Origin: Elusimicrobiota bacterium
GTDB taxonomy: Bacteria > Elusimicrobiota > Elusimicrobia > FEN-1173
Reading direction: 5' to 3'
Length of the DNA: 64,000 bases
Assembly (NCBI GenBank): GCA_016722575.1
Contig: JADKIY010000002.1
Span: forward strand, 136,734-200,733
In this document: positions 1 through 64,000 of the stretch, one piece after another
Layout of the letters: the number at the start of each line of letters is the position of its first letter
Position numbering within the stretch: the first letter of the stretch is position 1
The notes under the pieces: generated by a model
Database searches by the model: none
What the model saw: only the letters and a program-made list of their open reading frames with translations
What the model was told of the DNA's origin: nothing
Made by a program: the position numbers and the translations under genes

Positions 1-1838
1 ATGGTGCCCATGGACCCCGAGGTCAGCCAGCGCCGGGGCACGGCGGTGCGGCCGTATTGCGCCGCCCACATCTGATGTTGGCCCACGCCCGTCGTTACGA
101 TGGCTTCGCCCCGGGTCATCTCGGCGATCTTTTCCAGGACGGCGTAGGGCTGGATTTTTTCGGCGGTCCGGTTGTAATTCAACGGGTGCGCCTTCCGGGT
201 CGCGTCCGTGTGCTTGATCCAGGCCGAGAAATCCCGCTTGAACCCCCATTTTTTGCCCGCGTCGATCAAATCCCGCAGGCCCCGCTTGGCGTCGGCCACG
301 TGGGACCAGGTCGGCGTTTTCACTTTTCCGATTTCCGCCGGGTCGATGTCCAGGTGGGCGATGAAGGACGCCTTGGGGGCGAATTCCGACACTTTCCCCG
401 CCACCCGGTCGTCGAAGCGCGCGCCCACGGCGAAGAGGAAATCACAGTCCTCCACCGCGTAGTTCCCGTAGGGCGTCCCGTGCATGCCCAGCATGTGCAT
501 GGACAGCGGGTGCCGGTTGTCCAGGGCGCCGATGCCCATGAGCGTCGTCACGACGGGGATATTAAAGGTTTCCGCAAATTCCTTGAGTTCGGCCGACGCG
601 TTGGCGTTGATCACCCCGCCCCCGACATACAATAGAGGCCGGTGGGCCTCGGCCAAACGCTGAAAAAAGGTCCGCCCCTGGGATTCCGACAGCCGGGATT
701 CGGACAGCGCCTCCACCCGCCGGCGATAGCCGCGCAAGGGAAGGAGCCCCGCGCCCTTAAACTGCCCGGGCGTGACCTGGACGTCTTTGGGAATGTCCAC
801 CACCACGGGACCCGGCCGGCCCGTGCGGGCGATCCAAAAAGCCGTGCGCAGGGTGCTTTCCAATTCCTCGGGTTTCTCCACCAAAAAAACGTGCTTGGCG
901 CAGGCCATCATAATGTTGAAAACCGGCGCCTCTTGGAAAGCGTCGGTGCCGATGGCGGGCCGGGGCACCTGCCCCGTCAAAACGACCAGGGGGACCGAAT
1001 CCGCCATGGCGTCTCGAATGGGGGTCACCGTGTTGGTGGCCCCGGGCCCCGAGGTCACGAGCGCCACCCCCACCTGTCCGGTGGAGCGGGCAAACCCGGA
1101 GGCCATGAATCCCGCCCCCTGTTCGTTGGCGGGGACGATGTACCGAATTTTTTTACCCTCCGACTGCTTTTCGTTGAACCGGAAGAAAGCATCGATGGCC
1201 GGCAGAATGGCGCCGCCCGAATAGCCGAACACGGTGGTCACGCCTTCCTGGGCCAAGACCCGGGGAATCATGTCCGCCCCGGTCATGGGCTCTCCCCCCG
1301 TGGGGAGGGCGGCGTCGGCGTGGAGGGCCAAATCGGCCGACATGTCGAGGGTTTTCCCCCGTTGCAACAGCACGCGGCCCGTCCGCGACACCTCTTGGAT
1401 GCCGAAGGGTTCGAGGGCCTTCAGAAGGGCGTCCACCTCGCCGGCCCGGCCGGCGTTTTCGATCACAAAACCCGCGGCGCTGTCGTGCACCCGGGCGTGA
1501 AACGGTTGGCACGAATGGGCCACCCCGGTCCGATCGGTCGATCCGATCTTGACCAGGACCAATTCGCTTTCCACGTTGTCTTCCCAGCTCAGGTCCGACA
1601 CCCGGACCACGTCCACCAATTTATTCAATTGGCTGATGATCTGGCCGATGACCTTGTCGTCGCCTTTGCACACCAGCGAAATTCGGGAAACCCCGGGGAT
1701 TTGAGTGCCGCCGACGGCCAGCGAATCGATGTTGAAGCCGCGGCTGGAAATCAACCCGGCGATGCGGGCCAAAACGCCCGGGCGGTCTTCCACCAGGCAG
1801 GAGAGAAAGTGCGTGTGTTCCGTTGGTTTGTGCGTCAT
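1..1838 (-). CDS. ilvB: Acetolactate synthase; regulatory small subunit (IlvN/IlvH, ACT domain, ~1287..1838) fused in frame to catalytic large subunit (IlvB, TPP enzyme, 1..1286); 3' end runs off the window
   Basis: Minus-strand translation from ATG (comp. 1836-1838) gives 'MTHKPTEHTHFLSCLVEDRPGVLARIAGLISSRGFNIDSLAVGG...' (IlvH-like ACT domain). With no in-frame stop (checked codon by codon over 1287-1838) it continues '...ALPTGGEPMTGADMIPRVLAQEGVTTVFGYSGGAILP...GIGALDNRHPLSMHMLGMHGTPYGNYAV' (AHAS large subunit). No complete minus ORF is listed in the track, consistent with the frame running off position 1. Confidence 0.8.
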   Translation of the reverse strand, partial: MTHKPTEHTHFLSCLVEDRPGVLARIAGLISSRGFNIDSLAVGGTQIPGVSRISLVCKGDDKVIGQIISQLNKLVDVVRVSDLSWEDNVESELVLVKIGSTDRTGVAHSCQPFHARVHDSAAGFVIENAGRAGEVDALLKALEPFGIQEVSRTGRVLLQRGKTLDMSADLALHADAALPTGGEPMTGADMIPRVLAQEGVTTVFGYSGGAILPAIDAFFRFNEKQSEGKKIRYIVPANEQGAGFMASGFARSTGQVGVALVTSGPGATNTVTPIRDAMADSVPLVVLTGQVPRPAIGTDAFQEAPVFNIMMACAKHVFLVEKPEELESTLRTAFWIARTGRPGPVVVDIPKDVQVTPGQFKGAGLLPLRGYRRRVEALSESRLSESQGRTFFQRLAEAHRPLLYVGGGVINANASAELKEFAETFNIPVVTTLMGIGALDNRHPLSMHMLGMHGTPYGNYAVEDCDFLFAVGARFDDRVAGKVSEFAPKASFIAHLDIDPAEIGKVKTPTWSHVADAKRGLRDLIDAGKKWGFKRDFSAWIKHTDATRKAHPLNYNRTAEKIQPYAVLEKIAEMTRGEAIVTTGVGQHQMWAAQYGRTAVPRRWLTSGSMGT

Positions 1839-1913
1839 TGGTTTGTGCCCCAAGTGTTTTTCGATTTCGCTTCCGTTGATTTTCCCGCCCGCCGCCCCGA
1901 ACCGCCCGCGGCT

Positions 1914-1952
1914 TAAAACAAAAACGCCGCCGGAGCTTGGGCGCCGGCGGCG
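1914..1952 (-). terminator. Intrinsic terminator/attenuator hairpin (CGCCGCCGG-N10-CCGGCGGCG) followed by UUUUUGUUUU on the minus-strand RNA, between the ankyrin gene and ilvN
   Basis: Perfect 9-bp GC stem plus U-tract read on the minus strand. The plus-strand reading also gives a hairpin plus T-rich run, so it may act bidirectionally. Confidence 0.55.
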
Positions 1953-1977
1953 GTCGTTTTAAACTTTTTCTCACCGC

Positions 1978-2049
1978 CTACGGCGCAACCCTCTCTCCCA
2001 GGACGACCTGGCTGAGGACGACGACCGTAAGCGCGAGTTTTTTACACAT
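1978..2049 (-). CDS. Candidate ilv leader peptide (23 aa: MCKKLALTVVVLSQVVLGERVAP), rich in Val/Leu, 25 nt upstream of the terminator hairpin
   Basis: ATG (comp. 2047-2049) to TAG (comp. 1978-1980). It has 5 Val and 4 Leu in 23 residues and sits upstream of ilvN-ilvB. A GGCGG just after its stop could pair with the CCGCC in the 5' arm of the terminator as an antiterminator. Confidence 0.4.
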   Translation of the reverse strand: MCKKLALTVVVLSQVVLGERVAP

Positions 2050-2056
2050 CGGTGTT

Positions 2057-2085
2057 ATTTTACTTGATTCACTTTTTCAAGTCAA
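2057..2085 (-). promoter_or_regulatory. sigma70-like promoter TTGACT-N17-TAAAAT (minus strand), -10 ending 7 nt before the leader-peptide ATG
   Basis: Read on the minus strand: 'TTGACTtgaaaaagtgaatcaagTAAAATaacaccgATG'. Confidence 0.4.
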
Positions 2086-2101
2086 TAATTTTATGCCGGA
2101 A

Positions 2102-3394
2102 TCACCGGGCGGGCGTTCCGGAACTTTTCGCGTTGCCCGACTTGTTGGATAAAAAGGATTTCGATCCTCCGGACCGCGGGCCCGGGCGGCTCCCCGCGTT
2201 GGAATCCGTCGTTTTTTTTCCCGCGGCCCCGCTGTCCCGCTGGGCCCGAAGAAAAAAGACCGACTCGGCGTGATGGGCCTCCTCGGCGATGGCCAAGGCC
2301 GTTTTCCCCGCCGCGTTCTTGAGGGTGATGTTTGGGGTGTAGCGGAGAAGAGTTTTGACGCACTTTTCAGCGGAATTCAAGCGGGCGGCGATCATCAACG
2401 CCGTGTCCCCCGCCTTGTTTTGAAGGTTGATCTGGGCCTTGTGTTGCATCAGCTTTTGAATGTAGTCCTCCCGGCGGGCCTCCACCGCTTCCATCAACGC
2501 CGTTTTCCCCTCGTTGGATTTCCGGTTCACATCGGCGTTTCGGTTCAACAATTCGTCCACCAAGGCGTCGCGGCGCCAATCCAACACCGACATGAGCGGC
2601 GTTCGGCCTTCGGCGTCCGCGAGATTAATGTCGGCCCCGGCTTCCATCAACAGTTTGCTTTCGGGGCCTTTATCGGCGAATAGGGCGTGCTGAAGAGCCG
2701 TTCGGCCGTCCTTGGACTGCAGATTGACGGACGCTTTCGCCGCCAGCAGTTTCCGAACGGCTTCGGATTGACCGCTTTCCGCGGCCAGCATCAGGGCGGT
2801 TTTGCCTTCCTTGTCCCGGGCGTTGATGTCGGCTTGGGCCGCCAAAAGCCGGTCGATGGTCTTGGCCCGTTCGATTTCCCCCGCGGGTCCCATCTTGCGG
2901 ACGTGAACGACCGCGGCCATCAACGGGGTGCGCCCGTCCGCGTCGGCGTCGCTGGCCTTCGCCCCGGCGGCCAACAATTGATCGATGATCGCCGACGTGT
3001 AGGCGTCGCCCGCGTACATCAGAGCCGTGCGGCCGTTGGCGTCCCGGGGGCGGACGTCGGCTCCTTTTTTGAGGAGGAGGTCCACGGATTGGCTCCACCC
3101 CTTGCCCGACGCGTTCATCAGCGCGGTCCGTTTCTCTTCGCCCTGAAAATTAATTTTCGCGCCTTCGTCCAACAACACCGTCACGATGTCCGCCGGATCC
3201 CGAAAAGCGAACTTGGCGGCCGCCGTCAAGGGGGAGTCCGTCCCGGAAAGGACGTTCACGTTCGACGAATCCACGCAGGATTTCACCCCTTTTAAATCGC
3301 CCGCCGCCAGGGGCCCCCACACGTCGCAGGCCCCCGCCGGAAATCCCGCCCCGCCCATTAAAACCAAGCCCCAGGCCCATCCGTTTTTACTCAT
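2102..3394 (-). CDS. Secreted ankyrin-repeat protein (signal peptide, possible lipoprotein; ~9 ANK repeats; Ser/Gly-rich disordered C-terminal tail)
   Basis: 430 aa. N-terminus 'MSKNGWAWGLVLMGGAGFPAGAC'. Repeated 'DGRTPLM/EGKTALM...G...V..LL..GA..N' ankyrin motifs. GGAGG RBS 9 nt upstream of the ATG. Confidence 0.8.
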   Translation of the reverse strand: MSKNGWAWGLVLMGGAGFPAGACDVWGPLAAGDLKGVKSCVDSSNVNVLSGTDSPLTAAAKFAFRDPADIVTVLLDEGAKINFQGEEKRTALMNASGKGWSQSVDLLLKKGADVRPRDANGRTALMYAGDAYTSAIIDQLLAAGAKASDADADGRTPLMAAVVHVRKMGPAGEIERAKTIDRLLAAQADINARDKEGKTALMLAAESGQSEAVRKLLAAKASVNLQSKDGRTALQHALFADKGPESKLLMEAGADINLADAEGRTPLMSVLDWRRDALVDELLNRNADVNRKSNEGKTALMEAVEARREDYIQKLMQHKAQINLQNKAGDTALMIAARLNSAEKCVKTLLRYTPNITLKNAAGKTALAIAEEAHHAESVFFLRAQRDSGAAGKKTTDSNAGSRPGPRSGGSKSFLSNKSGNAKSSGTPAR

Positions 3395-3445
3395 CGTTTG
3401 CGTCCTCCGTCCAAAATCGATTTCGGGCCGATCCGGCGCCCGTTT

Positions 3446-3814
3446 TCAGCGTCCCAGCCAGGCCCCGGCGTAAAACATCCCCAGTCCCAGGACCACGCTG
3501 GACGCCACGTATCCGACCGCCGAGAAAAGATGGCCGTCTCGGACCAATCCGGCCGTGTCCAAGGCAAAGGCCGAGAAGGTCGTGAAGGCCCCGCAAAAAC
3601 CCGACATCAACAAAAGCCGTTGCTCGGCCGAAAGCCGAAGGCGCAGGTCCGCCCAAGCGTGAAACAACCCCATCAGAAAACACCCCGTCAGATTCACCGT
3701 CCACGTGGCCCAAAACCCGCGAATCGAAGCCTGGCCGAAGCCCTGGGCCACCCCGTAACGCCCGAGCCCGCCCGCCACGCTGCCGATCACCAACGCCAAA
3801 AGTCCCCGAAGCAT
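3446..3814 (-). CDS. crcB: Fluoride ion channel CrcB/FluC
   Basis: Internal ATG of the 202-aa track ORF. 'MLRGLLALVIGSVAGGLGRY...TWTVNLTGCFLMG...SGFCGAFTTFSAF' is typical of CrcB (~123 aa). The upstream 80 codons of the track ORF are the out-of-frame overlap with the fcl gene. Exact start coordinate is +/-1 nt. Confidence 0.8.
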   Translation of the reverse strand: MLRGLLALVIGSVAGGLGRYGVAQGFGQASIRGFWATWTVNLTGCFLMGLFHAWADLRLRLSAEQRLLLMSGFCGAFTTFSAFALDTAGLVRDGHLFSAVGYVASSVVLGLGMFYAGAWLGR

Positions 3815-3815
3815 C

Positions 3816-4394
3816 TCAGGCCGTATAGGTCCGGTTCGGGGAGACGACAAGCCCCACCCGCCGATCGTGAGGTCGTCGGGGAAGCCGCAAAACGATTTGC
3901 TCGTCAAACGCCAAGCCGACCGACCGCGCGCGTCCGCGCGCCAGGAAACGATCGTAATACCCGCCGCCCGCCCCCAACCGGTCGCCGGCGGGCGTAAACG
4001 CCCGGCCCGGAACCACGAGCAAATCCCGGGGACCCAACGGTCGTTCCGGGCCACGCGGACCGCCCGGTTCCAAAATCCCGTGGACGTTTCGAACGCGGGG
4101 CCCTCGAACCGGCCAGACGGCGAAGCGCAGGGTTTTGGTCGGGGGGTCCACCACCGGCGCCAGAACGATTTTGCCCAAGCGACGGCACAAAGCGATCAAG
4201 GGCGCCGTGTCCAATTCGCCCGGACGGGTCAGGTAAACCGCCACGGCGGGCGCCTGGGCAAAGACCGGAAGGCGGGACAGGCGGCGCGCCACCGCCCCGG
4301 CGCAATCTCGACGGCGCGCGGCGGGAAGGCAACGAAGCGTGTCGCGAAAATGCCGCCGGAGAAAATCCTTGTGGCGAACGTCCTCCCCGGTCAT
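3816..4394 (-). CDS. 5-formyltetrahydrofolate cyclo-ligase (MTHFS/YgfA family)
   Basis: Start 'MTGEDVRHKDFLRRH...' overlaps the rarA stop as ATGA (4391-4394). Motifs 'VAVYLTRPGELDT', 'LLVVPGRAFTPAGDRLGAGGGYYDRFL'. Confidence 0.8.
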   Translation of the reverse strand: MTGEDVRHKDFLRRHFRDTLRCLPAARRRDCAGAVARRLSRLPVFAQAPAVAVYLTRPGELDTAPLIALCRRLGKIVLAPVVDPPTKTLRFAVWPVRGPRVRNVHGILEPGGPRGPERPLGPRDLLVVPGRAFTPAGDRLGAGGGYYDRFLARGRARSVGLAFDEQIVLRLPRRPHDRRVGLVVSPNRTYTA

Positions 4395-5710
4395 GGGGCG
4401 GGCCGCCGCTCGGGCCACAACGCCTCGAAGTGTTCCTTCAAACGCCGCTCGTCCCCCAAGCCGGTGGGCCGGTAAAACGGCTTCCACTGGGGCAAATAGG
4501 TTTGGGCCACGAAGTGCGCCGGAAAGTCGTGGGGGTATTGATACCCTCGCCCGTGACCCCGGGTTTCGCCGTCCCGGTTGGCGTCTTTGAGGGCGTCGGG
4601 AACTTCCCGCCGGGGGCCGTTTTCCACCTCGGACCAGGCGGCGTTGATGGCCGCGTAGGCCGCGTTGGATTTGGGCGCCAGCGCCACGTAGGCGGCCGCT
4701 TGGGCCAGGGGAATCCGCGCTTCGGGCATGCCCAGTTTTTCCACGGCGTCAAAAGCGGCGTTGGCGATCAGAAGCGCCCGGGGGTCCGCGTTGCCCACGT
4801 CTTCGGCGGCGGCCACCAACAGGCGACGGGCCACGAAGCGCGGGTCTTCCCCGGCGGCCAGCATTTTGGCCATCCAGTAGATGGCCGCATCGGGATCCGA
4901 GCCCCGGAGCGATTTAATGAACGCCGAAACGGTGTCGTAGTGTTCGTCCGCCGATTTGTCGTAGCGGAGGGAGCGTCGTTGGGTGGAGGCTTCGGCCACG
5001 GCCAAAGTGACATGGACGCGACCGTCGTTTTCCGGCGTCGTCACAACGGCCAATTCCAAGGCGTTCAAAACCCGCCGAGCGTCCCCGTCGGCCCGGGACA
5101 AAATATGAAGCTCCGCTTCGGGGTCCACCGTCACCGGGCGATTTCCAAAACCCCGGACGTCGTCCCGCAAGGCCCGTTTAAAAAGACCGCGCAGGTCTTC
5201 CATCCCGAGAGGCCGCAATTCGTATACGGTGGACCGGGACAAAAGCGCCGCGTTAACGTAAAAAGACGGATTTTCCGTGGTGAGCCCGATCAAGGTGACC
5301 AAGCCCCGTTCCACGTCGGGCAACAGCGCGTCTTGTTGGGTGCGATTAAAATGGTGGATTTCGTCGACGACGAGAAGGGTTCGACGGCCTTGCCCGCGAC
5401 GGCGCTCTTCGGCCGCCGCCAAAAGCCGGCGGATGTCCGGGACGCCGATGGTGACGGCGTTGGTCCGTTCCACGTGGGCCCGTGTCTTGAGGGCGATCAG
5501 GCGGGCCAGCGCGGTTTTACCGCAGCCCGGGGGACCGAAAAAGATCGCGGAGCCCAGCCGGTCCGCTTCGATGGCCCGGCGGAGGAGTCCGCCCTCCGCC
5601 ACCAACGCCTGTTGCCCGACGAATTCGGACCACTCCCGGGGGGCCAAGCGCGCCGCCAACGGTTCGGGCGACGCCGCCGAAGGCTCGGACGTGGCGAAAA
5701 GGTCTTTCAC
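4391..5710 (-). CDS. rarA: Replication-associated recombination protein A (RarA/MgsA AAA+ ATPase)
   Basis: 439 aa. Walker A 'GPPGCGKTALA', 'LLVVDEIHHFNRTQQDALLP', and the C-terminal MgsA helical domain. Confidence 0.9.
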   Translation of the reverse strand: MKDLFATSEPSAASPEPLAARLAPREWSEFVGQQALVAEGGLLRRAIEADRLGSAIFFGPPGCGKTALARLIALKTRAHVERTNAVTIGVPDIRRLLAAAEERRRGQGRRTLLVVDEIHHFNRTQQDALLPDVERGLVTLIGLTTENPSFYVNAALLSRSTVYELRPLGMEDLRGLFKRALRDDVRGFGNRPVTVDPEAELHILSRADGDARRVLNALELAVVTTPENDGRVHVTLAVAEASTQRRSLRYDKSADEHYDTVSAFIKSLRGSDPDAAIYWMAKMLAAGEDPRFVARRLLVAAAEDVGNADPRALLIANAAFDAVEKLGMPEARIPLAQAAAYVALAPKSNAAYAAINAAWSEVENGPRREVPDALKDANRDGETRGHGRGYQYPHDFPAHFVAQTYLPQWKPFYRPTGLGDERRLKEHFEALWPERRPAP

Positions 5711-6003
5711 GACGCCAGGGCCTTTTCCAGGTTTTCGACGAGACCGCGCAGGCGGCTCTCGTCCTGGGGCGAGAGGTCGGGGTTGTTTTTCTTGCTTCCC
5801 ATTTCAAAAGCGATGTTGAGCGCGGCCAGCACCGCGATTTTCTGGGTGTCGACGAGCCCCAGCTTGTCGGCGATTTCCCGCATTTTCTGGTCGACGTAGG
5901 CGGCCAATTGGCTGGCTTCCAGGGGGGTCAAATTGCCCGGGTCGAGTTCGTAATCTTTTCCGAAAATATTGACGCGGATCTTGTCGCGGACGAGGGGGTT
6001 CAT
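5707..6003 (-). CDS. zapA: Cell division protein ZapA
   Basis: 98 aa, 'VNIFGKDYELDPGNLTP...LAAYVDQKMREI' (ZapA fold). Its stop overlaps the rarA start (ATGA). Confidence 0.75.
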   Translation of the reverse strand: MNPLVRDKIRVNIFGKDYELDPGNLTPLEASQLAAYVDQKMREIADKLGLVDTQKIAVLAALNIAFEMGSKKNNPDLSPQDESRLRGLVENLEKALAS

Positions 6004-6005
6004 GG

Positions 6006-6239
6006 CTACACTCGCAATTTGTCCAATTTCGACAACGCTTTTTCAATCCGCGCTCGAAGCCGTTGGCGCTCTTCGATCAACTCCCCGTGCTCCCGCAACA
6101 GCCGGCGGGCGCGGCGGTTCTCTTCCGTCATCAGGGCCACGTCGGCTTCCAACCGCTCCTTCTCTTTGCGCAAACCGTGGATTTCCGCCACCGCTTGGCG
6201 GACTTTTTCGGTCAGTCGATGGAGGAGGGCGTTTGCCAC
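6006..6239 (-). CDS. ZapB-like coiled-coil cell-division protein
   Basis: 77 aa, entirely heptad coiled coil ('LTEKVRQAVAEIHGLRKEKERLEADVALMTEEN...'), immediately upstream of zapA. Confidence 0.55.
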   Translation of the reverse strand: MANALLHRLTEKVRQAVAEIHGLRKEKERLEADVALMTEENRRARRLLREHGELIEERQRLRARIEKALSKLDKLRV

Positions 6240-6354
6240 GGGCCCAATTTAGCATAGACCCGCCCCGCCCACAAGCGCTTCGTCGTCGGTAAGTTAACGT
6301 TCTTTGTCAAATACGCGAACGTCGTTCGCGCGCGGCCCGGGGGCCGCTCCCAAT

Positions 6355-6382
6355 TGTTCCCGCCTCTCGGAATGTTTATAAT
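6355..6382 (+). promoter_or_regulatory. Candidate promoter (TTGTTC-N16-TATAAT). The -10 ends 6 nt before the ATG at 6389, which implies a leaderless mRNA.
   Basis: 'ttgttccgcctctcggaatgtTTATAATggatccATG'. No SD is possible in the 6-nt gap. Confidence 0.35.
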
Positions 6383-6388
6383 GGATCC

Positions 6389-7165
6389 ATGGCGACCAAG
6401 ACACGCGCTCGTTCGGATTTGTTGACGTACGTGGACCGGGAACCCACCGCCCTGTGGACGTTGTCCTCTCTGGCGACGGCGACCGCGTTGATCGCGGCGC
6501 GGTTCCATTTTTCGTCCTGGGCGGTTTTGGGCATGGCGCTCGTCGCCACGGTGTTTACCTTCAGCGTGCTGTGGGCGATCACGCTCTATCCCCGTACGTA
6601 TCTCGGCGCCCGCTGGGCGTCCATGGCCTTCATGGTCGCGCTCTTTCTCTTGTGCGACGGCATCGGGCAGGTGGGTTTTCAAATGCAATGGCGGCGGTCG
6701 TTCGAAGTGGACGGCGCCTGGAAAGATTTTACCGATCGGGGCAACGTTTGGCGGGTACGCATCCCCTCCAAATGGCAGCCGTTTGAGCTCTACACCCCGG
6801 CGACGGGAACGGTGATCTTCAAACCAACGCGGATGACGCCGGCCATTGAATTTTCCGTCACGCGCCATCCGCGCGCCAAGGACCAGGATCTGGCCGCGGC
6901 CGTGGAAGCGTACTACCTAAACCTGCCCAAAAGCGCCGACACGAAGATCCTGACGGGCACGCCGTTCGATTACGCCCCCGGCGTGGACGCCTATCGGATG
7001 GTCCACCAGGATCCGCAGCAAGCGCTGGTCCTGCGGCAGGAAAACGTTTTCCTTTTTCACGGCGAGGACCTCTACATGCTGACCGCCACCGCGGTTCCCG
7101 CCTGGTTCAACCGCTTCCCGGCGGATTTGGACCGTTTCCTCCGCAGCCTTCGGTTTACCGCTTAA
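6389..7165 (+). CDS. Hypothetical membrane protein (3 predicted TM helices plus ~160-aa soluble C-terminal domain)
   Basis: 258-aa ORF with high-GC codon usage, divergent from zapB. No family recognised. Confidence 0.6.
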   Translation: MATKTRARSDLLTYVDREPTALWTLSSLATATALIAARFHFSSWAVLGMALVATVFTFSVLWAITLYPRTYLGARWASMAFMVALFLLCDGIGQVGFQMQWRRSFEVDGAWKDFTDRGNVWRVRIPSKWQPFELYTPATGTVIFKPTRMTPAIEFSVTRHPRAKDQDLAAAVEAYYLNLPKSADTKILTGTPFDYAPGVDAYRMVHQDPQQALVLRQENVFLFHGEDLYMLTATAVPAWFNRFPADLDRFLRSLRFTA

Positions 7166-7779
7166 CCCCCGCTTTTTTTCGCCGACTCCGTTCGCGCGCG
7201 CAATATCCATCCGATCACGAACACGGCCACCACGACGGCCGTGCCCGCCATCAGGGGCCGACTGTGGTCCAGCAACGATTGCCGGAACCCTTTCAACCCC
7301 GCGTCATGCAAAATGGCCCAAAACGTCCCGGAAAAAAAAGTCATGACGAACGTCCACGGAAAAAGCCCCACGGTACTGGTCCACAAAAAAACGCGAAAAG
7401 GCATGAACGAGAGCCCCGCCAGATAGTTCGTGATGACGAAAGGCGGAAATCCGACCAGTCGAAGGAGGATAAAAGCGCCCGGGGTGGGGTTCTCCAACGC
7501 GGCGACCCACGCGTGGGCCTGCCCGGACCGCTTCAACCACGGTTCCAGGCGCCGCCGACCCAACACCCTCGCCAGTCCAAAGGCCCCGCTGGCCCCCAAC
7601 AGGGCGGCCGCCAGATTGATGATTAATCCTTTCCCGAAACCGAACAACACCCCCCCCGCCACCGGGAATAGGCTGATGGGGGCGATAAAGCACCCGCCCG
7701 CGTAAAGCAGAACGAAAACGGGCGCCGACAGGGGGTTGCCTTGCAGCGCCTCGATGAGGCGGATGAAATGATGAATCAC
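7162..7779 (-). CDS. DedA/TVP38/TMEM64-family membrane protein
   Basis: GTG start (comp. 7777-7779) overlapping the transporter stop (GTGA). 'VIHHFIRLIEALQGNPLSAPVFVLLYAGGCF...GFPPFVITNYLAGLS' (SNARE-associated/DedA motif). Confidence 0.75.
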   Translation of the reverse strand: MIHHFIRLIEALQGNPLSAPVFVLLYAGGCFIAPISLFPVAGGVLFGFGKGLIINLAAALLGASGAFGLARVLGRRRLEPWLKRSGQAHAWVAALENPTPGAFILLRLVGFPPFVITNYLAGLSFMPFRVFLWTSTVGLFPWTFVMTFFSGTFWAILHDAGLKGFRQSLLDHSRPLMAGTAVVVAVFVIGWILRARTESAKKSGG

Positions 7780-9290
7780 GCGGCGGTCCCGTCGCGGGCG
7801 CCGGGCCGGGACAGAAGGCCCGCCAGCCCGAAGGTGACGACGGTCCCCAGAACCACCAGCCAGCTCCACCCCACGGGCACAATTTTCTTTTCCGACAGAA
7901 CGAGCAGAATCAAATTGACGATCGCGCTCGCGACCATCGCGACGGCGTTCCATCCGTCGGACCGACGGCGGGTCAAGAGGCCGAGCAGGAAAATCCCCAA
8001 AAGGGACCCGAACGTCACTCCCCCGATCTTGAAGGCCAACCACAAGATGTTTCGATGGAAGCTGAACCCGTAGGCCAAGGCCGCCAGCAAGACGCCGAAC
8101 ACCGCGACCCCCCACCGCGACAAACGCAACACCTCCCGATCCGTGGGGCGGCGCCCGCGACCTTCAACGTAGGGCCGGTAGAGGTCCGTCACGAAGGACG
8201 TCGCCAAAGAGGCCAACGGGGAATCGATCCCGGCCAACACGATGGCCGACAACATCCAGCCCTTCAACAAGGGCGGCATGACGTGGCCGATAAAATGCGG
8301 AAACACGGCGTCGGGATTCGCGGGGAAGGGAACGGATCCGGCCTGACGAAAGTAAACGAAGAGGCCGGTTCCGATGGTCAAATACGTGAGCAGCACGCCG
8401 AGGCTCACGGCGATCGTGCCCACCATCGTTTTCTGGCTGTCGCGCCGCGTCTCGACGGTCAACAACCGCTGCATTAAATCCTGGTCCGTGCCGAAGGCGG
8501 CCAGGGATCCGAAGAAACCGTTCAAGATGGCAATCCACAGGATGTTCGGGTTGGCGAAGAATTGCCGCCAAAAATGGGGAACGTCGCCGGAGGGGCCCCA
8601 CTCCAGAACCGCCGTGTGCCCCGCCGCGGAGGCCTGGGACCAAATGGCCGCCCACCCCCCCGCCACCGTGTGGCCCAAGAAGGCGATCGTCGCGAGACCT
8701 CCGCCGATAAAAACCAGCGCCTGCACCACGTTGGTCCACACCACGGCCTTCATTCCCCCCAGGGACATGTAGGCGACTCCGACCAAAACAAACACGCCGA
8801 TCACCGGCAAAATCGGCACGTTCAACAGAACGGACAGCGCCAAACACGCGGCCATCAGACGAACCCCGGAGCCCAAGAGCCGCGTTAAGAAAAAGAAAAA
8901 CGAAGCGGCGGTTTGAGTGACGCGCCCGAACCGCGCCCCCAGGAACTGATAAATGGTCGTGCAATTAAATTTGTAGAACGCCGGGATGAAGAGGAAGGCG
9001 ATGACCAAACGGGCGGCGGTCGAGCCGATGAAAAATTGAAGGTACTGCCAGTTCTCGTTGCAGGCCGTGGCCGGAACGGAAATGACGGTCACGGCGCTCA
9101 CTTCGGTGGCGACAAAAGAGAGGCACGCGGCCCACATCGGCATTCGGCGGCCGCCGAGAAAAAAATCGTCGGCCGTGCCTTGCCCCTTCCGAAGGAAAAC
9201 CCCCATCCCCACCATCAGCGCCAGGAGGCCCAGGAGGACGGCCAGGTCCGCCGCGCCGATCAACGACCCGCTGAACGACCAGGCTTCCAT
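7776..9290 (-). CDS. Sodium:solute symporter family transporter; by context a MurT-like putative MurNAc/amino-sugar importer
   Basis: 504 aa, 13-14 TM segments, SSF signature regions. Sits between namZ-like and dedA in a murQ operon. Confidence 0.85.
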   Translation of the reverse strand: MEAWSFSGSLIGAADLAVLLGLLALMVGMGVFLRKGQGTADDFFLGGRRMPMWAACLSFVATEVSAVTVISVPATACNENWQYLQFFIGSTAARLVIAFLFIPAFYKFNCTTIYQFLGARFGRVTQTAASFFFFLTRLLGSGVRLMAACLALSVLLNVPILPVIGVFVLVGVAYMSLGGMKAVVWTNVVQALVFIGGGLATIAFLGHTVAGGWAAIWSQASAAGHTAVLEWGPSGDVPHFWRQFFANPNILWIAILNGFFGSLAAFGTDQDLMQRLLTVETRRDSQKTMVGTIAVSLGVLLTYLTIGTGLFVYFRQAGSVPFPANPDAVFPHFIGHVMPPLLKGWMLSAIVLAGIDSPLASLATSFVTDLYRPYVEGRGRRPTDREVLRLSRWGVAVFGVLLAALAYGFSFHRNILWLAFKIGGVTFGSLLGIFLLGLLTRRRSDGWNAVAMVASAIVNLILLVLSEKKIVPVGWSWLVVLGTVVTFGLAGLLSRPGARDGTAA

Positions 9291-9292
9291 GG

Positions 9293-10498
9293 TCAGGGGT
9301 ACAGCAGGTGGGCGCGGCGGGCCGCGTCGAAATCGGCGGCGCTTTGGTGAAGGACGGCCAGGAGGTCCCCGGGGCTCCGCCCCGCGTTGAAATCGGATTC
9401 AAAAACGGCGCTGCCCACCACCCGGGGCATTTCCGCCCAACGGGGCTGAAACGCCTTGGGGCGGGCGTCCCGGATCAAACACGCGGCGTGGACGAAAAGG
9501 TCCACCGGGCGCGCCCGCCGGGGGGCGTCGATGATCACGCGAACACCGTAACAGCGTTCTCCCCGGTATCGGTCCGACGTCGGCCGAAACGTCACGGAAC
9601 GAAAGCGAAGCCCGTCCAATTTCAGGGCGTTGAGCTTTTTGGCCAGAGGCACGTCTTTGAGCCACGGGGCGCCAAACACTTCAAAAGGGGTCGGGGTGCC
9701 GCGGCCGACCGACACGTTGGTCGACTCAAAAGCGCCGATCCCGCAATAAAGAAGGGCCGCCCGGGCCGTTTTAATGTTGGGGGAGGGCGGCACCCAATTC
9801 AAACCGGTGTCCTCCCACATCATGGACCGCCGCCACCCCTTCAGGGGGATGACCATCAACCGGGCGTTGAGGCCGGCCTGCACATCGTGCCATTGGGCCA
9901 ATTCCCCCACCGTCAACCCGTGCCGCACGGGGATCGAATAGTAGGCGGTGAAATGGCGGACCTCGGTGGAAAGCACCAGGCCCTCCACGGTTGCGCCGCC
10001 CAAGGGATTGGGGCGATCCAACACGATGAATTCCTTGTCCGCCCGAGCGGCCTCTTCCAACGCGTAACCCAGGGTCGTGATGTAGGTGTAAAAGCGCGCG
10101 CCCACGTCCTGCAAGTCGAACACGAGGGCGTCAACCCGCTCGAGCGCCGCCGCGGTGGGGCGCTGATTTTTCCCGTAGAGGCTGAAGATCGGGACGCCCG
10201 TGTCCCGGTAGGTGGTGTCCTCCACGGGCCGACCGTGTTCTTCCGTCCCGCTGAAACCGTGTTCGGGACTGAAAATGGCCGCCAGGGTAACCCCGGGCGT
10301 ATCGATCAGCAAATCCACCAGGTTTTTCCCTTGGCGGTCGACCGAGGTCCGATTGACGATCACCCCGATGCGCTTGCCCCACAACGGAGCGAAGTTTTGG
10401 GATTCCAAAACATCCAAGCCGGTCTCCACCGCGGCGTGGGCGGGACCCACCGCCAGGATCAAAATCGCCATCGCCGCCGCTCGTGGGAGGGCTTTCAT
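9293..10498 (-). CDS. DUF1343-family exo-beta-N-acetylmuramidase (NamZ/YbbC-like), secreted
   Basis: 401 aa, signal peptide 'MKALPRAAAMAILILAVGPAHA'. DUF1343 core ('FDLQDVGARFYTYITTL...LDRPNPLGG'). ATGA overlap with murQ. Confidence 0.8.
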   Translation of the reverse strand: MKALPRAAAMAILILAVGPAHAAVETGLDVLESQNFAPLWGKRIGVIVNRTSVDRQGKNLVDLLIDTPGVTLAAIFSPEHGFSGTEEHGRPVEDTTYRDTGVPIFSLYGKNQRPTAAALERVDALVFDLQDVGARFYTYITTLGYALEEAARADKEFIVLDRPNPLGGATVEGLVLSTEVRHFTAYYSIPVRHGLTVGELAQWHDVQAGLNARLMVIPLKGWRRSMMWEDTGLNWVPPSPNIKTARAALLYCGIGAFESTNVSVGRGTPTPFEVFGAPWLKDVPLAKKLNALKLDGLRFRSVTFRPTSDRYRGERCYGVRVIIDAPRRARPVDLFVHAACLIRDARPKAFQPRWAEMPRVVGSAVFESDFNAGRSPGDLLAVLHQSAADFDAARRAHLLYP

Positions 10499-11391
10499 CG
10501 GGATTTCAGGGCACCGCGCAAAAATCCCTTCGCGGCCCGCAAACGGATTTCCGCCGTCCGACGGTCCACGCCCCGCCGGGCCATGACGATGGCGGTCTTG
10601 GCCCGGCCGTCCGCCAACCGCAAAAGTCGCGTCGCGGCCGCCGGGGACACGCCGCCCAGCCCCGACACCAAACGAGCGGCCCGGGCCCGAAGCTTCTCCG
10701 ACCGGGGTTGGAGATCAACCATCCAATGGTCGTACACCTTGCCGGTTTGGACCATGGCCAGGGTCGTCAGCGTGTTTAGTATGATTTTCGTCGCGGTCCC
10801 CGCTTTAAGCCGCGTGGATCCCGTCAGGGGTTCGGGGCCGGTCCGGGCGGCGATAATCACATCGGCCAAGGCGCGGTTGGAGGGCCGGTTGCAGGTGACG
10901 AGCACCGTGGCGGCCCCCCGTTGACGGGCGGTCCGCAGAGCCGAAAGAACGTAGGGGGTCACGCCGCTGGCGGCGACGCCGACCACGGCGTCCCGAGGGA
11001 GCAAACCCCGCAGGGCCGATCGAGGTTCCCGGGTTCGATCCTCGGCGCCTTCCTGGGAACGGAACACCGCGCGCCGGCCGCCGGCCATCAAAGCGCGAAC
11101 GGTGCCGGAAGGGGTGTTGAAGGTGGGCGGGCATTCGGCGGCTTCCAAGACGCCCAAACGCCCGCTGGTGCCGGCGCCGACAAAAAAGATTCGCCCGCCT
11201 CGGGACAAGGCGAGCGACAATGAGCGCACGCCGCGAACCAACGCGTTTTTTTCTCGGGCGACCGCGGCCACGGCCCGGGCGTTTTCACGGACCATCAGGT
11301 CCACCAGGCCGGGCAAGGGCCTTTGGTCCAATCCCCGGGACGCGGGGTTGGGTTTTTCCGTCGTCAAACGCGCAAATCGTTTTGGATTCAC
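10495..11391 (-). CDS. murQ: N-acetylmuramic acid 6-phosphate etherase MurQ (SIS domain)
   Basis: 298 aa, 'GRIFFVGAGTSGRLGVLEAAECPPTF', 'TGSTRLKAGTATKIILN'. GTG start in the track; a downstream start is possible. Confidence 0.85.
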   Translation of the reverse strand: MNPKRFARLTTEKPNPASRGLDQRPLPGLVDLMVRENARAVAAVAREKNALVRGVRSLSLALSRGGRIFFVGAGTSGRLGVLEAAECPPTFNTPSGTVRALMAGGRRAVFRSQEGAEDRTREPRSALRGLLPRDAVVGVAASGVTPYVLSALRTARQRGAATVLVTCNRPSNRALADVIIAARTGPEPLTGSTRLKAGTATKIILNTLTTLAMVQTGKVYDHWMVDLQPRSEKLRARAARLVSGLGGVSPAAATRLLRLADGRAKTAIVMARRGVDRRTAEIRLRAAKGFLRGALKSR

Positions 11392-11436
11392 GGTTTATTA
11401 GAATAACACTTTCGGTTCGTGAACGGAGGCTCCGCG

Positions 11437-12945
11437 GTGATCGACGAACAATTGATCGGGGAACGGTTGGTTTTCGGCATTCCCGGCCCCCGGCCCACCC
11501 GGGCCGACCTTCAACTTTTTCGGGACACCCACGCCGGGGGGTTGATTCTCTATCGAATCAACTACCGCTCCCCGGTCCAGATCCGCGCCTTGGTCCGGGA
11601 GATGGAAGAGTCCCTGGGTCGCCGTCTCCTCGTGACCGTCGACCACGAAGGCGGCCGGGTGATCATGTTCCAGGGCGGCGTCACTGTTTTTCCCGATAAT
11701 CTCGCCTTCGGCACCGGCGCCACGCCCGCGGACGCCGCCCGGCAGGGCGCCGTGGAAGGCCGGGAATTGCGTCGTCTGGGCATGGACGTGGCGTTCTCCC
11801 CCACGGTGGACGTTTTAACGCGCACCCACAGCCCGAACATCGGCATCCGCTCCTACGGGGACAACCCGGATCGCGTGGCGGCCATGGCGGTGGCCCGATT
11901 GCGCGCCCTTCAGGCCCAGGGCGTGAGCGCCTGCGCCAAACACTTCCCGGGCCTCGGGCCGGCTTCGCTCGACCCCCATTTGGATCTGCCCGTTATCCGA
12001 ACGACCTGGGCCGAAATGCGTCGCTCCCATTTGAAGCCCTTCCGGGCGGCCATCGCCGCCGGGGTGGACATGATCATGTCGTCCCATCCCCTCTACCCCC
12101 GGCTGGAACCCCGCCCTCGAACCCCCGCCACTTTTTCGAAAAAACTGATCACGGGCCTGCTCCGGGAGGAATTGGGGTTTCGCGGCGTGATCGCCTCCGA
12201 CGACCTGGAAATGGGCGCCCTGCGTCGGCTGGCCCCCGTCGGCCGCGCCGCCGTCCTGGCGGCCGCCGCCGGGCACGATTTGATTTTGTGCTGCCACCGG
12301 GCCGATCTCCAGCGCGGGGTTTTCCACGCGTTGCTCGAGGCCGTCCGCTCCGGAGAACTTTCCCGCCGGGACCTGGAATGCTCCGTGGAACGCCTGCGGC
12401 GACTTCGGGGATTCGCTCAAAAACGGTTTGCCCCCGGACCGGCGGTGGCCGACCCCGCGGGAGCGGCCCTGGCCGCCCGCGTCGCGCGCCGAGCGGTCAC
12501 GGTCACGGGCCCGGCGTTGCGGTCGCCGGACGCGCGGCCAGCGAAAACCCTGGTGATTTTCCCCCGTTTCGAACCCCTCTCCCGTCGCATCATGATCGAG
12601 CCGATGATGACACGGCCGGGGGCCTTTTTTAAAAAAACCGTTCCCGATCCCCGGGCGCGGCTCTGCCCGATCGACATCAACCCGGGCCCGCGCGAAAGGC
12701 GCCGGGTTCTTCAGCGTGCCCGAAACGCCGACCAAGTCGTCTACGTTTGTTTCGACGCGCACCTCCAACCGGGCGATCGCGCGCTGATGGCGTCCCTTCA
12801 ACGGCGGCAACCAAAACCGATTCTGGTTCTTCTTCGCAACCCCTACGACCGCGTCTTCGCGGACCCACGCTCGACGGTCGTCACCGCCTTCGGGTTTCGT
12901 CAATGCCAAATCGCCGCCTGCCTGGAACGGATTTTCGGCTCGTGA
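11437..12945 (+). CDS. nagZ: Beta-N-acetylhexosaminidase NagZ (GH3 N-terminal domain) with C-terminal extension
   Basis: 'VDHEGGRV', 'KHFPGLG', 'DDLEMGA' GH3 motifs. GTG at 11437 is preferred (GGAGG 7 nt upstream). The track start is 11419. Confidence 0.85.
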   Translation: MIDEQLIGERLVFGIPGPRPTRADLQLFRDTHAGGLILYRINYRSPVQIRALVREMEESLGRRLLVTVDHEGGRVIMFQGGVTVFPDNLAFGTGATPADAARQGAVEGRELRRLGMDVAFSPTVDVLTRTHSPNIGIRSYGDNPDRVAAMAVARLRALQAQGVSACAKHFPGLGPASLDPHLDLPVIRTTWAEMRRSHLKPFRAAIAAGVDMIMSSHPLYPRLEPRPRTPATFSKKLITGLLREELGFRGVIASDDLEMGALRRLAPVGRAAVLAAAAGHDLILCCHRADLQRGVFHALLEAVRSGELSRRDLECSVERLRRLRGFAQKRFAPGPAVADPAGAALAARVARRAVTVTGPALRSPDARPAKTLVIFPRFEPLSRRIMIEPMMTRPGAFFKKTVPDPRARLCPIDINPGPRERRRVLQRARNADQVVYVCFDAHLQPGDRALMASLQRRQPKPILVLLRNPYDRVFADPRSTVVTAFGFRQCQIAACLERIFGS

Positions 12946-13793
12946 ACCTCGGGGTCGATTTGGGCGGGACGAACCTGCGTTGGGTCTTAACGACCGCCGC
13001 CGGCCGCGCGGTAAAAACCTTCCAGGGACCCGCCGTCCCCCCCAACCAATTGCCCGGTCGGCTACGGAATTCCCTCCCCCCCCTTGGGCGAAAATCGATT
13101 CAACATCTGATCATCGGTTCCAAAGGGGTTTGGGCCCTCCCCGAGCGTCGCGCCCTCCAACGCCGATGCCGGGACCTGGCCCAGCGCGTGACAGTCTTTT
13201 CGGACGTGGAATTGGCTTTTTGGACGTCGGTGGGCCGACGGACCGAATCGGGCCTCTATTTGGCGGTGGGAACGGGGTCTCTGGCCCTCGGTCGCACTCC
13301 CGCGGGCCGTTGGGTGCGCGCCGGCGGCCTGGGTCCGCGCCTCGGCGACGAGGGGTCGGGGTTTTGGATCGGGCGGGAGTATTTGCGGCGGGTGAAAGGA
13401 AAGTCGGCCTCCGACCTTCGGCGTCTTTCGTCGACCCCGGAAGCGGTGCGGCAAACGGCCGCCTTGGCGCGGCGCGTGGCCTTCGGCGCCCCAACCGATT
13501 CACGTTATCGATCGATTCTTCGGGACGCCCAGGAGCAACTCGTTCGGCTGGTGGAGGAGGCGGCCCGCCCTTGGGGGAATCGGCGGGGTTTAAGATTGGG
13601 CGGCGGCGGGGCGGTTTATGAAAACGCCGATTTTCGGTCCGGTTTCTGGCGCCGCCTGCGGCAAAAATGGCCGGGGCGATTCATCCCCGCGGCGCCGGCC
13701 CGCGACGTCGCCCGTCGAGCGGCCCGCGACGCGGAACGCCTCGCTCAGCGCGCGCCGCGCTCCGTGCCGCCGCGCCGCTTGGCCAAAAAGTAA
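12942..13793 (+). CDS. BadF/BadG/BcrA/BcrD-type sugar kinase (N-acetylglucosamine/MurNAc kinase, MurK-like)
   Basis: GTG start overlapping the nagZ stop (GTGA at 12942-12945). 'VNLGVDLGGTNLRW', 'DEGSGFWIGREYL'. Confidence 0.75.
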   Translation: MNLGVDLGGTNLRWVLTTAAGRAVKTFQGPAVPPNQLPGRLRNSLPPLGRKSIQHLIIGSKGVWALPERRALQRRCRDLAQRVTVFSDVELAFWTSVGRRTESGLYLAVGTGSLALGRTPAGRWVRAGGLGPRLGDEGSGFWIGREYLRRVKGKSASDLRRLSSTPEAVRQTAALARRVAFGAPTDSRYRSILRDAQEQLVRLVEEAARPWGNRRGLRLGGGGAVYENADFRSGFWRRLRQKWPGRFIPAAPARDVARRAARDAERLAQRAPRSVPPRRLAKK

Positions 13794-14950
13794 ACCCGCC
13801 CTTTTTCCCAAAAGCCGACGGCGAAGGATTCCCCGGCGGCCCCCCCGCCCACGAAATAGTCCACCCGCCCCGGCCCTTTGATCGCCCCGCCTTCGTCCTG
13901 ATTGACCACAAAACGGGCCGTCTTGTTTTTCGTGTCGGTTTCCATCCACGCCAGGGCGCCCGGGGGATACACGGCGGGATCCGTGGCGATGGACCGCCGG
14001 GGCGTCAAAGGAACGTTCAAGGAACCAAACGCCGCGTCTTTGAGGTCGGACCGGTCGATCTGGAAAAAAACGTAGCGCGGATTGATGTTCAAGAGGGATT
14101 GCCGGGTTCCGGCGTGGGACCGGAGATATTGCTTCATCGCTTCCCGGGAAAACGTTTCGCGGGACAACAGCCCCCGTTCGATCATGGCGCCGCCCACGGA
14201 CCGGTAGGGGAGCCCGTTGTTCCCCGCGTAGCGGATGCGCAGGCGTTCTCCGTTCGGCAACCGCAACCAGCCCGACCCCTGCACCTGCAAAAAGAAAACA
14301 TCCAAGGGATCCGCCGCCCAGGCGATCTCCAAATTCCTACCGGCCAGGCGGCCGCCGGAATCGATCTCCTCCCGGGACCAATAGGGACGAAGATTTCCGC
14401 CGACGCGGCGCCCGATTTGCTTTTCGCCGCTGGGCAACATCGATTCTTCCAGATCGGCCGGCCGGCCGTAGAGGGGCACGGTGAAGGAGGAAGTCCGGGT
14501 CAACGAAGCGTCCAGGTCGTGCTCGTAGTAGGCCGAAAACACGACGTTCCCGTCCGGCGCCGCGCCCGTGGATCGGTATACCCAAAAGGCGTCCCGGACG
14601 CGACGGCCGAAATCCGGCGGATTCGCCGCCAGCCATTCGTCGATCAGCGCCATCCCTTCGGCCATTTCCCGGGCGTTGTAGGCATCGGGACCAAAGTGGA
14701 ACAAACGGTCGGAAGGTTGTTTTTCAAAGTAGCGGCGGCTCGCCCGGACGGCGATTCCCAAGTCCTCCCGATCCAGGTCGTCCAGAAAATCCGGCGCCTC
14801 CTCGGGCGGGAGGCGAAGCAGGGCGGTGGCGGGAACCGGAGCGGTGGACCCCGACCGGGGAACGGCCACGGCGGGCGGGTACCGGTGGATGGGGCCCAGG
14901 CAGCCCGCGGCCAACAGAAAAAAAACCGCCGCCCGCCCGGGATTATTCAC
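13745..14950 (-). CDS. mltA: Membrane-bound lytic murein transglycosylase A (MltA), lipoprotein
   Basis: GTG start 'VNNPGRAAVFFLLAAGC' (lipobox). 'LQVQGSGWLRLPNGERLRIRYAGNNGLPYRSVG' (MltA/3D domain). The upstream 90 codons of the track ORF are unsupported. Confidence 0.8.
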   Translation of the reverse strand: MNNPGRAAVFFLLAAGCLGPIHRYPPAVAVPRSGSTAPVPATALLRLPPEEAPDFLDDLDREDLGIAVRASRRYFEKQPSDRLFHFGPDAYNAREMAEGMALIDEWLAANPPDFGRRVRDAFWVYRSTGAAPDGNVVFSAYYEHDLDASLTRTSSFTVPLYGRPADLEESMLPSGEKQIGRRVGGNLRPYWSREEIDSGGRLAGRNLEIAWAADPLDVFFLQVQGSGWLRLPNGERLRIRYAGNNGLPYRSVGGAMIERGLLSRETFSREAMKQYLRSHAGTRQSLLNINPRYVFFQIDRSDLKDAAFGSLNVPLTPRRSIATDPAVYPPGALAWMETDTKNKTARFVVNQDEGGAIKGPGRVDYFVGGGAAGESFAVGFWEKGRVYFLAKRRGGTERGAR

Positions 14951-15743
14951 GCGGGAAATCGGCCTCAACGGAGGAAATATCCCATCGGACAAAGACGCGC
15001 CGAAGAAGTCCGCGCGCGTCGAAACACAAGCGCCCCTGGATGGGCACCCGCCGGTCCTCTTTGGCAATGCGGAAGTTGTAAACAAACGTTTGAAGGTCGC
15101 CCTCGGGATAACTCGTCGCCGGTTCCCCCAACAAAAACAACGTTTTCGATAAGCTGGGCAATTCCGCCTCGATGTGAGGGGGCAACGAGATCCGTCCGCG
15201 GGCGAGGCGCTTGGTTTCAAAAACCTCCGCGTTGGCGGCTTGTTTCAAGGTTTCCACCAGAACGTTCCGGGGGAACAACAGCATGAAGGTTTCGGGAACG
15301 ATGATTTTGACCAACTTTCCTTCGTGAAAGGCCAAGTCCAGAGACAGGCGGGCCAGGGGCGGGGGACCCGCCGCGGGAACCGTCGATTCGTTCAAAACGA
15401 ACGTTGTGGTTCCGAAAACCACCGGGGCGGGCACGACGGGGGCCGGGGATTCTTCGAATTCGTAGTGGTAAACGTCCTCCCCTTCCGCCGTTTGGTACAA
15501 GGGTTCCGCGCCGATCAGGAATTTGACGTCCTTTGTCTTAAGAACGGGCACGTTAAACCCGATGATCAATTCCGAACGTCCGGAAATATAAAAGTTTTCG
15601 TCGAAATTCCGGAGCTGCTTTTTGATTTCCAAGAGGCGCAGGTAAACGCAACCGGAAAGGAAGGGGACCGCCAAAAGCAAAACCGCGCCCCCGCGCGCAA
15701 AGGCCCGTCGGAAACCCCGCGATCGGGCGGCGCGGCCGGTCAT
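14943..15743 (-). CDS. Hypothetical lipoprotein (classic lipobox FLSGC)
   Basis: ATG overlapping the pheT stop (ATGA at 15740-15743). 'MTGRAARSRGFRRAFARGGAVLLLAVPFLSGC'. 266 aa, no family recognised. Confidence 0.6.
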   Translation of the reverse strand: MTGRAARSRGFRRAFARGGAVLLLAVPFLSGCVYLRLLEIKKQLRNFDENFYISGRSELIIGFNVPVLKTKDVKFLIGAEPLYQTAEGEDVYHYEFEESPAPVVPAPVVFGTTTFVLNESTVPAAGPPPLARLSLDLAFHEGKLVKIIVPETFMLLFPRNVLVETLKQAANAEVFETKRLARGRISLPPHIEAELPSLSKTLFLLGEPATSYPEGDLQTFVYNFRIAKEDRRVPIQGRLCFDARGLLRRVFVRWDISSVEADFPRE

Positions 15744-18127
15744 GAATTCGGCGGAACAACGGCCCGGGGGTGGGCGTGAAAGGCTTCGGCCAAGCCTTTG
15801 AGAATCCGTTCGTGGAGCGCGGCCCCCTCGGCGTCGCTCACGGTCCGATCGGCGTGGCGAAAGGTCACCCGAAACGCCAGGCTGCGTTGGCCCTCGGCCA
15901 CGCCCGCGCCGGTAAACACGTCGAAGAGCCGAACGTTTTCCACCAGTTCGCTTTGGCCGTGAATCCAAAAAACGAGGGAGGACCAGGACACCGTCGCTGG
16001 AAAAATCATTGAAAAATCCCGGATCAAAGGGGGTTGATTGGACAGGCCCTGAAACCGCAAGGGCAGAAATTCCCCCTCGGCCGCCAGCGTCAAATCCAAT
16101 TCCCCGGCCAGGGTGTCCGGCGGCAAATCCCACGCCGCGGCCCGGCGGGGGTGCAAACGGCCAAACACACCGAGGGAGCGGCCGTTTAACACGACCGTTT
16201 GCGATTCGCCGGGATGAAAGGCGGGATGTTCGGAGGTTTCAAAACGAACGCCCTTCAAACGCCACTCTTTTAAGAGCGCCTTGGTCCAGGCTTTGGCGTC
16301 CCAAAACGACAGGGGACGCGTGGAATATTTCCAGTGGTCCTCTTCGGAGGCGCCCACGGCCACCCAGGCGGTGGCGTCCCTTTCCACCGCCGTCCCGCCC
16401 GTGAGCCGAAAGACCCGGGCGTTTTCAAACAAACGGACGTTGCCCGCCCCCCGCCGCCGGTTGTGCCGGGCGTTCGAAAGCAAATTGATTAAAAGAGTCG
16501 GGTTGAGGCAATCGCCCGCCGTGGAGAGGGGATTGTCCAGTTCGGCCAGGTCCGCGCCGTCCGAACCGCTCCAATCCGTCCAATCGGTCCGGGACACCAG
16601 CCCGCTGTTTCGCGCTTCCCGGAACCCCCACCCCACCCACCGGGCGCCGGCCCGCTGGGACAATTCGCGCGCGGGCAAAGGATGGTCGATCACGCGGGTG
16701 GCCGCCCGCCGCCGTTCGGGAATACGGTCGTACCCCACGCCCCGGGCGATCTCTTCGGCCACATCGGCCGTTTCGCGCACGTCGGCGCGGTGGACGGGCG
16801 GCGTGAGGGAGAGCCGGTCGCCCGACCCGCTGACCTTGAAACCCAAAGCGATCAGGGCTTTTTTCACCGGGGCCGGGGTCAAGGGCATTCCCAGCAATTC
16901 CCCGATCCGGTCCACCGAAACGTTGACGATGAGCGGTTTTTCGGGTTTTGACGCCGCGTCGCAATGCCCCGTCAGTCGCCCTCCCCCGGTTTGAAGAATC
17001 AATTGAACCGCGCGGGCGCTGGCGGCCTCCGCCAGGGCGGGGTCGGTTCCCCGCTCAAATCGATAGGAACTCTCGGTGGACAGATTCCATCGCCCCCGAG
17101 CCCGCCGAATTTCCGCGGGAAGAAAAACGGCGCTTTCCAAAAACAGGTCGGTGGATTCCGCGGTGACCGAGGCCGGGCGTCCGCCCAACACCCCGGCCAA
17201 GGCCTGGGGCCGCGCGGCGTCGGCGATGACCAACGCCCCGTCCACGGGACGAACGACGCCGTCCAACCCCTCCAGGGTTTCCCCCGCCCGTCCGCGACGA
17301 ACCACGATTCGGGATTCCGCCAATTTCGCCCGGTCGAAGGCGTGCAGGGGGTGGCCCCACTCCAGCAGCACGTAATTGGTGACGTCCACCACGTTGTTGA
17401 TGGAACGGAGCCCGCAACGCTCCAACCGCAAACGCATCCAAAGCGGCGAGGCCGTCACGCGCACGCCTTCCAAAACGCGCCCAATGTATCGGGAACAGGC
17501 GGCCGGGTCTTCGATTTTGACGTCGTTTTTTCGGGCCGGGGCTTTGGGCACGGTCGGCGGTTTCCAGGCCAGGGGGCGCCCGGCCGCGGCGGCCAATTCC
17601 CGGGCCAAACCCCAATGAGACAGGGCGTCCGGCCGGTTCGGGGTGATTTCCACTTCCAAAATTTCATCGTCCAACCCCAGGGCCTTCACGATGGATTCGC
17701 CCAGCGTCGCGTCGACCGGCAGCTCGAAGAGCCCGGCGTGTTCGTCGCTCAACCCCAATTCCCTGGCCGAACACATCATGCCCTGGGAGTCGACCCCCCG
17801 CAGGGCCCGCGCTTCGATTTTCAAATCCCCGGGAAGCGTGGCGCCCAAACGGGCCAAGGGATAGACCCCGCCCGCCGTGACGTTGGGGGCGCCGCAGACG
17901 ACGTTCCAGCGATCCTTCCCGTCGAACACGCGGCACACGCGCAGTTTGTCGGCGTTGGGGTGTTTTTCCACCGCTTCCACCCGGGCCACCACCACGTTGG
18001 TTAAAACGCCGCCCACCCGGGCCACGGAGGGAACGTCGAACCCCGCTCGTCGAAGGCGCGCCGCCGCTTCCGGGGCGGTCAGCGGTTCCGGCAGAAATTC
18101 GTTGAGCCACGCCAGGGACGCCTTCAT
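15740..18127 (-). CDS. pheT: Phenylalanine--tRNA ligase beta subunit
   Basis: 795 aa, 'MKASLAWLNEFLP...', with tRNA-binding, B3/B4, B5 and FDX-ACB domains. Confidence 0.95.
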   Translation of the reverse strand: MKASLAWLNEFLPEPLTAPEAAARLRRAGFDVPSVARVGGVLTNVVVARVEAVEKHPNADKLRVCRVFDGKDRWNVVCGAPNVTAGGVYPLARLGATLPGDLKIEARALRGVDSQGMMCSARELGLSDEHAGLFELPVDATLGESIVKALGLDDEILEVEITPNRPDALSHWGLARELAAAAGRPLAWKPPTVPKAPARKNDVKIEDPAACSRYIGRVLEGVRVTASPLWMRLRLERCGLRSINNVVDVTNYVLLEWGHPLHAFDRAKLAESRIVVRRGRAGETLEGLDGVVRPVDGALVIADAARPQALAGVLGGRPASVTAESTDLFLESAVFLPAEIRRARGRWNLSTESSYRFERGTDPALAEAASARAVQLILQTGGGRLTGHCDAASKPEKPLIVNVSVDRIGELLGMPLTPAPVKKALIALGFKVSGSGDRLSLTPPVHRADVRETADVAEEIARGVGYDRIPERRRAATRVIDHPLPARELSQRAGARWVGWGFREARNSGLVSRTDWTDWSGSDGADLAELDNPLSTAGDCLNPTLLINLLSNARHNRRRGAGNVRLFENARVFRLTGGTAVERDATAWVAVGASEEDHWKYSTRPLSFWDAKAWTKALLKEWRLKGVRFETSEHPAFHPGESQTVVLNGRSLGVFGRLHPRRAAAWDLPPDTLAGELDLTLAAEGEFLPLRFQGLSNQPPLIRDFSMIFPATVSWSSLVFWIHGQSELVENVRLFDVFTGAGVAEGQRSLAFRVTFRHADRTVSDAEGAALHERILKGLAEAFHAHPRAVVPPNS

Positions 18128-19179
18128 GAAAATTGCTCCAGAAACCGCAGGTCGTTTTCGTAGAAGAGCCGGAGGTCGTCGACGCCGTATTTAAACATGG
18201 CGACGCGCTCCACGCCGATGCCGAAGGCGAACCCGGACCATTGTTCGGGGTCCAAGCCCACGCCGCGAAACACGTTGGGGTGCACCAATCCGGCGCCCAA
18301 CATTTCCACCCATCCCGTCTGTTTGCACACCCGGCATCCTTTTCCGTCGCACAAGGTGCAGGAGATGTCCACCTCGGCGCCGGGTTCGACAAACGGAAAA
18401 TACGAGGGGCGCAAACGCACTTGGACCCCGGGACCAAACACCGTTTCCGCGAACAGCCCCAACGCCCCTTTCAAATCGGCCATGGAAATGTCCCGGTCCA
18501 CCGCGAGGCCTTCGACTTGGTGGAAAACGAAGGAATGGGTGGCGTCCACGTTCTCGTGGCGGTAGACCCGTCCCGGGGCCACGATGTAGAGGGGCGGGGC
18601 GTGGGTCTTCAAGAATCGGATTTGAACCGGCGAAGTGTGGGTGCGCATCAAAAGCGGCTTCCCCGCGGCGTCCCGGAGGGCCTTCAGATAAAAGGTGTCG
18701 TGGCTGTCGCGGGCGGGGTGATCGGGCGGATGATTGAGGGCGGTGAAATTCGTGTCGTCGTCCTCGATTTCCGGACCCTCGGCCACGGAAAATCCCGAAC
18801 GTCGGAAAGCGTCGGTGATTTCATTCATGACGCGCGTGAGGGGGTGGAGGCTTCCGGACAGGAAGGCGGTTCCGGGAAGCGAAAGGTCCGGTTTGTCCCG
18901 GGTCAAGGCGGCGGACAAGGCGACATCGTCCAGCGCCTTTTTCTTTTCGGAGAGGGATTTTTCGAGCTGGTTTTTGAGTTCGTTGGCGCGACGCCCGGCG
19001 TCGCGCCGCTCGTCGGGAGAAAGGCCCGGCAAGGCCTGAAGAAGAACCGTGAGCCGGCCCGCGGCCCGCCCCAGGTATTTGAGCCGGAAGGCCTCCAGCG
19101 CCTCGGACGTGCCCAACGCCGACAGCTCGCCCAGGGCCTCGCTCTTGAGTTTTTCCAAATCCTCCACAAGCGCGGTCAT
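18124..19179 (-). CDS. pheS: Phenylalanine--tRNA ligase alpha subunit
   Basis: 351 aa with class II aaRS motifs. ATGA overlap with pheT. Confidence 0.95.
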   Translation of the reverse strand: MTALVEDLEKLKSEALGELSALGTSEALEAFRLKYLGRAAGRLTVLLQALPGLSPDERRDAGRRANELKNQLEKSLSEKKKALDDVALSAALTRDKPDLSLPGTAFLSGSLHPLTRVMNEITDAFRRSGFSVAEGPEIEDDDTNFTALNHPPDHPARDSHDTFYLKALRDAAGKPLLMRTHTSPVQIRFLKTHAPPLYIVAPGRVYRHENVDATHSFVFHQVEGLAVDRDISMADLKGALGLFAETVFGPGVQVRLRPSYFPFVEPGAEVDISCTLCDGKGCRVCKQTGWVEMLGAGLVHPNVFRGVGLDPEQWSGFAFGIGVERVAMFKYGVDDLRLFYENDLRFLEQFS

Positions 19180-19216
19180 GGGCGGTCGATCGCCGGCGGT
19201 CCGGGATCCGAGGCGG

Positions 19217-19582
19217 TTAGGCGGCTTTGGCGGAGAGGTTGTCCCGCGCGACGTCGGCCAATTGCTTGAACGACGCCGGATCGGCGGAGGCCAGATTGGC
19301 GAGCATTTTGCGGTCCAGGACCACGCCGGCCTTTTTCAGGCCCGACAGGAACCGGGAGTAGCTCAGCCCTTCTTGACGGGCGGCGGCGTTGATGCGCTGA
19401 ATCCAAACGGCGCGCAAATCGCCTTTTTTCTGTTTGCGGCCGCGATACATGTGCCGCATGGACATTTCCAAATGCTGCAGGACCATGCGCCAACGGGATT
19501 TCTTGGTGGCGTAGGCTCCTTTGGCTCGGCGGAACCATTTCTTTTTTCGTTGACGGGTGTAAACGACGCTTTTAACGCGCAT
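19217..19582 (-). CDS. rplT: 50S ribosomal protein L20
   Basis: 'MRVKSVVYTRQRKKK...WIQRINAAARQEGLSYSRFLSGLKKAGVVLDRKMLA'. Confidence 0.95.
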   Translation of the reverse strand: MRVKSVVYTRQRKKKWFRRAKGAYATKKSRWRMVLQHLEMSMRHMYRGRKQKKGDLRAVWIQRINAAARQEGLSYSRFLSGLKKAGVVLDRKMLANLASADPASFKQLADVARDNLSAKAA

Positions 19583-19772
19583 AGGGCAAGAGTGTCCTGA
19601 TGATTTTGGATTGAATTTTGTTCAACTTGTTGTCTTTGCGAAAACGGCGTCGGCGGTTGGACGACATGCCGATCAGCAAATGCCGGCGTCCCTGCGTCTG
19701 GTGCATGACGAGGCCGTTGGCCGTCACCCGGAACCGCTTTTTCGAACCGCTGTGGCTTTTGATTTTGGGCAT
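19572..19772 (-). CDS. rpmI: 50S ribosomal protein L35
   Basis: 'MPKIKSHSGSKKRFRVTANGLVMHQTQGRRH'. Confidence 0.95.
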   Translation of the reverse strand: MPKIKSHSGSKKRFRVTANGLVMHQTQGRRHLLIGMSSNRRRRFRKDNKLNKIQSKIIRTLLPYAR

Positions 19773-19780
19773 GATCCGTC

Positions 19781-20299
19781 CTATTTTTTCTGGGGCGCCA
19801 GCATGAGGATCATTCGATTCCCCATCATCATGGGGTTCGACTCCACCGTGGCCAGCTCGCCCAAATGCTCCTTGAGGCGTTCGATGATCCGCTGCCCGAG
19901 ATCCTTGTGTTCCATTTCCCGGCCGCGAAACATCACCGTGATTCGAACTTTGTCACGGTCTTCCAAAAATTTCTGCACCGCCTTCAGCTTGGTCACGAAA
20001 TCGTGCTCCCCGATCTGCGGACGGAAGCGGATTTCCTTGACGTGGCCGCCCTTCTGGTGCTTGCGGGCTTCCTTCTTCTGTTTTTCCTTCTCGTAGCGGT
20101 ATTTCGAGAAGTCCACCACCTTGCAAACGGGCGGTTGCGCCTGGGGCGCGACTTCCACCAAATCTTTGCCGCGATCTTGGGAGATACGAATCGCTTCTTC
20201 GAGGGTCTTGACGCCGAGCTGGGTGCCGTCTTCGTCAATCAGCCGAACCTGTTGAGCGCGTATCTGGTTGTTGATCCGGGGCTCGCCGGATTTGACCAT
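19781..20299 (-). CDS. infC: Translation initiation factor IF-3
   Basis: 'PRINNQIRAQQVRLIDEDGTQLGV...VDFSKYRYEKEKQKK...VKEIRFRPQIGEHDF...MFRGREMEHKDLG'. Start uncertain: internal ATG at 20299 is chosen, the track TTG is at 20341, and IF-3 genes often use atypical starts. Confidence 0.85.
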   Translation of the reverse strand: MVKSGEPRINNQIRAQQVRLIDEDGTQLGVKTLEEAIRISQDRGKDLVEVAPQAQPPVCKVVDFSKYRYEKEKQKKEARKHQKGGHVKEIRFRPQIGEHDFVTKLKAVQKFLEDRDKVRITVMFRGREMEHKDLGQRIIERLKEHLGELATVESNPMMMGNRMILMLAPQKK

Positions 20300-20392
20300 G
20301 GGTCGTGAAAACGGACGCGGGTAGATGCTCTTAACCTCCAAACCCGTGGGCGATGAAAACCATCGTGTTCGCCGGGGGCCTATTTAAAATAC

Positions 20393-20422
20393 GAAAAAAA
20401 ACAGAGGAGGGGTCCCTCCTCC
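20393..20422 (-). terminator. Rho-independent terminator (GAGGAGGG..CCCUCCUC hairpin plus U8) downstream of the YfgM-like gene, before infC
   Basis: Minus-strand RNA 5'-GAGGAGGGACCCCUCCUCUGUUUUUUUUCG-3'. Confidence 0.5.
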
Positions 20423-20478
20423 GTTCGTCGAAGCGGTTTGATTTTAACAGAACGATTTCCCGGTGTCAAGCGCGGAGG

Positions 20479-21183
20479 TCACGGCCGGACCGCCGCCGGG
20501 GCGGGAGCGGCGCTCGGCGAATGGGACCGCGCCTCCGCCAACGACGCCTGGGCGTCGGCCACCCAAACGGATTTGGGATAGAGAGTCACCAGTTTTTCAA
20601 ACGCGCGCTGGGCGTCGGCCCAACGACCGGCCGCCATCTCGGCCCGTCCCAAATCCATATACGCGCGGGGGGCGAGGAAATGCTCCGGATACTCCTTCAA
20701 AAACCGTTGATACAGCCCGGCCGCTTCGGCCCACTTTTCAAGTCCCGCCGCGCAGAACGCTTGGCCGGAAAGGAACAAGGCGCGGTAGGCCGGCTCGGTG
20801 GCTTGGGCCAGCGCTTCCCCGTAAACGGCTTCGGCTTCTTTCATTTTGTTGTCGGCCAGCAGCAGTTCGCCCTTCATCACGAAGGCTTGCATGGCGGCCG
20901 CGCTCGAGCGGTTGGTTGCCAAAACGGCGTCCAACGTTTGAAGGGCTTCCTTCACCTTCCGGGCGCCGGCCTGGTTCCGCGCCACGGACAATTGATCCGC
21001 CGCCCGTTCCGCCAGCCGCTCGCGGTTCAGCAAAATAAAGAACGTCAGAACCCCGCCGATCAGGCCCACCCCCGCCGCCAAGGCCAATTGCGCCCAGTGC
21101 CGCCGGACCCAGCGGGCCGCCGGGGATTCCTCCGAACGGGGGCCGTTCGGGCGATAGGTCGGGAACGTCGTCGTCATCGTCAT
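20479..21183 (-). CDS. Membrane-anchored TPR-like protein (YfgM-like: N-terminal TM helix plus TPR-like periplasmic domain)
   Basis: 234 aa, 'WAQLALAAGVGLIGGVLTFFILL' TM segment followed by Ala-rich TPR-like helices. Confidence 0.6.
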   Translation of the reverse strand: MTMTTTFPTYRPNGPRSEESPAARWVRRHWAQLALAAGVGLIGGVLTFFILLNRERLAERAADQLSVARNQAGARKVKEALQTLDAVLATNRSSAAAMQAFVMKGELLLADNKMKEAEAVYGEALAQATEPAYRALFLSGQAFCAAGLEKWAEAAGLYQRFLKEYPEHFLAPRAYMDLGRAEMAAGRWADAQRAFEKLVTLYPKSVWVADAQASLAEARSHSPSAAPAPAAVRP

Positions 21184-21211
21184 CCTCTTTTCTTTGTCCG
21201 CGCAACCTCCA

Positions 21212-21285
21212 CGCCCCCGGGCGGAGTTGAACCACCAACCTTCTCCTTAGGACGGAGCCGCTCTATCCAGTTGAGCTACGGGGGC
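21212..21285 (-). tRNA. tRNA-Arg (anticodon CCU); no encoded CCA
   Basis: Reverse complement 'GCCCCCGTAGCTCAACTGGATAGAGCGGCTCCGTCCTAAGGAGAAGGTTGGTGGTTCAACTCCGCCCGGGGGCG'. Cloverleaf with 7-bp acceptor, GTTCAAC T-loop and anticodon loop GTCCTAA (one G.A at pair 27-43). Confidence 0.8.
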
Positions 21286-21306
21286 TCGGAGGTGGAGCGT
21301 GAAGGG

Positions 21307-21843
21307 TTAAAAGCGAATCAGCGCGGTCACGTCCAACGCCGGAAGCTTTGAACGCCCGCTGAGAAACTCCAATTCGATCACGAAGGCCAGCCCCACGGCG
21401 TCGCCGCGGGCCTTCTGGACGAGCCGCACGACGGCTTCGGCGGTGCCGCCGGTCGCGAGCACGTCGTCGACAACCAACACCCGATCGCCCGGCGCGAGGG
21501 CGTCGACGTGCATTTCGAGCGTGTCCGTGCCGTATTCCAGGGCGTAGGTCGTGGAAATCGTCTCGAAGGGGAGTTTCCCCTTTTTTCGGACGGGGATCAC
21601 GCCCACGCCCAACGCCTGCGCCACGGCCGAACCGAAAATGAACCCCCGGGACTCGATGGCGACCACTTTGTTCGCCCGAAGACGGCGGCCGGCGTCGGCC
21701 AGCAAGGCGATGGTCATTAAAAACGCGGGACCGTCGGACAAGAGCGGCGTGATGTCTTTAAACACGATGCCCTTTTTCGGAAAATCCGGAATGTCCCGAA
21801 TAAACCGCTTTAAATCCGTGGCCGGAGCGGTGGACAGCGCCAT
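21307..21843 (-). CDS. apt: Adenine phosphoribosyltransferase
   Basis: 178 aa, 'VLVVDDVLATGGTAEA' PRPP-binding motif. Confidence 0.9.
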   Translation of the reverse strand: MALSTAPATDLKRFIRDIPDFPKKGIVFKDITPLLSDGPAFLMTIALLADAGRRLRANKVVAIESRGFIFGSAVAQALGVGVIPVRKKGKLPFETISTTYALEYGTDTLEMHVDALAPGDRVLVVDDVLATGGTAEAVVRLVQKARGDAVGLAFVIELEFLSGRSKLPALDVTALIRF

Positions 21844-21844
21844 G

Positions 21845-22675
21845 TCAAATCAACCCCATTCGCTGCGCCACGCGTCGAAGGCGCGCCAACCCGCGCTCCT
21901 CCAGCTGGCGAACCCGTTCCCGGGAAAGGCGAAGCTTTTTCCCCACCTCTTCCAAGGTCATCGGATCGCGGCCGGTCAATCCGAAGCGCATGTCCAAAAT
22001 GCTTTTCTCCCGGGGCCCGATTTGGATGAGGGCGTGGGCCAGGTCGTCCCGAACGCGGAGCAGGGAAAAAATCTCGTCCGGCCCTTGGTCCGAGCGATCG
22101 GACACGATGTCCCGAATGAAAAGATTTTCGTCTTCGTCCAAGGGGGTGTCGAGACTGCCGACCGATTTGGCCGCCTCGTGGGCGTCGATGATGCTTTTGA
22201 TCTGCCGGGCGGACAAATTCAACTTCTTGCCCATTTCCTGCAGGGTCGGGTTGCGGCCCAGGCTGATGGACATCCGGTCCCACTCCCGCAGCCATTTTCG
22301 AAGGGCCTCGAGGGCGTGCGGCGGGATGCGAATGGTTTTGGACTGTTCGTCGTAGGCGCGACGGACGGCCTGTTCGATCCAATAGGCCGCGTACGTCGAA
22401 AACCGGAAACCGCGTTTGGGATCGAATTTATCCACCGCGTGCATCAGACCCAAATTCCCCTCCTCGATTAAATCGAGAAAGTCCACGCCGGGGCGGTAAT
22501 ATTTTTTTGCGATCGGTATGACGAGCCGGAGATTGGTTTCGACGATGCGTCGTTTGGCCTTTTTGTCGCCCCGCTTCGCCGCGCGCCAGAGGGCGGACAC
22601 ATCGTCTTTGGAAACATCCTGAAGGCGCTTTACGCCGTGAAAATAGAGGGTTACCGCGTCCAAGCTTTCTCTCAT
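21845..22675 (-). CDS. RNA polymerase sigma-70 family factor (regions 1.2-4; RpoS/RpoD-like group 2/3 size)
   Basis: 276 aa, '[16 protein letters not shown]', '[54 protein letters not shown]', and region 4 '[28 protein letters not shown]'. Confidence 0.85.
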
Positions 22676-22690
22676 GATCCTCCCGCCGAG

Positions 22691-22966
22691 TCAACCCGCG
22701 ATGTCAAAACCGTGATCCCGCGCCCCGCCGGCCGAACACCGAACGGCGTCGACCCGCTCCACCCGCGCCCAGGGGTGCGCGGTTTGAAGGCGCGCCAGCA
22801 ATCCATCGAGCGACGCCGGGGGCCCCTCGGCTTCCGCCAAAACGCTGCCGTCGGGCTCGTTGCGCACCCAACCGAGAATCCCGCGTTCCGAGGCTTCCCG
22901 CTGGCAAAAAGCGCGAAACCCCACGCCCTGCACGCGCCCAAAAAACCGCCAACGCACACGTTCCAC
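22691..22966 (-). CDS. acyP: Acylphosphatase
   Basis: 91 aa, 'GRVQGVGFRAF...GWVRNEPDGSV'. Confidence 0.85.
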   Translation of the reverse strand: MERVRWRFFGRVQGVGFRAFCQREASERGILGWVRNEPDGSVLAEAEGPPASLDGLLARLQTAHPWARVERVDAVRCSAGGARDHGFDIAG

Positions 22967-22994
22967 GATGCCGCCTTTCGGCTTCTCCCGGATC

Positions 22995-23067
22995 TCGGGG
23001 TGCAGGGACTTGAACCCTGGACCTCTTGGTCCCGAACCAAGCGCGCTACCAGCTGCGCTACACCCCG
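22995..23067 (-). tRNA. tRNA-Pro (anticodon CGG); no encoded CCA
   Basis: Reverse complement 'CGGGGTGTAGCGCAGCTGGTAGCGCGCTTGGTTCGGGACCAAGAGGTCCAGGGTTCAAGTCCCTGCACCCCGA'. Clean cloverleaf; anticodon loop TTCGGGA. Confidence 0.85.
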
Positions 23068-23083
23068 GGATCCGGCAGTGCCG

Positions 23084-23920
23084 TTAGGAGCCTTCCCAAA
23101 CCGGTTCAAAACAATACCATTGCTCGGCGTGTTGGGCCAGGTATTTTCCCAATACTTGGGCCATCTTGTCCAATAGAATTTGCACCGCGGCGTGGCCCTT
23201 GCCGGTGGGCCAGATGGGATCTTCCACCACCACCCGGTAACGCCCGGGGCCTTCCATCAAAACGAACCCCGGCACGAGGGGCGCGCCCGATCGCGCGGCG
23301 AACAAAAAGGGCCCCCGGGGAAGCCGGGCGGGACGTCCGCAGAGGCTCACGATTTCCCCCGCTTCGCCGAACGGGCGATCGGCCAATATCGCCACGGATT
23401 CGCGCCGCTCCAAAACCCGCGCCACGCCCAGGGCCGCGCCTTTTCCAACGGCCAAATAATTCAAACCCGGCGCCCGCCGTTCTTGAATGTATTTTTGCAT
23501 GGCCTTGGACGTGTAGGGTTGATACACCGCCGTCACCGGCCAACCCCAACCGGCGAGCACCCGCCCGCCGAGTTCCCAGTTTCCCAAATGCGACGTCAGG
23601 AAAATCGTCCCGTGGCCGTGTCGGCGCGCCTCTTCGGCCTTCTCGCGGCCCTCCACGCGGATATTCACCGGCGGATGAGCCAGAAAATCCGAAAGGGTCA
23701 TGCCGAAATTCTCAAACACCCGCTCCACGCGATAGCGGGTTCCGGCCCAGGCGTTGATCACCGCCAGGTTTTTTTCCACGGCGACCCGTTTGTCCGGAAA
23801 CAGCCGGCTCACCCCCCGCCCGATGGCGGAAGCGCAAGCGTAGCGGGGTCCGTCGGGAAGTTGGCGCACCGTCCGGCTGGCGCCGGCCAATCCCAGGGCC
23901 CACAGGGGTTCCCAGTTCAT
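23084..23920 (-). CDS. lpxL: Lipid A biosynthesis late acyltransferase (LpxL/HtrB lysophospholipid-acyltransferase family)
   Basis: 278 aa from ATG 'MNWEPLW...' overlapping the GT28 stop (ATGA). 'HLGNWELGG' HX4D-type acyltransferase motif. The 5' 270 codons of the track ORF are unsupported. Confidence 0.75.
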   Translation of the reverse strand: MNWEPLWALGLAGASRTVRQLPDGPRYACASAIGRGVSRLFPDKRVAVEKNLAVINAWAGTRYRVERVFENFGMTLSDFLAHPPVNIRVEGREKAEEARRHGHGTIFLTSHLGNWELGGRVLAGWGWPVTAVYQPYTSKAMQKYIQERRAPGLNYLAVGKGAALGVARVLERRESVAILADRPFGEAGEIVSLCGRPARLPRGPFLFAARSGAPLVPGFVLMEGPGRYRVVVEDPIWPTGKGHAAVQILLDKMAQVLGKYLAQHAEQWYCFEPVWEGS

Positions 23921-25050
23921 CGCGGACCGCGTTCCATCAGAGCGCGGATCGCCTCGGCGGCGTCGTACGCCGCCCGGGGACGGGCCAGCGGCCGGCCGTT
24001 TTCCCGAAGGCGGTCCAATCGTTGGCGGTTGGACAAAAGTTGTTGGGCCAGACGGGTCAGGTCCTCCAAGGTGTCGGCGCGCTCCGCCGCCCCGTACCGC
24101 AGCAGGTGCTCGGCGTTTCGTTCTTCCTGGCCGGGGATGGGCTGAATGATGATCATGGGCAGGCCCTTGGCCAAGGACTCCGCCGTGGTCAAACCGCCGG
24201 ATTTTGAAATCAGCAAATCCGCCGCGTCCATGAGACGATGAATCGTCCGGATTTGACCCATGACGCGAACGGAGCGGTCTTCGGCAAAGCGCCGATGCAT
24301 CTTGCCGAGCAGCCGTCGATTGGAACCGCAAACGGCGATCACCTGGGGGGCCGCCGGCAGGCGTCGCAAGGAACTCACCACGTCTTCCATGGGACCCAAC
24401 CCGTAATTGCCTCCCATCACCAGGACCGTCGAACGCTGGGGGGCCAAGCCCAGGGCCATTCGTTCGGCCCGCTTGTCGCCCGGAAGGCCGAAATGGGGGT
24501 CGATGGGGATGCCCGTCACGCGAATCCGGGCTTCGGGGACGCCCACCCGGGTCATTTTTCGCCGCACTTCCTCGCTGGGCACCAGATAGAGATCGACCTG
24601 CGGGGAAATCCAATAATTGTGAACGCCGAAATCGGTCAAAACGCCGACCAAGGGCAGTTTGATTTTCCCGCGCTCCTTGAGCGCCGCCAGGAGCCCCACG
24701 GGAACGGCCTGGGTGCACACCAAGCATCGGGGGCGGAACCCCCGGAGGACCTCGACGATCCGTCCCGTGTTGAACACGTTCAGAAGTTCGCGAAGGTCCC
24801 GGGTGGCTTTTTCAATGTGGGGATTGTCGTAAAGGAAATCCCACAATTGGGGCGCGAATTTCAAGACCTGCAAATAGAGTTTTGAAACGATTTTCCCCAG
24901 GACGGGGTTGGCGTAGCTGATGGAATTGACCCCCTCGCATTCAATCGCAGGGTGGCCGTGGCGAAGAACCGACATGACGGCTTCGGCCGCGCGCCGGTGC
25001 CCGCTGGCGGGCGAGATGTAACAGAAGAGGACACGCTTGGGAATCGACAA
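23917..25050 (-). CDS. GT28-family diacylglycerol glycosyltransferase (MGDG synthase/UgtP-like)
   Basis: 377 aa, 'VLFCYISPASGHRRAAEAV' N-terminal MGDG-synthase motif and a C-terminal GT-B domain ('LISKSGGLTTAESLAKGLPMII'). Confidence 0.75.
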   Translation of the reverse strand: MSIPKRVLFCYISPASGHRRAAEAVMSVLRHGHPAIECEGVNSISYANPVLGKIVSKLYLQVLKFAPQLWDFLYDNPHIEKATRDLRELLNVFNTGRIVEVLRGFRPRCLVCTQAVPVGLLAALKERGKIKLPLVGVLTDFGVHNYWISPQVDLYLVPSEEVRRKMTRVGVPEARIRVTGIPIDPHFGLPGDKRAERMALGLAPQRSTVLVMGGNYGLGPMEDVVSSLRRLPAAPQVIAVCGSNRRLLGKMHRRFAEDRSVRVMGQIRTIHRLMDAADLLISKSGGLTTAESLAKGLPMIIIQPIPGQEERNAEHLLRYGAAERADTLEDLTRLAQQLLSNRQRLDRLRENGRPLARPRAAYDAAEAIRALMERGPR

Positions 25051-25145
25051 GGGTGGACGGCGTTCTAAGCTCGGATTGGCGCTTTCAAAAGGAAAGAACG
25101 CCCACAGCGATCATCGGTCGTCCTTCCGGAACCTTTAAAAAAATA

Positions 25146-25217
25146 TCGGGGCGGTGGGGATTGAACCCACGACCTCTCGCACCCCAAGCGAGTGCGCTAC
25201 CACTACGCTACGCCCCG
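25146..25217 (-). tRNA. tRNA-Pro (anticodon GGG); no encoded CCA
   Basis: Reverse complement 'CGGGGCGTAGCGTAGTGGTAGCGCACTCGCTTGGGGTGCGAGAGGTCGTGGGTTCAATCCCCACCGCCCCGA'. Anticodon loop TTGGGGT. Confidence 0.85.
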
Positions 25218-25248
25218 AAAATTTATATGGCCATTCGCCCGCGCGGGC

Positions 25249-25635
25249 TTAGGACTTTGAATCCACCGAAAGAGGCCTTTTCAACTCGCTCAACAGTTCG
25301 GCCATGTCGCGCTTCAGTTCCTTCAAAACTTCAACGGCGGCGGAAGTTTCCTTAAAAGCCAGGGGGATCTGCTCGGCGCCGCGCCGGTTTTGGGCGCGAA
25401 GTTCTTTCTTCGCCCCCTCGAGCGTCAACCGTCGGTCTTCCACCAATTCCCGAATGCGCCCAATGGTTTCGACGTCCCGTCGGCCGAACCGCCGATGGCC
25501 CGTGCCCCGACGCGCCGGCCGGACCAGGCCGAAAGCGCGTTCCCAATAACGCAGAACATGGGGTTTGACGCCGGAGAGGCGCGACACTTCGCCGATGGAA
25601 AAATATTCCTTGTCCGGCGGTATCGTCAACAACAT
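25249..25635 (-). CDS. MerR-family transcriptional regulator
   Basis: 'YFSIGEVSRLSGVKPHVLRYWERAFGLVRPARRGTGHRRF' HTH plus C-terminal coiled coil. Confidence 0.85.
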   Translation of the reverse strand: MLLTIPPDKEYFSIGEVSRLSGVKPHVLRYWERAFGLVRPARRGTGHRRFGRRDVETIGRIRELVEDRRLTLEGAKKELRAQNRRGAEQIPLAFKETSAAVEVLKELKRDMAELLSELKRPLSVDSKS

Positions 25636-25751
25636 TGTTGTAATTAAACCAAAATCGGGAAGTCATTACAACGCGTTTTTTCGGGCCCGGCCAACGAATC
25701 GACGAGGGGGCCCCGACCGCCCGACGAAAACAAGGCGGGCGCCTCGTCCCG

Positions 25752-26495
25752 TTACGAAAGGGCGGACGAGCCGGCGCCTCGCCGGACCAAATACGCCTTT
25801 CGGCGGGCCGTCGCCAGACGTTCAATGGCGTAACGAAGGGCCGTTCGGGGCATTTGAGGACCGTGCCGGTCCAGAAAATCCGTCAGGCACCTTTCCGAAC
25901 AACGCTTTCCCACCTCCCGCAACATCCACCCCACGGCCTTGTGAATTAAATCGTGCTTGTCCGAGAGCAAACGTTCGGCGATGCGGATCGCCGGCCGGGG
26001 ATCGCCCTTTTTTGTGAAATGAAAAGTCGCGATCATGGCCACCCGGCGGGTCCACAAATGCTTGGACCGGGCCAACCGGTCCAGAAGCGCCGAGGATTTC
26101 CCCTCCAACGCCTCGCCGACCAACGTCGCCGCGGAACTATCCACCAGGTCCCAATTATTGACCCGGCGCAGGCGACGAAGATAGAACCGATGAAGGCGGA
26201 ACCGCTCGCGCGGAAGGGCTTTATGAAATTGAATCAACAGGACGAACAGGGCCGTCAATCGTTCTTCGTGCACGGGGCTTTTTAAAAGTTCGGCGATCGA
26301 GGCCCGCGGCAGGGCGCCATGGGCTTTGGCGATGCGGCGCTGTTCCGGCACCGGGACGCCCAAAAAACGGTCGCCGGCGCCGTAGTCCCCCGGCCCCGTT
26401 TTGAAGAAGCTCGACAGGATAGGTATTTTTTCGGCCCGCGCGGCGCGCCGCAGGGCCCGCCGCAGGTCGGACGCCCCCGGAACGGGGACGGTCAT
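25752..26495 (-). CDS. DNA alkylation repair enzyme (AlkD-like HEAT-like repeat glycosylase family)
   Basis: 247 aa, 'FFKTGPGDYGAGDRFLGVPVPEQRRIAK...WDLVDSSA' family pattern. Confidence 0.75.
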   Translation of the reverse strand: MTVPVPGASDLRRALRRAARAEKIPILSSFFKTGPGDYGAGDRFLGVPVPEQRRIAKAHGALPRASIAELLKSPVHEERLTALFVLLIQFHKALPRERFRLHRFYLRRLRRVNNWDLVDSSAATLVGEALEGKSSALLDRLARSKHLWTRRVAMIATFHFTKKGDPRPAIRIAERLLSDKHDLIHKAVGWMLREVGKRCSERCLTDFLDRHGPQMPRTALRYAIERLATARRKAYLVRRGAGSSALS

Positions 26496-26496
26496 T

Positions 26497-26754
26497 TCAG
26501 AGCAAATCCTTGGCCATCTTGAATTTCACCCGCCGTCGCGGCGGGATCAACACCGGCTCCCCGGTGCGGGGATTGCGGGCGGGTTTGCTTTTTCGCATCA
26601 CCACGTGAAAACTTCCAAATCCTTGGACGACCACCTTGTCGCCGTCGCGCAGCGCCTTGCGCATCGCCTCAAACAGCTGGGTCACCGCGGCCTTCGCTTC
26701 CAATTGCGTGCCCACCACGTTGGACACCACCGCCGCCAAATCCGCTTTATTCAT
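26497..26754 (-). CDS. hup: HU-family nucleoid DNA-binding protein
   Basis: 'MNKADLAAVVS...GFGSFHVVMRKSKPARNPRTGEPVLIPPRRRVKFKMAKDL'. Confidence 0.9.
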   Translation of the reverse strand: MNKADLAAVVSNVVGTQLEAKAAVTQLFEAMRKALRDGDKVVVQGFGSFHVVMRKSKPARNPRTGEPVLIPPRRRVKFKMAKDLL

Positions 26755-26768
26755 ACCGCCGTCGCCTC

Positions 26769-27800
26769 CTATTTATTCTTGACAAATTGTTCCAGGTGCT
26801 GCATTTCCTCCACGGGGGGCCGCGCCAACAGTTCCTTCACGGCCTCCCGGGCCGTTTTGCCTTCATACAAGCAACCGTACAAAGCGTGAATGATCGGCAC
26901 GTCGAGCCCGAACCGGTCGGCCAATTGCTTGGCGCTCTTGGCCGTCGGCAAACCTTCGGCCACCATGGTCATTTCCGCCAAGGCCTGGGGAACGGTTTTG
27001 CCCTGGCCGATTTTTTCACCAAACGCGCGGTTGCGGGAGTGGCGGGAGGTGCACGTCACGATCAAGTCCCCCAGGCCGGCCAAGCCGAAAAATGTGATCA
27101 CCTGGGCGCCGCACGCCGCGCCGAGACGGGCGATTTCGTTCAACCCGCGGGTCATGAGGGCCGCCTTGGTGTTGTCGCCCATGCCCAACCCGTCGGACAC
27201 GCCGCAGGCGACGGCGTAGACATTTTTCAATGCCCCCGCCAATTCCACGCCGATGAAATCCGGACTGGTGTAGACCCGCAGATGGTCGGTGTTGAACAGG
27301 GCGACGACCCGGTCCCGAAAGGGCTCGGGGCCGGCGGCGACCACGGCGGTCGGAAGGGATTTGGCCACCTCCTCCGCGTGGGACGGCCCGGCCAGAACCG
27401 AGACGCGGTCCTTCAGGGCCGGGACTTCGTCGACGATCACCTCCGTCATCCGCTTCAACGAATTGTTCTCGATCCCCTTCGTCACGCTGACCGCCCAGGC
27501 CCCCGGGGCGAGCCGCCCGGTCGATCGAACGGCGCGGAACGTTTGACGCACGTATTCGGAAGGAACGGCGCTCAGCACCACCGGGCGACCGTCCAAGGCC
27601 CCGGCCAAATCGTTGGTCACCGTGGCCTTGGGGTGCAGTTCCAACTGCGGCATGAAGGAAAGGCGCCGGGTTTTCTGAAGGGATTCGGCGCGTTCCCGGT
27701 TGAACTCCCAGACCACCACGTCCCGACCTTGGCGGGCCAAATGATCCGCCAAGGTGGCTCCCCAGCTGCCACCGCCCAATACCGCGACGCGTTCCATCAT
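26769..27800 (-). CDS. gpsA: NAD(P)H-dependent glycerol-3-phosphate dehydrogenase
   Basis: ATG 'MMERVAVLGGGSWGATLA' overlapping the plsY stop (ATGA at 27797-27800). The 5' 198 codons of the track ORF are spurious. Confidence 0.9.
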   Translation of the reverse strand: MMERVAVLGGGSWGATLADHLARQGRDVVVWEFNRERAESLQKTRRLSFMPQLELHPKATVTNDLAGALDGRPVVLSAVPSEYVRQTFRAVRSTGRLAPGAWAVSVTKGIENNSLKRMTEVIVDEVPALKDRVSVLAGPSHAEEVAKSLPTAVVAAGPEPFRDRVVALFNTDHLRVYTSPDFIGVELAGALKNVYAVACGVSDGLGMGDNTKAALMTRGLNEIARLGAACGAQVITFFGLAGLGDLIVTCTSRHSRNRAFGEKIGQGKTVPQALAEMTMVAEGLPTAKSAKQLADRFGLDVPIIHALYGCLYEGKTAREAVKELLARPPVEEMQHLEQFVKNK

Positions 27801-28408
27801 GGTGCCGCCCTGTTTTCCGCGTTCCCGAATCGAACCGGAGGTTCTTCCCCGCGCATCAAACGACGCATGTTGGGAATGTGCTTGTAAACGACGAAAAGGC
27901 CGAGGATCAAAGCCAGGTTCCGTTCCGCGCTCGGCGCCCCCCGCCAAAAGGCGACCGCGGGAAGCGTCACCGCGGCCAACAACGAGCCGACGGAAACACG
28001 GCGCGACAATCCAAAACCGACCGCGAAGGCCAACACGGCGAAGAGCATGGGCCCCGGAAGGAGGGCGATGAACACGCCGCCGGAAGTGGCCACCCCCTTG
28101 CCGCCCCGAAACCCCACCCAGGGCGACCCGCTGTGGCCCAACACCGCGGCCACCCCGACCGCCACGGGAACCAGCCCCCCCGGTCCAAATCGCAGGCAAA
28201 GAAAAACCGGGAGCCACCCCTTGACCATGTCGATTAGAAGCGTCGCAATCCCCGCGCCGCGACCCACCGACCGAAAAACATTGGTGGCGCCGACGTTGCC
28301 CGACCCCACGGTCCGAATGTCGATCCCCCGCAGGGCCCGCCCCATCCAATAAGCCGTCGGCAGGGAGCCCAAGGCGTAGCCCAGCAGTATCCACACCCCC
28401 CCGATCAC
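27797..28408 (-). CDS. plsY: Glycerol-3-phosphate acyltransferase PlsY
   Basis: 203 aa, 'GSGNVGATNVFR...'. GTG start overlapping the der stop (GTGA). Confidence 0.9.
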   Translation of the reverse strand: MIGGVWILLGYALGSLPTAYWMGRALRGIDIRTVGSGNVGATNVFRSVGRGAGIATLLIDMVKGWLPVFLCLRFGPGGLVPVAVGVAAVLGHSGSPWVGFRGGKGVATSGGVFIALLPGPMLFAVLAFAVGFGLSRRVSVGSLLAAVTLPAVAFWRGAPSAERNLALILGLFVVYKHIPNMRRLMRGEEPPVRFGNAENRAAP

Positions 28409-29736
28409 GCTTTGCCCCGTTTGAATTTGAGGTGAACGGGCGAGCCCGCGAAGCCGTAGGCGGCCCGGAAGGCCCGCTCCAAATGACGTTCGTAGGAAAA
28501 GTGAATGTCCGCCGGGTCCATGTTGGTCTTGATGACGATGGTCGGGGGAGCGACGCCCACCTGAGCCGCTCGGTAAAATTTAAGTTTTTGCCCGCCTCGG
28601 GAATAGGGCCGGTCCTGCACCAGGCGCCAAAAGAAGGCGGTCACTTCTTCGTCGTCCAACCGGCGGTGAAATTCCTCGTGGGCGGCGGCCAGGGCCTTCA
28701 GCAACGCGTCAACCTGTTCGCCGGTTTTGGCCGAGAGGAACACCAGGGGGCTGTAGGCCAAAAAGGGCATGCCGTCGCCGGCGCGGGAGCGGTAATATTG
28801 AATCGTCGGGCCGGTGTCGCTGATCAAATCCCACTTGTTGATCCCCACCACCGAGGCCCGGGCCTTTTCGTCGATCAATCGCCCCACCGCCACATCGCCT
28901 TCGGTCATGCCCGACGTCACGTCCACCAGGAGGAGCGCCACTTCGCAGCGGTCCAGGGCCCGTTCGGCCATGAGGCGGGTCAACCCCTCCAAGGCGTCCG
29001 CCTTGGATTTTTTGGCGCGGAGTCCGGCCGTGTCCACGAACACAAAGCGACGGCCGTCCCGTTCCAACCGGGTGTCCACGGTGTCCCGGGTGGTGCCCGG
29101 CACGTCCGAGACGATCATCCGCTTCTCCCCCAACAGGCAGTTGACCAGGGAGGATTTTCCGACGTTCGGTCGCCCCACGATGGCGACCCGGATTTCGTCC
29201 TGGGACGACGGCGCTTCGGCGTCCGCGGGGCGGGGAATTTTCTCCTCGAGCATTTCCAGCAAACCGTTGATTCGCCGTCCGTGGGTCGCCGATATCCCCA
29301 GGAGCGGCGAAAAACCCAGACGCGCGAATTCGCCCGTGGCCGTGTCCCGGCGGGCGTCGTCCGATTTATTGACCACCACGATCACGCGTTTTGATTGGGG
29401 TCGAAGGAGTCGGGCGAAGGACTGATCCGAGGCGGTGAGGCCCTCGCCCGCGTCCACCACCCACACCACCGCGTCGGCCCGGCGGATCCACTCTTCCACC
29501 TGGGCCCGTACGGAGGTCAACACGTCGTCGTTGCCCGGGGAATAACCGCCCGTGTCGATGACGCGGAAGAGGCGTCCGTTCCAATGGCAGTCGCCCTCCA
29601 GCCAATCCCGGGTCGTTCCGGCGATGGGCGAGGTGAGGGCCCGGCGGCTTTCGCAGAGCCGGTTGAACAAGGTGGATTTTCCCACGTTGGGGCGTCCGAC
29701 GATGACGACGGTGGGAGGGGCGGCGTTCGCGCTCAT
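28405..29736 (-). CDS. der: Ribosome biogenesis GTPase Der (EngA), tandem GTPase domains plus KH-like domain
   Basis: ATG 'MSANAAPPTVVIVGRPNVGKSTLFN...AIVGRPNVGKSSLVN' overlapping the pgsA stop (ATGA). The upstream 88 codons of the track ORF are spurious. Confidence 0.9.
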   Translation of the reverse strand: MSANAAPPTVVIVGRPNVGKSTLFNRLCESRRALTSPIAGTTRDWLEGDCHWNGRLFRVIDTGGYSPGNDDVLTSVRAQVEEWIRRADAVVWVVDAGEGLTASDQSFARLLRPQSKRVIVVVNKSDDARRDTATGEFARLGFSPLLGISATHGRRINGLLEMLEEKIPRPADAEAPSSQDEIRVAIVGRPNVGKSSLVNCLLGEKRMIVSDVPGTTRDTVDTRLERDGRRFVFVDTAGLRAKKSKADALEGLTRLMAERALDRCEVALLLVDVTSGMTEGDVAVGRLIDEKARASVVGINKWDLISDTGPTIQYYRSRAGDGMPFLAYSPLVFLSAKTGEQVDALLKALAAAHEEFHRRLDDEEVTAFFWRLVQDRPYSRGGQKLKFYRAAQVGVAPPTIVIKTNMDPADIHFSYERHLERAFRAAYGFAGSPVHLKFKRGKA

Positions 29737-30278
29737 CCCAGTTCCCCCAGCTTCCGCGACCCGATCCACACGTAATCGACGGCGGAGAGCGTCGTCGCCA
29801 GAATCGTCGCCCCCAACGCCCAGGGCAAGACCCCCGCGCCCGGCACGGTCAAGGCCAGGACGACGGTGGCCATTTGAAGGAAGGTGGTGCCCTTGCCCAG
29901 CCAGCGGGGCTCCACGGTAAAGTTGCGGGTCAAAATATAAATCACGTTCCAGCCGATCAAGATGAACAAGTCCCGGGAAAAAACCACCACGAACACCCAC
30001 AGGGGAAACACCCGCAGGTGGGCCAAGGCCAAATAGGACGAGGACAATAAAAGCTTATCGGCGATGGGGTCCAAGTATTTGCCGAGGGTCGTTTGCTCCC
30101 CCCGCCAACGGGCCACCGCCCCGTCCAACACGTCGGAGAGCGCCGCCAAAAGGAAAATCAGGACGGGCCAAACCCGGGCGCCGCTCAACAAACCGATGAT
30201 CACCACGGGGGTTAAGAGAAGCCGAACCAGCGTGATTCGGTTCGCCCAAGTCAAAGCGCGTCGCGGATGTTTGGTCAC
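29733..30278 (-). CDS. pgsA: CDP-diacylglycerol--glycerol-3-phosphate 3-phosphatidyltransferase
   Basis: 'LTWANRITLVRLLLTP...DVLDGAVAR...DPIADKLL'. GTG start (comp. 30276-30278) overlapping the hflX stop (GTGA). Confidence 0.85.
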   Translation of the reverse strand: MTKHPRRALTWANRITLVRLLLTPVVIIGLLSGARVWPVLIFLLAALSDVLDGAVARWRGEQTTLGKYLDPIADKLLLSSSYLALAHLRVFPLWVFVVVFSRDLFILIGWNVIYILTRNFTVEPRWLGKGTTFLQMATVVLALTVPGAGVLPWALGATILATTLSAVDYVWIGSRKLGELG

Positions 30279-31522
30279 GAAAGTCCCAATTCCTTTCTCA
30301 ATTGTCCCCAATTCTTTTCGTCCAAGCGGACGCGCACGCGGGTTCCCTCCGCCTCCGCCGTCTTTTCCAGCAAATGGCCCGCCTCGTGAATTCGCGGCAT
30401 GAGATCTCGCCGGGCGTGGGGCACCAGAAACACCCGTTCTTTGAGCGTTTCGTCCAGCCGTTCCTCAACCCGGGTTAAAAATTCGCCCAGCCCTTCCCCC
30501 GTCGTGGCGCTGGCCAGCAACCGCGACTCGCGCTGATGGACCGCTCGTTGGGCGGGCGTCAAGGCGTCGGTTTTGTTGAACAGTTCAATTTGCGGCATTT
30601 GATCGGCGTCGAGCGTTTTAAGAACGTCCCGCACGACGTCCCGCTGGGAAATCCATTCCGCGCTTTGGGCGTCGATCACGTGAACCAGCAGGTCCGCGTT
30701 GCGCGCCTCTTCCAAGGTGGCGTGGAAGGCCGCCACCAAATGATGCGGCAGGTGTTGAATAAAGCCCACCGTGTCCACGAAAAGGGCCGCCCGACCGCTG
30801 GGCAAACGCGCCCGGCGGGTCGTCGGGTCCAGCGTGGCGAACAATTTGTCGTCGGCGTAAACCGCCCCGGCGGGGTTTTCCCGCAAAGCGTTTAGGAGGG
30901 TCGATTTTCCGGCGTTGGTGTAACCCACCAGGGCCACCAGGGGCATGGGCAATCGCTGGCGGTTCTCCCGCTGGAGGGCCCGTTGGCGTCGGACTTCCTC
31001 GATTTCGCGGCGCAAGCGGGTGATGCGGTCCCGGATCCGCCGCTGGCTGATTTCCAATTTCCGTTCGCCGGGCCCCCGGGTGCCGATGCCGCCGACCTGC
31101 TGTTCAAACCGTCCGAATTTCTCCGTGACGCGGGGGAGCAGGTAATTCATCTGCGCCAGCTCGACCTGCAATTTCCCTTCCCGCGTGCGGGCGCGCTGGG
31201 CGAAAATGTCGAGGATCAACCGCGTGCGGTCGATGATTTTGGCCGGGATTTTCTCCTGAAGATTTTGCTGTTGGGTCGGCGAGAGGTCGTCGTTGATCAC
31301 GACCGCGCCCCACCCTTTTTCGGCCACGGCGCGCGCGATTTCCTCCACCTTGCCTTTGCCGATCAAGGTCGCGGGATCCCGGGACACCCGCTCCTGAATC
31401 CACACGTCTTCGGCGACCCCGCCGGCCGTTTCCAACAACCCCTTCAATTCGTTCAGGGAGGAATCGGCCGTGGCGTTGTTTTTGCCCTTCAGATGAAGTC
31501 CGACGAGGAGCGCGCGTTCCAT
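30275..31522 (-). CDS. hflX: GTPase HflX
   Basis: 415 aa, 'VALVGYTNAGKSTLLNAL', HflX N-terminal and coiled-coil domains. Confidence 0.9.
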   Translation of the reverse strand: MERALLVGLHLKGKNNATADSSLNELKGLLETAGGVAEDVWIQERVSRDPATLIGKGKVEEIARAVAEKGWGAVVINDDLSPTQQQNLQEKIPAKIIDRTRLILDIFAQRARTREGKLQVELAQMNYLLPRVTEKFGRFEQQVGGIGTRGPGERKLEISQRRIRDRITRLRREIEEVRRQRALQRENRQRLPMPLVALVGYTNAGKSTLLNALRENPAGAVYADDKLFATLDPTTRRARLPSGRAALFVDTVGFIQHLPHHLVAAFHATLEEARNADLLVHVIDAQSAEWISQRDVVRDVLKTLDADQMPQIELFNKTDALTPAQRAVHQRESRLLASATTGEGLGEFLTRVEERLDETLKERVFLVPHARRDLMPRIHEAGHLLEKTAEAEGTRVRVRLDEKNWGQLRKELGLS

Positions 31523-31569
31523 GCGGCCCGTATTTTAGCGGTTCCGGAGGCCCGGGGGAAGGAAAAGCC

Positions 31570-32547
31570 TCAGGCCTTCAGGCGGGCGAGGATCCCCTCC
31601 GCCACTTGACGAGGGTCCAGGGGGACCGCGACGGCGATCCATTCCAAGGATTTCTCCCCCCGAAACCAGGTCATCTGCCGCTTCGCGTATTGGCGGGTTT
31701 GCCGGTAAAACAATTCCGACGCTTCGCCCGGACTCAATTCGCCCGCCAGACACCGAACGGCCTCCCGGTAACCCAGGGATTCAAAACCCGGCGCCTTGGC
31801 GGGGACGTGGCGGGACAACAACGACCCGGTTTCTTTCAGAAGGTCCGGCCACAAACGCGCGCAACGCCGTTTCAAATGTTCGTCGTATTCCCCCGCCGGC
31901 CATTTTAATCCGAACCATCGGAAAGACCACGGGACGGCGGTCCCGGCGGTTCGATGCCAATGGGTGATGGGTTTTCCGGTCAAACGGTAAATTTCCAATG
32001 CCCGGATGACCCGCTGCAAATTGTTCGGCGGAATGGCGGCCGCCGCCTCGGGATCCACCGCGGCCAAACGGGCGTGAAGGGCGGGCCGCCCCTCCCGCGC
32101 CGCGAGGTCGGCCAATTCGCTTCGCAGGGCGTCGTCGCCCCGGGGCAACTCGGCGATGCCACGGGCCAGGGCGCGGAGGTAGAGTCCCGTCCCCCCCGCG
32201 ACCACCACCCGGCGACCCCGCGCCCGAATGTCCTCGATCGCGGCCGCGGCTTCCCGGGCAAACCGTCCGGCGTCGTAACGCTCCTCCGGAGCCAGAAAAT
32301 CCACCAGGTGGTGAACGACGCCGTCGCTCACGTAGCGATTTTCGCCATCGACCAGAGCCCAGGCGCCCCGGGGTTTCGCCGTGCCCGCGGAGAGGTCCCG
32401 GTAAACCTGACGGGAATCCGCCGACACCACTTCGGCGTCCAATGCCCGAGCCAGGCGCGTCGCCACCTCGGTTTTGCCGCTTCCGGTCGGCCCGGCGATA
32501 ATGACCACGGGATCGGTGGGGATCAAAGGCCCTCCGGAGGTCCCCAA
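31570..32547 (-). CDS. miaA: tRNA dimethylallyltransferase
   Basis: 'VVIIAGPTGSGKTEVATRLA...VVSADSRQVYRDL'. The start may be slightly downstream of the track start, which overlaps the next gene by 25 nt. Confidence 0.9.
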   Translation of the reverse strand: MGTSGGPLIPTDPVVIIAGPTGSGKTEVATRLARALDAEVVSADSRQVYRDLSAGTAKPRGAWALVDGENRYVSDGVVHHLVDFLAPEERYDAGRFAREAAAAIEDIRARGRRVVVAGGTGLYLRALARGIAELPRGDDALRSELADLAAREGRPALHARLAAVDPEAAAAIPPNNLQRVIRALEIYRLTGKPITHWHRTAGTAVPWSFRWFGLKWPAGEYDEHLKRRCARLWPDLLKETGSLLSRHVPAKAPGFESLGYREAVRCLAGELSPGEASELFYRQTRQYAKRQMTWFRGEKSLEWIAVAVPLDPRQVAEGILARLKA

Positions 32548-32900
32548 ACCAAATCACACAGGGGAGAGAGAACCGGTCGCATCCGGGACACCACGGCGTA
32601 AACGGCTTCGGCCAAACCTCGGAACAAAACGTGTTGTCCGTAAAGTTTCAACCCAAGTCCGCCCCCGGGGGATTGGGCCAGGGCGTTAAAGACCGCCCCG
32701 GCGCCGGACTTCCATTCGCCATCGGCCGACACAAACAGCACGGATTTTTCCAATCGGGATTTCCCTTCGGGAGGAAGCTCCAGGGCGCGGGAGGCCGGCA
32801 CGAGCGTCAAACGGCCGCCGGTCTTTTTCCCGAGCCACGCGGCCCAACGGCGGCAAAAAGCGCAGCGATCGTCGTAAATCAGGCGGGGGGCGGAGACCAC
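32523..32900 (-). CDS. Thiol-disulfide oxidoreductase DCC (DUF393) family protein
   Basis: 'IYDDRCAFCRRW' CxxC motif. GTG at comp. 32898-32900 is preferred (family members start 5-10 aa before the CxxC). The track start is 32960. Confidence 0.7.
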   Translation of the reverse strand: MVSAPRLIYDDRCAFCRRWAAWLGKKTGGRLTLVPASRALELPPEGKSRLEKSVLFVSADGEWKSGAGAVFNALAQSPGGGLGLKLYGQHVLFRGLAEAVYAVVSRMRPVLSPLCDLVWGPPEGL

Positions 32901-32907
32901 GCCGGAC

Positions 32908-33720
32908 TCAATAATGACCGAGGGTGCCCTCGGCCTTGGCCCGGCGCAAGGCGGACCCAAAAGTCACAACGCCCACGGGCCACATCACGAGGCTGAAAAT
33001 CGCCAACGCCGTCATCTGGGGCAACACCTCCCGCCAACCGGCGCCCACCAACAGGGTTTTTCGCAGGCCCTCCAGGGCGTGGGTCATGGGGATCAGCAAG
33101 GCGAATTTTTTCAATCCCCCCGGCAGCGCCTCCATCGGGAAATACACGCCGCCCAGCAACGTGCTGGTGGCCTCCATAAACCAGGTCACGGGATTGCCCC
33201 GTTTAAAGCTCATGATGAAGGCCGCGGCGAAAATGCCCAGGCCCATGAAAGCCGCCAGGGTCAGCGCCAAAATGGCCAGCGCCGGGCCGACGTTGGCCGA
33301 CCGAAGATTCAACCCGAACACCAGGGCGCCGAGCGCCAAGTAGACGCCGACCCGGAGGGTGGCGTAAAGGAAATCCCACAGGGCCGATCCGAGAAGGAAC
33401 CGCGGCGTGCTGAGCGGGGTCATCAACAACGGCTCCAGCGTGTTCAGGAATTGCTCCTGCCGGAGCGATTGGGAAAAGGAATTCAACCCCACGTTCTGAT
33501 AGGCCGCGAAGGCCACGCCGATCAAAACAAAGGCGAAATAATCCCCGCCGTAATTTTTCAAAAACGGCATCGCGGCCGAACCGAACATTTTCGCGATGAA
33601 ATAGTACGTCGCGGCGCTGAAAAAAACGCCGCCCATGTCCATCACGAACCCCACTTTGTACGACACGTGGATGGTGGCGTCCCGACGAAGAAACGCCCAA
33701 AGGGTTCGCAGGGTTTTCAC
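32908..33720 (-). CDS. ABC-2 type transporter permease
   Basis: GTG 'VKTLRTLWAFLRRD...' overlapping the ATPase stop (GTGA at 33717-33720). Six TM segments. The upstream 157 codons of the track ORF are spurious. Confidence 0.75.
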   Translation of the reverse strand: MKTLRTLWAFLRRDATIHVSYKVGFVMDMGGVFFSAATYYFIAKMFGSAAMPFLKNYGGDYFAFVLIGVAFAAYQNVGLNSFSQSLRQEQFLNTLEPLLMTPLSTPRFLLGSALWDFLYATLRVGVYLALGALVFGLNLRSANVGPALAILALTLAAFMGLGIFAAAFIMSFKRGNPVTWFMEATSTLLGGVYFPMEALPGGLKKFALLIPMTHALEGLRKTLLVGAGWREVLPQMTALAIFSLVMWPVGVVTFGSALRRAKAEGTLGHY

Positions 33721-34514
33721 GAGGCCGCCCCCTCCCCCGCGGGGGAAGCGGCGGGGCTTTCCGTCAACCGGTGAAAAAAAGTTTCCAAATCGAAGGACGG
33801 CGTCTTTTCCAGGGCGGCCGCGATGGAGCCCTCGAACCGCACCCGTCCGTCGCCCAACACCACCCAATGGTCCGAGATTTTGCGCGCGTCGTCCAAATGG
33901 TGGGTGGAAATCAGGACGGTTTTTTTCCGCCGGCCGCACCATTCGTCGCGGATGACCTCCCGCAATCGGGAGGCGAAGCGGGGGTCCAGGTTTTGATGGG
34001 GTTCGTCCAGGATCAACAGCGACGGGTCGTGCAGGTCCGCCCGCGCCAGCAAATACCGTTGTTTTTGCCCGCTGGAGAGTTCCCGAAAGGGGCGATCCAA
34101 ACTGCCGGCGAGGTCCAGCAAGTCCGAAAGCTCCCGCAATCGCTTTTCGAAGACCGCGTTGGAAAGTCCGTGCATCTGCCCGTAAAACCACAAATTCATC
34201 CGGGCCGACAAGCGGCCGTAAAACGATTGATCTTCCGTGGAGGCAAACCCGATCTTTTCCTTGGCGCGCACCGACGCCCGGTGCGCGTCGACCCCGTCCA
34301 GAAGGACGCGGCCGCCGTCGGGCAGGAGCAGGGTGCCGATGGTTTTAAGCAAGGTGGTTTTGCCGGAGCCGTTGGGGCCCAGCAGGCACACCAATCCGCC
34401 CGGAGGAACCTGAAAGGACACGTTCTTTAACACGGGCCGGGGGCCCCGGGAGGACGGAAAAGATTTGGAGACGTCGAGAACGCGAAGACCGGACACGGGA
34501 ACGGCCGGCGTCAA
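33717..34514 (-). CDS. ABC transporter ATP-binding protein
   Basis: Walker A 'GPNGSGKTT', signature 'LSSGQKQR', Walker B 'LILDEP'. Start proposed at TTG overlapping the HD-GYP stop (TTGA at 34511-34514). The alternative GTG at 34496 gives 'VSGLRVLDVSKSF'. Confidence 0.8.
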   Translation of the reverse strand: MTPAVPVSGLRVLDVSKSFPSSRGPRPVLKNVSFQVPPGGLVCLLGPNGSGKTTLLKTIGTLLLPDGGRVLLDGVDAHRASVRAKEKIGFASTEDQSFYGRLSARMNLWFYGQMHGLSNAVFEKRLRELSDLLDLAGSLDRPFRELSSGQKQRYLLARADLHDPSLLILDEPHQNLDPRFASRLREVIRDEWCGRRKKTVLISTHHLDDARKISDHWVVLGDGRVRFEGSIAAALEKTPSFDLETFFHRLTESPAASPAGEGAAS

Positions 34515-35557
34515 AGGCCCCGGACCCACCAGCGCTGGGCGCGGAGGGCGAGGGCCAATCGTTGATCGGTGGTTTTGATTTTGGTTTCGTCGAGGGCTTC
34601 GGTGATGAAGGCGCCGGGCTTGGTGCCCAAATTGACGACGCGCTGACCGTCCACGCGGCCGCCTTTTTCGTCGATCATCACCCACACGCGCGGGCGGAGC
34701 GGCAGGCCCGGGCTGGTGGTCAGCACCCGGCCGATTTCGCCGGTGGACAAACGGACGAAGGACCCCGGCGGGTAAAGGGAAAAGGTGTCGATCATGGCGC
34801 GGATCAAGAGGGGATCGAACTCCGCCGCGTTCTCTTCCACGAAAGAGCGAAGCACCTCGTGGGGAACCGTGCGGGGGCGCCAGGGCCGCATGTGGGTCAT
34901 GGCCTCGTAGACGTCGGCCATGGCGATGATTTTGGCGAAGAGGTGGATGCGGTCGGCCGACAACTTGGCGGGGTACCCCTGGCCTTCCTCCCGCTCGTGC
35001 GATTCGCCGATGACCCGGGAGACCATCGCTTTTAAATCGTCGGTCCACCCGTCAAAAAGATCCAACAGTATTTGCCCTTCTTCCACGTGCGCCCGGAGCC
35101 GCTGGGTCTCCTCGGGGCTGAGCTTCGTCGGTTTCGCGGTGATTTCCATGTGGGCGATGAGCCCCAGGTCGTGAAGAAAAGCGGCAAGGCCCACGGTCTC
35201 CAAGTCGTCGCCCCGAAGGTCCAGGGCCATGCCGAGGCGCAGGGCGACGATGGTGACGTTGACCACGTGGCTGAAGAGGAAATGGTCGGAAGCGGAGCGG
35301 TCGGCCAGGGCCAGGATCTCCTGGTCCCCCCCGGCCAGAAGGCCGATGATTTTACGGACGGGGGCCCAGGGCAGGGCCAACGAGTGGGAAGCCGTGGCGG
35401 CGGATTCGACGACTTTGGTCGGGTCTTCCCCCAGGGCGGGGGCGATTTTCTTGTATAACTCCCGGGCCGCGGCCATCACGTCCCCGTACACGTCCGCTGG
35501 ACGGGGCGCGGACGCGGGGCCCCCTCCGGGAAGCGCGGTGGACGGGGCCTCGGTCAT
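34511..35557 (-). CDS. HD-GYP domain protein (c-di-GMP phosphodiesterase-type HD hydrolase)
   Basis: 348 aa, 'HDLGLI', 'HEREEGQGYP' (HD...GYP signature). Confidence 0.8.
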   Translation of the reverse strand: MTEAPSTALPGGGPASAPRPADVYGDVMAAARELYKKIAPALGEDPTKVVESAATASHSLALPWAPVRKIIGLLAGGDQEILALADRSASDHFLFSHVVNVTIVALRLGMALDLRGDDLETVGLAAFLHDLGLIAHMEITAKPTKLSPEETQRLRAHVEEGQILLDLFDGWTDDLKAMVSRVIGESHEREEGQGYPAKLSADRIHLFAKIIAMADVYEAMTHMRPWRPRTVPHEVLRSFVEENAAEFDPLLIRAMIDTFSLYPPGSFVRLSTGEIGRVLTTSPGLPLRPRVWVMIDEKGGRVDGQRVVNLGTKPGAFITEALDETKIKTTDQRLALALRAQRWWVRGL

Positions 35558-35568
35558 GGATATTTAAT

Positions 35569-38013
35569 TCAACGGGCGGGTCCGACCGAGACGCGGACGT
35601 CGACCGTTTTGGCCGAAGACAAGGGCAACACGTCGCCGGCCAGGGGGCGGCCGTCGACGACGATTTTCTGGGAACCCGCGGACAGGGAAGGATCCCGCTT
35701 GATGGAGATTTGGTAGTTGACGCCGCGGAAACGCCGGGTGGCCCGGGCTTCGTTCCAGGGCGGCGGCAGGCAGGGGCGCACCATCAAACCGTCCCAAGTG
35801 GGCCGGATGCCCAAAATCCATTCCGTGGAAATCCGGTAGAGCCACGCCGCCGACCCGGTGTACCACGTCCACCCGCCCCGACCGGGGGTGGGCGAGCCGG
35901 GGCCGTCCACGTTCCCGGGGGTCACGTAGGGTTCGCACCGATAGAGGTCGGCGTCGGCCGCGCCGCGCAGGACCGGGGACATTTTCTGGTAAAGCTCCCA
36001 GGCTTTGTGGGCGCGCCCCAGGGCGCATTCCATTTGGAGGGCCCAGACGGCGGCGTGGAAGTAGATGCCGCCGTTTTCCCGCGTCGTCGGAGAATAGCGG
36101 GTCAAATACCCCACTTTTTCATCCGGCACCGTGTAGGCCGGCGTCAGAAGCAACGGGCCGTGGGGGCCGTAGAGATATTTTTCCAGGGATTTCAGAACGG
36201 TTTTTTTGCGGGCCTCCGAATCCACCGTCCCGCTCAACACCGCCCAGGTTTGGCAGTTCAGGAAAATGCGCCCCTCTTTGTTTTTCTTGGACCCCAGGGG
36301 CGACCCGTCGTCGGTCGTCGCGCCCAAATACCATTCGCCGTCCCAGCCGTGCTTGTTGACGGCGGTTTTGAGTTTCTCGGCGCTTTTGCGGTAGCGGGCG
36401 GCGCGCGACTTTTCCTTGGCCGGCAACACCTTGAGGGCCACGGCCCGGTCGGTGGCATCGGCCCAGTCCCGAAGAATCCCGTAAAGGAAATGCGCCATCC
36501 AAACGCTTTCGCCCTTCCCGCCCGCCCCGGCGGCGGACAAGCCGTCGTTCCAGTCGGCCTCGCCCAGGAGCGGCAATCCCCGGGGCGACAGCCGGGTCAG
36601 GGCTTTCTCAATGGCGCGAACCGCGTGGTCGTGCAGGGTGCCCGTCTCGGTGGTTTTGGTTCCGGGCTTGGCCGCGAAGGGCGCTTTTTCCGCCAGGACC
36701 GACCACTGGCCGGTTTCCTTCAAATAGTTCATCAAGACGAAGGGAAGCCAAAGGAGATCGTCGGAGAAACGCGACGGATGCCCTTCTTCCGACAGCGGGT
36801 GCCACCAGTGGTACACGGTGCCGTCGCCGAACTGATGAGCCGCGTGCAAATGAATTTGTTTTCGCGTTCCCTCGGGGTCCAGGGGCAGGAACACCTGGCT
36901 GTCCTGGAGCTGATCGCGGAAACCGTAGGCGCCGCCCATCTGGTAATAGGCCGTGCGGCCCCAGAGGCGGCCCGAGAGGGCCTGGTATTTGAGCCAGGTG
37001 TTCGTCAACAAATCGAACCCCTTGTCGGGGGTTTCCACCGGGAAAGCGCCGATGTATTTGTCCCAGAACATTTCCGTCCGTCCCCAGGCGTTGTCCACTT
37101 CGGAGAAATCCATGTAGCGCCGGGCCTTGACCAGGGCTTGGGACTGGGAGTCCGCCGCGCCCACGGTGAACAGGACGCTGCGCTCTTCCCCGGCCTTGAG
37201 TTCGACGGGCACGCAGAGGCTGGCGATGCCGTCGTCCCATTTGTGGGTGGTGGGGCCCGTGTAGCGCCCTTCACGGAGGGCGGCCGGGGCCTGGAGCGTG
37301 CCGTAATTGCCCAAAAAGGCCTGCTTGTCGCCCGAGGCGTCCCGGGTCGGCAAATTGACGGCGTGCCAGGCCACGTGGTCCCAGGTTCGGTTCCACAACT
37401 GGCCCTTGGAATTCTTGAGCGGCGACATCCGCTTTTTGGCGAGAACGATTTTCTTGTCGTCTTGAAAGGCGGTCTCGATGAACGTCCGGTGAAACTCCCG
37501 GTGCCAGTCCGGCGACTCGCCCAAATTCCATTCCAAATAGGTCCAGAGGCTCAGGGAGCGGGGCGTTTTGGAGGTGTTCTTGATCCGCAGGCGCCAGACT
37601 TCCAGGGGCTCTCCTTCGGGGACGAACACCAGCCACTGGGCTTGAATCCCCTCGTTTTGGGAGGTGATGATCGTGTAGCCCACGCCGTGAATGACTTCGT
37701 AGCTCTCGGGTTTCGCCTGGACCGGCTGCCAGCCCACGGACCAGAACTTGCCCGACTTGTCGTCCCGCATGTAAATGGTGCGGCCCATGACGTCTTGAAT
37801 CAAATCCTGGTTCCAACGGGTGATGCGGTTCAAGGTGGCGTGGTTCAGCCAGCTGTAGCCGCTTCCCGTCTGGGACATGGCGACGCCGTAGGTCCCCGAG
37901 GACATGATGTTGACCCAGGGCCGGGGCGTGTCCGGCCGGCTGATGATGAAACTCGCGCCGTCCTCGGCGAATTGGCCGTAGGGGGTGCGGTAAGGAAAGG
38001 TTGGGTTGGGCAT
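35569..38013 (-). CDS. GH94-family glycoside phosphorylase (cellobiose/chitobiose phosphorylase-like)
   Basis: 814 aa. 'PRPWVNIMSSGTYGVAMSQTGSGYSW', 'ENGGIYFHAAVWAL', 'RPTWDGLMVRPCLP' parallel Cellulomonas/Cellvibrio cellobiose phosphorylase. Confidence 0.85.
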   Translation of the reverse strand: MPNPTFPYRTPYGQFAEDGASFIISRPDTPRPWVNIMSSGTYGVAMSQTGSGYSWLNHATLNRITRWNQDLIQDVMGRTIYMRDDKSGKFWSVGWQPVQAKPESYEVIHGVGYTIITSQNEGIQAQWLVFVPEGEPLEVWRLRIKNTSKTPRSLSLWTYLEWNLGESPDWHREFHRTFIETAFQDDKKIVLAKKRMSPLKNSKGQLWNRTWDHVAWHAVNLPTRDASGDKQAFLGNYGTLQAPAALREGRYTGPTTHKWDDGIASLCVPVELKAGEERSVLFTVGAADSQSQALVKARRYMDFSEVDNAWGRTEMFWDKYIGAFPVETPDKGFDLLTNTWLKYQALSGRLWGRTAYYQMGGAYGFRDQLQDSQVFLPLDPEGTRKQIHLHAAHQFGDGTVYHWWHPLSEEGHPSRFSDDLLWLPFVLMNYLKETGQWSVLAEKAPFAAKPGTKTTETGTLHDHAVRAIEKALTRLSPRGLPLLGEADWNDGLSAAGAGGKGESVWMAHFLYGILRDWADATDRAVALKVLPAKEKSRAARYRKSAEKLKTAVNKHGWDGEWYLGATTDDGSPLGSKKNKEGRIFLNCQTWAVLSGTVDSEARKKTVLKSLEKYLYGPHGPLLLTPAYTVPDEKVGYLTRYSPTTRENGGIYFHAAVWALQMECALGRAHKAWELYQKMSPVLRGAADADLYRCEPYVTPGNVDGPGSPTPGRGGWTWYTGSAAWLYRISTEWILGIRPTWDGLMVRPCLPPPWNEARATRRFRGVNYQISIKRDPSLSAGSQKIVVDGRPLAGDVLPLSSAKTVDVRVSVGPAR

Positions 38014-38056
38014 GGGTTGTCTCCTTAAAATCGTTTCCGGCGCCCGGCGGGCGTCA

Positions 38057-40522
38057 CTACCACGTCAGTTGAATTTCCGTTTCAGCGCCTTCGGCTTCAA
38101 AATCGAGTCGGGCCTCGCCCGCGCTCCAGGCGGCCGTCGATTTGCCGCCCGCCACCGACACGCGGGGCTTGGCCGGCAAAGCGATCCGGGCCTGGTATTT
38201 GGCCCCGGGCAGGGTGGCGAACACCAGCTTCGCCTTGCGCCCCCGCACCACGGCGTCCAGGACCTCGGCTGTAGCGTACACAAGACGGACGTTTCGGTCC
38301 AGCGGAATATTAAGAGGCAAAACGGCCCCCGAAAGCGGCGCCAAGGGGAGGGTGCCGGTGGCCGGCAACCGCCACCGCCCGTTCCCCCCGGGCCGGGGCA
38401 GGGACACCGCGGCTTTCCGCTCGGTGAAATGGTAATTGAACACAAAAAGAAAACCGTATTCGCCGTTGCACCGAAGCACGGCCTGAATGTCCCAGGGCTC
38501 GCAAACCACCTGGGGCGTCAACCCGAGGCCCTTGGCCCAATCCCGCACCCAGTCCCGAAAGTGATCGAACACGTGGGGCAGGCCGAACCCGACCACCAAC
38601 GCTTCGCCCCGACCCACGCGGGTGTGGACGGCCCCCGCGCCCGAAGGCAGTTCCGCCCGGGTTCGCGCCTTGGCCTCGGTGGCGTAGGTTTGAATGGGTC
38701 CCTGCACCCATTGGTCGGCCCCGTCTTCCTTGAACAAATTGCCCTTTTGCTCCCCCGTCACCGAGAGGCCCAGGGCGTCCGCCAGAGTGGTGTCGGCTTC
38801 GCCCCGCAAGTCTTTCACGGGCAGTCGGGGGCCCAAAATTAATTTTCCCCCTTCGCGGACATAGGCCGCCAACTTGGCCTGGGTGTCGTGGTCCATGAAA
38901 TCCAAGGAATAAACCCAAAGGCTCCCGTGCTTCCGCAGAACGTCCAGGGAGGATCGCTGAACGTCCGTGTAGTCGTAGCTGAAGCCCGCCAGTTGCACCA
39001 GCCGGGCCACGCCGTCGTACCACAGATTTGTCCGTTGACCTTCGATTCCGTCCACCCAGGGGCCGGCCCAATACTCCGTGCCGTAATAGGGCAGATAAAA
39101 ACCGAAAGTGGTGTCCACGGCCTTCTTGGTCTGGGCCAGGAAGGGCCCGGCCCACTTTAAGAAACGGCCGAAATCCTTTAATGGTTCGAGGTGGGGGCGC
39201 GTTTCCCCCTTGGGGCCGATGGGCGCCTGCCAGTCGTGGTAGGTGCCGAAGGCGCCGTAGCCCGGGGGGTTCACGCCGCCCGCGAACATGTAGGCGTTCA
39301 ACCCGGAAAGGCCCTGCCCGACGGAACTCTTCACGTTGAGCGCCACCTGCTGGGGATAAAGTCGGGGCCGGTCCCGCATGATGCCCGTTTGAAGTTCCGC
39401 GCACACGACCGGGAGGGGCGACTCCGCCAGGGGCTCGAAGGGCGGCAGGGCGGGCAGGCGCCCTTCGGCGGCGGGGTTCAATTTCTCAACCGCGCCGTTC
39501 ACCGCCACCGCCCCCAGCATGCGCGTCACTTCGGTGGTCAGGGCCACGTCGTGGAAATTTTCAAAATCCAAGTGCCGCATCTGGTAAGCCCCGCCGAAAA
39601 TCAGCTTCGGCGTCAAAATCGGGAAGTCCCGGAACATGGAGGTGGTCATGGGCGCCCAGTTGCCGCGGCCCCGAATGTCGTAGTCGTAGAACTGCGGGAT
39701 GTTGCAGAAGAGCGGAACGTCCACGCCCAGGTCCCGGGCCCGCCGGGCGAGCAAGTGGAAATAGGTGGCGTAGTACCGGCGGTAGAAAAGCGACCAGTCC
39801 AAGTGAATGACCACCCGGTCCGCGTCGGCGTCTTCGCTCTTGGGCTGGTGCACTTCGTCGAACGAGGCGTAGGCGGTTTTGTAGGCGTCGTTCAAAGCTT
39901 GAATCGTTCCGTGGGTTTCCTGAATGAACCGGCGGTACATGCGGTTCACGTGGTCTTTGTGGTCGGCGCCCTTTTGAAGCCAGTGGACCATGGCGACTTC
40001 GTTGCAAAGCTGAACGGCCAACACGTTGCCGCCCTTGGTGGTCTGCCGACGGACGATGTCCGGCAACAGGGCGTCGTACCACCGGGCCACTTTTTCCTGG
40101 AACACGGGGTGCAGGTAGGACAAAATCGTCACGTGGGGCAGGTTGCCGACGTTCCGACGACCGGTCACGAACACGTCGGGGTAGCCGGAAAGCAGCCAGC
40201 CGGGGATGCCTTCGTTCACCAACTCCGCGTTGGACACGGGCCCCACCCGAGCGGAGACGAACAAGCCCAGGGACTTGGCCGTATCCAGGAAGGTCATCAC
40301 GTCCCGCTCGGGGTGCGTTTCCCCCGTCAGGTCGATGCGCCCTTCCTCCGGCTCGTGCCAGCTCCAGGGGATGTAGGTGCTCACGGTGTTGAAACCGGCG
40401 TTTTTAAGCGCCGTCAACCGCGCGCGCCATTGGGTTTTGGGGATGCGGAAATAGTGCACTTCGCCCGAGTAGAGGAAAAACGGGCGGCCGTTGAGGGAGA
40501 AATAACCGTTGGTCAATTCCAT
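38057..40522 (-). CDS. GH35 beta-galactosidase (no signal peptide)
   Basis: 821 aa, 'GYFSLNGRPFFLYSGEVHYFRIP', 'NTVSTYIPWSWHEP' GH35 catalytic-domain motifs. Confidence 0.9.
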   Translation of the reverse strand: MELTNGYFSLNGRPFFLYSGEVHYFRIPKTQWRARLTALKNAGFNTVSTYIPWSWHEPEEGRIDLTGETHPERDVMTFLDTAKSLGLFVSARVGPVSNAELVNEGIPGWLLSGYPDVFVTGRRNVGNLPHVTILSYLHPVFQEKVARWYDALLPDIVRRQTTKGGNVLAVQLCNEVAMVHWLQKGADHKDHVNRMYRRFIQETHGTIQALNDAYKTAYASFDEVHQPKSEDADADRVVIHLDWSLFYRRYYATYFHLLARRARDLGVDVPLFCNIPQFYDYDIRGRGNWAPMTTSMFRDFPILTPKLIFGGAYQMRHLDFENFHDVALTTEVTRMLGAVAVNGAVEKLNPAAEGRLPALPPFEPLAESPLPVVCAELQTGIMRDRPRLYPQQVALNVKSSVGQGLSGLNAYMFAGGVNPPGYGAFGTYHDWQAPIGPKGETRPHLEPLKDFGRFLKWAGPFLAQTKKAVDTTFGFYLPYYGTEYWAGPWVDGIEGQRTNLWYDGVARLVQLAGFSYDYTDVQRSSLDVLRKHGSLWVYSLDFMDHDTQAKLAAYVREGGKLILGPRLPVKDLRGEADTTLADALGLSVTGEQKGNLFKEDGADQWVQGPIQTYATEAKARTRAELPSGAGAVHTRVGRGEALVVGFGLPHVFDHFRDWVRDWAKGLGLTPQVVCEPWDIQAVLRCNGEYGFLFVFNYHFTERKAAVSLPRPGGNGRWRLPATGTLPLAPLSGAVLPLNIPLDRNVRLVYATAEVLDAVVRGRKAKLVFATLPGAKYQARIALPAKPRVSVAGGKSTAAWSAGEARLDFEAEGAETEIQLTW

Positions 40523-40598
40523 TGTATGAGCGTGTCCGCGGTTAGAAGAGCGATTACACTAGCAAAGAATTTCACAGGGCGGAAGGCGGTTTGTTACA

Positions 40599-41366
40599 AT
40601 GGGAGGCATGAAGCGAATCGGCAAATTGGCCGGAACCGGCGCATTGATTTTCACCTTGGCTTACCTCGGGTTTACCCCCGCGGGCCTGGGGTTTTTCGGC
40701 CAGCCCGCCCGGGTCCCCACCCTCCGTGAATTGACGACGGCCAACCCCGCCACGACCGCCTATATGGAAATTCGGCGACGGGAGGCGAACGCTCTGGGCA
40801 AAAAATGGAATCCGCGTTTTACCTGGGTTCCCTTGACCCGCGTATCCCCCGCCCTGGTGAACGCCGTTTTGGCCGCCGAAGACAGCACTTTCTATCATCA
40901 CCACGGCATCGAATGGGGCCTCACCCGGGACGCGCTTTTGGAAAACCTTCGGCGGGGCGAAAAGGCCCGGGGCGCCAGCACCATCACCCAACAGGTCGCC
41001 CGCAACCTGTATCTCTCCCCGCAAAAAAGTTATTTGCGAAAAATCCGTGAAATGATTTTGGCCCAGCGCCTGGAACAAACCCTGACCAAGCGCCGGATCC
41101 TGGAAATTTACCTCAACATCGCGGAGTGGGGCCCCGGCGTTTTCGGCGCCGAAGCCGCCTCCCAGACTTATTTCGGCAAACCGGCCTCGGCGCTCACCTG
41201 GGACGAGGCCGTCTCTCTAACGGCGGTACTCCCCAGCCCCCGCCGCCACGCGGCCAACGGCGACCGCCCTTGGATCAACGTCCGTCGGAAGTGGGTGTGG
41301 TCCCGGCTCGTTGAAACCCGCCGCTACACGCCGCCGCCCGAAGACCCGCCCGTTCCCGCCCCGTGA
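40599..41366 (+). CDS. mtgA: Monofunctional biosynthetic peptidoglycan transglycosylase (GT51)
   Basis: 255 aa, 'EDSTFYHHHGIEW', 'GASTITQQVARNLYL'. Confidence 0.85.
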   Translation: MGGMKRIGKLAGTGALIFTLAYLGFTPAGLGFFGQPARVPTLRELTTANPATTAYMEIRRREANALGKKWNPRFTWVPLTRVSPALVNAVLAAEDSTFYHHHGIEWGLTRDALLENLRRGEKARGASTITQQVARNLYLSPQKSYLRKIREMILAQRLEQTLTKRRILEIYLNIAEWGPGVFGAEAASQTYFGKPASALTWDEAVSLTAVLPSPRRHAANGDRPWINVRRKWVWSRLVETRRYTPPPEDPPVPAP

Positions 41367-42778
41367 TTCCCACGGCCGCCCTCAAATACCTCACCGTTAT
41401 TGACGCCGGCCTGGCGATCCTGTTCTCCATCGTCGTCATTTCCAAAAAACGAGACCCCGCCGTCACCCTGGCCTGGGTTTTGGGATTTTTCTTCCTCCCG
41501 CTTTTGGGCGTCCTCCTTTACGTTTTCTTCGGCTATCAACGAATCCGCCTTCGTCGACGCCAAACGCCGAACCCCAGCGGCCGCCTACCGTCCATTCGGG
41601 CCCCCGACGCTTTGGCCGCCGTGCCGGAACCCCTGCGCGGCGTGGCGGATTTGGCCGATCGTTTGACCGAATACCCCGTCACCGCCGGAAACCGGGTGGA
41701 TGTTTTCACCCGGGCCGACGACACCGACCACGCCCTGACCGCCGCCATCCGGGGCGCCCGGCGGCACATCCACATGTGCTATTACATTTTCGAGCCCGAT
41801 TCCGACGGGATTTTCTTCCGGGACCTCCTGGCCGAAAAAGCCCGGGAAGGCGTTCAGGTGCGCCTGCTCATGGACGCCGTGGGTTCCTTCAGCGTGGACG
41901 ACGACTTTCTGGCGCCCCTCCGCCGCGCGGGAGCCAGGGTGGATTTCTTCGGCCCCTTCGGCACCTTCCGCCGCCCCTGGGCCTTCAACTTCCGCAATCA
42001 CCGGAAATTGACCGTCATCGACGGCCACGTGGGCTTTTTGGGCAGTCAGAACATCGGCCACCATTTTTGGCGGGTGGGGTCCCGGCGCATCGCCTGGCGG
42101 GAAACCGACGTGCGGTTGGAGGGCGCGGCGGTGGAGGAACTGCAAACCGTCTTCGCCGAAGACTGGCACTTCGTCACCCGGGAAAACCTGGCCGGGGAGG
42201 ACTTTTTCCCTCCGCCGGCGCCCGTCGCGGCGGGTTCGACGCTGGTCCAGGCCCTGCCCACGGGCCCCGACCGGAAAGAAAACGCCCTCGCCTTTATTTT
42301 CGTCGAAGCCCTGCACACGGCCCGGGAACGGGTGACCATCACGACGCCCTATTTCATCCCCACCCCGGCGGTGGTCCTGGCCCTGGAAGGCGCGGCCCGG
42401 CGGGGCGTCCGCGTGGACCTGCTGGTCCCCCGGCGCACGGACCACCCGGTGGTCACCTGGGCGGGCCGGAGCTATTTCGACGAGTTTCTGGAAAGCGGCG
42501 TGCGGATCTTCGAATACGGCGAGGCCTTCCTGCACTCCAAGGTGGTGACGGTGGACGGCCGGCTGGCCCTCCTGGGTTCCGCCAACATGGACACCCGGAG
42601 CTTTCTAATCAACTTTGAATTGAGTCTTCTGGTTTACGATGAAAAAGTCGTGGAACGTCTGGTGCATACTTTCGATAAAACGGCGGGCCAGTCCGTGGCC
42701 TTCGCCGCCAGGGCCGCTCGGGCCCCCGTCCGTCATTTCGCCGAAGGCCTCTGCCGGGTCCTTTCCCCCCTTCTTTAA
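41363..42778 (+). CDS. cls: Cardiolipin synthase (PLD superfamily, two HKD motifs)
   Basis: GTG start overlapping the mtgA stop (GTGA at 41363-41366). 'NHRKLTVIDG' and 'FLHSKVVTVDGRLALLGSANMD'. Confidence 0.9.
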   Translation: MIPTAALKYLTVIDAGLAILFSIVVISKKRDPAVTLAWVLGFFFLPLLGVLLYVFFGYQRIRLRRRQTPNPSGRLPSIRAPDALAAVPEPLRGVADLADRLTEYPVTAGNRVDVFTRADDTDHALTAAIRGARRHIHMCYYIFEPDSDGIFFRDLLAEKAREGVQVRLLMDAVGSFSVDDDFLAPLRRAGARVDFFGPFGTFRRPWAFNFRNHRKLTVIDGHVGFLGSQNIGHHFWRVGSRRIAWRETDVRLEGAAVEELQTVFAEDWHFVTRENLAGEDFFPPPAPVAAGSTLVQALPTGPDRKENALAFIFVEALHTARERVTITTPYFIPTPAVVLALEGAARRGVRVDLLVPRRTDHPVVTWAGRSYFDEFLESGVRIFEYGEAFLHSKVVTVDGRLALLGSANMDTRSFLINFELSLLVYDEKVVERLVHTFDKTAGQSVAFAARAARAPVRHFAEGLCRVLSPLL

Positions 42779-42917
42779 CCCTTAAAAGCCGGTTGATTGG
42801 GCTTGTCCGTCCCAGGGCTTTATTTTTTTTCGTCATCCCGGTACGGGCATAACCGGTATCCAGACCGACTCAAACCGCAGGACCCTGGATCCCGGCTAAA
42901 ATCAGGCCGGGATGACG
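42779..42917. repeat. Palindromic repeat element, copy A (139-nt unit; ~87-nt structured core 42831..42917 bounded by 11-bp inverted repeat CGTCATCCCGG/CCGGGATGACG)
   Basis: Direct repeat of copy B (~85% identity over the unit, including the upstream 'cccttaa..gattggg.ttgtccgtccc..ttttttt' segment). Nested inverted repeats 'atccag..ctggat' and 'atcccggc..gccgggat'. Confidence 0.8.
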
Positions 42918-42960
42918 CACTTATCGACGGGAAATGCCCTTACCAAAACCGCATTGGCTT

Positions 42961-43093
42961 TAACCCTTAAGATTGGGTTTGTCCGTCCCCTATGCATTTT
43001 TTTCTCGTCATCCCGGTATGGGTCTAACCGGGATCCAGACCGAGGCAAACCGCAGGACCCCTGGATCCCGGCTAAACAAACGCCGGGATGACG
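42961..43093. repeat. Palindromic repeat element, copy B
   Basis: '...ctcgtcatcccggtatgggtctaaccgggatccagaccgaggcaaaccgcaggacccctggatcccggctaaacaaacgccgggatgacg'. Confidence 0.8.
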
Positions 43094-43128
43094 ACCTTGA
43101 CTGAATTAAACAGGGGATTTATCCCGGG

Positions 43129-43156
43129 TCCTCCTCCCCCCTTGAGGGGGAGGAGG
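43129..43156. terminator. GC-rich perfect hairpin (CCTCCTCCCCC-cttga-GGGGGAGGAGG) plus second small hairpin (CTCTTT..AAAGAG) at the 3' end of the acyltransferase gene; probable terminator
   Basis: 11-bp perfect stem seen directly. The minus-strand reading is followed by 'tgtttaatt' (weak U-tract). Confidence 0.4.
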
Positions 43157-43179
43157 GAGGAGGGGGGTGCCTCTTTCCG

Positions 43180-44280
43180 TCAAAGAGAATCCGCCGCGGG
43201 CCTTCGAAAGATTCGTAAACCGCCAAAAGCTCGATCGAAAAAGAACCCCAATTTTTTTCGCAGAGTCGAACGAAAACGGTTTTCGATCAAGCCATGGACC
43301 GCGACAGCGGCCAATATCAACGGAACGGTCAACAGCGCCCGCCCCCCCGGGGTTTTTCCCCAGGGGAACAAAGCGAACAAAACGTACCCCACGTCCTGGT
43401 GAAGGAGATAGAGCGGATAGGAAATCGCTCCCAGGGCCACGAACCACCGGCCCAAGGGCCGCGTGCCGATGGGTTGGTGCCAGAATTGGTCCGTCAGCGC
43501 CCCGAAAACCAATAGAACCCCGCAAAGGAACCCGAATCCGACGGACAAGCCGTCCATGGGCAGGGACGGCGCCTTTTCGCCCCCCATCCAGGGCAGTGCG
43601 GCCAACGCGCCCAGGGCGGCCAGCCATTGCCAACCGCCCCGGCCGGGATTTCCGTGGCGTATTTCCCAACCGGCCATTCCGAGGAGGAAAAGCGGCAGGT
43701 AGGGAAAAAAATCCGTCCAGTAGCCGGGCCCGCCGAACCGACCCAAAAGCGCGTTGCCCAATAAACTCACGCCAAAAATCACCCAGAAGGGTTTGAGGCG
43801 TGGAAGGGCGAAGAAAGCCAGGCCGATCAGCCAATAGAATTTAAACTCCACCAGGAGGGACCAATAGGCCCCGTCGACAAAGGCGTAATGGTTGACCGGC
43901 GCGCCCCAGAGGCGCGGCAAAAGAGTCGGAAGGTTGATGGCGGGAAGGAAGACCATGGTTTTGGCCATGTCCATAAAGCCGTGGATCCGGTCCGGCCGGG
44001 CCAGGGGAAAGCCCCGCTCCACCGCCGTCGTTAAAACGGCGCACACCCAGAGGGCGGGCAGGAGCCGGGCGTAGCGCTTGGCCAAAAAGTCGCCCAGGGA
44101 GGCGCTTCCCCGCACGCTCGGCAACATGCAGTAGCCGCTGATCATGAAAAAAAGGGCCACCCCGTAAACGCCGATACGGCCCACGGGGTCGGCCAGTTCG
44201 AAGTGATAAAAGAGGACCGCGGCGATGCTGAGCCCCCGCAGGGCGTCGATGGCGCCTTCGCGGGATTTGTCGTCGGTCAA
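43180..44280 (-). CDS. Acyltransferase family 3 (OafA/YrhL-like membrane O-acyltransferase)
   Basis: 366 aa, 'AIDALRGLSIAAVLFYHF', multi-TM, 'YPLYLLHQ'. TTG start in the track. Confidence 0.8.
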   Translation of the reverse strand: MTDDKSREGAIDALRGLSIAAVLFYHFELADPVGRIGVYGVALFFMISGYCMLPSVRGSASLGDFLAKRYARLLPALWVCAVLTTAVERGFPLARPDRIHGFMDMAKTMVFLPAINLPTLLPRLWGAPVNHYAFVDGAYWSLLVEFKFYWLIGLAFFALPRLKPFWVIFGVSLLGNALLGRFGGPGYWTDFFPYLPLFLLGMAGWEIRHGNPGRGGWQWLAALGALAALPWMGGEKAPSLPMDGLSVGFGFLCGVLLVFGALTDQFWHQPIGTRPLGRWFVALGAISYPLYLLHQDVGYVLFALFPWGKTPGGRALLTVPLILAAVAVHGLIENRFRSTLRKKLGFFFDRAFGGLRIFRRPAADSL

Positions 44281-44290
44281 GGGCGGGGGT

Positions 44291-45100
44291 TCAACGTTTT
44301 GTTTTCATCCGGGAATAGCGATCCATCAGGCGCTGTTCCTCGGCCGTCAAACTGTCGATGCCGTCGGCGGAAATCTTTTCCAAGATCCGGTCCACTTCCT
44401 GGCCCAGCTCGTGAAACTGGACGACTTCTTTTTTTTCCTTCCGCTGGATGGACCAATCCCCCACCCGCCCCAGGGCCCGGCGGAGGTCGTAGCGCAGCGT
44501 TCCGGATTTAAGATACAGAAAACCCGTCAACATGCCGCCCAGGTGGGCGATGTTGGCCAGGCGCGAGTGGGTCCCCGCGAAGCCCATGAGGAATTCAATG
44601 GCCGCGAAGAGGATCACCGCCTGCCAGGCCCGCATGGGGATCATGAAATAGATGTAAAAGACGGACATGGGGGACATCATGGCGAAGGCCACCAAGAGGC
44701 CGTAAATGGCGCCCGAGGCCCCGATGACCGGGAAAATGGAGTTGGGCTCCAGCAGAAGGTTAAAGGCCGCCGCCCCGACCCCGCAGAGGAAGTAATAAAA
44801 CAGGAACGACCTGGTCCCCCATCGGTTCTCCAGTTCCCGCCCCAGGGACCAGAGCATGAAGAGGTTGAAGAGCAGATGGAAAAATCCGCCGTGCAGAAAC
44901 AAATAAGTGACCGGCTGCCACAGCCAATACTCGTGCACCACCATCGTCGGGGTGAGCCCGAAATAGCGAATTAGGGATGGGCCGCCCGCCGCTTCCAGGA
45001 ACCATTGGAGGAGGAAAACAATTCCCGTGGCGGTGAGCAAAAACTTCACCGCCGGCGGCAGGGACCGGTAGGAGAGGGGTTGGTTAAATACCATTTTCAC
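44291..45100 (-). CDS. Rhomboid-family intramembrane serine protease (GlpG-like) with C-terminal soluble extension
   Basis: 'GASGAIYGLL' (catalytic Ser) and 'AHLGGMLTG' (catalytic His), 6 TM segments. Confidence 0.8.
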   Translation of the reverse strand: MKMVFNQPLSYRSLPPAVKFLLTATGIVFLLQWFLEAAGGPSLIRYFGLTPTMVVHEYWLWQPVTYLFLHGGFFHLLFNLFMLWSLGRELENRWGTRSFLFYYFLCGVGAAAFNLLLEPNSIFPVIGASGAIYGLLVAFAMMSPMSVFYIYFMIPMRAWQAVILFAAIEFLMGFAGTHSRLANIAHLGGMLTGFLYLKSGTLRYDLRRALGRVGDWSIQRKEKKEVVQFHELGQEVDRILEKISADGIDSLTAEEQRLMDRYSRMKTKR

Positions 45101-45111
45101 TCATTTCAAAT

Positions 45112-45201
45112 CGTCGTCCCGGCGTGCCTGTAGCCGGGACCCAGAACGACGTGAGGACGGACCACCCCTTGGATCCCGGCCAAAAACCCGCCGGGATGAC
45201 G
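45112..45201. repeat. Palindromic repeat element, copy C (core only)
   Basis: 'cgtcGtcccggcgtgcctgtagccgggacccagaacgacgtgaggacggaccaccccttggatcccggccaaaaacccgccgggatgacg'. Same terminal inverted repeat and 'ctggatcccggc.aaaa' block. The A>G change keeps pairing as G.U only on the plus-strand RNA. Confidence 0.7.
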
Positions 45202-45289
45202 AAAAGATGGGTCAACCGGTCTCTCACCGGCATGACTCGGCAACGTTGTCCCTTGAATCGAACTGGTATTTTTTTCGGTGCGGTTGGGC

Positions 45290-45317
45290 TTGATCAATTA
45301 ATTTTCCGTGCTATAAT
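45290..45317 (+). promoter_or_regulatory. sigma70 promoter TTGATC-N16-(TGc)TATAAT with extended -10, upstream of the fiber-like gene
   Basis: 'TTGATCaattaattttccgtgcTATAAT'. GGAGG SD 7 nt before the ATG at 45381. Confidence 0.5.
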
Positions 45318-45380
45318 CAAAAAGATTTACATCCCGTTCCTGACCTCAAAGTATTATCAACAGCGATCCAGGAGGCCCGT

Positions 45381-46862
45381 CATGGGCGTTAAAAAATCAA
45401 TTTCACGGACATGGTATATCTTTCTCGCGGCCCTGACGAGCGCCGCCATTGCCCACGCGGGGGTTCCCACCAAGATCACCTACCAAGGACGGGTTTTCAA
45501 ATCCGGCGTCGCCGTGACGGGATCCCACACGCTGAATTTAACCGTCGTTGACGCAAACAATACAGCCGACCGTCGAAGCATCGCGCCCATTAATGTTACC
45601 TTGCCCGCGAACGGGGAATTTAGCGTGACCTTTGATCTCCCCCGGATTCGAATGGGACACCAAAGACCCGCAATTGGAAGTGAAGTCGACGGTGATTTAT
45701 TGACCCCCTGGATGATTTCGGCGTCACCCCCTACAGCCTCTTGGCCTCCAGCGTGGCCGCCAACGGTGTTTCAACGCGCTCTTTGCAGGACGGCTCCGTG
45801 ACGAACGTCAAAGTTTCGACGGTGTCCGCCTCGAAAATCATTCTACCCGGCGGCTCCACCCCCATTTCCACCTGGCAATTGGGCGCCGGCAATTTCATCG
45901 ACGCTTCCAAAGTCGCCCTTCCCGGCAGCACCGCTACCGTCGCCTCCTGGCAATACGGCGCTACCGGCTTCATCGATGTCGCCAAAGTGACTGGCACCAT
46001 CCCCACGACTCCCGTGGCCCACGCCACCTCCCACGGACTGGTCGGCACAGACCCATTGAACGGTCTTTCCCCACTACAAATTTCAGGCTCTGCCGTGGTT
46101 TTGCGTTCCACATCGTCCCAAACCATTCAGCCCCAGGTCGGAAGTGATGTGGTTCCCTTAGTTATTAAACCCAACGCCAGCGTTCCTGCAGGGAGCATAA
46201 ACGCTCTTGAGGTATTTACGAATGCCTCGACCACGTCCGTGACAATTCGCGGGGATGGCTTAATGACGGTAAAGGGAACATTGACAGCCAACGGGCCAGT
46301 GAACGCCACCAACGGGCTGACAATTACCGGGAGCCTAAACGTCAGCACGATTGTGCCGAGCGGGAATTTGAATATTAGCGGGCGAGTTCGCGATAATTAC
46401 GGCTATCTCGTCCCCCCCGGAACGATTGTGGCTTTTGCCGGAACGACGGCGCCATCCGGTTGGCTATTATGCGATGGCTCCACAAAAGACAAGTCAATCC
46501 AGCCCGAGTTAAGTGAGTTAAAATTAGTCCTGGGGTCCACCTATGGGGCAGAAACTGCAAATACATTCGTTCTGCCAAATCTAAAAGGACGCGTTCCGAT
46601 GGGATCCGGAATTGGCGCCAGCGCGACCAATTGGACGATTGGAATAAGCACTGGATCGGAAACATACACGCTTTCGATAGCTCAAATCCCACCGCACCAT
46701 CATGGTGGAGTTGTTATTAGCCATACGACAGATGAATTTTCCGCCAATAATAGCCAAGCAATTAAAACAATAACCTACGGCAATACTCAGGATGAAGGCG
46801 GTGGTCAGCCCCATCCCATCATGCAACCCTCCTTGGTCGTAAATTACATAATTAAGTACTGA
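45381..46862 (+). CDS. Secreted phage tail-fibre-like protein with C-terminal tail-collar domain (PF07484-type), interrupted by an apparent -1 frameshift at a C5 tract (45704-45708); low-GC gene
   Basis: Frame 1 45381..45801 ('MGVKKSISRTWYIFLAALTSAAIAHA' signal peptide...). Frame 0 45696..46862 ('FIDPLDDFGVTPYSLLASSVAANG...GTIVAFAGTTAPSGWLLCDGS...LPNLKGRVPMGSG...' collar domain). One extra C in 'tgaCCCCCtgg' restores a single ~493-aa ORF. Confidence 0.65.
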
Positions 46863-46888
46863 TTTATTTTTTAAAAGGGCAATTCAAA

Positions 46889-47485
46889 ATGAAAAGGTTT
46901 CTTCCACTATTGCTTGCCGCAATCAATCTCATTTCCCCCCTCAAGGCCGCCGATCAATCCGTTCAGTCGACGATAAATCGGATGGCCAACGAGTTAACGG
47001 CCACTTACCGATCCAAATCACCCAACGCGAAGCGAGCGCGCCTGGCCATTCTGGACCTTCAAGCCAGCGAAGATTTAAACAAACAACGTATTGGACCGGC
47101 GCTCACAGACATGATCACCAACGAATTCGTCAACAAATCCGATTTCATCGTCCTTGAGCGTGAACTTTTCGGCAAAATCATGGAAGAACACCAACTCCTA
47201 GCCAACTTCGGCGACGTTTCAAACGCCATCAAGGTAGGAAAGGTTTTGGGGGCTGAGGTGGTCTTGCTTGGGAGTGTCACCCAATTCAAAAGCGACCTTC
47301 GAATCAACCTGCGCTTGGTAAACACCGAAACAACCGAAATACTTAGCACCACATCCGGCATGGTTTCATTAAGCGAATTTTCCAAAGAAAATCCAATTTT
47401 CCCAGGATTTGTCCCTATCACTCAAAAAATCGGCTTATTTGCGGTCTTTGAATATCGTTTCCTGGCAAAACGAACACACCAATAA
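46889..47485 (+). CDS. Periplasmic/lipoprotein-type protein with CsgG/TolB-N-like fold (secreted, 198 aa); low-GC gene
   Basis: Signal peptide 'MKRFLPLLLAAINLISPLKA'. 'RLAILDLQA...LTDMITNEFVNKSDFIVLEREL...ILEEHQL...GKVLGAEVVLLGSVTQF...LRINLRLVNTETTEIL' matches the CsgG/FlgO-like pattern. Confidence 0.6.
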   Translation: MKRFLPLLLAAINLISPLKAADQSVQSTINRMANELTATYRSKSPNAKRARLAILDLQASEDLNKQRIGPALTDMITNEFVNKSDFIVLERELFGKIMEEHQLLANFGDVSNAIKVGKVLGAEVVLLGSVTQFKSDLRINLRLVNTETTEILSTTSGMVSLSEFSKENPIFPGFVPITQKIGLFAVFEYRFLAKRTHQ

Positions 47486-48059
47486 TAACCTCAGAAGGTG
47501 CAAGAATTAATGAAATTAATGTTTCAAATTTCTCTTTAGGTTATACAGGCTTGGGGATTCGTTACTTCCCAACAAGGATTATTTTTATCGAAGGATCAGT
47601 CCTCCAAGTAAGCGGCAACAATAACACCAGCAAATCGTTCAATATTTCGGGAAATTCAGGGATAATTGGCAGTTTTCAGGCAAAGGGCAAAGCTTTACGG
47701 TTCAGATTTGGAACAAAAAGAAAACATACTGAAAATCTTTGTTTCCTCCTCTCTCGGCTTTTCGATTCAAAAACTTGACCTTGCGACTGGCGTGGTTCTG
47801 CGAATGGAATCCCAAACCTATCCAAAACAGTCCCTAATTTCAGCATTGGTGCAACCATGAATATTCAACAAAGACTCGCGATTGGCTTGCAAATTCGATG
47901 CGATCTAAGGAAACTTGATGTCCAAAGAAACAGGCTCAAATCAAAAAGTATATTCCCTCAACCCGTTAGTCATTTCCCCTCAACTCACGTTCTATTTCTA
48001 GTCTGAAACAATAATTGCCCGACAAATCCCTCACCCCCATCTTTCTATTCGCCGCGTTT

Positions 48060-51000
48060 ATGTTGGGCACGGCGCGGTTTGCGCCGCGGTGGGCTTTGCG
48101 GCGGCCGGCCCTGGTGGGGGTTCTTACGGCGGCGCTCGTTGTTTGGGGCATCGTTTCCATGCGGGGGCTCCCGGTGGAGCTCATGCCCAACGCGGCGTCG
48201 GACACCGTCACCGTCACGGTGGGCGTCCGGGGCGGCATGTCCCCCACGGACGTGGAAGCCCTCATCGTCCGCCCCCTCGAAGACGGGTTGGGGGACCTCC
48301 CCCGCCTTAAAACCCTGATCTCCAGCGCCAAAAAAGACCGGGGCGTGGTCACCCTCGATTTCCACCCCGGGGTCGACATGAAGCGCGTCACCGCCGAGGT
48401 GAACGAACGCGTGGACCGCGCCCTGGCCCGCCTGCCCGCCGAAATCGAAAAACCCGTTATCGCCCACTTTGAGGAAAACGACGCCCCCGTCTACATCGCC
48501 GCGGTCCTAAGCGACCGCCTCTCGCCCGAGAGCGTCCGCAAAATCATCGACGACAACATCAAAGACCACCTCCTTCGGACGCCCGGCGTGGCCAACGTGG
48601 AAATCGGCGGTGGGCGGGAAGGCAAGATCCTGGTGGAGCTCAACCGGGATCGCCTGGCCGCCTACGGCCTTTCCCCCCACCAAATCACCAGCCTCCTGGG
48701 CCGCCGGAACGTCGCCCTTCAAGTCGGAAGCGTCACCGGGGACGCCCGCGTGACCCCCGTGCGGCTCGTGGGCACCCTTAAAAACCTGGAGGATTTCCGA
48801 AAGGTCGTGGTGGCCCGGGACCCGTCGGGAGGCACCGTCCGGCTGGAAAACGTCGCCACCGTGACCGACAGCTACCTGGAACCGGAGAGCCTCTCCCGGT
48901 TGAACGGCCAGGCCGCCGTGTCGCTCTACGTTCAAAAAGAATCCTCCGCCAACACCCTGCGGGTCGTGCGTGACCTGGAAAAAGCCTGGGACAAAGCCTG
49001 GCGCAACCTGCCGGCCGGAACGCGGAAAGACCTTCGACACGTGGTCGTCTCCAACCAGGCCCTGGGGATATTGGCGGCGGTTGTTTCGGTTCGTGTGTCC
49101 CTGGCCTGCGGGATTCTGTTGATCCTCCTTTCCCTCTGCCTTGTTGAAAGCGAGCGCCTTTCCACCAAGCGCATGGCGGGCGTCGTCATGGGAATGCTAT
49201 TGGCGCTCATGTGCGTTACCGCCCTGCTTAAAATCAGCGACGCCCGCATGGAGCCCCTCTACTGGATACTTCTGGGGCTATTTCTCCTATTGGCTTTTTT
49301 CGACCCGGACATCCGGCCTGGGCTCATCGTGGCGGGCAGCATGCCCCTTTCGGCGCTTTTCTGCTTTCTGCTCTTCCAGGCCTGCGGGTTGACCCTGAAC
49401 GTCATGAGTCTCTTCGGCCTGGCCCTGGGGCTCGGCATGTTGGTGGACAACGCCACCGTGGTCTATGAACACATCAACGAACTCGGCCTCCCCCCGCCCG
49501 GCCCGGCCGCCCGGGAAGCGGCGCTCAAAGCCACGGAGGAAATGGTCATCCCCTTGATCGGCGGCACCGTCACCAACGCCATCGTTTTCGTTCCCTTTCT
49601 TTTTCTGTCCCGGGAAATCCAGTTGATGTACACCGACGTGGCGGCGGCCGTGGGGGCCTCCCTCTTCGCCTCCCTGGGAATTTCCTTAACGGCGGTTCCC
49701 CTACTGGCCTCGGGACTCATGCTTAAAGGCGCGCCGAAATGGCCGACGTTCCCGGGGCCATTCGAATCCCGGGCCAAAAAATGGGGCGAGGGCTTAAACA
49801 GGTTGGGGACGGTTTTGTGGGAGCGCGGTGCGGCCTTCTCAAAGCGCGCGATGGAGAGAGCCCGGGCCTTTTACGCCGCCCGACTTAAGCCCCGTTTCAA
49901 TTCACTGGCCGGGCACCATTCCCTGGCGGGTTTGCCGCCCTGGGCAGCGCTGGTTTTGTTTGTGGTGTTGTTTGCTGGGTTGTGGGCGCTCGGGGGCAAG
50001 ACGCCGGCCAAGATTTTCTTTCTGCTCACGGCCCTGGGGCTCACGGCGGCGGGCTTCGCGCTTTTCCGGGGTTTTGAGCGCCACTGGCCGCGCCTTTTTC
50101 ACCGTCGGGCGGAAACCCTGGCCGCGGCGCTCTTGCTGGCGGCGGCCGCCACGGCGGTGATTTTTAAGGCCACCGAACGGGACTTTCAAACCTCCGGGGA
50201 ATTGGACGAATTCGTCGTCTTTCTGGAACTCTCCTCGGGGGTCCGGCTGGAGGTGTCGAACGCGGTGGCGGCCGAGGTGGAAAAGATTTTGGACACGGAC
50301 CCGGAGGTGGCCCCCACCATCAAAACGGCCGTCAGCCGGGTGGAAGGTTGGTCCTCCAAAATTTACGTCACCCTCGTTCCCCGGGCCCAACGGCGATTGA
50401 GCGCCGAGCAGGTTCAGGACCTCCTTCGGGTGAAGCTCAAAGGCGTGGGGAGCGACAAGGACCCCAACGCCTTCGTCCACTTCTCCAGCCCCCGAACGGG
50501 GCAGGAAATCACCGTGGAAGTCCTGGGCCCCGACTACGGCGTCTTGGAACAGTTGGCCCAGCAAATTTGCGGCTCACTGGAAAAAATCCCCGGGCTTTCC
50601 GACGTTAAAATGCGCTACCGCCCCGGCCGGCCCGAGGTCTTGGCCGTGGTGGACCCCGACCGGGCGGCCCGGGCCGGCCTTTCCGCCGAGGCCGTGGCCG
50701 AAACCACCCACGCCCTGGTGCGGGGCCTTCGGGCCACCACCTTCCGCACGGGCGGCCGCCAGACGGAAACCATCGTCCGCCTCCGCCGGGAAGATTCCGA
50801 AAACCTGAACGCACTGGCGGACCTGCCCCTGGGCGGCCCCTCGGGCCGCACCCTGCGGCTGACGGAGGTGGCGGACCTCACCATGTCCAAGATGCCCAAC
50901 GAGATTTTCCGGGAAAACAAAGCCCGGCTCATTCAGATCACCGCCAACCGCACGCGCCTCTCCCTGGGCCGGGCCGCCGAGGAAATCCAGGCCGCCCTGG

Positions 51001-51617
51001 ACGCCATGAATTTCCCCCTGGACTACCACGCCGCCCTGGACCGGGAAGTGACGGACATGGCGCGGTCCATCAACCAACTGACAGCGGGCATCTTGGTCAT
51101 GATTTTTCTTGTGTACGTGGTGCTGGTGGTTCTCTTTGAATCCCTGGTGGAACCCTTCATCATCCTAAGCGCCGTCCCTCTCTGCCTGATCGGCGTGGCG
51201 GGCGGGTTGGTCTTTTTCGGCCTTCCTTTAAGCACCGGGGTGCTGGTGGGGGTCATCATGTTGGCCGGGGTGGTGGTCAATAACGCCATTATGCTTTTAG
51301 ACCATCTCAACAACTACACCGACCGGCACGAGCCCCTGGCCGACCGGCTAAAAAAGTCCGTTTTGGCCCGCATGCGGCCTATTTTCCTGACTGCGGGAAG
51401 CGCCGTTTTGGGTTTTCTACCCATGATGCTGGACACCTCCGAAAGCGGCGTTCTGTGGCGGCCATTGGCTGTGACGCTCGTTTTCGGGTTGATTTTCTCT
51501 ACTGTTTTGACACTTTACGTCACCCCCGCCTTGACCCACTTCCTATTAAGGGACATCCCCCAATGGCTGGCCAGACGACGGTTTCTAGCCAAAATAGCCC
51601 CCAACCCCGCCGCCTAG
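48060..51617 (+). CDS. RND-family efflux transporter permease (AcrB/HAE-type), 1,185 aa from ATG (track TTG start at 48015)
   Basis: 12-TM RND architecture with two large periplasmic loops, 'GLALGLGMLVDNATVV', 'AILVMIFLVYVVLVVLFES'. No adjacent membrane-fusion-protein or OMF gene. Confidence 0.85.
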   Translation: MLGTARFAPRWALRRPALVGVLTAALVVWGIVSMRGLPVELMPNAASDTVTVTVGVRGGMSPTDVEALIVRPLEDGLGDLPRLKTLISSAKKDRGVVTLDFHPGVDMKRVTAEVNERVDRALARLPAEIEKPVIAHFEENDAPVYIAAVLSDRLSPESVRKIIDDNIKDHLLRTPGVANVEIGGGREGKILVELNRDRLAAYGLSPHQITSLLGRRNVALQVGSVTGDARVTPVRLVGTLKNLEDFRKVVVARDPSGGTVRLENVATVTDSYLEPESLSRLNGQAAVSLYVQKESSANTLRVVRDLEKAWDKAWRNLPAGTRKDLRHVVVSNQALGILAAVVSVRVSLACGILLILLSLCLVESERLSTKRMAGVVMGMLLALMCVTALLKISDARMEPLYWILLGLFLLLAFFDPDIRPGLIVAGSMPLSALFCFLLFQACGLTLNVMSLFGLALGLGMLVDNATVVYEHINELGLPPPGPAAREAALKATEEMVIPLIGGTVTNAIVFVPFLFLSREIQLMYTDVAAAVGASLFASLGISLTAVPLLASGLMLKGAPKWPTFPGPFESRAKKWGEGLNRLGTVLWERGAAFSKRAMERARAFYAARLKPRFNSLAGHHSLAGLPPWAALVLFVVLFAGLWALGGKTPAKIFFLLTALGLTAAGFALFRGFERHWPRLFHRRAETLAAALLLAAAATAVIFKATERDFQTSGELDEFVVFLELSSGVRLEVSNAVAAEVEKILDTDPEVAPTIKTAVSRVEGWSSKIYVTLVPRAQRRLSAEQVQDLLRVKLKGVGSDKDPNAFVHFSSPRTGQEITVEVLGPDYGVLEQLAQQICGSLEKIPGLSDVKMRYRPGRPEVLAVVDPDRAARAGLSAEAVAETTHALVRGLRATTFRTGGRQTETIVRLRREDSENLNALADLPLGGPSGRTLRLTEVADLTMSKMPNEIFRENKARLIQITANRTRLSLGRAAEEIQAALDAMNFPLDYHAALDREVTDMARSINQLTAGILVMIFLVYVVLVVLFESLVEPFIILSAVPLCLIGVAGGLVFFGLPLSTGVLVGVIMLAGVVVNNAIMLLDHLNNYTDRHEPLADRLKKSVLARMRPIFLTAGSAVLGFLPMMLDTSESGVLWRPLAVTLVFGLIFSTVLTLYVTPALTHFLLRDIPQWLARRRFLAKIAPNPAA

Positions 51618-51688
51618 CCGTTTGTTACAACTGATTTACTTTTCGTTCATCACGTTTTTATCCTCTCCGTGATATACTCTGCGCTACC

Positions 51689-52285
51689 GTGAAACTCCGT
51701 CTCAAACTACTCTCCATCAGTATTTTAATTTCAGCCCCCCTCCGGGGCGAAATTCACGACCCGACCGGCTCCGGTCTGCGGGTGACGGACGTGGTGGGGT
51801 TCTCCGGTCAAATCATCTCAAGCACCACGAGCCTTCGATCCGCCTCCAGCATCGGCGTTCTTGGCTCCACCATTACTCTTCACGCCACCTCGGGACTCGA
51901 ACTGCGCACCGGACTTTGGGGCGGCGGGCCCTCGCTCAAATCGACTGCCCTCGAACAAACCATCATCTTTGGCGCGCCTCGAACCGCCCGCCTCGTGATC
52001 CCCCCGGGAGCCATCGCGCGGGACTACGCTGTCTTCACCGGCACCAGCCCCGCCACGGAGCCCTTGAACGCTTCCCCCGCTATTCTCCAAACCGCCACGC
52101 GCAATCTGGCGCGGGCCAGTTCCTACAGCAACCCGGCCAACGGCCGTTTGTGGGAAATCTACGTTCAAGACGATAACGGTATTAAGCAATCCGGCGCTCT
52201 CCTTCGCTCCGCAACGCTCACACTTCCCTTTGACGACGTCGACCAGGACGGGCACGTGGACGGCAGCGCGCCCCCGTTCGCGTGA
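51689..52285 (+). CDS. Secreted hypothetical protein (signal peptide); probably the N-terminal part of one ancestral gene with 52282..52734
   Basis: GTG start preceded by an extended -10 'gTGaTATACT'. 'MKLRLKLLSISILISAPLRGE'. Stop overlaps the next start (GTGA). Confidence 0.55.
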   Translation: MKLRLKLLSISILISAPLRGEIHDPTGSGLRVTDVVGFSGQIISSTTSLRSASSIGVLGSTITLHATSGLELRTGLWGGGPSLKSTALEQTIIFGAPRTARLVIPPGAIARDYAVFTGTSPATEPLNASPAILQTATRNLARASSYSNPANGRLWEIYVQDDNGIKQSGALLRSATLTLPFDDVDQDGHVDGSAPPFA

Positions 52286-52734
52286 AAACTCTTTCCATCT
52301 GGTGGCTAGACGAAGTCCATTCGCTGTGGGTCAAAGTCCCGAACCCGACGATCAACACTTCCAGCCAAACCGTCACGGCGCTCATTCCCCACTTTTCGGT
52401 CTACGCCGTCATGGGAGCGCCCTCCTTCGACCCCTCGGAATCCTTCGCCTTCCCCGTGCCCTGGCGGCCGGCGGGGCCCAACGCCGGAAGCGCGGCGGGC
52501 CAAACGGGCACCTTGGCGGGCGGCATCACCTTCACCAATTTGCCGGACGCCTGCACCATCCGCCTTTACACCCTATCGGGCGGGTTGATCCGGGAGATCA
52601 ACCACAGCGTGGGCCTCCAGGAAACCTGGGACGGCCGAAGCGCCGACGGCGAGAATGTCGCCAGCGGCACCTATGTCTGGGTCGTGTCCGCCAACGGCTC
52701 CAAGAAAACCGGCAAACTGGCGGTCATCCGATGA
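52282..52734 (+). CDS. Protein ending in a T9SS-type / FlgD-Ig-like C-terminal beta-sandwich sorting domain; lacks its own signal peptide
   Basis: C-terminus 'ITFTNLPDACTIRLYTLSGGLIREINHSVGLQETWDGRSADGENVASGTYVWVVSANGSKKTGKLAVIR' (Por_Secre_tail/FlgD_ig pattern). One extra C in the C5 tract 52271-52275 would fuse it in frame to 51689..52285. Confidence 0.6.
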   Translation: MKTLSIWWLDEVHSLWVKVPNPTINTSSQTVTALIPHFSVYAVMGAPSFDPSESFAFPVPWRPAGPNAGSAAGQTGTLAGGITFTNLPDACTIRLYTLSGGLIREINHSVGLQETWDGRSADGENVASGTYVWVVSANGSKKTGKLAVIR

Positions 52735-53891
52735 TCGGCCTTCGCCGATTTTCCGGCAAAATTCTTTTTGGAGGCGCGATCGCGTTTCTTGGCTCGACGG
52801 GTTGGGCTTCCGATGGAAGCACCGGGGCGGAATTTCTAAAGATCGGCGCCGGAGCGCGGCCCGCGGCCCTGGGCGACACCCAGGCGGCGCTGTCCGAAGG
52901 CGCCCTGGCGGCCCTCTGGAACCCCGCGGCCCTGGGCGGCCTTTCCTCGGCCGAAATCAGCCTCACCCACAACCGGTGGTTTGAAGGCATCCAGGACCAG
53001 CGCTTTGTGGCCGCCGTCCCGACCAAGTCGGTCGGCACCCTGGCCCTGGCCTACGAACGCCTGGCCATCAACGACTTTCTCTCCTTCGACGCCCAGGGCA
53101 CCAACACCGGGGCGGTCAACTCCGGCGACAGCGTGATTTCCCTGGCCTGGGGGCGAAACCTCGCCCAGGGCGCCACCGGCGGCAGCGGCCTCTACGCCGG
53201 ATTGGCCGCCAAAAGCATCAACGAAAAAATCGCGGGCGTCAGCGCCTCGGGCTTCGCCTTGGATTTTGGATTTCTGTTCCGCCCCTGGGGCCTCACCGCC
53301 CAACGCCTCCCCTGGGTTCGCCGCTCCAGCCTGGGCTTCTACGCGAAGAACCTGGGCCAGGGCCTCAAATTCGACGAGGAAAACGCCCCCCTTCCGACGG
53401 AATACGACCTGGGCGCGGGCTACAGCCAACCCCTGGGCGGCGACATTCTTAACCTCGGCCTCGATTACCACCTGGTGACCGGCGAAACCGCCGCCGTGAG
53501 CGCCGGCATGGAATATTGGATGAAAAACCTTCTGGCCCTCCGCCTGGGCTACCGGACTTCCGACGTGAACGGCCTGGGTTTCCGCGCCGGGGCGGGTTTC
53601 AAGGTCGGCAAAATCCAGGCCGACTACGCCTGGGCCGCCACCGGCGAAGATTTCGGGCCCTCCCACCGGATCACTCTCACCTACCGTTTTGGTCCCGCCG
53701 CCGTGGCCCCCGGCCTGGCCGCCGACCTGGTCGACGACTACATCGCCCGGGGCAAGCGCCACATGGAACTGGGTCTCTACGACCGCGCGATTTTGGAATT
53801 CAACGAAGCGCTCTCCATCCACCCCGGCGACGAATCGGTCCGGGCCCTGCTGATGGAATGCGGCGAGAAAATGGAGAAAGCGGCCCCGTGA
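52731..53891 (+). CDS. Outer-membrane beta-barrel protein of the PorV/PorQ (UPF0164, FadL-superfamily) type
   Basis: ATG overlapping the previous stop (ATGA). Signal peptide, N-terminal 'GAEFLKIGAGARPAALGDTQAALSEGALAALWNPAAL' signature, alternating beta-strand pattern, C-terminal aromatic 'LTYRF'. Confidence 0.65.
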   Translation: MIGLRRFSGKILFGGAIAFLGSTGWASDGSTGAEFLKIGAGARPAALGDTQAALSEGALAALWNPAALGGLSSAEISLTHNRWFEGIQDQRFVAAVPTKSVGTLALAYERLAINDFLSFDAQGTNTGAVNSGDSVISLAWGRNLAQGATGGSGLYAGLAAKSINEKIAGVSASGFALDFGFLFRPWGLTAQRLPWVRRSSLGFYAKNLGQGLKFDEENAPLPTEYDLGAGYSQPLGGDILNLGLDYHLVTGETAAVSAGMEYWMKNLLALRLGYRTSDVNGLGFRAGAGFKVGKIQADYAWAATGEDFGPSHRITLTYRFGPAAVAPGLAADLVDDYIARGKRHMELGLYDRAILEFNEALSIHPGDESVRALLMECGEKMEKAAP

Positions 53892-55129
53892 GCCGTTCCG
53901 CCGTTTTCGGCGCGGCGGCCCTCTTCCTTTTACCGTCGATCGCCCAAACCGCTCCCCCCGTTCCCGAGGCGGCCATCGCCCCGGCCAACGATCTCAAACA
54001 AATCCTGAAAACGGCCCGGCAATTGGAATTGAAGGGCGATTACCGCGCCGCCTGCCGGACCTACCTCTCCGCCCTCCCCGATCACGCCGCCGACCTTCGA
54101 ATCCAAACCGGTCTCAAGCGCGCCGCCGGCGCCCTGGCCCGGGACATGGACGCCCAACGGCAAAAAGCCACGGACCGCTACGTGCGCGACGCCCAAATGA
54201 GCGCCGACCGGTCCTACGCCTACCAGAAAAGCCAGCGGGACCGGGTCGTCAAAGCGAAACGGTTGATTTCGAAGGGCCAATACCTGGCCGCCTCGGACGC
54301 GCTGAACACGATATTGGAGGAATCTCCCGGCATGGACGAAGCCCGGGACCAGTTGGACCGCGCCACGCGGCTCATGGCGGGTCGGCTCAAGCGCGGCAAG
54401 TTTCCGACGGTGCAACACCAGGCGGTCTGGGAAGGACTTGTCTTTTACAATCGCGCGGATTTTGAATCCGCCGCCCGCTCCCTGCGCCTGGCCCTCAGCG
54501 CCGGTTCGATTCCGACCGATCTCGCGGACGCCCGGGTGGAAAATTACGCCGTGCTGGCCGAGAAGAAACAGGCCCTGGCCCTCTGGCGCCAGGAGCGGCA
54601 AATCCTCCTCCTCAAAGCCGAGAACGCCAAGAAAGACGGCGACCTGGCCGCGGCCAAGGCCTCCTACGAACGAATTTTGAATAAAGACCCCGGCGACGCC
54701 GACGCCCGAGCCGGCCTGGAAAACCTGGGCTCCGTCGTGAAAGCCGTCGAAAAAGCCGTGGTCAAAGAAGTGCGCCGCAAGGAAGTCCCCGACCTCCTGG
54801 CCAAGGGCACCATCGACATGGTCCACGAACGTTACACCGACGCCCTGGAATCTTTTCACGCCGTTTTGCAGTTGGAACCCGACAACGCCGAAGCCAAGGA
54901 ACAGATCAACGAAGTGCAGCGGCTCATGAAAGGGCGCAAGCTCTACGTCCCCCCCGTGAACGTCAAGAGCGCCGCCGACGATAAATACCGGGAAGGCCTC
55001 AAACTCTACGGCAACGAACAATATTCCGAAGCCCAGGCCGCCTTTGAAGAAGCCCTCCAAATCGACCCCAAGCACGACGACGCCCGCCAAGCTCTCAAAC
55101 GCTTAAAAGACCAAGCCAAGCAACCGTAA
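53888..55129 (+). CDS. Secreted tetratricopeptide-repeat protein
   Basis: GTG overlapping the PorV-like stop (GTGA). Signal peptide 'VSRSAVFGAAALFLLPSIAQTAPP'. Multiple TPR-like helical pairs, with a C-terminal 'YSEAQAAFEEALQIDPKHDDARQAL'. Confidence 0.7.
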   Translation: MSRSAVFGAAALFLLPSIAQTAPPVPEAAIAPANDLKQILKTARQLELKGDYRAACRTYLSALPDHAADLRIQTGLKRAAGALARDMDAQRQKATDRYVRDAQMSADRSYAYQKSQRDRVVKAKRLISKGQYLAASDALNTILEESPGMDEARDQLDRATRLMAGRLKRGKFPTVQHQAVWEGLVFYNRADFESAARSLRLALSAGSIPTDLADARVENYAVLAEKKQALALWRQERQILLLKAENAKKDGDLAAAKASYERILNKDPGDADARAGLENLGSVVKAVEKAVVKEVRRKEVPDLLAKGTIDMVHERYTDALESFHAVLQLEPDNAEAKEQINEVQRLMKGRKLYVPPVNVKSAADDKYREGLKLYGNEQYSEAQAAFEEALQIDPKHDDARQALKRLKDQAKQP

Positions 55130-55193
55130 ATCGGCTCCCGTTTTTCCCCGCCGTTTGGATGTAAAATCATTGGAAACTATCTGTTTTTACTGA

Positions 55194-55222
55194 TTGACAT
55201 CTTTTATATTCCGTAATATAGT
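55194..55222 (+). promoter_or_regulatory. Near-consensus sigma70 promoter TTGACA-N17-TATAGT for the giant YD-repeat gene
   Basis: 'TTGACAtcttttatattccgtaaTATAGT' in an AT-rich intergenic region. ~57-nt leader with 'aggaaacgaggg' RBS region before the ATG at 55288. Confidence 0.55.
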
Positions 55223-55287
55223 AGTAGCAACTCACCCAGGGCTGCATACTTCTTTTAAATACTAATTCGACGCGAGGAAACGAGGGC

Positions 55288-58200
55288 ATGGCGACCGCCA
55301 AACCTCTGTTGATTCGACCCCTATTCCTTCTGGCCCGGCGCCTACGCCGGGTCGGTTTTGTTTGTGGGCGGTTGGCCTTCCCCGCCCTCCGTTTATCGAC
55401 GGCGGGGGCCTTCCTTTTCGTCACCCTGGCGACCCCCTTCTCCCAGGCCCGGGCCCAGAGCCGGGCGTCCTTCTCCTCCCGCCAATACGACGAGTTTTCC
55501 ACTTCCCGGGAAGACGGCGACTACTTCAGCCCCGACCGCCTTCGCCAACGCCTCCACACCTTGGACACCATGGTGGAGGGCCTCAACAACCGTTTCGCCC
55601 GGCTCCAGGGCCGTTCCTTGGACCGCGGCGCGTCGGAGAACCTGACGCCCCAGGTGTTCCAAGCCGCGCTGGAACGATTCCAGGCGGCCGCCCAATTCTC
55701 CTCGGAAATTGAAATGAAGCGGGCCCAGTTCTCCCAAACCCTGGCCTCCGCCGGGGGCTTCCAGTTCCGTTCCTACCCCGACGGCCGCCGAATGTGGTTT
55801 AAAAACGGCCGAGTCCACCGCATCGAAAACGAAAAAATCACCGACGGCCAGGGCCGGGTCGGCCACCAGGACGTGGTGGACATGGCCTACGACAAACGAG
55901 GGAATCTCCTTTCCTCCAAAACCATCCTCCGGGACGCCGACGGGCATCTGACCACCAAAAACTGGGTCGGGACCTACGCCGACGGGCCCAACGGGAAATC
56001 CGTTCTGGCCTCCTTCGCCGAAACCACCTGGGACCCCCTGGGGAACGAAACCAAAATCGAACGGACCGGCCTGACCTACGGCGACGGCGGGAAAAATGCG
56101 ATCTCCTATCAGGAAACGACCACCGACAAATACGGGCAGACCGCCCGGCGCACCGTCACGGGCTCCTCCTACGATGGGGACGGAAACCTTCTTTCCTTTC
56201 ACGAAGAATCCGAGGAAAACGGCGTCGCCCTGTCCAAGGATTGGTCCGGCGCCGTCTACCAGAAATACCAACGGGACGGCAAAGACGCCTGGCGCCTGAC
56301 CTCCTACAGCGAAACCACGACCGACGCCCAGGGGCGCCAAAGCCGCCGGGAGTGGGGCGGCGCGACCTACGACGAAAACAATTCCTTAAAGACCTACACC
56401 CAGAAAGACACCGACTCCTCCGGCGAAAGCCGGGTTCTGACCTGGGGCGGGGCCCGCTACGACGCCCGGGGCAACGTGACGGAATTTACGGAAACCCGGA
56501 CGGGTCCGGAGGGAGAGTCGCGGCGGACCTGGCGGGGCGGCCAATACGACGCCCACAGCCGCCTGACCGATTTTGAGGAGTTGAACGTCGACGCCCAGGG
56601 CGTCTCCACCAGCCGCCGCTGGTCGGGGGCGGAATACAACGCCAAAGGCGACCTTCTCCGATATCGCGAAACCGACGTGGACGGCCACGGTTTGGAATCG
56701 GTTCGAACCTGGACGGCCGGTTCCTACAACGACGGACGCCTCACCGCTTACTCCGAAACGACCGTGGACGACCGGGGCCACGCGGCCCTTCGTCAATGGA
56801 ACGGGCTTTACGGCGCCGACCGTCGGTTGGGCTCCTTCAGCGAAGAGTCCACCGATGCCCTGGGGAACGTCACCCGACGGGGCCAGGAGGGATTGACCTA
56901 CGATTCCCTGGGCCGCGCCCAGGCCTACGACGAATGGTCCGAGGACGCCTTTGGCCAGCGAACGGCGTCCCGTTGGACCGCCGCGGGCTACGACCTCAAG
57001 GATCGCCTCACCGGTTACCAATTAATCGAAACCCTTCCCTCCGGCCGAACCATGACGACCGCCCGAAGCGCCATGACTTACGACTCCGCCGGGCGGTTGG
57101 CGCAATACGACGACGCCCTGACGGCCCAGGGAGGAAATTCCCCCGACGCCACGGGGCGGCAGACGGTCCGGGTCCTGTCCTTTGATGCCTTTGGCCAGGC
57201 CACGCTGACCCAAACCACCTCCACCAACGCCCTGGGCGAAGCGACCGAGCGGACCCACCAAGCGGAATACGACGGCCGGGGCCGGTTGGCCTCCACCGCC
57301 GACACCCTCCGGTCCGCCGACGGCGCGCCGGACGTCGCCCGTTGGTCCGTCGACGCCTTTGACGAATACGACCGCGCCACGGCCACCCGGGAAATCACGG
57401 GCGCGGGCGAAAGCGAAAAAACAAAAGTTTGGTCGGGCCGGTTCGATTCCAAAGGACTCGCGACGGAATCCACCGAAACGACCACCGACGCCCGGGGCCT
57501 TTCCATCACCACCCGCCTCTCCGACGCCGTCCACAACGCCCAGGGCCGGTTGACGGATTCCCTGCAAGTCACCCAACGCTCGGACATGCCCGGCGTGACC
57601 ATCGAAACCCGAACGACCGAGCGAACCTACGACCGGGCCGGCGCCGTGACCGGCGGGCGGGAAGTCACCCGAACCACCGGGGAATGGAACGGCCAACCCC
57701 TGGATGTCACCACCGTCCGCCGGACGGAGGAAGCCGTTCTGGCCGACGGGTTCGTCACGGGCTATCGGCAAACCGTCCTCACGACCGGCGTCTCGGACGG
57801 GAGATCCCTTCACACCCAGGATGAAACTCGCGTCGCTTTGGGCGCGAAGGGAGATCGCACCGAGACCACCCATCGGTTGGCCTTTGGGAAGGACGAAATC
57901 CTTGAAACCGACGCCTATTCGACCCTGCGGCGAACCAACCTGCTGGCGGACCTGGCCGGCCGCGCCCTTTCCTACACTGAGGAACGGTCCGAAGATTTCT
58001 CCCCCTTGGCCAAAACAACGACCCGGCGGGAAAACCGCTATTCGGCCGCGGGAGTCCTGACAGGGTTCACCGAGGACTCCGTGGACGGCCTGGGGCTCCG
58101 CTCCCACAGCGAAACCATCGGCCTGGTGGAGAACGCCGCCGGCCAACAGATCGCCAGTCGGGAACGCATCACGCACCCCGGCCAAACGGTGGTGGTGGAC

Positions 58201-61200
58201 GAGATCGCCAAATCCGAAATAGTCTATTCCCCCCTGGGCCAATTGGCTTCCTACCGGGAACAAACCCTTTCGACCGGGCCCGGGCTTTCCAACGCCGCCG
58301 ACGCCCGTAAAACCCTGAGCTACGACGGGGCCGGCCGAGTCGCCGTCTCGAGCGAAACGGGCACGCGAAACGGCGCGGCCTATACCACCAACACCTTCAA
58401 CGCCGCCTTCGATTTGAAAGGCCGCCCAGTTCATTCCGTGGAAGAATCCACGGGCCCCGGCGGTCCCTCCGACATCGAACGGTCCGCCGTCGCCTTCGAC
58501 GATTTCGGCCGGCGGGTTTCCTACCACGAAGAAGGCGTTGCCGGCGGGTCCATGGTCCATCAAACCGTCGCCACGGAATACGACGCCCTGGGCCGGGAGG
58601 CGGCCACCGAAACCACCGGTTTCCGGGAATCGGGCGCCTTCCGCGAGCGGAGCGAAACCACGGGGATCAACGATTTGGGCCAATCGACCGGCCGGCGGGT
58701 CACGGGGCATTCGGCCGCCGAAGGCGATTACGCTTATTCCCAGACCGGACAGGTTTACGGCCTGGCCGGTGATTTAATTTCGTTTGATAAAGAACGCACC
58801 GATGTCGACGGCATCACCCGTTCCCATTGGGCGTCCAAAGGCGCCGACGCCCGGGGCCGCTCCCTGGGTTATACCGAGACCGGGTCGGTCGCCAAAGACG
58901 GCCAGCCCCTTTACGAGTTCACGACCGAGCAAACGGCCGGGGCCTACACCCTTCAAAACCAAGCGGCCTCCTACGACGCCGTCACCACCAAACGATTCTC
59001 CAACGGCCCGGTGGAAACCGCCGCCACCCATTGGACCGACGGGGCCTACGACGCCCAGGGCCGCTTGACGGGCTTTAAAGAAACCCAAACGACGACGTTG
59101 ACCGACAACGGCCAAACGAAAACGTCCACGACCTCCCGCCTTCGGGAAAGCGCCACCTACTACGACGACAACGGGCCCGGCCATCTCAAAGGCCAGTTGG
59201 CCTCCACGGTCGAAGTCCTGCTGGACGATTTGTCGCCGGAAAAAGCCCGGCGGGTCCGAACCGCCGGCATGACCTACGACGCCGAGGGCCGTTTGATCGG
59301 CGCCGAATCCACGACCGGCGAGGTGAACCGGCTGAAGGACGCGCTCCGGCGCCTGGGCGATCTGCTGGGCGGCGGCGCGAAGGCGGGCGGAAACATTTTG
59401 ACCGGCCTGCGCCAACTTTTGGAGAACACCGCCGACCTAACCTCCGACGTTGTGGCCTGGGCAAAGGACAACCTGGTTTCCCCCACCCAGGTCTTCCTGG
59501 AGGGCCTGGGCGCCTGGCTGGCCGACGTGGCGGGTGGCAAAGGCGCCGCCAATCCCGCGCTGGACCGCGAAGCCGTGTCGGAACTGGTTTATCGAATTCA
59601 CGAAAAGGCCGGCGGCGCCAACCTCGAGGAGATCCCCGCGGGATTTCAGTCCGCCGCCGCGGCGTTGGGGACCTTCGACCAAACGCTCACGGTGACCCGC
59701 GCCGTGGACAAAGTGTTTGACCCCCAGGGCCGGGCCACCGCCTGGCGCGAGATCGCCCTTTCCGCCTCGGCCCCGGACCGCCCGGCCGTCACCGACGTTC
59801 GCGTCACCTACAAGGACAATTCCCGACTCCTCTCGACCTACGCCGCCCGTACCGTGGAAGGCGAAAAAGTGACCCAGCTTTTCCGGGACCATTACGCCTA
59901 CGACGCCTTAAACCGCGGTCTCTACCGCGAAGCGACCTTCGAGGGCGAGGACCTCGCTGTTCTCTCCGTTGAAAAAGGGAATGTTTCCACCACCGGCGCC
60001 CAGTGGGGCTCGCTAAAAGGCGAGGCGCGCTCCCTGCTCCTCTCGGACATATTGGAGGGCAGCACGGAAATCATCGGCAAGGTGGATTTCAAACGAATCG
60101 ACGACGCGACCTTTGACGCGGCCGGGAACATGCTGGACATTTTCGGAACCCGAACGACTCGGGGAATTGTTTTGTCGGATTTCGCCCAAGGGCAAGCCAT
60201 CCCAAGCGATTACGGCGCCATGGTCGAATCCGCGCTGAAGGCGGCCCAGGCCGAATACGACCAATCCCTCGCCGCCCTCGCCGAAATCGCCGACGCGGCG
60301 GAAGCCCAAGCCTCCCTTCAAAAAAACGCGGTCGCCCGGGACCAAGGGGCGGTTCAGGACGCCGACGACTTGTTGAAAGCCGCCATCGCCGCCAAGGAAG
60401 ACGCCCTGGCGCGGCTGGCGCAGGCCGGCAAACGAAAATCCGAACTGGAGGCGGCCGTGGCGCAGTTCGTTTCCGACCGCAAGGAAATCGACCGTCAATC
60501 AATCACCCCGCGAACTCCCATTGCGCCCATTGTTTCCCCCGAATACGTGAAAGACGGCAAAACCTATGTGGACGTCACGACCACCCAGTGGTACCAAGTT
60601 CTCAAATTCGACGACGCCGGCAACTTGGTTAAGACCTTTGTCCAACGCCTGACGACGGATCGCAATCTGGTCGGGGGCCATGGCGGCGGGCCCGTCGACC
60701 GCACCGTGACCGAATCCGAAGCCGATCCGGGGAGTCTTTTCGGATTTTCGTCTGGGAATCGAGGAACCGAGATATTGTTAAAAGCCGACGACGGCCACGG
60801 CGCCTGGGCCGACAAACTTCCCCAAGGGGACGCCCCCAGCTTCCAAATCGACGGCAAGCGCCTTTTCTCTTTGAGTCCATCCGCCGTCGCCGCCCTCACC
60901 CGGTTGGCCGACCTTCACCGATCCCTCGCCGCCACGGTCGCCGAAACCGACCAATCCACCACGAATTTCAATGCGGCCGTTATCGCCGTTAACACCGCCG
61001 CCGCCGACCTGCAAACGGCCAACGCGGCCTTGGCCGTTTCCCAGTCGGCCCTGGACGCCGCCCAAAGCGCCGCGCAATCGGCCCAATCGGAACTTCAAAA
61101 CATAAAAGTCCAAGGATTGTCCGGCCTCGAAAACAAAAAAATCGCCATCGCGGGCGAATTTGCCGCCAACGCCGCCGCCCTGGCTAAAACGCTTTCGGGT

Positions 61201-64000
61201 TTGGATTTGCTCCTTAACGGATCCCTCCGACTGACCGAAGCGGACGCCCTGGCCCTGGTCACCCGGGGGACCTTCGACCACGCCGGACAATCCCTTTCCC
61301 TGGCCGCCTTGGCTTCCGCCAAGGTCAAGACGAGTCTTAACAACGAGGAACACTTCGCCCAGTTATCCGTCGCCAATCCTCAAAAATCCGTTTCCCTTTC
61401 CTGGCAAGGCGAATTGATGTTGAACGGAGCGCCATTGGCCAAGAGCGCCCTGTCCGCCGCCTTGACCCCCAACGCCTTGGCGGCCCCGCCCGCTGCCGAC
61501 GGTTCCGTGGCCGGCCTTTCCGTCGCGGAGGGCGGCCGCTTAACCATTAACCGAACCCTGGCCCAAACCCAGGACGCCGCCGGGCGGATCACCGGCCAAA
61601 ACACCGAAACCCTCACCCTCTCCCGCACCGACGGCAAAACGACGGCCCGCCGAACCCTGCAAGACACCGCGGGGCAACAATACGACGCCCGGGGCCAGTT
61701 GATCGGCTACGTCCGAACCACCCGGGAGGACGGCAAAGACCCGGTGGTGGAAACTCTCACGGGCGCCGAGTACGACGACAGCGGCCGCCAGACCTCCAGC
61801 GATGTCCGCGTGACGGAGAGTTCCCCCAACGGGCTTCTCTCCCGCAACGTCCACACCGATGTTCTTTCTATTAACGCCGCCGGCCAAGCCGTCCGAAGCC
61901 GCCGCGTGGTCGACTCCGGCGGGCAAATCACCGTCACCCAGGACATGGCCGACACTCTTTTTGACGGTGAAGGTCGGGCGGTTTTTGCCTTGTCCGAATC
62001 CGTCGGCTCGTCCCGGGAATCCTGGGAACGGGCGGGCGGTAACTTCGCGGCCCTGACCGGGGAACGTACCCGCTCGGCCGGTTGGACCACGGCCTTCGAT
62101 GACCGCGGCCAGGCCCTGTCGACCCTTCGGGTTTCAACGCCCAACTTTGGCGGAACCGCCCAGCATTTCGTCATTGAAACAAACCGAAACACCTACGACG
62201 ACGCGGGACGACTGTCTCTCTCCACCACCGACTCGACGGAATTCGGCTACGACCCCAAAACCCGCTCGTCCCTCTACAAATCCGGTCGCGAGGAACGGCG
62301 GGCCCTCGCTTTCACGGCCGGGGGCCAGGCCCTCCGCGAACGGATCACCCGGACGGAGAACGGCCTGACGAGCGTCACCGAGGACGAAGCGGACCGGTTC
62401 TTTGACGCCCAGGGCCGAGTGGTTCAAACCCAAACCGTGTCCACCGACGCCCAGGGCCTTAAATCCCATTCCCTTTGGAAAGCCCTGGCCTTCGACGCCG
62501 ACGGACGGTCTCTGCGGTTCGAGCGAACGACCACCGATGCCGCGGGCCTCAAAACCGTCGAGCGATCCGCCGAGGACGCCGCCTACGACGATCGGGGCCG
62601 ATTGACGAGCCAATCCCTGGACCTGACCGAATGGAACGACCAGGGCACCCAATCCCGCTCCTACCGCAAAACCGAAGATCAATTCGACTACGACGGCTTC
62701 GGCCGTGTATTGAGCCTGCGCCAGACCACCGATAAAACCGACGCCAACGGCGCGGCGTTGCGCGACACCAAAACCCTGGCCTATCGCTACGATCAACAGG
62801 GCCGGGCCGTCAATACGTGGACCGACGGAATCGAAACCGCCGGCGGCCAAACCCGGGATTATCACTACGGCACCGCCGTCCTTGCCTTCGACGCCCAGGG
62901 CCGCAATGCCCGAACGCGAACCACCACCATTCAAGACGGTCTTCGAACCGACCGGTTCTCGACCTCCGACATTTCGTACGACGCCCAGGGCCGCGTAATT
63001 AAGAGCCGCGACCTGGTCCACCAATGGGGCACGGGCCTGGACGCCTACACGAGCGAAGAGACGACGAACAGCCTCTTTGACGACTGGGGACGGGCTGTGG
63101 ACTCCCTTTCCATCGTGACCAACGGGGCGTTGAAAACCGTGTCCCATTCCCACGACTTGGCTTTCGACGCCAACGGGCGGCTCACGCGGCAGACGATCGA
63201 CGTTCACGAGTCCTCCACCCTGCCCGGCATCGAATTGACCGCCGACCGCACCATCACCCAAACGGACATGAATTACGACGCCATCGGCAATCTCGTGGAT
63301 TACACGAAGGTCGTTAAGGAAGGGGAATTGGAAGCGACCAGCCGGCCGGCCCTTCTGGAATACGACAAGAACGGGCGCGCGGTTGTTTCCTTGGAGCGCG
63401 TCACCGACAACCTTGGCCGGGACGAGATCGTCGGCAACGTGGGTTCCCAATACAACGCCCTGGGCCAGCTGATCGGCGGTCAGTCCATCACGGTCAAAGG
63501 CAACCCGGAGGCGTTGAACACCAAACAGCTTTCGGGGTTGGTCGCGGCGATTTTGGACGGGGATATGCAAACGGCCAAGGGACAAGCCCTTGTGAAATCC
63601 CTGGGCCTGGAGGGCCTGTCGGCCAACCGCACCGTTTCCCCCAACCGGTACGACGCCCAGGGGCGGTTGGTTTACACCGACACGGTGATGGACAAAGCCG
63701 GCTGGGCCCTGGCGGACGTGGCGAAAACCGAAGTCCTTTTCGATCAAACCATCTCCCGCGGCGACGCTTGGTGGTATGACGCGCAATTGAATGAGCGGTC
63801 CAAAGCCCTGGAGGCCCAGGGGTTCAAAATCACGGATAAAACTTTCCGGACCGAAGGAAACACCAGCGATCATCGCTACTGCTACGCCGCCCTCACTTAC
63901 ACCCGGCAAGTGAAGACTTACAAAGACACCCACGAGCGCTCCACCACCGCCGTGACGGCCTTTGACGCCTTAAACCGCCCCATCGCCCAAACCATCGCCA
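55288..64000 (+). CDS. Giant secreted YD/RHS-repeat protein (>=2,904 aa, runs off window) with central Ala/Gln-rich coiled-coil segment
   Basis: Single open frame from the ATG at 55288 to the window end (not in the track because it is partial). Signal peptide 'MATAKPLLIRPLFLLARRLRRVGFVCGRLAFPALRLSTAGAFLFVTLATPFSQA'. Dozens of 'YDxxGRLtxxxExxtD' YD repeats, reflected in the recurring nucleotide motif 'tacgacgcccagggccg'. The ~60200..61400 region reads 'AAQAEYDQSLAALAEIADAAEAQASLQKN...LQTANAALAVSQSALDAAQSAAQSAQSELQN' (coiled coil). Confidence 0.85.
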   Translation, partial: MATAKPLLIRPLFLLARRLRRVGFVCGRLAFPALRLSTAGAFLFVTLATPFSQARAQSRASFSSRQYDEFSTSREDGDYFSPDRLRQRLHTLDTMVEGLNNRFARLQGRSLDRGASENLTPQVFQAALERFQAAAQFSSEIEMKRAQFSQTLASAGGFQFRSYPDGRRMWFKNGRVHRIENEKITDGQGRVGHQDVVDMAYDKRGNLLSSKTILRDADGHLTTKNWVGTYADGPNGKSVLASFAETTWDPLGNETKIERTGLTYGDGGKNAISYQETTTDKYGQTARRTVTGSSYDGDGNLLSFHEESEENGVALSKDWSGAVYQKYQRDGKDAWRLTSYSETTTDAQGRQSRREWGGATYDENNSLKTYTQKDTDSSGESRVLTWGGARYDARGNVTEFTETRTGPEGESRRTWRGGQYDAHSRLTDFEELNVDAQGVSTSRRWSGAEYNAKGDLLRYRETDVDGHGLESVRTWTAGSYNDGRLTAYSETTVDDRGHAALRQWNGLYGADRRLGSFSEESTDALGNVTRRGQEGLTYDSLGRAQAYDEWSEDAFGQRTASRWTAAGYDLKDRLTGYQLIETLPSGRTMTTARSAMTYDSAGRLAQYDDALTAQGGNSPDATGRQTVRVLSFDAFGQATLTQTTSTNALGEATERTHQAEYDGRGRLASTADTLRSADGAPDVARWSVDAFDEYDRATATREITGAGESEKTKVWSGRFDSKGLATESTETTTDARGLSITTRLSDAVHNAQGRLTDSLQVTQRSDMPGVTIETRTTERTYDRAGAVTGGREVTRTTGEWNGQPLDVTTVRRTEEAVLADGFVTGYRQTVLTTGVSDGRSLHTQDETRVALGAKGDRTETTHRLAFGKDEILETDAYSTLRRTNLLADLAGRALSYTEERSEDFSPLAKTTTRRENRYSAAGVLTGFTEDSVDGLGLRSHSETIGLVENAAGQQIASRERITHPGQTVVVDEIAKSEIVYSPLGQLASYREQTLSTGPGLSNAADARKTLSYDGAGRVAVSSETGTRNGAAYTTNTFNAAFDLKGRPVHSVEESTGPGGPSDIERSAVAFDDFGRRVSYHEEGVAGGSMVHQTVATEYDALGREAATETTGFRESGAFRERSETTGINDLGQSTGRRVTGHSAAEGDYAYSQTGQVYGLAGDLISFDKERTDVDGITRSHWASKGADARGRSLGYTETGSVAKDGQPLYEFTTEQTAGAYTLQNQAASYDAVTTKRFSNGPVETAATHWTDGAYDAQGRLTGFKETQTTTLTDNGQTKTSTTSRLRESATYYDDNGPGHLKGQLASTVEVLLDDLSPEKARRVRTAGMTYDAEGRLIGAESTTGEVNRLKDALRRLGDLLGGGAKAGGNILTGLRQLLENTADLTSDVVAWAKDNLVSPTQVFLEGLGAWLADVAGGKGAANPALDREAVSELVYRIHEKAGGANLEEIPAGFQSAAAALGTFDQTLTVTRAVDKVFDPQGRATAWREIALSASAPDRPAVTDVRVTYKDNSRLLSTYAARTVEGEKVTQLFRDHYAYDALNRGLYREATFEGEDLAVLSVEKGNVSTTGAQWGSLKGEARSLLLSDILEGSTEIIGKVDFKRIDDATFDAAGNMLDIFGTRTTRGIVLSDFAQGQAIPSDYGAMVESALKAAQAEYDQSLAALAEIADAAEAQASLQKNAVARDQGAVQDADDLLKAAIAAKEDALARLAQAGKRKSELEAAVAQFVSDRKEIDRQSITPRTPIAPIVSPEYVKDGKTYVDVTTTQWYQVLKFDDAGNLVKTFVQRLTTDRNLVGGHGGGPVDRTVTESEADPGSLFGFSSGNRGTEILLKADDGHGAWADKLPQGDAPSFQIDGKRLFSLSPSAVAALTRLADLHRSLAATVAETDQSTTNFNAAVIAVNTAAADLQTANAALAVSQSALDAAQSAAQSAQSELQNIKVQGLSGLENKKIAIAGEFAANAAALAKTLSGLDLLLNGSLRLTEADALALVTRGTFDHAGQSLSLAALASAKVKTSLNNEEHFAQLSVANPQKSVSLSWQGELMLNGAPLAKSALSAALTPNALAAPPAADGSVAGLSVAEGGRLTINRTLAQTQDAAGRITGQNTETLTLSRTDGKTTARRTLQDTAGQQYDARGQLIGYVRTTREDGKDPVVETLTGAEYDDSGRQTSSDVRVTESSPNGLLSRNVHTDVLSINAAGQAVRSRRVVDSGGQITVTQDMADTLFDGEGRAVFALSESVGSSRESWERAGGNFAALTGERTRSAGWTTAFDDRGQALSTLRVSTPNFGGTAQHFVIETNRNTYDDAGRLSLSTTDSTEFGYDPKTRSSLYKSGREERRALAFTAGGQALRERITRTENGLTSVTEDEADRFFDAQGRVVQTQTVSTDAQGLKSHSLWKALAFDADGRSLRFERTTTDAAGLKTVERSAEDAAYDDRGRLTSQSLDLTEWNDQGTQSRSYRKTEDQFDYDGFGRVLSLRQTTDKTDANGAALRDTKTLAYRYDQQGRAVNTWTDGIETAGGQTRDYHYGTAVLAFDAQGRNARTRTTTIQDGLRTDRFSTSDISYDAQGRVIKSRDLVHQWGTGLDAYTSEETTNSLFDDWGRAVDSLSIVTNGALKTVSHSHDLAFDANGRLTRQTIDVHESSTLPGIELTADRTITQTDMNYDAIGNLVDYTKVVKEGELEATSRPALLEYDKNGRAVVSLERVTDNLGRDEIVGNVGSQYNALGQLIGGQSITVKGNPEALNTKQLSGLVAAILDGDMQTAKGQALVKSLGLEGLSANRTVSPNRYDAQGRLVYTDTVMDKAGWALADVAKTEVLFDQTISRGDAWWYDAQLNERSKALEAQGFKITDKTFRTEGNTSDHRYCYAALTYTRQVKTYKDTHERSTTAVTAFDALNRPIAQTIA

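Follow-up and report, generated by a model that had tools for sequence, protein, structure and literature searches.

The three palindromic elements that bracket an acyltransferase-rhomboid gene pair in the window (the whole 64-kb stretch of Elusimicrobiota DNA analyzed here) are copies of an already described and widespread bacterial repeat: HH (tags-outside) dimers of CGTC-tagged repetitive extragenic palindromes (REPs), or Ssn-related motifs (SRM), the single-stranded hairpins bound and cut by Ssn nucleases. Because this repeat explains them well, they are not a new kind of RNA. The full explanation, which we regard as very probable, is that of CGTC-tagged REP/SRM HH dimers of an Ssn-linked family that were recently gained in this lineage. 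The elements have the anatomy of this family, whose members occur across phyla in association with a ~95-aa GIY-YIG protein, and they are absent from orthologous sites; Ssn recognition and cleavage of the window arms of A, B and C are predicted from the published motif.

Anatomy of the elements

The features of the locus are listed here in order of position.

41363-42778, plus strand: PLD-type (cardiolipin-synthase-like) gene, stop codon adjoining the A leader
42773-42830, plus strand: A leader, comprising the last 6 nt of the PLD ORF, CCCTTAA..GATTGGGCTTGTCCGTCCC and a T-run; the B leader is its duplicate (43/58 identical)
42779-43252: lineage-specific 474-nt segment that includes A and B along with a polypurine hairpin and the new C-terminus of the acyltransferase (orthologue comparison)
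42831-42863, plus strand: A left arm of the form CGTC-AT..(9-nt loop)..AT-CCAG, in partial decay, with 7/8 stem pairs; SRM regex match; folds as ssDNA into a 5-bp hairpin only (-4.1 kcal/mol)
42864-42884: A center, 21-nt spacer between the arms (from sequence)
42885-42917, minus strand: A right arm, sense on minus, CGTCATCCCGGC-CTGATTTTA-GCCGGGATCCAG; 8-bp ssDNA hairpin, -8.7 kcal/mol, z -4.2
42958-43005, plus strand: B leader, repeating CTTTAACCCTTAA including the PLD stop codon (from sequence)
43006-43038, plus strand: B left arm; SRM regex match, ssDNA fold -7.7 kcal/mol
43039-43060: B center, 22 nt (from sequence)
43061-43093, minus strand: B right arm, sense on minus; SRM regex match, -8.9 kcal/mol, z -6.0
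43180-44280, minus strand: Acyl_transf_3 membrane acyltransferase, first bracketed gene
44291-45094, minus strand: rhomboid protease with DUF6576, second bracketed gene, 267 aa as called in locus L121
45095-45282: lineage-specific 188-nt segment with C, between the rhomboid ATG and a conserved divergent promoter-like site (orthologue comparison)
45112-45144, plus strand: C left arm, first stem pair G-C rather than A-T (compensated double change), -9.7 kcal/mol
45145-45168: C center, 24 nt, unrelated to the A and B centers (from sequence)
45169-45201, minus strand: C right arm, sense on minus, tail CCAA; ssDNA fold -8.8 kcal/mol

The cores of the elements are imperfect palindromes of ~88 nt (A, 42831-42917; B, 43006-43093; C, 45112-45201), found where the initial annotation had reported three copies, and these doublets, all at one locus, are the only three in the 64-kb window. 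The span originally given for A (42779-42917) does contain the palindrome, but its first 52 nt are a non-palindromic leader. Each element consists of two inverted 33-nt hairpin units separated by a spacer of 21-24 nt, with the CGTC tags outermost in 3/3 elements, and each unit is laid out as a CGTC tag, an 8-bp stem starting with AT, a 9-nt loop and a CCAG tail. All six arms begin with the tag, which stays unpaired when they fold as ssDNA; every arm has a loop of 9 nt, and the tail is CCAG in five arms and CCAA in one. Five of the six arms form an 8-bp ssDNA hairpin with 4 nt unpaired at each end. Stem ends read ATCCCGGC/GCCGGGAT or ATCCCGGT/ACCGGGAT in four arms; the exceptions are the left arm of C, with its compensated G-C first pair, and the left arm of A, with one mismatch.

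The 11-bp terminal inverted repeat noted earlier is present at all six ends: the 11-mer CCGGGATGACG has five exact occurrences and one with a single mismatch (CCGGGACGACG), and all six coincide with the element ends. Four other one-mismatch occurrences in the window correspond to the chance level (3.6 expected). Core identity is 77/88 (87.5%) for A and B, 67/90 for A and C and 68/90 for B and C; the earlier estimate of ~85% between A and B falls between the value for the cores and that for the originally annotated spans (114/139, 82%). The internal block described as common to the copies was also recovered, as (T/C)TGGATCCCGGC(T/C)AAA on the right-hand side.

Gene context and local history

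All copies are intergenic, as first described. A and B occupy the gap between the convergent PLD (stop 42778) and acyltransferase (stop 43180) genes, and C the one that separates the rhomboid ATG (45094) from a divergent gene starting at 45382; C is 17 nt upstream of the rhomboid ATG and probably sits in the 5' UTR of that gene. The elements are identical in two independent SRA assemblies (99.7% identical overall), so the copies are not an assembly artefact. Identity of the elements also makes the comparison of the sister strains (L121-L123) uninformative.

Orthologous loci at ~86% DNA identity are without all three copies. One of them (L207) has 65 nt in place of the 474-nt A/B segment of the window, and another (L204) shows the same flanking homology boundaries at this segment (43253 and 42778) and has 8 nt in place of the 188-nt C segment. 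Because these window-specific segments exceed the doublets in length, the empty sites are not clean element-length insertions. At the level of species, doublets have been either acquired or lost; we infer a recent gain around the two membrane-protein genes, with loss in the relatives as an alternative. The B leader repeats CTTTAACCCTTAA, PLD stop codon included, and A and B are therefore attributed to a local segmental duplication instead of two insertions. In a search for orthologous filled and empty sites among the pattern-fetched loci listed, L012 and L067 proved to differ by expansion of a decamer repeat, and L041 and L046 are not alignable at the element.

A cross-phylum repeat family

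A search with the arm pattern returned at least 120 loci among the matches listed, in hosts that include, among those matches, Nocardia, Methylococcaceae, Caulobacter, Hyphomicrobiaceae, Anaerolineales, Elusimicrobia and others. The motif recurs in the partner arms, on which the search pattern placed no constraint, and near-identical arms occur across distant phyla. Among the matches listed, 60 doublets from other genomes have their tags out (HH) and 10 have the opposite orientation. Loops of 9 nt are found in 106/238 arms of the pattern-fetched loci (among the matches listed) and in 27/156 arms near ssn genes; this loop is T-rich, with a consensus of about RTGYTTTTR. The 9-nt-loop subtype is common to Elusimicrobia (where the same arms recur at L005, L021 and L051), Nocardia, Chloroflexota and a number of proteobacterial groups, and arms of this subtype flank ssn genes as well. 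A literature search with literal arm 10-mers returned primers only.

A lack of further copies had been put forward as the sign of a local duplication artefact; since the family is very large and crosses phyla, this does not apply. The notion of a chance palindrome or purely local duplication with no wider family would fit the low copy number (three in 64 kb) and the local duplication that links A with B, but hundreds of related copies in many phyla and the agreement of three independent assemblies already refute it and leave it virtually no probability.

The family agrees closely with the CGTC-tagged REPs cataloged by Di Nocera, De Gregorio and Rocco (Di Nocera 2013, BMC Genomics 14:522). In that catalog a terminal unpaired tag, CGTC (or TGTC/CCTC), stands at one end of the palindrome, the stem is 8-9 bp with complementary A-T residues at positions one and two, the loop is 4-5 nt in four families with exceptions noted, and a short unpaired tail fits CCA; the repeats form mainly HH dimers with tags outside and 20-100 bp spacers, and occur in many copies per genome, mostly extragenic. 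The window elements share the CGTC tag, the 8-bp stem with its A-T/T-A start, the CCA(G) tail, the tags-outside dimers with heterodimeric arms and the extragenic location, often between convergent genes. They differ in their 9-nt loop (vs 4-5 nt), in their Elusimicrobiota host and in their stem core, CCCGG(C/T), which is unlike that of the cataloged repeats. Neisseria dRS3/NIME and Rickettsia RPE-4/RPE-6 belong to the same CGTC superfamily (Di Nocera 2013, BMC Genomics 14:522). The A-B pair with its repeated leaders resembles a small mosaic array of the dRS3/NIME kind, whereas the Neisseria repeats have the stem ATTCCCGCG and 4-nt loops and occur clustered by the hundreds, against three copies at one locus in the window. 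Integron attC sites were dropped as a candidate on sequence inspection alone, the ends being CGTCAT/ATGACG and not RYYYAAC/GTTRRRY.

Association with a GIY-YIG nuclease

The 94-aa GIY-YIG nuclease SsnA binds and cuts ssDNA hairpins termed SRM, in which a strand of the form 5'-CGTCAT-stem-loop-stem-ATCCAG-3' folds as a single-stranded hairpin and is nicked by its cognate Ssn a few nucleotides 5' of the tag (Chenal 2025, Nat Commun 16:2388; PMC11893778). Ssn is inactive on dsDNA, RNA and the opposite strand, SsnA does not bind RNA, and cleavage is kept when the loop is changed, removed or extended (Chenal 2025, PMC11893778). With the SRM search string of that study, HGTCWYN(0-2)YYVSBRHN(0-5)WNVSBRGN(0-2)RNCYNB, three of the six window arms match and there is no other match on either strand of the 64 kb; the remaining three arms miss the string by one or two positions, and NTS controls match.

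The wider family carries the corresponding gene. A 96-aa GIY-YIG ORF lies exactly between arms in L010, L093 and L036, and its Y8/Y19/E66 spacing equals that of SsnA Y6/Y17/E64. Around 80 metagenomic Ssn-like genes, a tagged hairpin is found upstream in 53, an inverted hairpin downstream in 64 and both in 46, where shuffles lead one to expect 1.2, 1.3 and 0.03, respectively; at seven Ssn-like gene loci the arms have 9-nt loops like those of the window. NCBIfam holds no model for the arm-flanked protein, and a PDB search with it gave a weak UPF0213 match (1ZG2) only. Within the 64-kb window itself, tblastn and HMM searches of all six frames for an Ssn homologue found none (best E about 4).

One gene-less doublet at L010 retains sub-terminal sequences found in the neighboring ssn unit, and the gene-less doublets there are, judged from their sequence, visibly internal-deletion derivatives of a hairpin-ssn-hairpin unit. 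Elsewhere this relation is partial (5/11 contigs; L151, L163, L189 and L196 are partly supportive), and L068 holds a decaying ssn copy.

The window shares with the NTS/SRM-SsnA system the CGTCAT-palindrome-ATCYRG logic (with 3/6 arms matching the string), a family that flanks ~95-aa single-domain GIY-YIG (cd10448) genes on both sides, and an SRM-gene-SRM layout around membrane-protein genes. It differs in having no ssn gene and three arms outside the strict string; gene-less doublets were not the focus of Chenal 2025, and cleavage in the window is a prediction.

Folding and the RNA question

Compared with shuffled sequence, every core folds much more stably, both as RNA, on either strand (z -3.9 to -7.1), and as DNA (z -2.9 to -5.0). 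Such folding would suit a plus-strand structured small RNA or cis-regulatory RNA with the 88-nt hairpin as its functional unit, as would the position of C, 17 nt upstream of the rhomboid start and probably in a 5' UTR; many REPs are moreover argued to be transcribed (Di Nocera 2013, BMC Genomics 14:522). We nevertheless consider an RNA of this kind highly unlikely. The minus strand folds as well as the plus strand or better and has more G.T pairs in all three copies, C co-transcribed with the rhomboid gene would give minus-strand RNA, the centers of A and B are unrelated to that of C, and SsnA does not bind RNA (Chenal 2025, PMC11893778). Over 400 arms no wobble excess was found on the tagged strand (non-Watson-Crick G.T 29, A.C 46, other 67). 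The Rfam search proposed at the outset returned, at the gathering thresholds of the covariance models, only three tRNAs elsewhere in the window; at a permissive threshold the elements gave generic miRNA-hairpin models at no more than 33 bits against thresholds of 94 bits.

The initial annotation had read the A>G difference of copy C as preserving a G.U pair on the plus strand and hence as a hint of function at the RNA level. The G.U pair is literally there on that strand, but the change is matched by T>C across the stem of the same arm, so that the first pair is G-C in place of A-T, and the hint fails since the change is compensated inside its own arm. For the same reason it is the 33-nt hairpin of the single arm, not the 88-nt fold, that is conserved as a unit. 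The G-C first pair is seen in 17/156 unrelated arms, and stem pairs 1, 2, 3, 6 and 8 vary by compensatory changes.

Host-selected transcription terminators or mRNA-stabilizing hairpins with no nuclease partner would likewise be stable hairpins, and A and B lie between convergent genes, a preferred REP location (Di Nocera 2013, BMC Genomics 14:522). To this reading we give little credence: neither strand has a U-run after the hairpins (the plus-strand T-run precedes A and B), a terminator scan for a hairpin followed by a T-run gave nothing at the elements save one weak site inside C, C lies in a divergent promoter region, and the cross-phylum conservation of an unpaired tag and tail would be left unexplained.

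Possible mobility and proposed mechanism

No target-site duplication accompanies A, B or C, and the check for one that had been suggested for the family was negative across 58 doublets (mean longest flank repeat 3.14 vs 3.12 in re-paired flanks); 35 of these 58 have an inverted repeat that extends no further than the tag. The proposed likeness to MITEs thus holds in part. The elements are small, non-coding, bounded by inverted repeats and, at L010, deletion derivatives of a gene-bearing unit, as bacterial MITEs are, but without target-site duplication they are not classical MITEs. Derivation from a DDE-type insertion sequence with 11-bp terminal inverted repeats would agree with their small size, intergenic location and absence at orthologous sites; it is extremely improbable given the flank comparison, the end of the inverted repeat at the tag, the failure to find an IS (or a DDE transposase parent) with these ends, and the fact that each terminal repeat is itself a hairpin with compensatory variation.

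The description of the elements as REP-like was apt, in the form of HH dimers of CGTC-tagged REPs. REPINs, REP doublets mobilized by RAYT, an IS200-like HUH tyrosine transposase (Bertels and Rainey 2011), have the same design: two inverted short palindromes combine into a larger hairpin, the copies are extragenic, and target-site duplications are lacking, this last trait and the short-hairpin doublets being shared with IS200/IS605. REPIN-RAYT, IS200/IS605 and Ssn systems all recognize ssDNA hairpins strand-specifically and cleave beside them, and in both REPIN-RAYT and Ssn systems a single-copy enzyme gene is flanked by its own repeats. Assignment of the window elements to REPINs has very little probability, however, as RAYT-associated REPs carry a GT(A/G)G head (GTAG/GTGG) and the window arms carry CGTC, no RAYT flanked by CGTC repeats is reported in Di Nocera 2013 (BMC Genomics 14:522), and the arm-flanked gene encodes a GIY-YIG nuclease. 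Clustering of 4118 ORFs from 120 element-bearing loci (among the matches listed) revealed no RAYT, no IS110 and no recurring transposase; the clusters that did recur comprised ABC ATPases, SDRs and NRPS/PKS genes, and the only informative one was the small GIY-YIG protein. IS200/IS605 differ further in that their transposition chemistry is established, unlike that of Ssn.

On the favored explanation, gene-less doublets would be non-autonomous derivatives of hairpin-ssn-hairpin units that entered this Elusimicrobiota lineage after its split from the ~86%-identity relatives. There would have been two entries, one downstream of the PLD gene and one upstream of the rhomboid gene, and a local duplication of the first would then have produced the A/B pair. 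Since the two sense arms of a doublet lie on opposite strands, Ssn would be expected to nick immediately beyond both ends of each element. If the genome encodes Ssn, the SRM-genes-SRM layout would mark the acyltransferase-rhomboid pair for ssDNA cleavage in the course of recombination or transformation, as shown for Neisseria (Chenal 2025, PMC11893778). Effects on RNA, from C in the rhomboid 5' UTR or from A and B after convergent genes, would be by-products.

It is conceivable, if doubtful, that hairpin-ssn-hairpin units are autonomous mobile elements moved via the 95-aa GIY-YIG ssDNA nuclease, with tags-out doublets as their non-autonomous derivatives; in that case the window may preserve recent insertions that directly abut a stop and a start codon. 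The filled and empty sites, the L010 derivative, the lack of target-site duplication, the cross-phylum arms and the decay at L068 fit such mobility, and the inserted segments, being larger than the doublets, speak against it. Mobility of SRM-ssn-SRM was raised just as a hypothesis in Chenal 2025 (PMC11893778). The 9-nt-loop subtype, the filled and empty sites and the L010 case all bear on whether Ssn elements are mobile. We know of no joining activity for Ssn and of no demonstration that SRM-ssn-SRM units move.

Implications

The palindromes of this uncultured Elusimicrobiota bacterium, which carry no annotation, are placed here in the CGTC-REP/Ssn-motif system, which joins a repeat catalog of 2013 to an enzyme described in 2025, and such hairpins should not be annotated as sRNAs. 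L010 is an explicit case of an ssn unit having given rise to a doublet that lacks the gene. The filled and empty orthologous sites indicate that gain or loss of a doublet can rewrite the C-terminus of a gene and a 5' UTR. Should the hairpin-ssn-hairpin units prove to be mobile, they would constitute a class of transposon unrelated to DDE, HUH and serine/tyrosine recombinase elements.

Structure and origin of the three elements

Three palindromic copies around the acyltransferase-rhomboid pair had been described in the initial annotation, and both a reading of the sequence from 42500 to 45500 and a repeat finder bear them out. The span first assigned to A does contain the palindrome, but includes a 52-nt leader that lies outside it.

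Elements and lineage-specific segments of the window
42831-42917: element A core, imperfect palindrome
43006-43093: element B core, imperfect palindrome
45112-45201: element C core, imperfect palindrome
42779-43252: lineage-specific 474 nt with A, B, a polypurine hairpin and a new acyltransferase C-terminus; 65 nt instead in orthologous contig L207
between the rhomboid ATG (45094) and 45283: lineage-specific 188 nt containing C; 8 nt instead in orthologous contig L204

The cores are 87.5% identical between A and B, 74% between A and C, and 76% between B and C. Their six ends account for five exact occurrences of the terminal 11-mer CCGGGATGACG and one with a single mismatch; the window has four further one-mismatch matches, about as many as chance predicts. 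Ahead of B, the A leader is repeated together with the end of the PLD ORF (6 nt, CTTTAA) and the CCCTTAA after it; A and B thus go back to a segmental duplication at this site, not to two independent insertions. An assembly artefact is ruled out, since independent SRA assemblies, 99.7% identical overall to the window, carry all three elements unchanged.

Each element comprises two inverted 33-nt arms with CGTC ends outward and a 21-24-nt centre between them. The sense strand of an arm reads CGTC, an 8-bp stem starting AT (ATCCCGGC...GCCGGGAT), a 9-nt loop and a CCAG tail. When folded as single-stranded DNA, five of the six arms form exactly this 8-bp hairpin (-7.7 to -9.7 kcal/mol) and leave 4 nt single-stranded at either end, and the A-left arm is decayed. 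The whole element folds into one long hairpin on both strands, as expected of any such doublet. The 8-mer CCGGTTGA at 42790-42797 in the A leader has its reverse complement at 45214-45221 in the outer flank of C, and a T-run lies directly 5' of one tag in each doublet; these may reflect chance (p about 0.04) or hint at a mobile unit longer than the doublet.

Membership of a known repeat superfamily

CGTC-tagged REPs carry a CGTC tag, an 8-9 bp stem starting with A-T pairs, a 4-5 nt loop and a CCA tail, and occur mostly as HH dimers (tags outside); dRS3 of Neisseria and RPE-4/6 of Rickettsia belong to them, and no transposase was found to accompany these repeats (Di Nocera et al. 2013, BMC Genomics 14:522). 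The window elements share the tag, stem, tail, HH arrangement and extragenic position, but differ in their 9-nt loop. The form found in Neisseria, NTS (CGTCATTCCCGCGMAVGCGGGAATCYRG), and its relatives, Ssn-related motifs (SRM), lie on either side of the gene encoding SsnA. This 94-aa protein, with GIY-YIG as its single domain, binds the hairpin formed by the sense strand as ssDNA and cleaves a few nt upstream of it, is inactive on dsDNA, RNA and the reverse strand, and in Neisseria restricts transformation by NTS-flanked DNA; loop identity is dispensable, and a longer loop or none at all is tolerated (Chenal et al. 2025, Nat Commun 16:2388, PMC11893778). These authors likened NTS-ssnA-NTS to an insertion sequence, and transposition of Ssn units is their hypothesis; no paper addressing it was found in the later literature. 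The published SRM string is matched by three of the six window arms, its sole matches in the 64 kb.

The G.U pair that the A>G difference in C permits on the plus strand, earlier taken as a hint of RNA-level function, is real. The change is compensated locally, however, because a T>C on the other side of the same arm's stem converts A-T to G-C, and this first-pair variant of the C-left arm also occurs in 17 of 156 unrelated arms. With all positions counted, G.T pairs are more numerous on the minus than the plus strand (3 vs 2 in A, 3 vs 1 in B, 4 vs 2 in C), the minus strand folds more stably, and the tagged strand shows no wobble excess over 400 arms, so that none of these observations supports RNA-level function. 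Rfam contains no family matching the elements.

Distribution and association with Ssn genes

A scan with the right-arm pattern, taking one genome per species, returned at least 120 loci, and those listed include Nocardia, Methylococcaceae, Caulobacter, Hyphomicrobiaceae, Syntrophorhabdaceae, Anaerolineales, Elusimicrobia, Binatia and Nitrospira, among others. Partner arms in the loci listed, which the search pattern left unconstrained, carry the same motif, CGTCAT(C/T)CCGG...CCGG(G/A)ATCCA, and a hairpin census of these loci gave 238 arms, with 60 tags-out doublets against only 10 in the opposite arrangement. Other Elusimicrobia loci have the same 9-nt-loop arms together with 4-nt-loop arms. 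Nocardia doublets (e.g. L003, L011, L015, L040) are systematic heterodimers of an ATTCCGG-type and an ATCCCGG-type arm, so that G.T wobbles occur in only one strand of their long hairpin. In several phyla a half-arm and its flank are tandemly duplicated just outside the elements (L041 at 830-900, L034, L078, L092, L098, L106; for example CATGCCGGGATGACGGGTGGGGAG in three repeats), perhaps through slippage at the hairpin or because the ends were processed repeatedly. Next to a single arm, a (GCTCGCCCCC)n decamer array has expanded in one of two Nocardia genomes compared (L067 1109-1214, L012 2625-2630).

Clustering of all ORFs from the loci listed revealed no recurring transposase; one small cluster, common to three taxa, has a GIY-YIG domain. 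This 96-aa ORF lies exactly between left and right arm in L010, L093 and L036, and the catalytic spacing of the arm-flanked protein (Y8/Y19/E66) equals that of SsnA (Y6/Y17/E64). The next element in L010 is a gene-less doublet with the same sub-terminal sequences, and relates to the ssn-bearing unit as a MITE to its parent; this deletion-derivative relation generalizes partly (5 of 11 contigs). Among 80 metagenomic loci fetched by protein, a tagged hairpin lies within 160 nt upstream of the Ssn-like gene in 53 (1.2 in dinucleotide shuffles), an inverted hairpin downstream in 64 (1.3), and both in 46 (0.03). Seven of the 80 have window-like 9-nt-loop arms, such as L125 (CGTCATTCCGGCATGCTTTTGGCCGGAATCCAG). 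Stem pairs 1, 2, 3, 6 and 8 vary by compensatory changes in these loci, which shows that selection acts on the arm hairpin. No ssn gene is present within the 64-kb window.

Tags-out doublets surround an ssn gene in arrays of ~20 (~82-nt period; L189 200-2300) and ~6 (~124-nt period; L196 600-1860), a layout like the clusters reported from Neisseria and Wolbachia. In L068 (4793-5086) a gene-less doublet is directly followed by an ssn homologue that contains an in-frame TAG and has no upstream arm of its own; this homologue looks like a decaying copy.

History of the locus

Among named sequences, the nearest orthologue of the bracketed acyltransferase is from an Elusimicrobiota MAG. Homology of orthologous contigs (~86% DNA identity) to the window breaks off precisely at the stop codon of the PLD gene (42778) and restarts at 43253, 73 nt into the acyltransferase gene from its 3' end, with the same two boundaries in L204 as in L207. 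The final ~24 acyltransferase codons (43180-43252) are non-homologous to the C-terminus of either orthologue; the new C-terminus and its stop codon come from the inserted segment. Because the conserved promoter-like site of the divergent gene (45290-45317) lies just past the C segment, C is now most likely within the rhomboid 5' UTR. Target-site duplications are absent from the window elements and from 55 other doublets.

A strong polypyrimidine/polypurine inverted repeat, CCTCCTCCCCCCTtgaggggGAGGAGGGAGGAGG (43130-43163), lies 17 nt beyond the acyltransferase stop, inside the 474-nt segment, and is absent from orthologues; it could serve as terminator of the operon, though no U-run follows. 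Downstream of an 85% acyltransferase orthologue, this intergenic position has a different occupant, a group II intron reverse transcriptase (RVT_1 plus GIIM; L205 1915-3114). Against the sister strain L121, divergence across 34302-48404 rises stepwise, from 0.14% left of A to 0.58% between A and C, with 8 SNPs in 45450-45493 and only 86-87% identity right of 45502, a drop that falls inside a phage-tail-collar-domain gene. The pattern suggests a recombination boundary close to the repeats and recalls the raised diversity reported beside dRS3.

The elements are neither a new kind of element nor an RNA gene. They are a real, well-defined repeat and a new member, from Elusimicrobiota and of the 9-nt-loop subtype, of a superfamily that is already known, as is its protein partner.

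Follow-up and report, generated by a model that had tools for sequence, protein, structure and literature searches.

A low-GC two-gene locus for putative envelope proteins of an Elusimicrobia bacterium: allele replacement at a fixed site and frameshifts that are most likely assembly errors

Strain-variable surface loci of bacteria, such as those holding O-antigen, flagellin, pilin or OmpA-loop alleles, are known as replacement-type flexible genomic islands. A low-GC islet of an Elusimicrobia bacterium, located in the 64,000-nt stretch of DNA analysed here (the window), resembles them in its fixed position, near-identical flanks and deeply divergent alleles, and also in a GC content below that of the genome, in allele relationships that conflict with those of the backbone and in products that are probably surface-exposed. 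It differs from them in having two genes only, in both of which conserved modules are combined with variable ones, in products that are not glycan enzymes but a tail-fibre-like protein and an uncharacterised protein of the outer membrane, and in its host, an uncultured lineage from wastewater-type metagenomes.

The first product can be compared with the mosaic adhesive trimer (MAT) fibres of Bdellovibrio, which are bacterial, signal-peptide-bearing and phage-tail-fibre-like (PMC10769870). Like them, it has a stalk, an exchangeable binding tip at the C-terminus and, directly behind the signal peptide, a beta-rich domain, but its residues 18-81 match the Bdello_MAT_N profile (NF053851) only weakly (22 bits, far under the cut-off of 60), its tip is a Collar domain and no S74 chaperone-protease domain was seen. 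As in the tail-fibre tip proteins of phages (T4 gp12, actinophage minor tail proteins), the Collar profile PF07484 is matched, at 63 bits, and the last ~150 residues share 38-44% identity with minor tail proteins of Microbacterium and Arthrobacter phages; unlike these, the gene lies outside a prophage, its N-terminal ~340 residues have no phage match and the product carries a Sec signal peptide. The N-terminal domain of the second product has the alpha/beta fold of CsgG and LpoB, with a match to PF03783 of 54 bits that covers only positions 34-104 of the 210 in the profile. Unlike CsgG (NF011731, 15.7 bits, cut-off 505), it has neither a lipobox nor transmembrane hairpins, and its neighbours are rhomboid, fibre and RND genes, with no curli genes (csgA/B/E/F) nearby. 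LpoB (TIGR02722, 16.9 bits, cut-off 110) shares only the fold, the lipobox being absent here, and neither CsgG nor LpoB has the C-terminal barrel of the islet protein. This small OmpA/OmpW/Ail-like barrel (Foldseek E 2.5e-8), fast-evolving and joined to a conserved periplasmic domain, recalls OmpA, from which the protein differs in its inverted order (periplasmic domain first, barrel last) and in a periplasmic domain that is LpoB-like rather than OmpA_C-like.

We favour, with somewhat better than even confidence, an explanation in which positions 45382-48001 form a single two-gene unit for cell-envelope proteins, probably an operon, whose alleles are swapped between lineages and whose frame-breaking indels are artefacts. 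The features of the region are:

44291-45100, minus strand: rhomboid protease gene, conserved left flank (PF01694, E 5e-32)
45095-45282, no strand: lineage-specific insertion of ~188 nt with a REP/MITE-like palindromic repeat (copy C), from the lineage alignment
about 45111-45206, no strand: palindromic repeat copy C (hairpin at about 45111-45202), aligning with copies A and B
45290-45317, plus strand: promoter-like site, TTGATC, 16 nt, TG-n-TATAAT (10 of 12 consensus positions, extended -10)
45382-46862, plus strand: secreted tail-fibre-like gene, 493 aa after repair, broken by three indels
about 45466-45726, plus strand: variable N-terminal beta-sandwich of the repaired fibre protein
46419-46598, plus strand: Phage Tail Collar domain of the fibre (PF07484, cut-off 24 bits)
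about 46640-46862, plus strand: variable C-terminal tip of the repaired fibre protein
46889-48001, plus strand: outer-membrane protein gene (barrel gene), 370 aa after repair, broken by four indel events
46889-47485, plus strand: 198-aa ORF as annotated (MBL0349600.1, IPP68_04405), the N-terminal half of the barrel gene, with a stop caused by a frameshift
47486-48001, plus strand: beta-barrel domain coding sequence in alternating frames, first described as AT-rich non-coding DNA
48015-51617, plus strand: RND efflux pump gene, conserved right flank (PF00873, E 1.6e-171)

The original prediction of a low-GC islet was borne out by computation. The 1-kb bins covering 45001-48000 have G+C contents of 0.556, 0.505 and 0.430, the lowest of the whole window, against 0.57-0.68 elsewhere and a comparison level of ~0.63. 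GC3 is 0.60 in the fibre gene, 0.46 in the barrel gene and 0.37 in the barrel half alone (0.37-0.65 overall); the genes on either side (rhomboid, acyltransferase and RND) reach 0.75-0.80. As GC3 is low in both islet genes, the dip is more than an amino-acid effect, and low GC3 was found in all alleles of the locus that were compared. Upstream of the fibre gene, the -10 block of the promoter-like site is unchanged in all four aligned lineages.

The last ~520 nt of the islet, for which no convincing ORF had been seen, turned out to be coding. Once repaired, the barrel gene has no internal stop; over 47486-48001 its frame holds a single, terminal stop, against 8-9 in each of the other frames. The repaired product is 90% identical to the intact homologue P0126 over 371 aa with no gap. 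The barrel half is homologous to the second half of the intact homologues of 371 aa, aligns colinearly with it and shares its stop after TFYF (47999-48001); at the nucleotide level, 47400-48020 shares 89% identity with the relative L009, rising to 97-98% over 47498-47700. The repaired protein retains every residue that is invariant in the family alignment (A1), the C-terminal TFYF included, and dN/dS of the barrel is 0.14 against L003 and 0.31 against L009. That 47490-48010 is instead an unrecognised RNA gene or a regulatory leader of the RND pump, as its AT-richness, its position directly upstream of the RND start and the missing long ORF in the raw sequence might suggest, is scarcely credible: conservation tracks codon structure, the stretch falls in register with the C-terminus of a protein family that has 207 cluster representatives (E <= 1e-10), and an Rfam scan of 44900-48200 returned no match at E <= 1, in agreement with the earlier remark that the islet holds no recognisable RNA gene.

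The barrel gene encodes a signal peptide, an LpoB/TolB-N/CsgG-like periplasmic domain (to about 47400), a linker and the C-terminal beta-barrel. Its first part had been called a CsgG-fold lipoprotein. The 198-aa ORF does match the CsgG, FlgO and LpoB profiles, but its product has no cysteine, the signal peptide being MKRFLPLLLAAINLISPLKA followed by ADQS (junction SPLKA/ADQS), so that lipoprotein status does not hold, and it is not CsgG either; the signal peptides of the homologues P0002, P0125 and P0126 likewise lack a lipobox cysteine. The model of P0126 has a pLDDT of 84.5, with strands over residues 180-370 mostly above 90, and Foldseek matched it to LpoB (TMt 0.72-0.79) and to OmpA/OmpW/Ail barrels (E 2.5e-8 to 1e-5). 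With an antiparallel barrel fold in this model and an aromatic residue at the C-terminus, the protein has the features of small outer-membrane beta-barrels. It thus joins a periplasmic domain resembling LpoB and TolB-N to a barrel resembling that of OmpA. The Pfam OMP_b-brl profile is matched only by distant family members, at or near its cut-off. In tblastn the barrel protein had no phage match, exact-protein look-ups of the 198-aa product gave no record, and a five-sequence alignment found no relative among GTDB representatives; the search in JGI contigs gave three loci, one of them redundant.

The fibre-like gene of the original prediction is present, as the Collar domain attests, and is longer than its open frame implies. 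It starts at the ATG at 45382, preceded by an AGGAGG site; the repaired frame has no stop, and intact homologues measure 493-496 aa, so that the NCBI record MBL0349599.1 (354 aa) is only a piece of the protein. The repaired product consists of a signal peptide, the variable N-terminal beta-sandwich, a conserved stalk, the Collar domain and the variable tip, and its C-terminal third accounts for the identity to actinophage minor tail proteins given above. In an AlphaFold monomer model, pLDDT is below 50 over the stalk (residues 110-340), and the top PDB fold matches of this low-confidence model are phage tail fibres. No other assembly carries exactly the allele of the window, and therefore the fibre N-module has no intact reference.

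The suggestion that the islet is decayed was correct only to the extent that this assembly has frameshifts in both genes, and incorrect as to a non-coding remnant. The frame-breaking sites, all on the plus strand, are:

45639-45643: fibre indel 1, one C too many in a C run (C5), within a CCCGG motif; frame change needed for protein-level homology (FDLP/GFEWDT)
45683-45685: fibre indel 2, one base short (AA/G; AAAG, 'EVKVD', in relatives)
45704-45709: fibre indel 3, one base short after a C5 run, within a CCTGG motif; frame change needed for the conserved TP(L)DDFGVTPYS
47461-47462: barrel indel 1, one C short (CC; CCC in L009), within a CCTGG motif
47732-47736: barrel indel 2, two bases short (AAAAT; AAAAATT in L009 and L003), original frame restored
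47799-47800: barrel indel 3, one G short (CTGCG; TTGGCG in L009)
47922-47923: barrel indel 4, one C too many (GTCC; GTC in L009 and L003), original frame restored to the stop

These indels are most likely uncorrected Nanopore consensus errors. All seven events fall in short homopolymers, and three lie in CCNGG motifs, although these make up just 3.5% of its sequence in the islet (P about 0.001, computed post hoc). Protein accessions, locus tag, the contig size of 1.1 Mb and the name of a sister Elusimicrobia MAG ('OdNE_18-Q3-R46-58_BATAC.493 tig...') fit a CANU/R9.4.1 Nanopore MAG set, polished with Racon --include-unpolished, from which we infer that the assembly stems. At good coverage, Nanopore homopolymer errors would hardly be expected in runs as short as two to three bases, which counts against an artefact.

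It is also possible, at a clearly lower probability, that the anatomy is the same and the frameshifts are real, the strain having recently inactivated both surface genes (for example through loss of a phage receptor or adhesin) and 47486-48001 being a young pseudogene remnant. Seven frame-breaking indels in two adjoining genes, with intact alleles elsewhere, would fit such a history, as would dN/dS of the barrel against its closest allele (0.31, against a baseline of 0.08 between two intact alleles), several non-conservative changes at conserved glycines near the indels (GG>AT, G>R), which relaxed constraint would also give, and the lack here of a second fibre locus that relatives possess, a hint that surface fibres are being lost. 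Moreover, the flanks in the same assembly are free of indels against short-read contigs over >10 kb, so that the artefact reading must assume a special local cause. Against real inactivation stands the state of the coding sequence: about 860 repaired codons of the two genes contain no nonsense codon although the DNA is AT-rich and 180 codons of any other frame hold 8-9 stops, no family-invariant residue has been lost, and dN/dS of 0.07-0.4 in the out-of-frame stretches, higher than the baseline of intact alleles yet far from 1, indicates that purifying selection is still visible. A single inactivating event would have sufficed, which makes seven unexpected in a young pseudogene. The indels are also tightly clustered (three within 70 nt, four within 460 nt) in the most divergent segments, where alleles differ too much for reads to map from one to another, with none in the conserved modules, and an eighth, similar homopolymer frameshift at 52275 splits an unrelated gene that is otherwise ~97% conserved.

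Homopolymer indels in surface-protein genes, with three C5 runs within 100 nt of the fibre gene, also bring to mind functional frameshifts, that is, phase variation or programmed ribosomal frameshifting at C and A runs that would toggle both genes. Slipped-strand switching usually needs tracts far longer than 1-6 nt, the length of the runs here, and phase variation was rejected because the runs are too short. In addition, three and four simultaneous shifts would be required and intact alleles have no long tracts at the indel sites, which leaves functional frameshifting highly improbable. Under the preferred, artefactual reading, both genes would be intact in the organism, and the errors would have persisted because short-read polishing fails where co-occurring strains hold very different alleles.

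The comparison with relatives places the unit at a fixed site. The order rhomboid, fibre, barrel gene, RND was found in all five relatives that span the locus (L003, L004, L005, L009 and L010), with both genes intact, the site being partially covered in three others (L001, L008 and L013). The rhomboid gene adjoins the fibre gene in L003, L004, L005, L009 and L013, and the RND gene follows the barrel gene in L001, L003, L004, L008, L009 and L010. The original prediction had read the islet as a mobile insertion, either acquired horizontally or decayed, with a repeat at its boundary and a true non-coding remnant at its end. Its low GC and GC3, the repeat copy just upstream and a RAYT-like transposase adjoining the locus in one relative (L007) are compatible with this origin. 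Yet the segment is present and syntenic in all close relatives recovered that span the site, an outcome which the prediction itself had named as refuting it; profile and tRNA searches found no integrase, transposase or tRNA gene there, as an integrative mobile island or prophage remnant would be expected to show; blastn of the 2.8-kb islet against phage and plasmid collections gave no match; and the supposed remnant is coding. We thus consider a mobile insertion very improbable.

The repeat belongs to a separate event. Copy C does exist, is alignable to copies A and B (42823-42922 and 42998-43098) and folds as a nested hairpin (z = -3.4), but it does not mark the edge of the variable segment, since it lies inside the ~188-nt insertion within the conserved intergenic flank. 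The insertion occurs only in the lineage of the window, L003 and L004; it is missing in L005, L009 and L010, with ~13 nt in its place in L005 and L009.

Over 2.6 kb covering both coding sequences, the window differs from L003/L004 at 567 of 2620 positions (22%), against 17 of 4474 in the left flank; relative to L003, the flanks are 99.6-100% identical without gaps and the differences run from 45450 to 47995. The relationships of the genes also disagree: for the rhomboid gene, dS is 0.026 to L003 and 0.68 to L009, whereas for the barrel it is 1.4 to L003 and 0.25 to L009. Divergent coding sequences in near-identical flanks, together with this conflict between allele and backbone, indicate that whole modules were swapped by recombination. 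The locus thus shows what characterises a replacement-type hypervariable islet, namely one site, conserved flanks, divergent alleles and an incongruent allele phylogeny, and the horizontal acquisition first proposed stands as allelic replacement, not as insertion. At least five barrel alleles exist, with an N-domain common to them at ~87-97% identity, and that of the window is a distinct allele nearest to P0126/L009. A position-by-position chimera of L003 and L001, as a mixed consensus would give, was discarded for the barrel, given 62 unique and 54 three-way-different columns. A diversity-generating retroelement was also rejected: no reverse transcriptase is nearby, positions other than adenines differ too and the differences extend over entire modules.

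We propose that the unit, at its fixed place between the rhomboid and RND genes, acts as a replacement-type hypervariable islet in which divergent low-GC3 alleles of the fibre N-domain, the fibre tip and the barrel would be exchanged between lineages by homologous recombination, anchored by the conserved flanks and the conserved internal modules. Frequency-dependent selection on the presumably surface-exposed parts of both products, for instance by phages or predators, could drive this exchange.

The pairing of the two genes had been called unusual. They do occur together throughout this Elusimicrobia clade, but not at the two distant barrel-family members with readable neighbourhoods (P0127 and P0128), whose neighbours are unrelated genes, among them glyA, SUKH and a toxin-antitoxin pair. 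That fibres regularly accompany the barrel family was accordingly rejected, and functional coupling of the two genes finds no support beyond the clade. A more speculative idea, which we consider doubtful, is that the fibre and the LpoB-like/barrel protein may be parts of one surface organelle, in which the barrel protein, by analogy with the MAT fibres of Bdellovibrio, would anchor or export an adhesin with a phage-receptor-binding tip and the modules would be shuffled between Elusimicrobia lineages. If so, shuffling would retarget or hide cell-cell or phage interactions, and this strain might even have truly lost a receptor, with the frameshifts as the trace of that loss.

Taken together, our results mean that the public records MBL0349599.1 and MBL0349600.1 each contain only part of a longer protein, of 493 aa and 370 aa respectively, and that the apparent intergenic region codes, probably a concrete example of how indels in long-read MAGs produce false 'non-coding islets'. 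The locus opens no long-standing question. It offers a clean case, from a phylum without cultured members, in which modules of surface proteins are replaced at the level of strains, and it draws attention to an uncharacterised outer-membrane family that combines an LpoB-like domain with a barrel and is paired in this clade with a tail-fibre-like adhesin.

The original prediction rightly described the segment at 45202-48014 as low in GC: 1-kb bins over 45001-48000 have a G+C of 0.556, 0.505 and 0.430, against 0.57-0.68 in the rest of the window. This is the deepest dip of the window, and the lowest 300-nt windows (G+C 0.38) lie at 47350-47800. The fibre gene has a GC3 of 0.60, falling to 0.41 in the tip, and the second gene one of 0.46, falling to 0.37 in the barrel half, versus 0.75-0.80 in the flanking acyltransferase, rhomboid and RND genes, and the dip is thus more than an amino-acid effect. 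A mobile insertion had also been proposed. Synteny was compared with short-read contigs of other samples, in which both islet genes are intact, and the same arrangement was found there at a fixed site. In two related contigs, L003 and L004, PLD and acyltransferase genes precede rhomboid, which is followed by a fibre of 496 aa, a barrel protein of 371 aa and finally the RND pump; L005, L009 and L010 have the same gene order, and L001, L008 and L013 cover the locus partially. The contig L014, whose rhomboid is 60% identical, has no neighbourhood conservation and is too distant to inform. The 2.8 kb of islet DNA had no DNA match in phage and plasmid collections, no tRNA was found in the 38-54 kb part of the window, and an Rfam scan of 44900-48200 (E <= 1), which covers the supposedly non-coding stretch, returned no match.

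Features of the islet and its surroundings (window coordinates)
42823-42922, 42998-43098 and 45111-45206: repeat copies A, B and C
44291..45100, minus strand: rhomboid gene
45382: ATG of the fibre gene
45639-43: fibre gene, extra C in a C5 run
45683-85: fibre gene, one base missing
45704-09: fibre gene, one base missing after a C5 run
46889-47485: 198-aa product, NCBI MBL0349600.1 (IPP68_04405; Elusimicrobia MAG contig of 1.10 Mb)
47461-62: second gene, one base missing (CC in the window, CCC in L009)
47732-36: second gene, two bases missing (AAAAT in the window, AAAAATT in L009)
47799-800: second gene, one base missing (CTGCG in the window, TTGGCG in L009)
47922-23: second gene, one extra base (GTCC in the window, GTC in L009)
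47999-48001: stop codon in frame with the start of the second gene
48015..51617, plus strand: RND pump gene

The 198-aa ORF matches CsgG, FlgO and LpoB in Pfam and had been described as a CsgG-fold lipoprotein followed by about 520 nt of non-coding DNA. Its nearest relatives are all longer (319-379 aa), with an extra C-terminal domain ending in ...YF, and L001 is colinear with window positions 46134-48075, an interval that takes in the whole of the supposedly non-coding DNA and the beginning of the RND gene. The best reference, protein P0126 of L009, shares 89% nucleotide identity over 47400-48020, rising to 97-98% over 47498-47700. Relative to it, four indels cause the frame to be lost, regained, lost and regained. 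With the four sites repaired, 46889-48001 encodes 370 aa with zero internal stops, against 8-9 stops in each alternative frame, and the product aligns gap-free to P0126 over 371 aa at 90% identity. Frame repair and colinearity with intact homologues show that the 520 nt are coding sequence, the barrel-encoding second half of this gene.

The Sec signal peptide of the product has no cysteine, and the protein is thus not a lipoprotein. In an AlphaFold model (pLDDT 84.5) computed for P0126 from 30 family members, residues 25-167 form an alpha/beta domain, which a short linker joins to a beta-barrel at 180-370. In Foldseek searches, the N-domain matched that of TolB and also the C-domain of LpoB (TMt 0.72-0.79, rmsd ~3 A), and the barrel was matched by OmpA, OmpW and Ail, with E values from 2.5e-8 to 1e-5. 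The likeness to CsgG and LpoB is one of fold: the CsgG profile match is restricted to positions 34-104 of 210, and equivalog scores reach 15-17 bits where the cut-offs are 505 (CsgG) and 110 (LpoB), placing the protein in neither family. A search at E <= 1e-10 retrieved 207 cluster representatives, mostly of 350-420 aa and with an invariant C-terminal F; this is a real, moderately widespread family with no curated name.

The fibre-like nature of the first gene is supported by a Phage Tail Collar domain (PF07484, 63 bits) in its long ORF. Intact homologues (P0005, P0006 and P0007) have 493-496 aa, whereas NCBI annotates only a 354-aa piece in the window. The start codon lies six bases downstream of AGGAGG, the signal peptide is the same as in L003, and the conserved sequence ...EFSVTFDLP/GFEWDTKDPQLEVK/VDGDLLTP/LDDFGVTPYS... 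requires three frame changes, after which the gene is stop-free and encodes 493 aa. These indels were placed by protein-level homology; the N-terminal module of this gene was not found in other assemblies, all others being 41-58% identical to it in nucleotide sequence. Behind the signal peptide, the protein has an N-domain folded as a beta-sandwich (pLDDT 66-85), then a stalk and the Collar domain. The stalk could not be folded by the monomer model, as would be expected of an intertwined trimer. Phage tail fibres are the best PDB fold matches, and over its last ~150 aa the protein shares 38-44% identity with minor tail proteins of actinophages. The nearest described analogues are the MAT fibres of Bdellovibrio (PMC10769870): phage-like trimers displayed on the cell surface, which carry a signal peptide, a beta-rich N-domain and tips that can be exchanged. 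The match of residues 18-81 to the MAT N-domain model is weak, below the family cut-off (22 bits vs 60).

Relatives possess a second, paralogous fibre gene after a TPR gene (L006 2583-4211; L008 9064-9762). Its product P0008 (542 aa) has the same stalk as the first fibre and a different tip without the Collar domain, and P0007 resembles a chimera in which a collar tip has been joined to the N-terminus of P0008. The corresponding site in the window is just 52 nt (55107-55160). Elsewhere, direct-repeat families at 56000-64000 are made of many diverged units of YD/RHS type (consensus ...TACGACGCCCAGGGCCG...), which point to a large RHS-repeat protein gene.

Window and L003 are 99.6-100% identical over 35382-45381 with zero gap columns, 55-92% identical across the islet and 99% identical again past 48087. 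Relative to L004, 17 of 4474 nt differ in the left flank, against 567 of 2620 in 45382-48001 (first at 45450, last at 47995), and gaps are confined to the islet. The divergence is modular: amino-acid identity is 93% in the signal peptide, 52% in the fibre N-domain, 93% in the stalk and 53% in the tip, then 97% in the periplasmic domain of the second protein and 71% in its barrel. Even the conserved modules have a dS of 0.2-0.6, versus 0.026 for the adjacent rhomboid gene. The rhomboid dS of the window is 0.026 to L003 and 0.68 to L009, while the barrel dS is 1.4 to L003 and 0.25 to L009, so that the alleles are related in a way that conflicts with the backbone. A single N-domain is common to at least five barrel alleles, of which one, P0003 (L002), has a barrel with no detectable similarity to the others. 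The fibre genes of L005 and L009 are near-identical and their barrels different, which indicates that modules reassort independently. This divergence reflects replacement through recombination at one fixed site and not an insertion: alleles have been exchanged horizontally within a conserved locus, and the islet adds a new case to a known class, the replacement-type hypervariable surface-protein islet. The 5' third of the RND gene (48560-49361) differs from L004 by ~4% (33 substitutions, gap-free), against 0.4% in the left flank, and recombination tracts or variability may reach into this gene.

The ~100-nt nested-hairpin REP/MITE-like repeat (core TCGTCATCCCGG...CCGGGATGACGA) does not bound the islet, as had been thought. 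Copy C, a long nested hairpin (z = -3.4) alignable with copies A and B, lies within a lineage-specific ~188-nt insertion (45095-45282) shared by the window and L003, where L005 and L009 have ~13 nt. In every lineage the sequence between insertion and fibre start codon is conserved, together with its promoter-like TG-n-TATAAT box; the repeat is thus a small mobile element that landed in a conserved flank. In L007, an inserted RAYT-like Y1 transposase gene (PF01797; 1504-2190) separates the barrel gene from the RND pump, and it may be what mobilises the REP-like repeats.

An assembly artefact is the probable origin of the seven islet indels. All are length changes of short homopolymers, five of them deletions, clustered (three within 70 nt, four within 460 nt) in the segments most divergent between alleles, with none in conserved modules. 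Reads of co-occurring alleles would be unable to map onto such segments, leaving the consensus unpolished. A recent, real inactivation of both genes appears rather unlikely, since the repaired genes have zero nonsense codons and keep every family-invariant residue, and out-of-frame stretches retain codon-position bias, with dN/dS of 0.07 and 0.21 vs L003 and 0.30 and 0.40 vs L009. Inactivation would nevertheless agree with the shortness of the runs for Nanopore errors, the indel-free window flanks relative to short-read contigs, some non-conservative changes near indels and a barrel dN/dS of 0.31 to the closest allele against an intact-vs-intact baseline of 0.08. Against it, an eighth frameshift of this type, a 1-nt deletion at 52275 (CCCCCG in the window, CCCCCGG in L008), in GC-rich DNA outside the islet, splits a 348-aa FlgD_ig/CHU_C-like gene (51689-52734), otherwise ~97% conserved and intact in L008, into ORFs of 198 and 150 aa, and is itself likely an assembly error. 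Moreover, CCNGG motifs make up 3.5% of the islet and contain three of its seven indels (binomial P about 0.001, calculated post hoc), methylated motifs being known sites of R9.4 basecalling error. The accession series, locus tag, Mb-scale contig and a sister Elusimicrobia MAG ('OdNE_18-Q3-R46-58_BATAC.493 tig...') suggest that the MAG belongs to a Danish activated-sludge set, assembled with CANU from R9.4.1 reads and polished with Racon, twice with medaka and once with Illumina Racon using --include-unpolished (PMC8012365).

Taken together, an assembly or annotation problem overlies a hypervariable islet, of which the original prediction had the composition right, the anatomy wrong and the interpretation half right. 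The pairing it called unusual occurs in every clade member, including L002 and L007, and is absent from the two distant barrel-family members with readable neighbourhoods, which have unrelated genes alongside; the second fibre locus of the relatives also lacks a barrel partner. In L002, the barrel gene is followed, at 1140-1676, by a gene whose product has a signal peptide and a length of at least 179 aa, not by the RND pump. Functional coupling of fibre and barrel protein is thus possible but unproven, and their co-location may reflect shared selection on surface-exposed proteins. Most worth following are the LpoB-like/barrel family, as yet uncharacterised, and the pairing with a MAT-like fibre that is specific to this clade.

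Follow-up and report, generated by a model that had tools for sequence, protein, structure and literature searches.

What kind of protein is encoded by a gene that begins with a signal peptide, ends in a phage-type tail-collar tip and is read in more than one frame, and does the break in its reading frame belong to the organism or to its assembly? In the window (the whole 64,000-nucleotide stretch of contig JADKIY010000002.1 analyzed here), two ORFs at 45382-45801 and 45696-46862 yield one 493-aa protein once the C5 run at 45704-45708 gains a C; reading base 45708 twice, which equals the addition of one C, gives a single 493-aa ORF. We consider it very probable that the gene lies on the chromosome of an Elusimicrobiota bacterium from activated sludge and encodes an exported fiber of ~493 aa, composed of a Sec signal peptide, an N-domain of the mosaic adhesive trimer (MAT) superfamily (as defined by Caulton et al., 2024; PMC10769870), a stalk and a collar tip of the T4 gp12 type. 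The features of the gene are as follows.

45290-45317, + strand: promoter-like site, TTGATC-16 nt-TATAAT with TG upstream, 10 of 12 consensus positions (a consensus match only)
45370-45375, + strand: Shine-Dalgarno sequence AGGAGG, 6 nt 5' of the ATG at 45382 (from sequence)
45382-45801, + strand: first ORF, from its ATG, frame mod 1
45382-45459, + strand: predicted signal peptide MGVKKSISRTWYIFLAALTSAAIAHA, then G; Sec type I features, judged by eye from sequence
45460-45642, + strand: first part of the MAT-like beta-rich N-terminal domain, frame mod 1 (alignments A1 and A3)
45639-45643, + strand: frame break 1, C5 run with one surplus C, mod 1 to mod 2
45644-45685, + strand: N-domain segment GFEWDTKDPQLEVK with the family-invariant W and L, frame mod 2
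45685-45686, + strand: frame break 2, one base lost where AAG/GTC is expected, not a long homopolymer
45685-45708, + strand: N-domain segment VDGDLLTP, frame mod 1 again
45696-46862, + strand: second ORF, open from 45696 to the stop, frame mod 0
45704-45708, + strand: frame break 3, C5 run with one C lost, the break flagged originally
45708-46400, + strand: end of the N-domain and fiber stalk, frame mod 0
46401-46862, + strand: C-terminal tip, with the Pfam Collar core at 46419-46598, HxH at 46695-46703 and the stop codon at 46860-46862

The architecture given in the original prediction, a signal peptide, a fiber body and a C-terminal tail-collar tip, is correct, as is its proposal that the two ORFs represent one ancestral gene. 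The full-length homologs are colinear single ORFs and, therefore, the two halves are not independent proteins; where the metagenome-assembled genome (MAG) is annotated with a "tail fiber protein" of 354 aa and a hypothetical protein of 198 aa, both are probably truncated versions. An intact homolog, P0001, has an identical signal peptide except for an H-to-Q change in the AHA/AQA cleavage motif, and in its AF2 model residues 28-110, which match the segment at 45460-45642, have pLDDT values of 82-94. The stalk region includes a tandem ~25-aa repeat (PGGSTPISTWQLGAGNFIDASKV / PGSTATVASWQYGATGFIDVAKV) with low AF2 confidence (pLDDT <50, monomer model), which is expected because a lone chain of a trimer was modeled. 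Also in agreement with the original prediction, the GC content is lower in the gene (0.54) and its tip (0.49) than in the window (0.626), and phage genes were not found among the neighbors.

The identity of the tip was established with the search that had been proposed for it: PF07484 (Phage Tail Collar) matched residues 347-406 over the full profile (1-57) with 62.6 bits and an E value of 3.4e-17 (gathering threshold, 24 bits), and it is also matched by all close homologs. PHROG tail families match with E values down to 6e-23. T4 gp12 was matched both by sequence (1pdi, E 2.6e-7) and as the top Foldseek match of the model (5iv5_AI, E 7.9e-5), in which the tip has pLDDT values of 83-96. The HxH motif of the tip is conserved (alignment A1), so that in sequence, fold and HxH the tip is like those of T4 gp12, PF07484 Collar and PF21939 Gp10_C. 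In gp12 this motif binds zinc. Compared with T4 gp12, however, only the last ~150 residues match, and the protein encoded here has a signal peptide, no baseplate role and no phage neighbors. Most of the database matches to the tip carry the JGI name "microcystin-dependent protein" (MdpB/COG4675), which is given to chromosomal, non-phage collar-domain proteins; that name covers the collar domain alone, and most of these matches lack the N-domain and stalk found here (20-45% query coverage).

These data bear on the suggestion in the original prediction that the gene encodes an orphan receptor-binding fiber of a tailocin or contractile injection system encoded elsewhere, or on the related possibility of a phage fiber left by a prophage. 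Consistent with such an origin are the PHROG tail matches and the 38-44% identity that the tip shares with the corresponding part of minor tail proteins from phages. The phage-like portion is, however, the tip only (aa 342-495): the N-domain and stalk have no match in 50,697 phage genomes or in IMG/VR, and no phage record spans ≥80% of the protein. The chromosomal context is also stable across several strains, the neighbors of the fiber gene being constant in four of them (an acyltransferase, a rhomboid protease, a CsgG-like outer-membrane protein and an RND pump), and the N-domain is assigned to the MAT superfamily through its relatives. Since a Sec signal peptide is unfit for a protein that is assembled onto a tail in the cytoplasm, the protein is not a tailocin or contractile-injection-system fiber, and we regard an origin of this kind as very improbable. 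As a structural part of a phage or tailocin particle the protein was rejected, as it has a signal peptide and is without tail or baseplate gene neighbors.

The relationship of the predicted exported fiber to the MAT superfamily was examined through its N-domain. A profile built from exact sub-sequences only, not from frame-corrected composites, retrieved 4,425 cluster representatives, and in nearly all of them the N-domain begins at residue 20-30. We scanned 92 of these relatives (N-domain-profile E values from 3e-54 to 1.4e-11), and 31 of them matched NF053851 (Bdello_MAT_N), with a best E value of 3.5e-25. Their tips are diverse, with 19 Collar and five Peptidase_S74 domains in addition to collagen, C1q and YadA heads. 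P0001, P0003 and P0005 match NF053851 directly but weakly, with 22-26 bits (below the cutoff of 60). The window-type N-domain itself has no score against the NCBIfam MAT profiles and its membership of the superfamily is, therefore, transitive.

In its predicted organization the fiber is like the MAT proteins of Bdellovibrio bacteriovorus, which have a signal peptide followed directly by a beta-rich N-domain (~130 aa), a stalk and an exchangeable C-terminal tip, and the N-domain relatives, including those that match Bdello_MAT_N, have S74, C1q/TNF-like, collagen and collar tips. It differs from them in size (~490-560 aa here, ~1,000 aa in the Bdellovibrio MAT fibers) and in its host, an activated-sludge Elusimicrobiota bacterium that is not a known predator. 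The term "tail collar" does not occur in the searched text of the MAT paper (PMC10769870). By analogy with the Bdellovibrio MAT fibers and with the short tail fibers of phages, we expect that the fiber would trimerize, that the N-domain would hold it at the cell surface and that the tip would bind a saccharide or another surface ligand.

Several genes downstream of the fiber gene are relevant to its possible export and to the cause of its breaks.

46889-47998, + strand: partner gene, with a signal peptide, a CsgG/FlgO/LpoB-like domain and a beta-barrel-like C-terminal domain ending in LTFYF
51689-52734, + strand: gene for a secreted protein whose C-terminal domain is of the FlgD-Ig/T9SS type, interrupted by one extra C in the C5 run 52271-52275
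52731-53891, + strand: PorV/PorQ-family outer-membrane protein of locus B (NF033709, 138.5 bits, cutoff 90)
53888-55129, + strand: TPR protein of locus B; the order PorV-TPR-fiber is kept in L003, L008 and L009
55107-55160, no strand: empty site of a second fiber gene (P0005, 542 aa, with an alternative tip, in a related strain), absent here

The partner, which is an intact 371-aa protein in L001, is broken four times in the window, at ~47460, 47733, 47800 and 47915. Its match to PF03783 (53.9 bits, cutoff 20.8) covers only positions 34-104 of the 210 in the profile, it also exceeds the cutoffs of PF17680 and PF13036, and it has no lipobox Cys; its CsgG-type match is a domain-level one and does not signify membership of a curli system. 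With its CsgG-like periplasmic domain and variable beta-barrel, this protein would be the best candidate for export or anchoring of the fiber, a link suggested by synteny and co-variation. At locus B, the PorV-TPR-fiber order is kept at 34-39% identity. Unlike the case of the Bdellovibrio MAT fibers, candidate outer-membrane partners (the CsgG-like/beta-barrel protein and the PorV-TPR pair) can thus be linked to fibers here. The broken genes and the missing second fiber gene form one surface-fiber neighborhood, which counts against an assembly artifact, as adaptive loss would give the same picture.

The fiber and its partner form a low-GC two-gene cassette that differs strongly between strains. 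The flanks of the cassette are 99.7% identical to those in L001 and free of indels, with dS values of 0.015-0.026, whereas the stalk has a dS of 0.61 relative to L001 with a dN/dS of 0.03, and segments of the partner barrel in homology-defined frames have dN/dS ratios of 0.04-0.18. Allele dS values exceed those of the flanks 25- to 60-fold; the alleles are of ancient origin and evolve under purifying selection. The nearest intact allele is 77% identical, the P0002 cluster has a single member, and no JGI metagenome contig matched the window allele around the C run when scanned for the exact pattern with 4-7 bases allowed. P0078 was considered as an intact copy of the partner allele and rejected, as it is a third, very different barrel allele. 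Three pairs (L008b and L009, P0004 and P0005, and L001 and L006) have the same N-domain and stalk with either a collar or an alternative tip and show that tips are swapped between alleles and paralogs, in keeping with the mosaic build of a constant N-terminal end and exchangeable tips. Hypervariable surface antigens swapped by recombination are also known from O-antigen and flagellin loci. The present cassette resembles these in being a low-GC island amid near-identical flanks, with high dS between alleles and purifying selection within them; it is unlike them in pairing a fiber with a beta-barrel partner and in exchanging whole domains (tip and barrel).

The reading frame of the fiber gene was compared with those of intact homologs. 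The original prediction was of a single frameshift, and it is right that the C5 run at 45704-45708 lacks a C and that one C joins the ORFs: at this junction five full-length homologs (493-525 aa) are uninterrupted, reading "...LTPNDQFGVTPYS...". The gene is, however, broken three times, at 45639-45643, ~45685 and 45704-45708. The invariant "GF.W....L.V" of the N-domain lies in a third frame, at 45644-45685 (GFEWDTKDPQLEVK), and therefore the C5 run at 45639-45643 has one C too many and 45685/45686 is one base short. The originally proposed repair by itself leaves a stretch of 14 residues (RIRMGHQRPAIGSE) scrambled and without the invariant W. The gene at 52271 had been described as having the same lesion type; its break, too, lies in a C5 run but has the opposite sign, with one extra C. 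The intact homologs of that gene are 348 aa in length and read APPVRVKSLSIWW at the C5 site, and all complete copies in other assemblies among the listed matches of ≥90% identity are intact at 348 aa. Across the three genes there are thus eight breaks (three in the fiber gene, four in the partner and one at 52271), all of them indels of 1-2 bp.

Could these runs be sites of regulated switching? The original prediction hinted at a meaning of the C5 lesions, in that both genes encode secreted or surface proteins. In the manner of a contingency locus, slipped-strand mispairing at C runs would toggle expression, and three of the eight breaks are indeed in C5 runs of genes for exported proteins, at a locus that is hypervariable, as contingency loci frequently are. 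Known switching tracts are typically ≥7 bases in length. The C5 runs fall below this, there are 235 C/G runs of ≥5 in the window, and the tracts are not kept in homologs, P0001 having ACCCCGAAT at the equivalent site. Moreover, several simultaneous breaks, some of them off homopolymers, would not be reversed by one slip. We thus give very little credence to phase variation, and the locus was rejected as a phase-variable one based on its C5 tracts only and three breaks in the fiber gene, one off-run. The case for a biological meaning of the C5 lesions is weak: several of the eight indels fall outside homopolymers, a pattern that is better explained by errors in the consensus of a long-read MAG.

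Programmed ribosomal frameshifting would allow the assembled sequence to be translated into the full-length protein, and slippage of tRNA-Pro is conceivable from the sequence at CCC_C (+1) at 45640-45643 and at C_CCC (-1) at 45705-45708. However, every homolog is encoded in a single frame and four more recoding events would be needed in the partner gene. As there is no slippery site at the second break (AAG/TCG at 45685), recoding is effectively refuted.

We lean toward the explanation that all eight breaks are errors left uncorrected in the consensus of a metagenome assembly based on nanopore reads. The sequence seems to come from a MAG obtained from activated sludge by nanopore-based sequencing, its project being deduced from accession and locus-tag series: the contig is 1.1 Mb in length and its series (IPP68, MBL03495xx) fits those of the sister Elusimicrobia MAGs IPN65, IPP09 and MBL0360898, and Supplementary Data 3 of a study that combined nanopore and Illumina sequencing (PMC8012365) includes one of these sister MAGs, JADJDY. 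Two sister MAGs compared over 13.7 kb differ by 12 single-base homopolymer indels versus 32 mismatches, with fragmented genes, and in another sister MAG a paralogous fiber is split into 286 and 273 aa. The residual homopolymer indels of R9-era nanopore sequencing (PMC8012365; PMC9262707) are likewise single-base and gene-splitting, although here they differ in being clustered at least 100-fold in one 2.5-kb island and in lying, in several instances, off long homopolymers. Also against an artifact are the lack of any indel over 8.5 kb of flanks containing 164 homopolymer runs, relative to short-read assemblies, and the finding that at least three indels are not within runs of three or more bases. 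Since the assembly looks clean outside the island, seven errors in 2.5 kb need a local cause, such as mixed strains or a drop in coverage. We propose that such errors would gather where co-existing strains carry widely differing alleles, so that polishing fails there, in which case the living cell most likely produces intact proteins.

Alternatively, the breaks may be real and the strain may have recently inactivated its surface-fiber system, with the fiber, partner and 52271 genes frameshifted and the second fiber gene deleted, through relaxed selection or through selection to shed a structure exploited by phages or predators. Restriction of the indels to these genes between indel-free flanks is in keeping with this, as are the missing fiber gene at 55107-55160 and the natural presence/absence variation of fiber genes between strains (L008 and L009). 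The ~50 other genes of the window seem intact; a GC3/ORF map and a reading of overlapping ORFs gave no other split genes in the window, the overlaps resolving into separate intact genes (e.g., an ABC ATPase and permease, GpsA and Der). However, with the usual indel to substitution ratio assumed to be ~1:10, seven neutral indels in 2.3 kb imply at least ~70 substitutions and several in-frame stops, and there are no in-frame stops in the homology-defined segments of the broken genes. Larger deletions are also absent, the promoter and Shine-Dalgarno sequence are intact, the out-of-frame segments retain signatures of purifying selection, and assemblies of the source project tend to contain indel errors. 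We consequently judge real inactivation to be unlikely, if still credible. Were the breaks real, the frameshifting of fiber A, its beta-barrel partner and the T9SS-CTD-like protein together with the deletion of fiber B would indicate strong selection against fiber display. The flagged frameshift is probably more informative on the assembly than on the organism.

Phage-like adhesive fibers of the MAT type have so far been characterized in the predator Bdellovibrio. The identification of the fiber places them in an uncultured lineage of the Elusimicrobiota as well, and shows their N-domain family, with its thousands of cluster representatives, to be a large one. If the link between fiber and partner holds, it would be a pointer to where the surface anchor of the MAT fibers may be sought. 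A broader joint reading, in which this strain has dismantled a MAT-like fiber system and MAT fibers occur outside predators together with co-varying outer-membrane proteins, is a speculative one that we think rather improbable; within it, whatever the cause of the breaks, the CsgG-like/beta-barrel protein or the PorV-TPR pair could be the counterpart of the Bdellovibrio MAT anchor or export partner. The locus is a clean natural case of tip swapping and ancient allele polymorphism in a cassette of a fiber and its putative outer-membrane partner.

The fibre gene (45382–46862, + strand) is open in two overlapping frames, 45382–45801 and 45696–46862, which one added C in the C5 run at 45704–45708 fuses into a 493-aa ORF, as the original prediction described. 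The low GC content noted there was also found (0.54 for the gene and 0.49 for its tip, versus 0.626 for the window). The features of the gene and its neighbor, the partner gene (46889–47998, + strand), are as follows.

45290–45317, + strand: promoter-like site matching the consensus closely, TTGATC-16-TATAAT
45370–45375, + strand: Shine-Dalgarno sequence AGGAGG, upstream of the ATG
45382, + strand: ATG opening the frame that ends at 45801
45639–45643, + strand: C5 run, first break; repaired by removing one C
45685/45686, + strand: second break; repaired by inserting one base
45696 to the stop at 46862, + strand: second open frame
45704–45708, + strand: C5 run, third break and the one predicted; repaired by inserting one C
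About 47460, 47733, 47800, and 47915, + strand: frame switches in the partner gene; no in-frame stops

The predicted break is real, but the claim of a single frameshift was incomplete, as homologs revealed the breaks at 45639–45643 and 45685/45686. Five full-length homologs identified by protein search (P0001, with 77% identity, P0003, P0004, P0006, and P0007) are single ORFs, and in the alignment they continue unbroken across the reported junction ('LTPNDQFGVTPYS'). The conserved block preceding it, GF(K/D)W....L(E/K)(V/I).VD, sits in the window's third frame ('GFEWDTKDPQLEVK', 45644–45685), while frame A reads 'RIRMGHQRPAIGSE' over the same positions, without the invariant W. After three single-base repairs the protein is colinear, 493 aa long, and has all invariant residues and no stops. 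The same protein search returned P0002, the public 354-aa record of the window's own C-terminal fragment, which is annotated "MAG: tail fiber protein [Elusimicrobia bacterium]" and lies on a 1.1-Mb contig. As this annotation begins at an internal GTG (45798), the signal peptide and N-domain are missing from it; the start is probably an artifact of the frame breaks.

The prediction of a secreted, tail-fiber-like protein was borne out by a signal-peptide-like N-terminus and a full-length match of the fused protein to the Phage Tail Collar domain (PF07484, 62.6 bits, E 3.4e-17). The fused protein also matches PHROG tail families. The tip resembles the T4 short tail fiber gp12 both in sequence (family profile against PDB, 1pdi, E 2.6e-7) and in fold, since an AlphaFold2 model of the intact homolog P0001 (tip pLDDT 83–96) had the T4 baseplate chain 5iv5_AI as its closest PDB match, with a cyanophage tail fiber second. 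As judged by sequence, only the tip resembles phage proteins: matches were present in 313 of 50,697 phage genomes, all confined to residues about 261–495, mostly 342–495, at 28–44% identity, and stalk-specific patterns found no stalk relatives in IMG/VR. The proposal of an orphan tailocin or contractile injection system fiber was therefore not supported, given this restriction to the tip, the N-terminal signal and the MAT-like N-domain.

The putative Sec signal peptide has a basic n-region, a hydrophobic core and AHA followed by G, and is directly followed by a beta-rich domain (pLDDT 82–94 in the P0001 model). A search of 1.84 billion representative proteins with a profile of this N-domain gave 4,425 hits at E <= 1e-3 (157 at E <= 1e-10). 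The proteins hit range from 130 to 2,890 aa, and in nearly all of them the domain begins at residue 20–30. Among 92 hits scanned, 31 matched NCBIfam NF053851 (Bdello_MAT_N; best E 3.5e-25), and C-terminal modules in the scanned set included Collar (19), Peptidase_S74 (5), collagen, C1q, YadA head, and others. The mosaic adhesive trimers (MATs) defined in Bdellovibrio are surface fibers that carry a signal peptide, a beta-rich N-domain of ~130 aa that is conserved, and adhesive tips of mosaic make-up, among which are S74 and TNF-like types (PMC10769870). The window gene appears to share this order of signal peptide, beta-rich N-domain and exchangeable tip. Based on these profile matches and this architecture, we filed the gene in a wider MAT-like superfamily, as a putative surface fiber with a gp12-type tip. 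The link is transitive, not direct: P0001, P0003, and P0005 match NF053851 with scores under its cutoff, and the window's own N-domain type had no hit to it.

In a related strain (L003), a fiber gene of 1.8 kb follows PorV-family and TPR genes and encodes P0005 (542 aa, with a non-collar tip); by comparison, this second fiber gene is missing at the equivalent site in the window, 55107–55160. The PorV-TPR-fiber order recurs in relatives that are just 34–39% identical (L008 and L009). From synteny and co-variation, we infer that the CsgG-like/barrel protein encoded by the partner gene, and PorV-TPR, may act as fiber partner or anchor. Directly after the second fiber locus, a giant ORF (55288–63999, + strand; 2,900 aa or longer) leaves the window; it had no Pfam hit, and in a sister MAG (L088) a 4,795-aa gene holds the equivalent position after the RND pump. 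The product of the gene at 51689–52734 (+ strand) is secreted and weakly matches FlgD-Ig, CHU_C and T9SS sorting domains. This gene adjoins a PorV/PorQ-family gene, a pairing that hints that PorV-dependent modules for surface attachment may extend beyond Bacteroidota, here in an Elusimicrobiota genome.

Frame breaks also occur in other genes. The partner gene is intact at 371 aa in a near-identical strain (L001); in the window only 198 aa are open and the remainder needs the four frame switches. The gene at 51689–52734 is intact (348 aa) in many other assemblies with copies at least 90% identical. Its lesion, at 52271, had been called the same type as that in the fiber gene; both are C5-run indels, but of opposite sign, with an extra C at 52271 and a C to be added at 45704–45708. 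The frameshift is most probably not biological. Programmed frameshifting is unlikely, as 45685 has no slippery site and homologs are encoded in one frame, and so is phase variation at the C runs, considering that the tracts are just C5, are not conserved, and that multiple breaks occur simultaneously.

We lean toward consensus error as the cause. All eight lesions are 1–2 bp indels, and each homology-defined segment is stop-free with purifying selection still visible. If indels and substitutions arise at the usual ratio, assumed here to be about 1:10, seven neutral indels would be accompanied by some 70 substitutions or more, along with several stop codons. This argues against a real, recent inactivation of fiber-related genes, which we regard as possible but doubtful, even though the broken genes and the missing second fiber gene form one functional neighborhood, as adaptive loss predicts. 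The window comes from a 1.1-Mb contig, and the locus-tag and accession series of this contig (IPP68, MBL03495xx) runs on from the one used for sister Elusimicrobia MAGs (IPN65, IPP09; MBL0360898). One of these, JADJDY, appears in Supplementary Data 3 of an activated-sludge study whose assembly description gives nanopore reads, CANU assembly and polishing by Racon, medaka, and Illumina-Racon (PMC8012365). Two sister MAGs of that project, L088 and L089 (JADJDY010000001 and JADJZV010000008), are 99.8% identical over 13.7 kb, with 32 mismatches and 12 single-base indels, almost all within short homopolymer runs (2–7 bases); L089 has TPR, RND-pump, and giant genes fragmented by single-base indels, and the paralogous 559-aa fiber of another sister MAG is divided into pieces of 286 and 273 aa. 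The breaks fall in the segments that diverge most from strain to strain; pileups of mixed reads there would keep polishing from working and leave indels uncorrected. Three observations count against consensus error: the flanks that were compared contain 164 homopolymer runs but no indels, roughly 50 other window genes look intact, and several of the indels lie outside runs.

Two short-read assemblies (L001 and L002) have the same neighborhood of acyltransferase, rhomboid protease, fiber, CsgG-like gene, and RND pump, with flanks 99.7% identical to the window and no indels in 8.5 kb. Inside 45400–47930, identity drops to 44–92%.

Nei-Gojobori estimates for segments of the locus
Flanking genes: dS 0.015–0.026
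First 86 codons (signal peptide and N-domain start): dS 0.80, dN/dS 0.43
Stalk: dS 0.61, dN/dS 0.03
Collar tip: dS 0.97, dN/dS 0.21
Partner's barrel segments, in homology-defined frames: dS >1, dN/dS 0.04–0.18

Across four strains the partner's periplasmic CsgG-like domain is 91–97% identical, whereas its C-terminal barrel is only 36–72% identical. A third strain (L007) has a third, very divergent barrel allele and an IS200-type Y1 transposase gene (1504–2190) between the partner gene and RND pump. Upstream of the acyltransferase gene, an intergenic ~145-bp element occurs in two copies ~80% alike (window 42773–42917 and 42958–43093), and is duplicated also in L001 and L002. The GTDB representative MAG (L006) has a non-collar tip at the fiber locus, and tips differ on a shared N-domain and stalk in P0004 versus P0005 and in L008b versus L009, indicating that tips are swapped. 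An alternative tip ('...GTEGG.F..GAWRVRTLNTV...WRAPA.RV...'), with no match in Pfam or NCBIfam, recurs on different stalks (P0005; L006 2076–3815; L009 5950–7542; L008 2855–4576). Low GC is common to all alleles and is a stable property. The interest of the region is modest, and centers on the hypervariable fiber-plus-partner cassette and not on the C5 tract; these comparisons indicate that, much like surface-antigen loci, it has old alleles that purifying selection maintains and that strains exchange.
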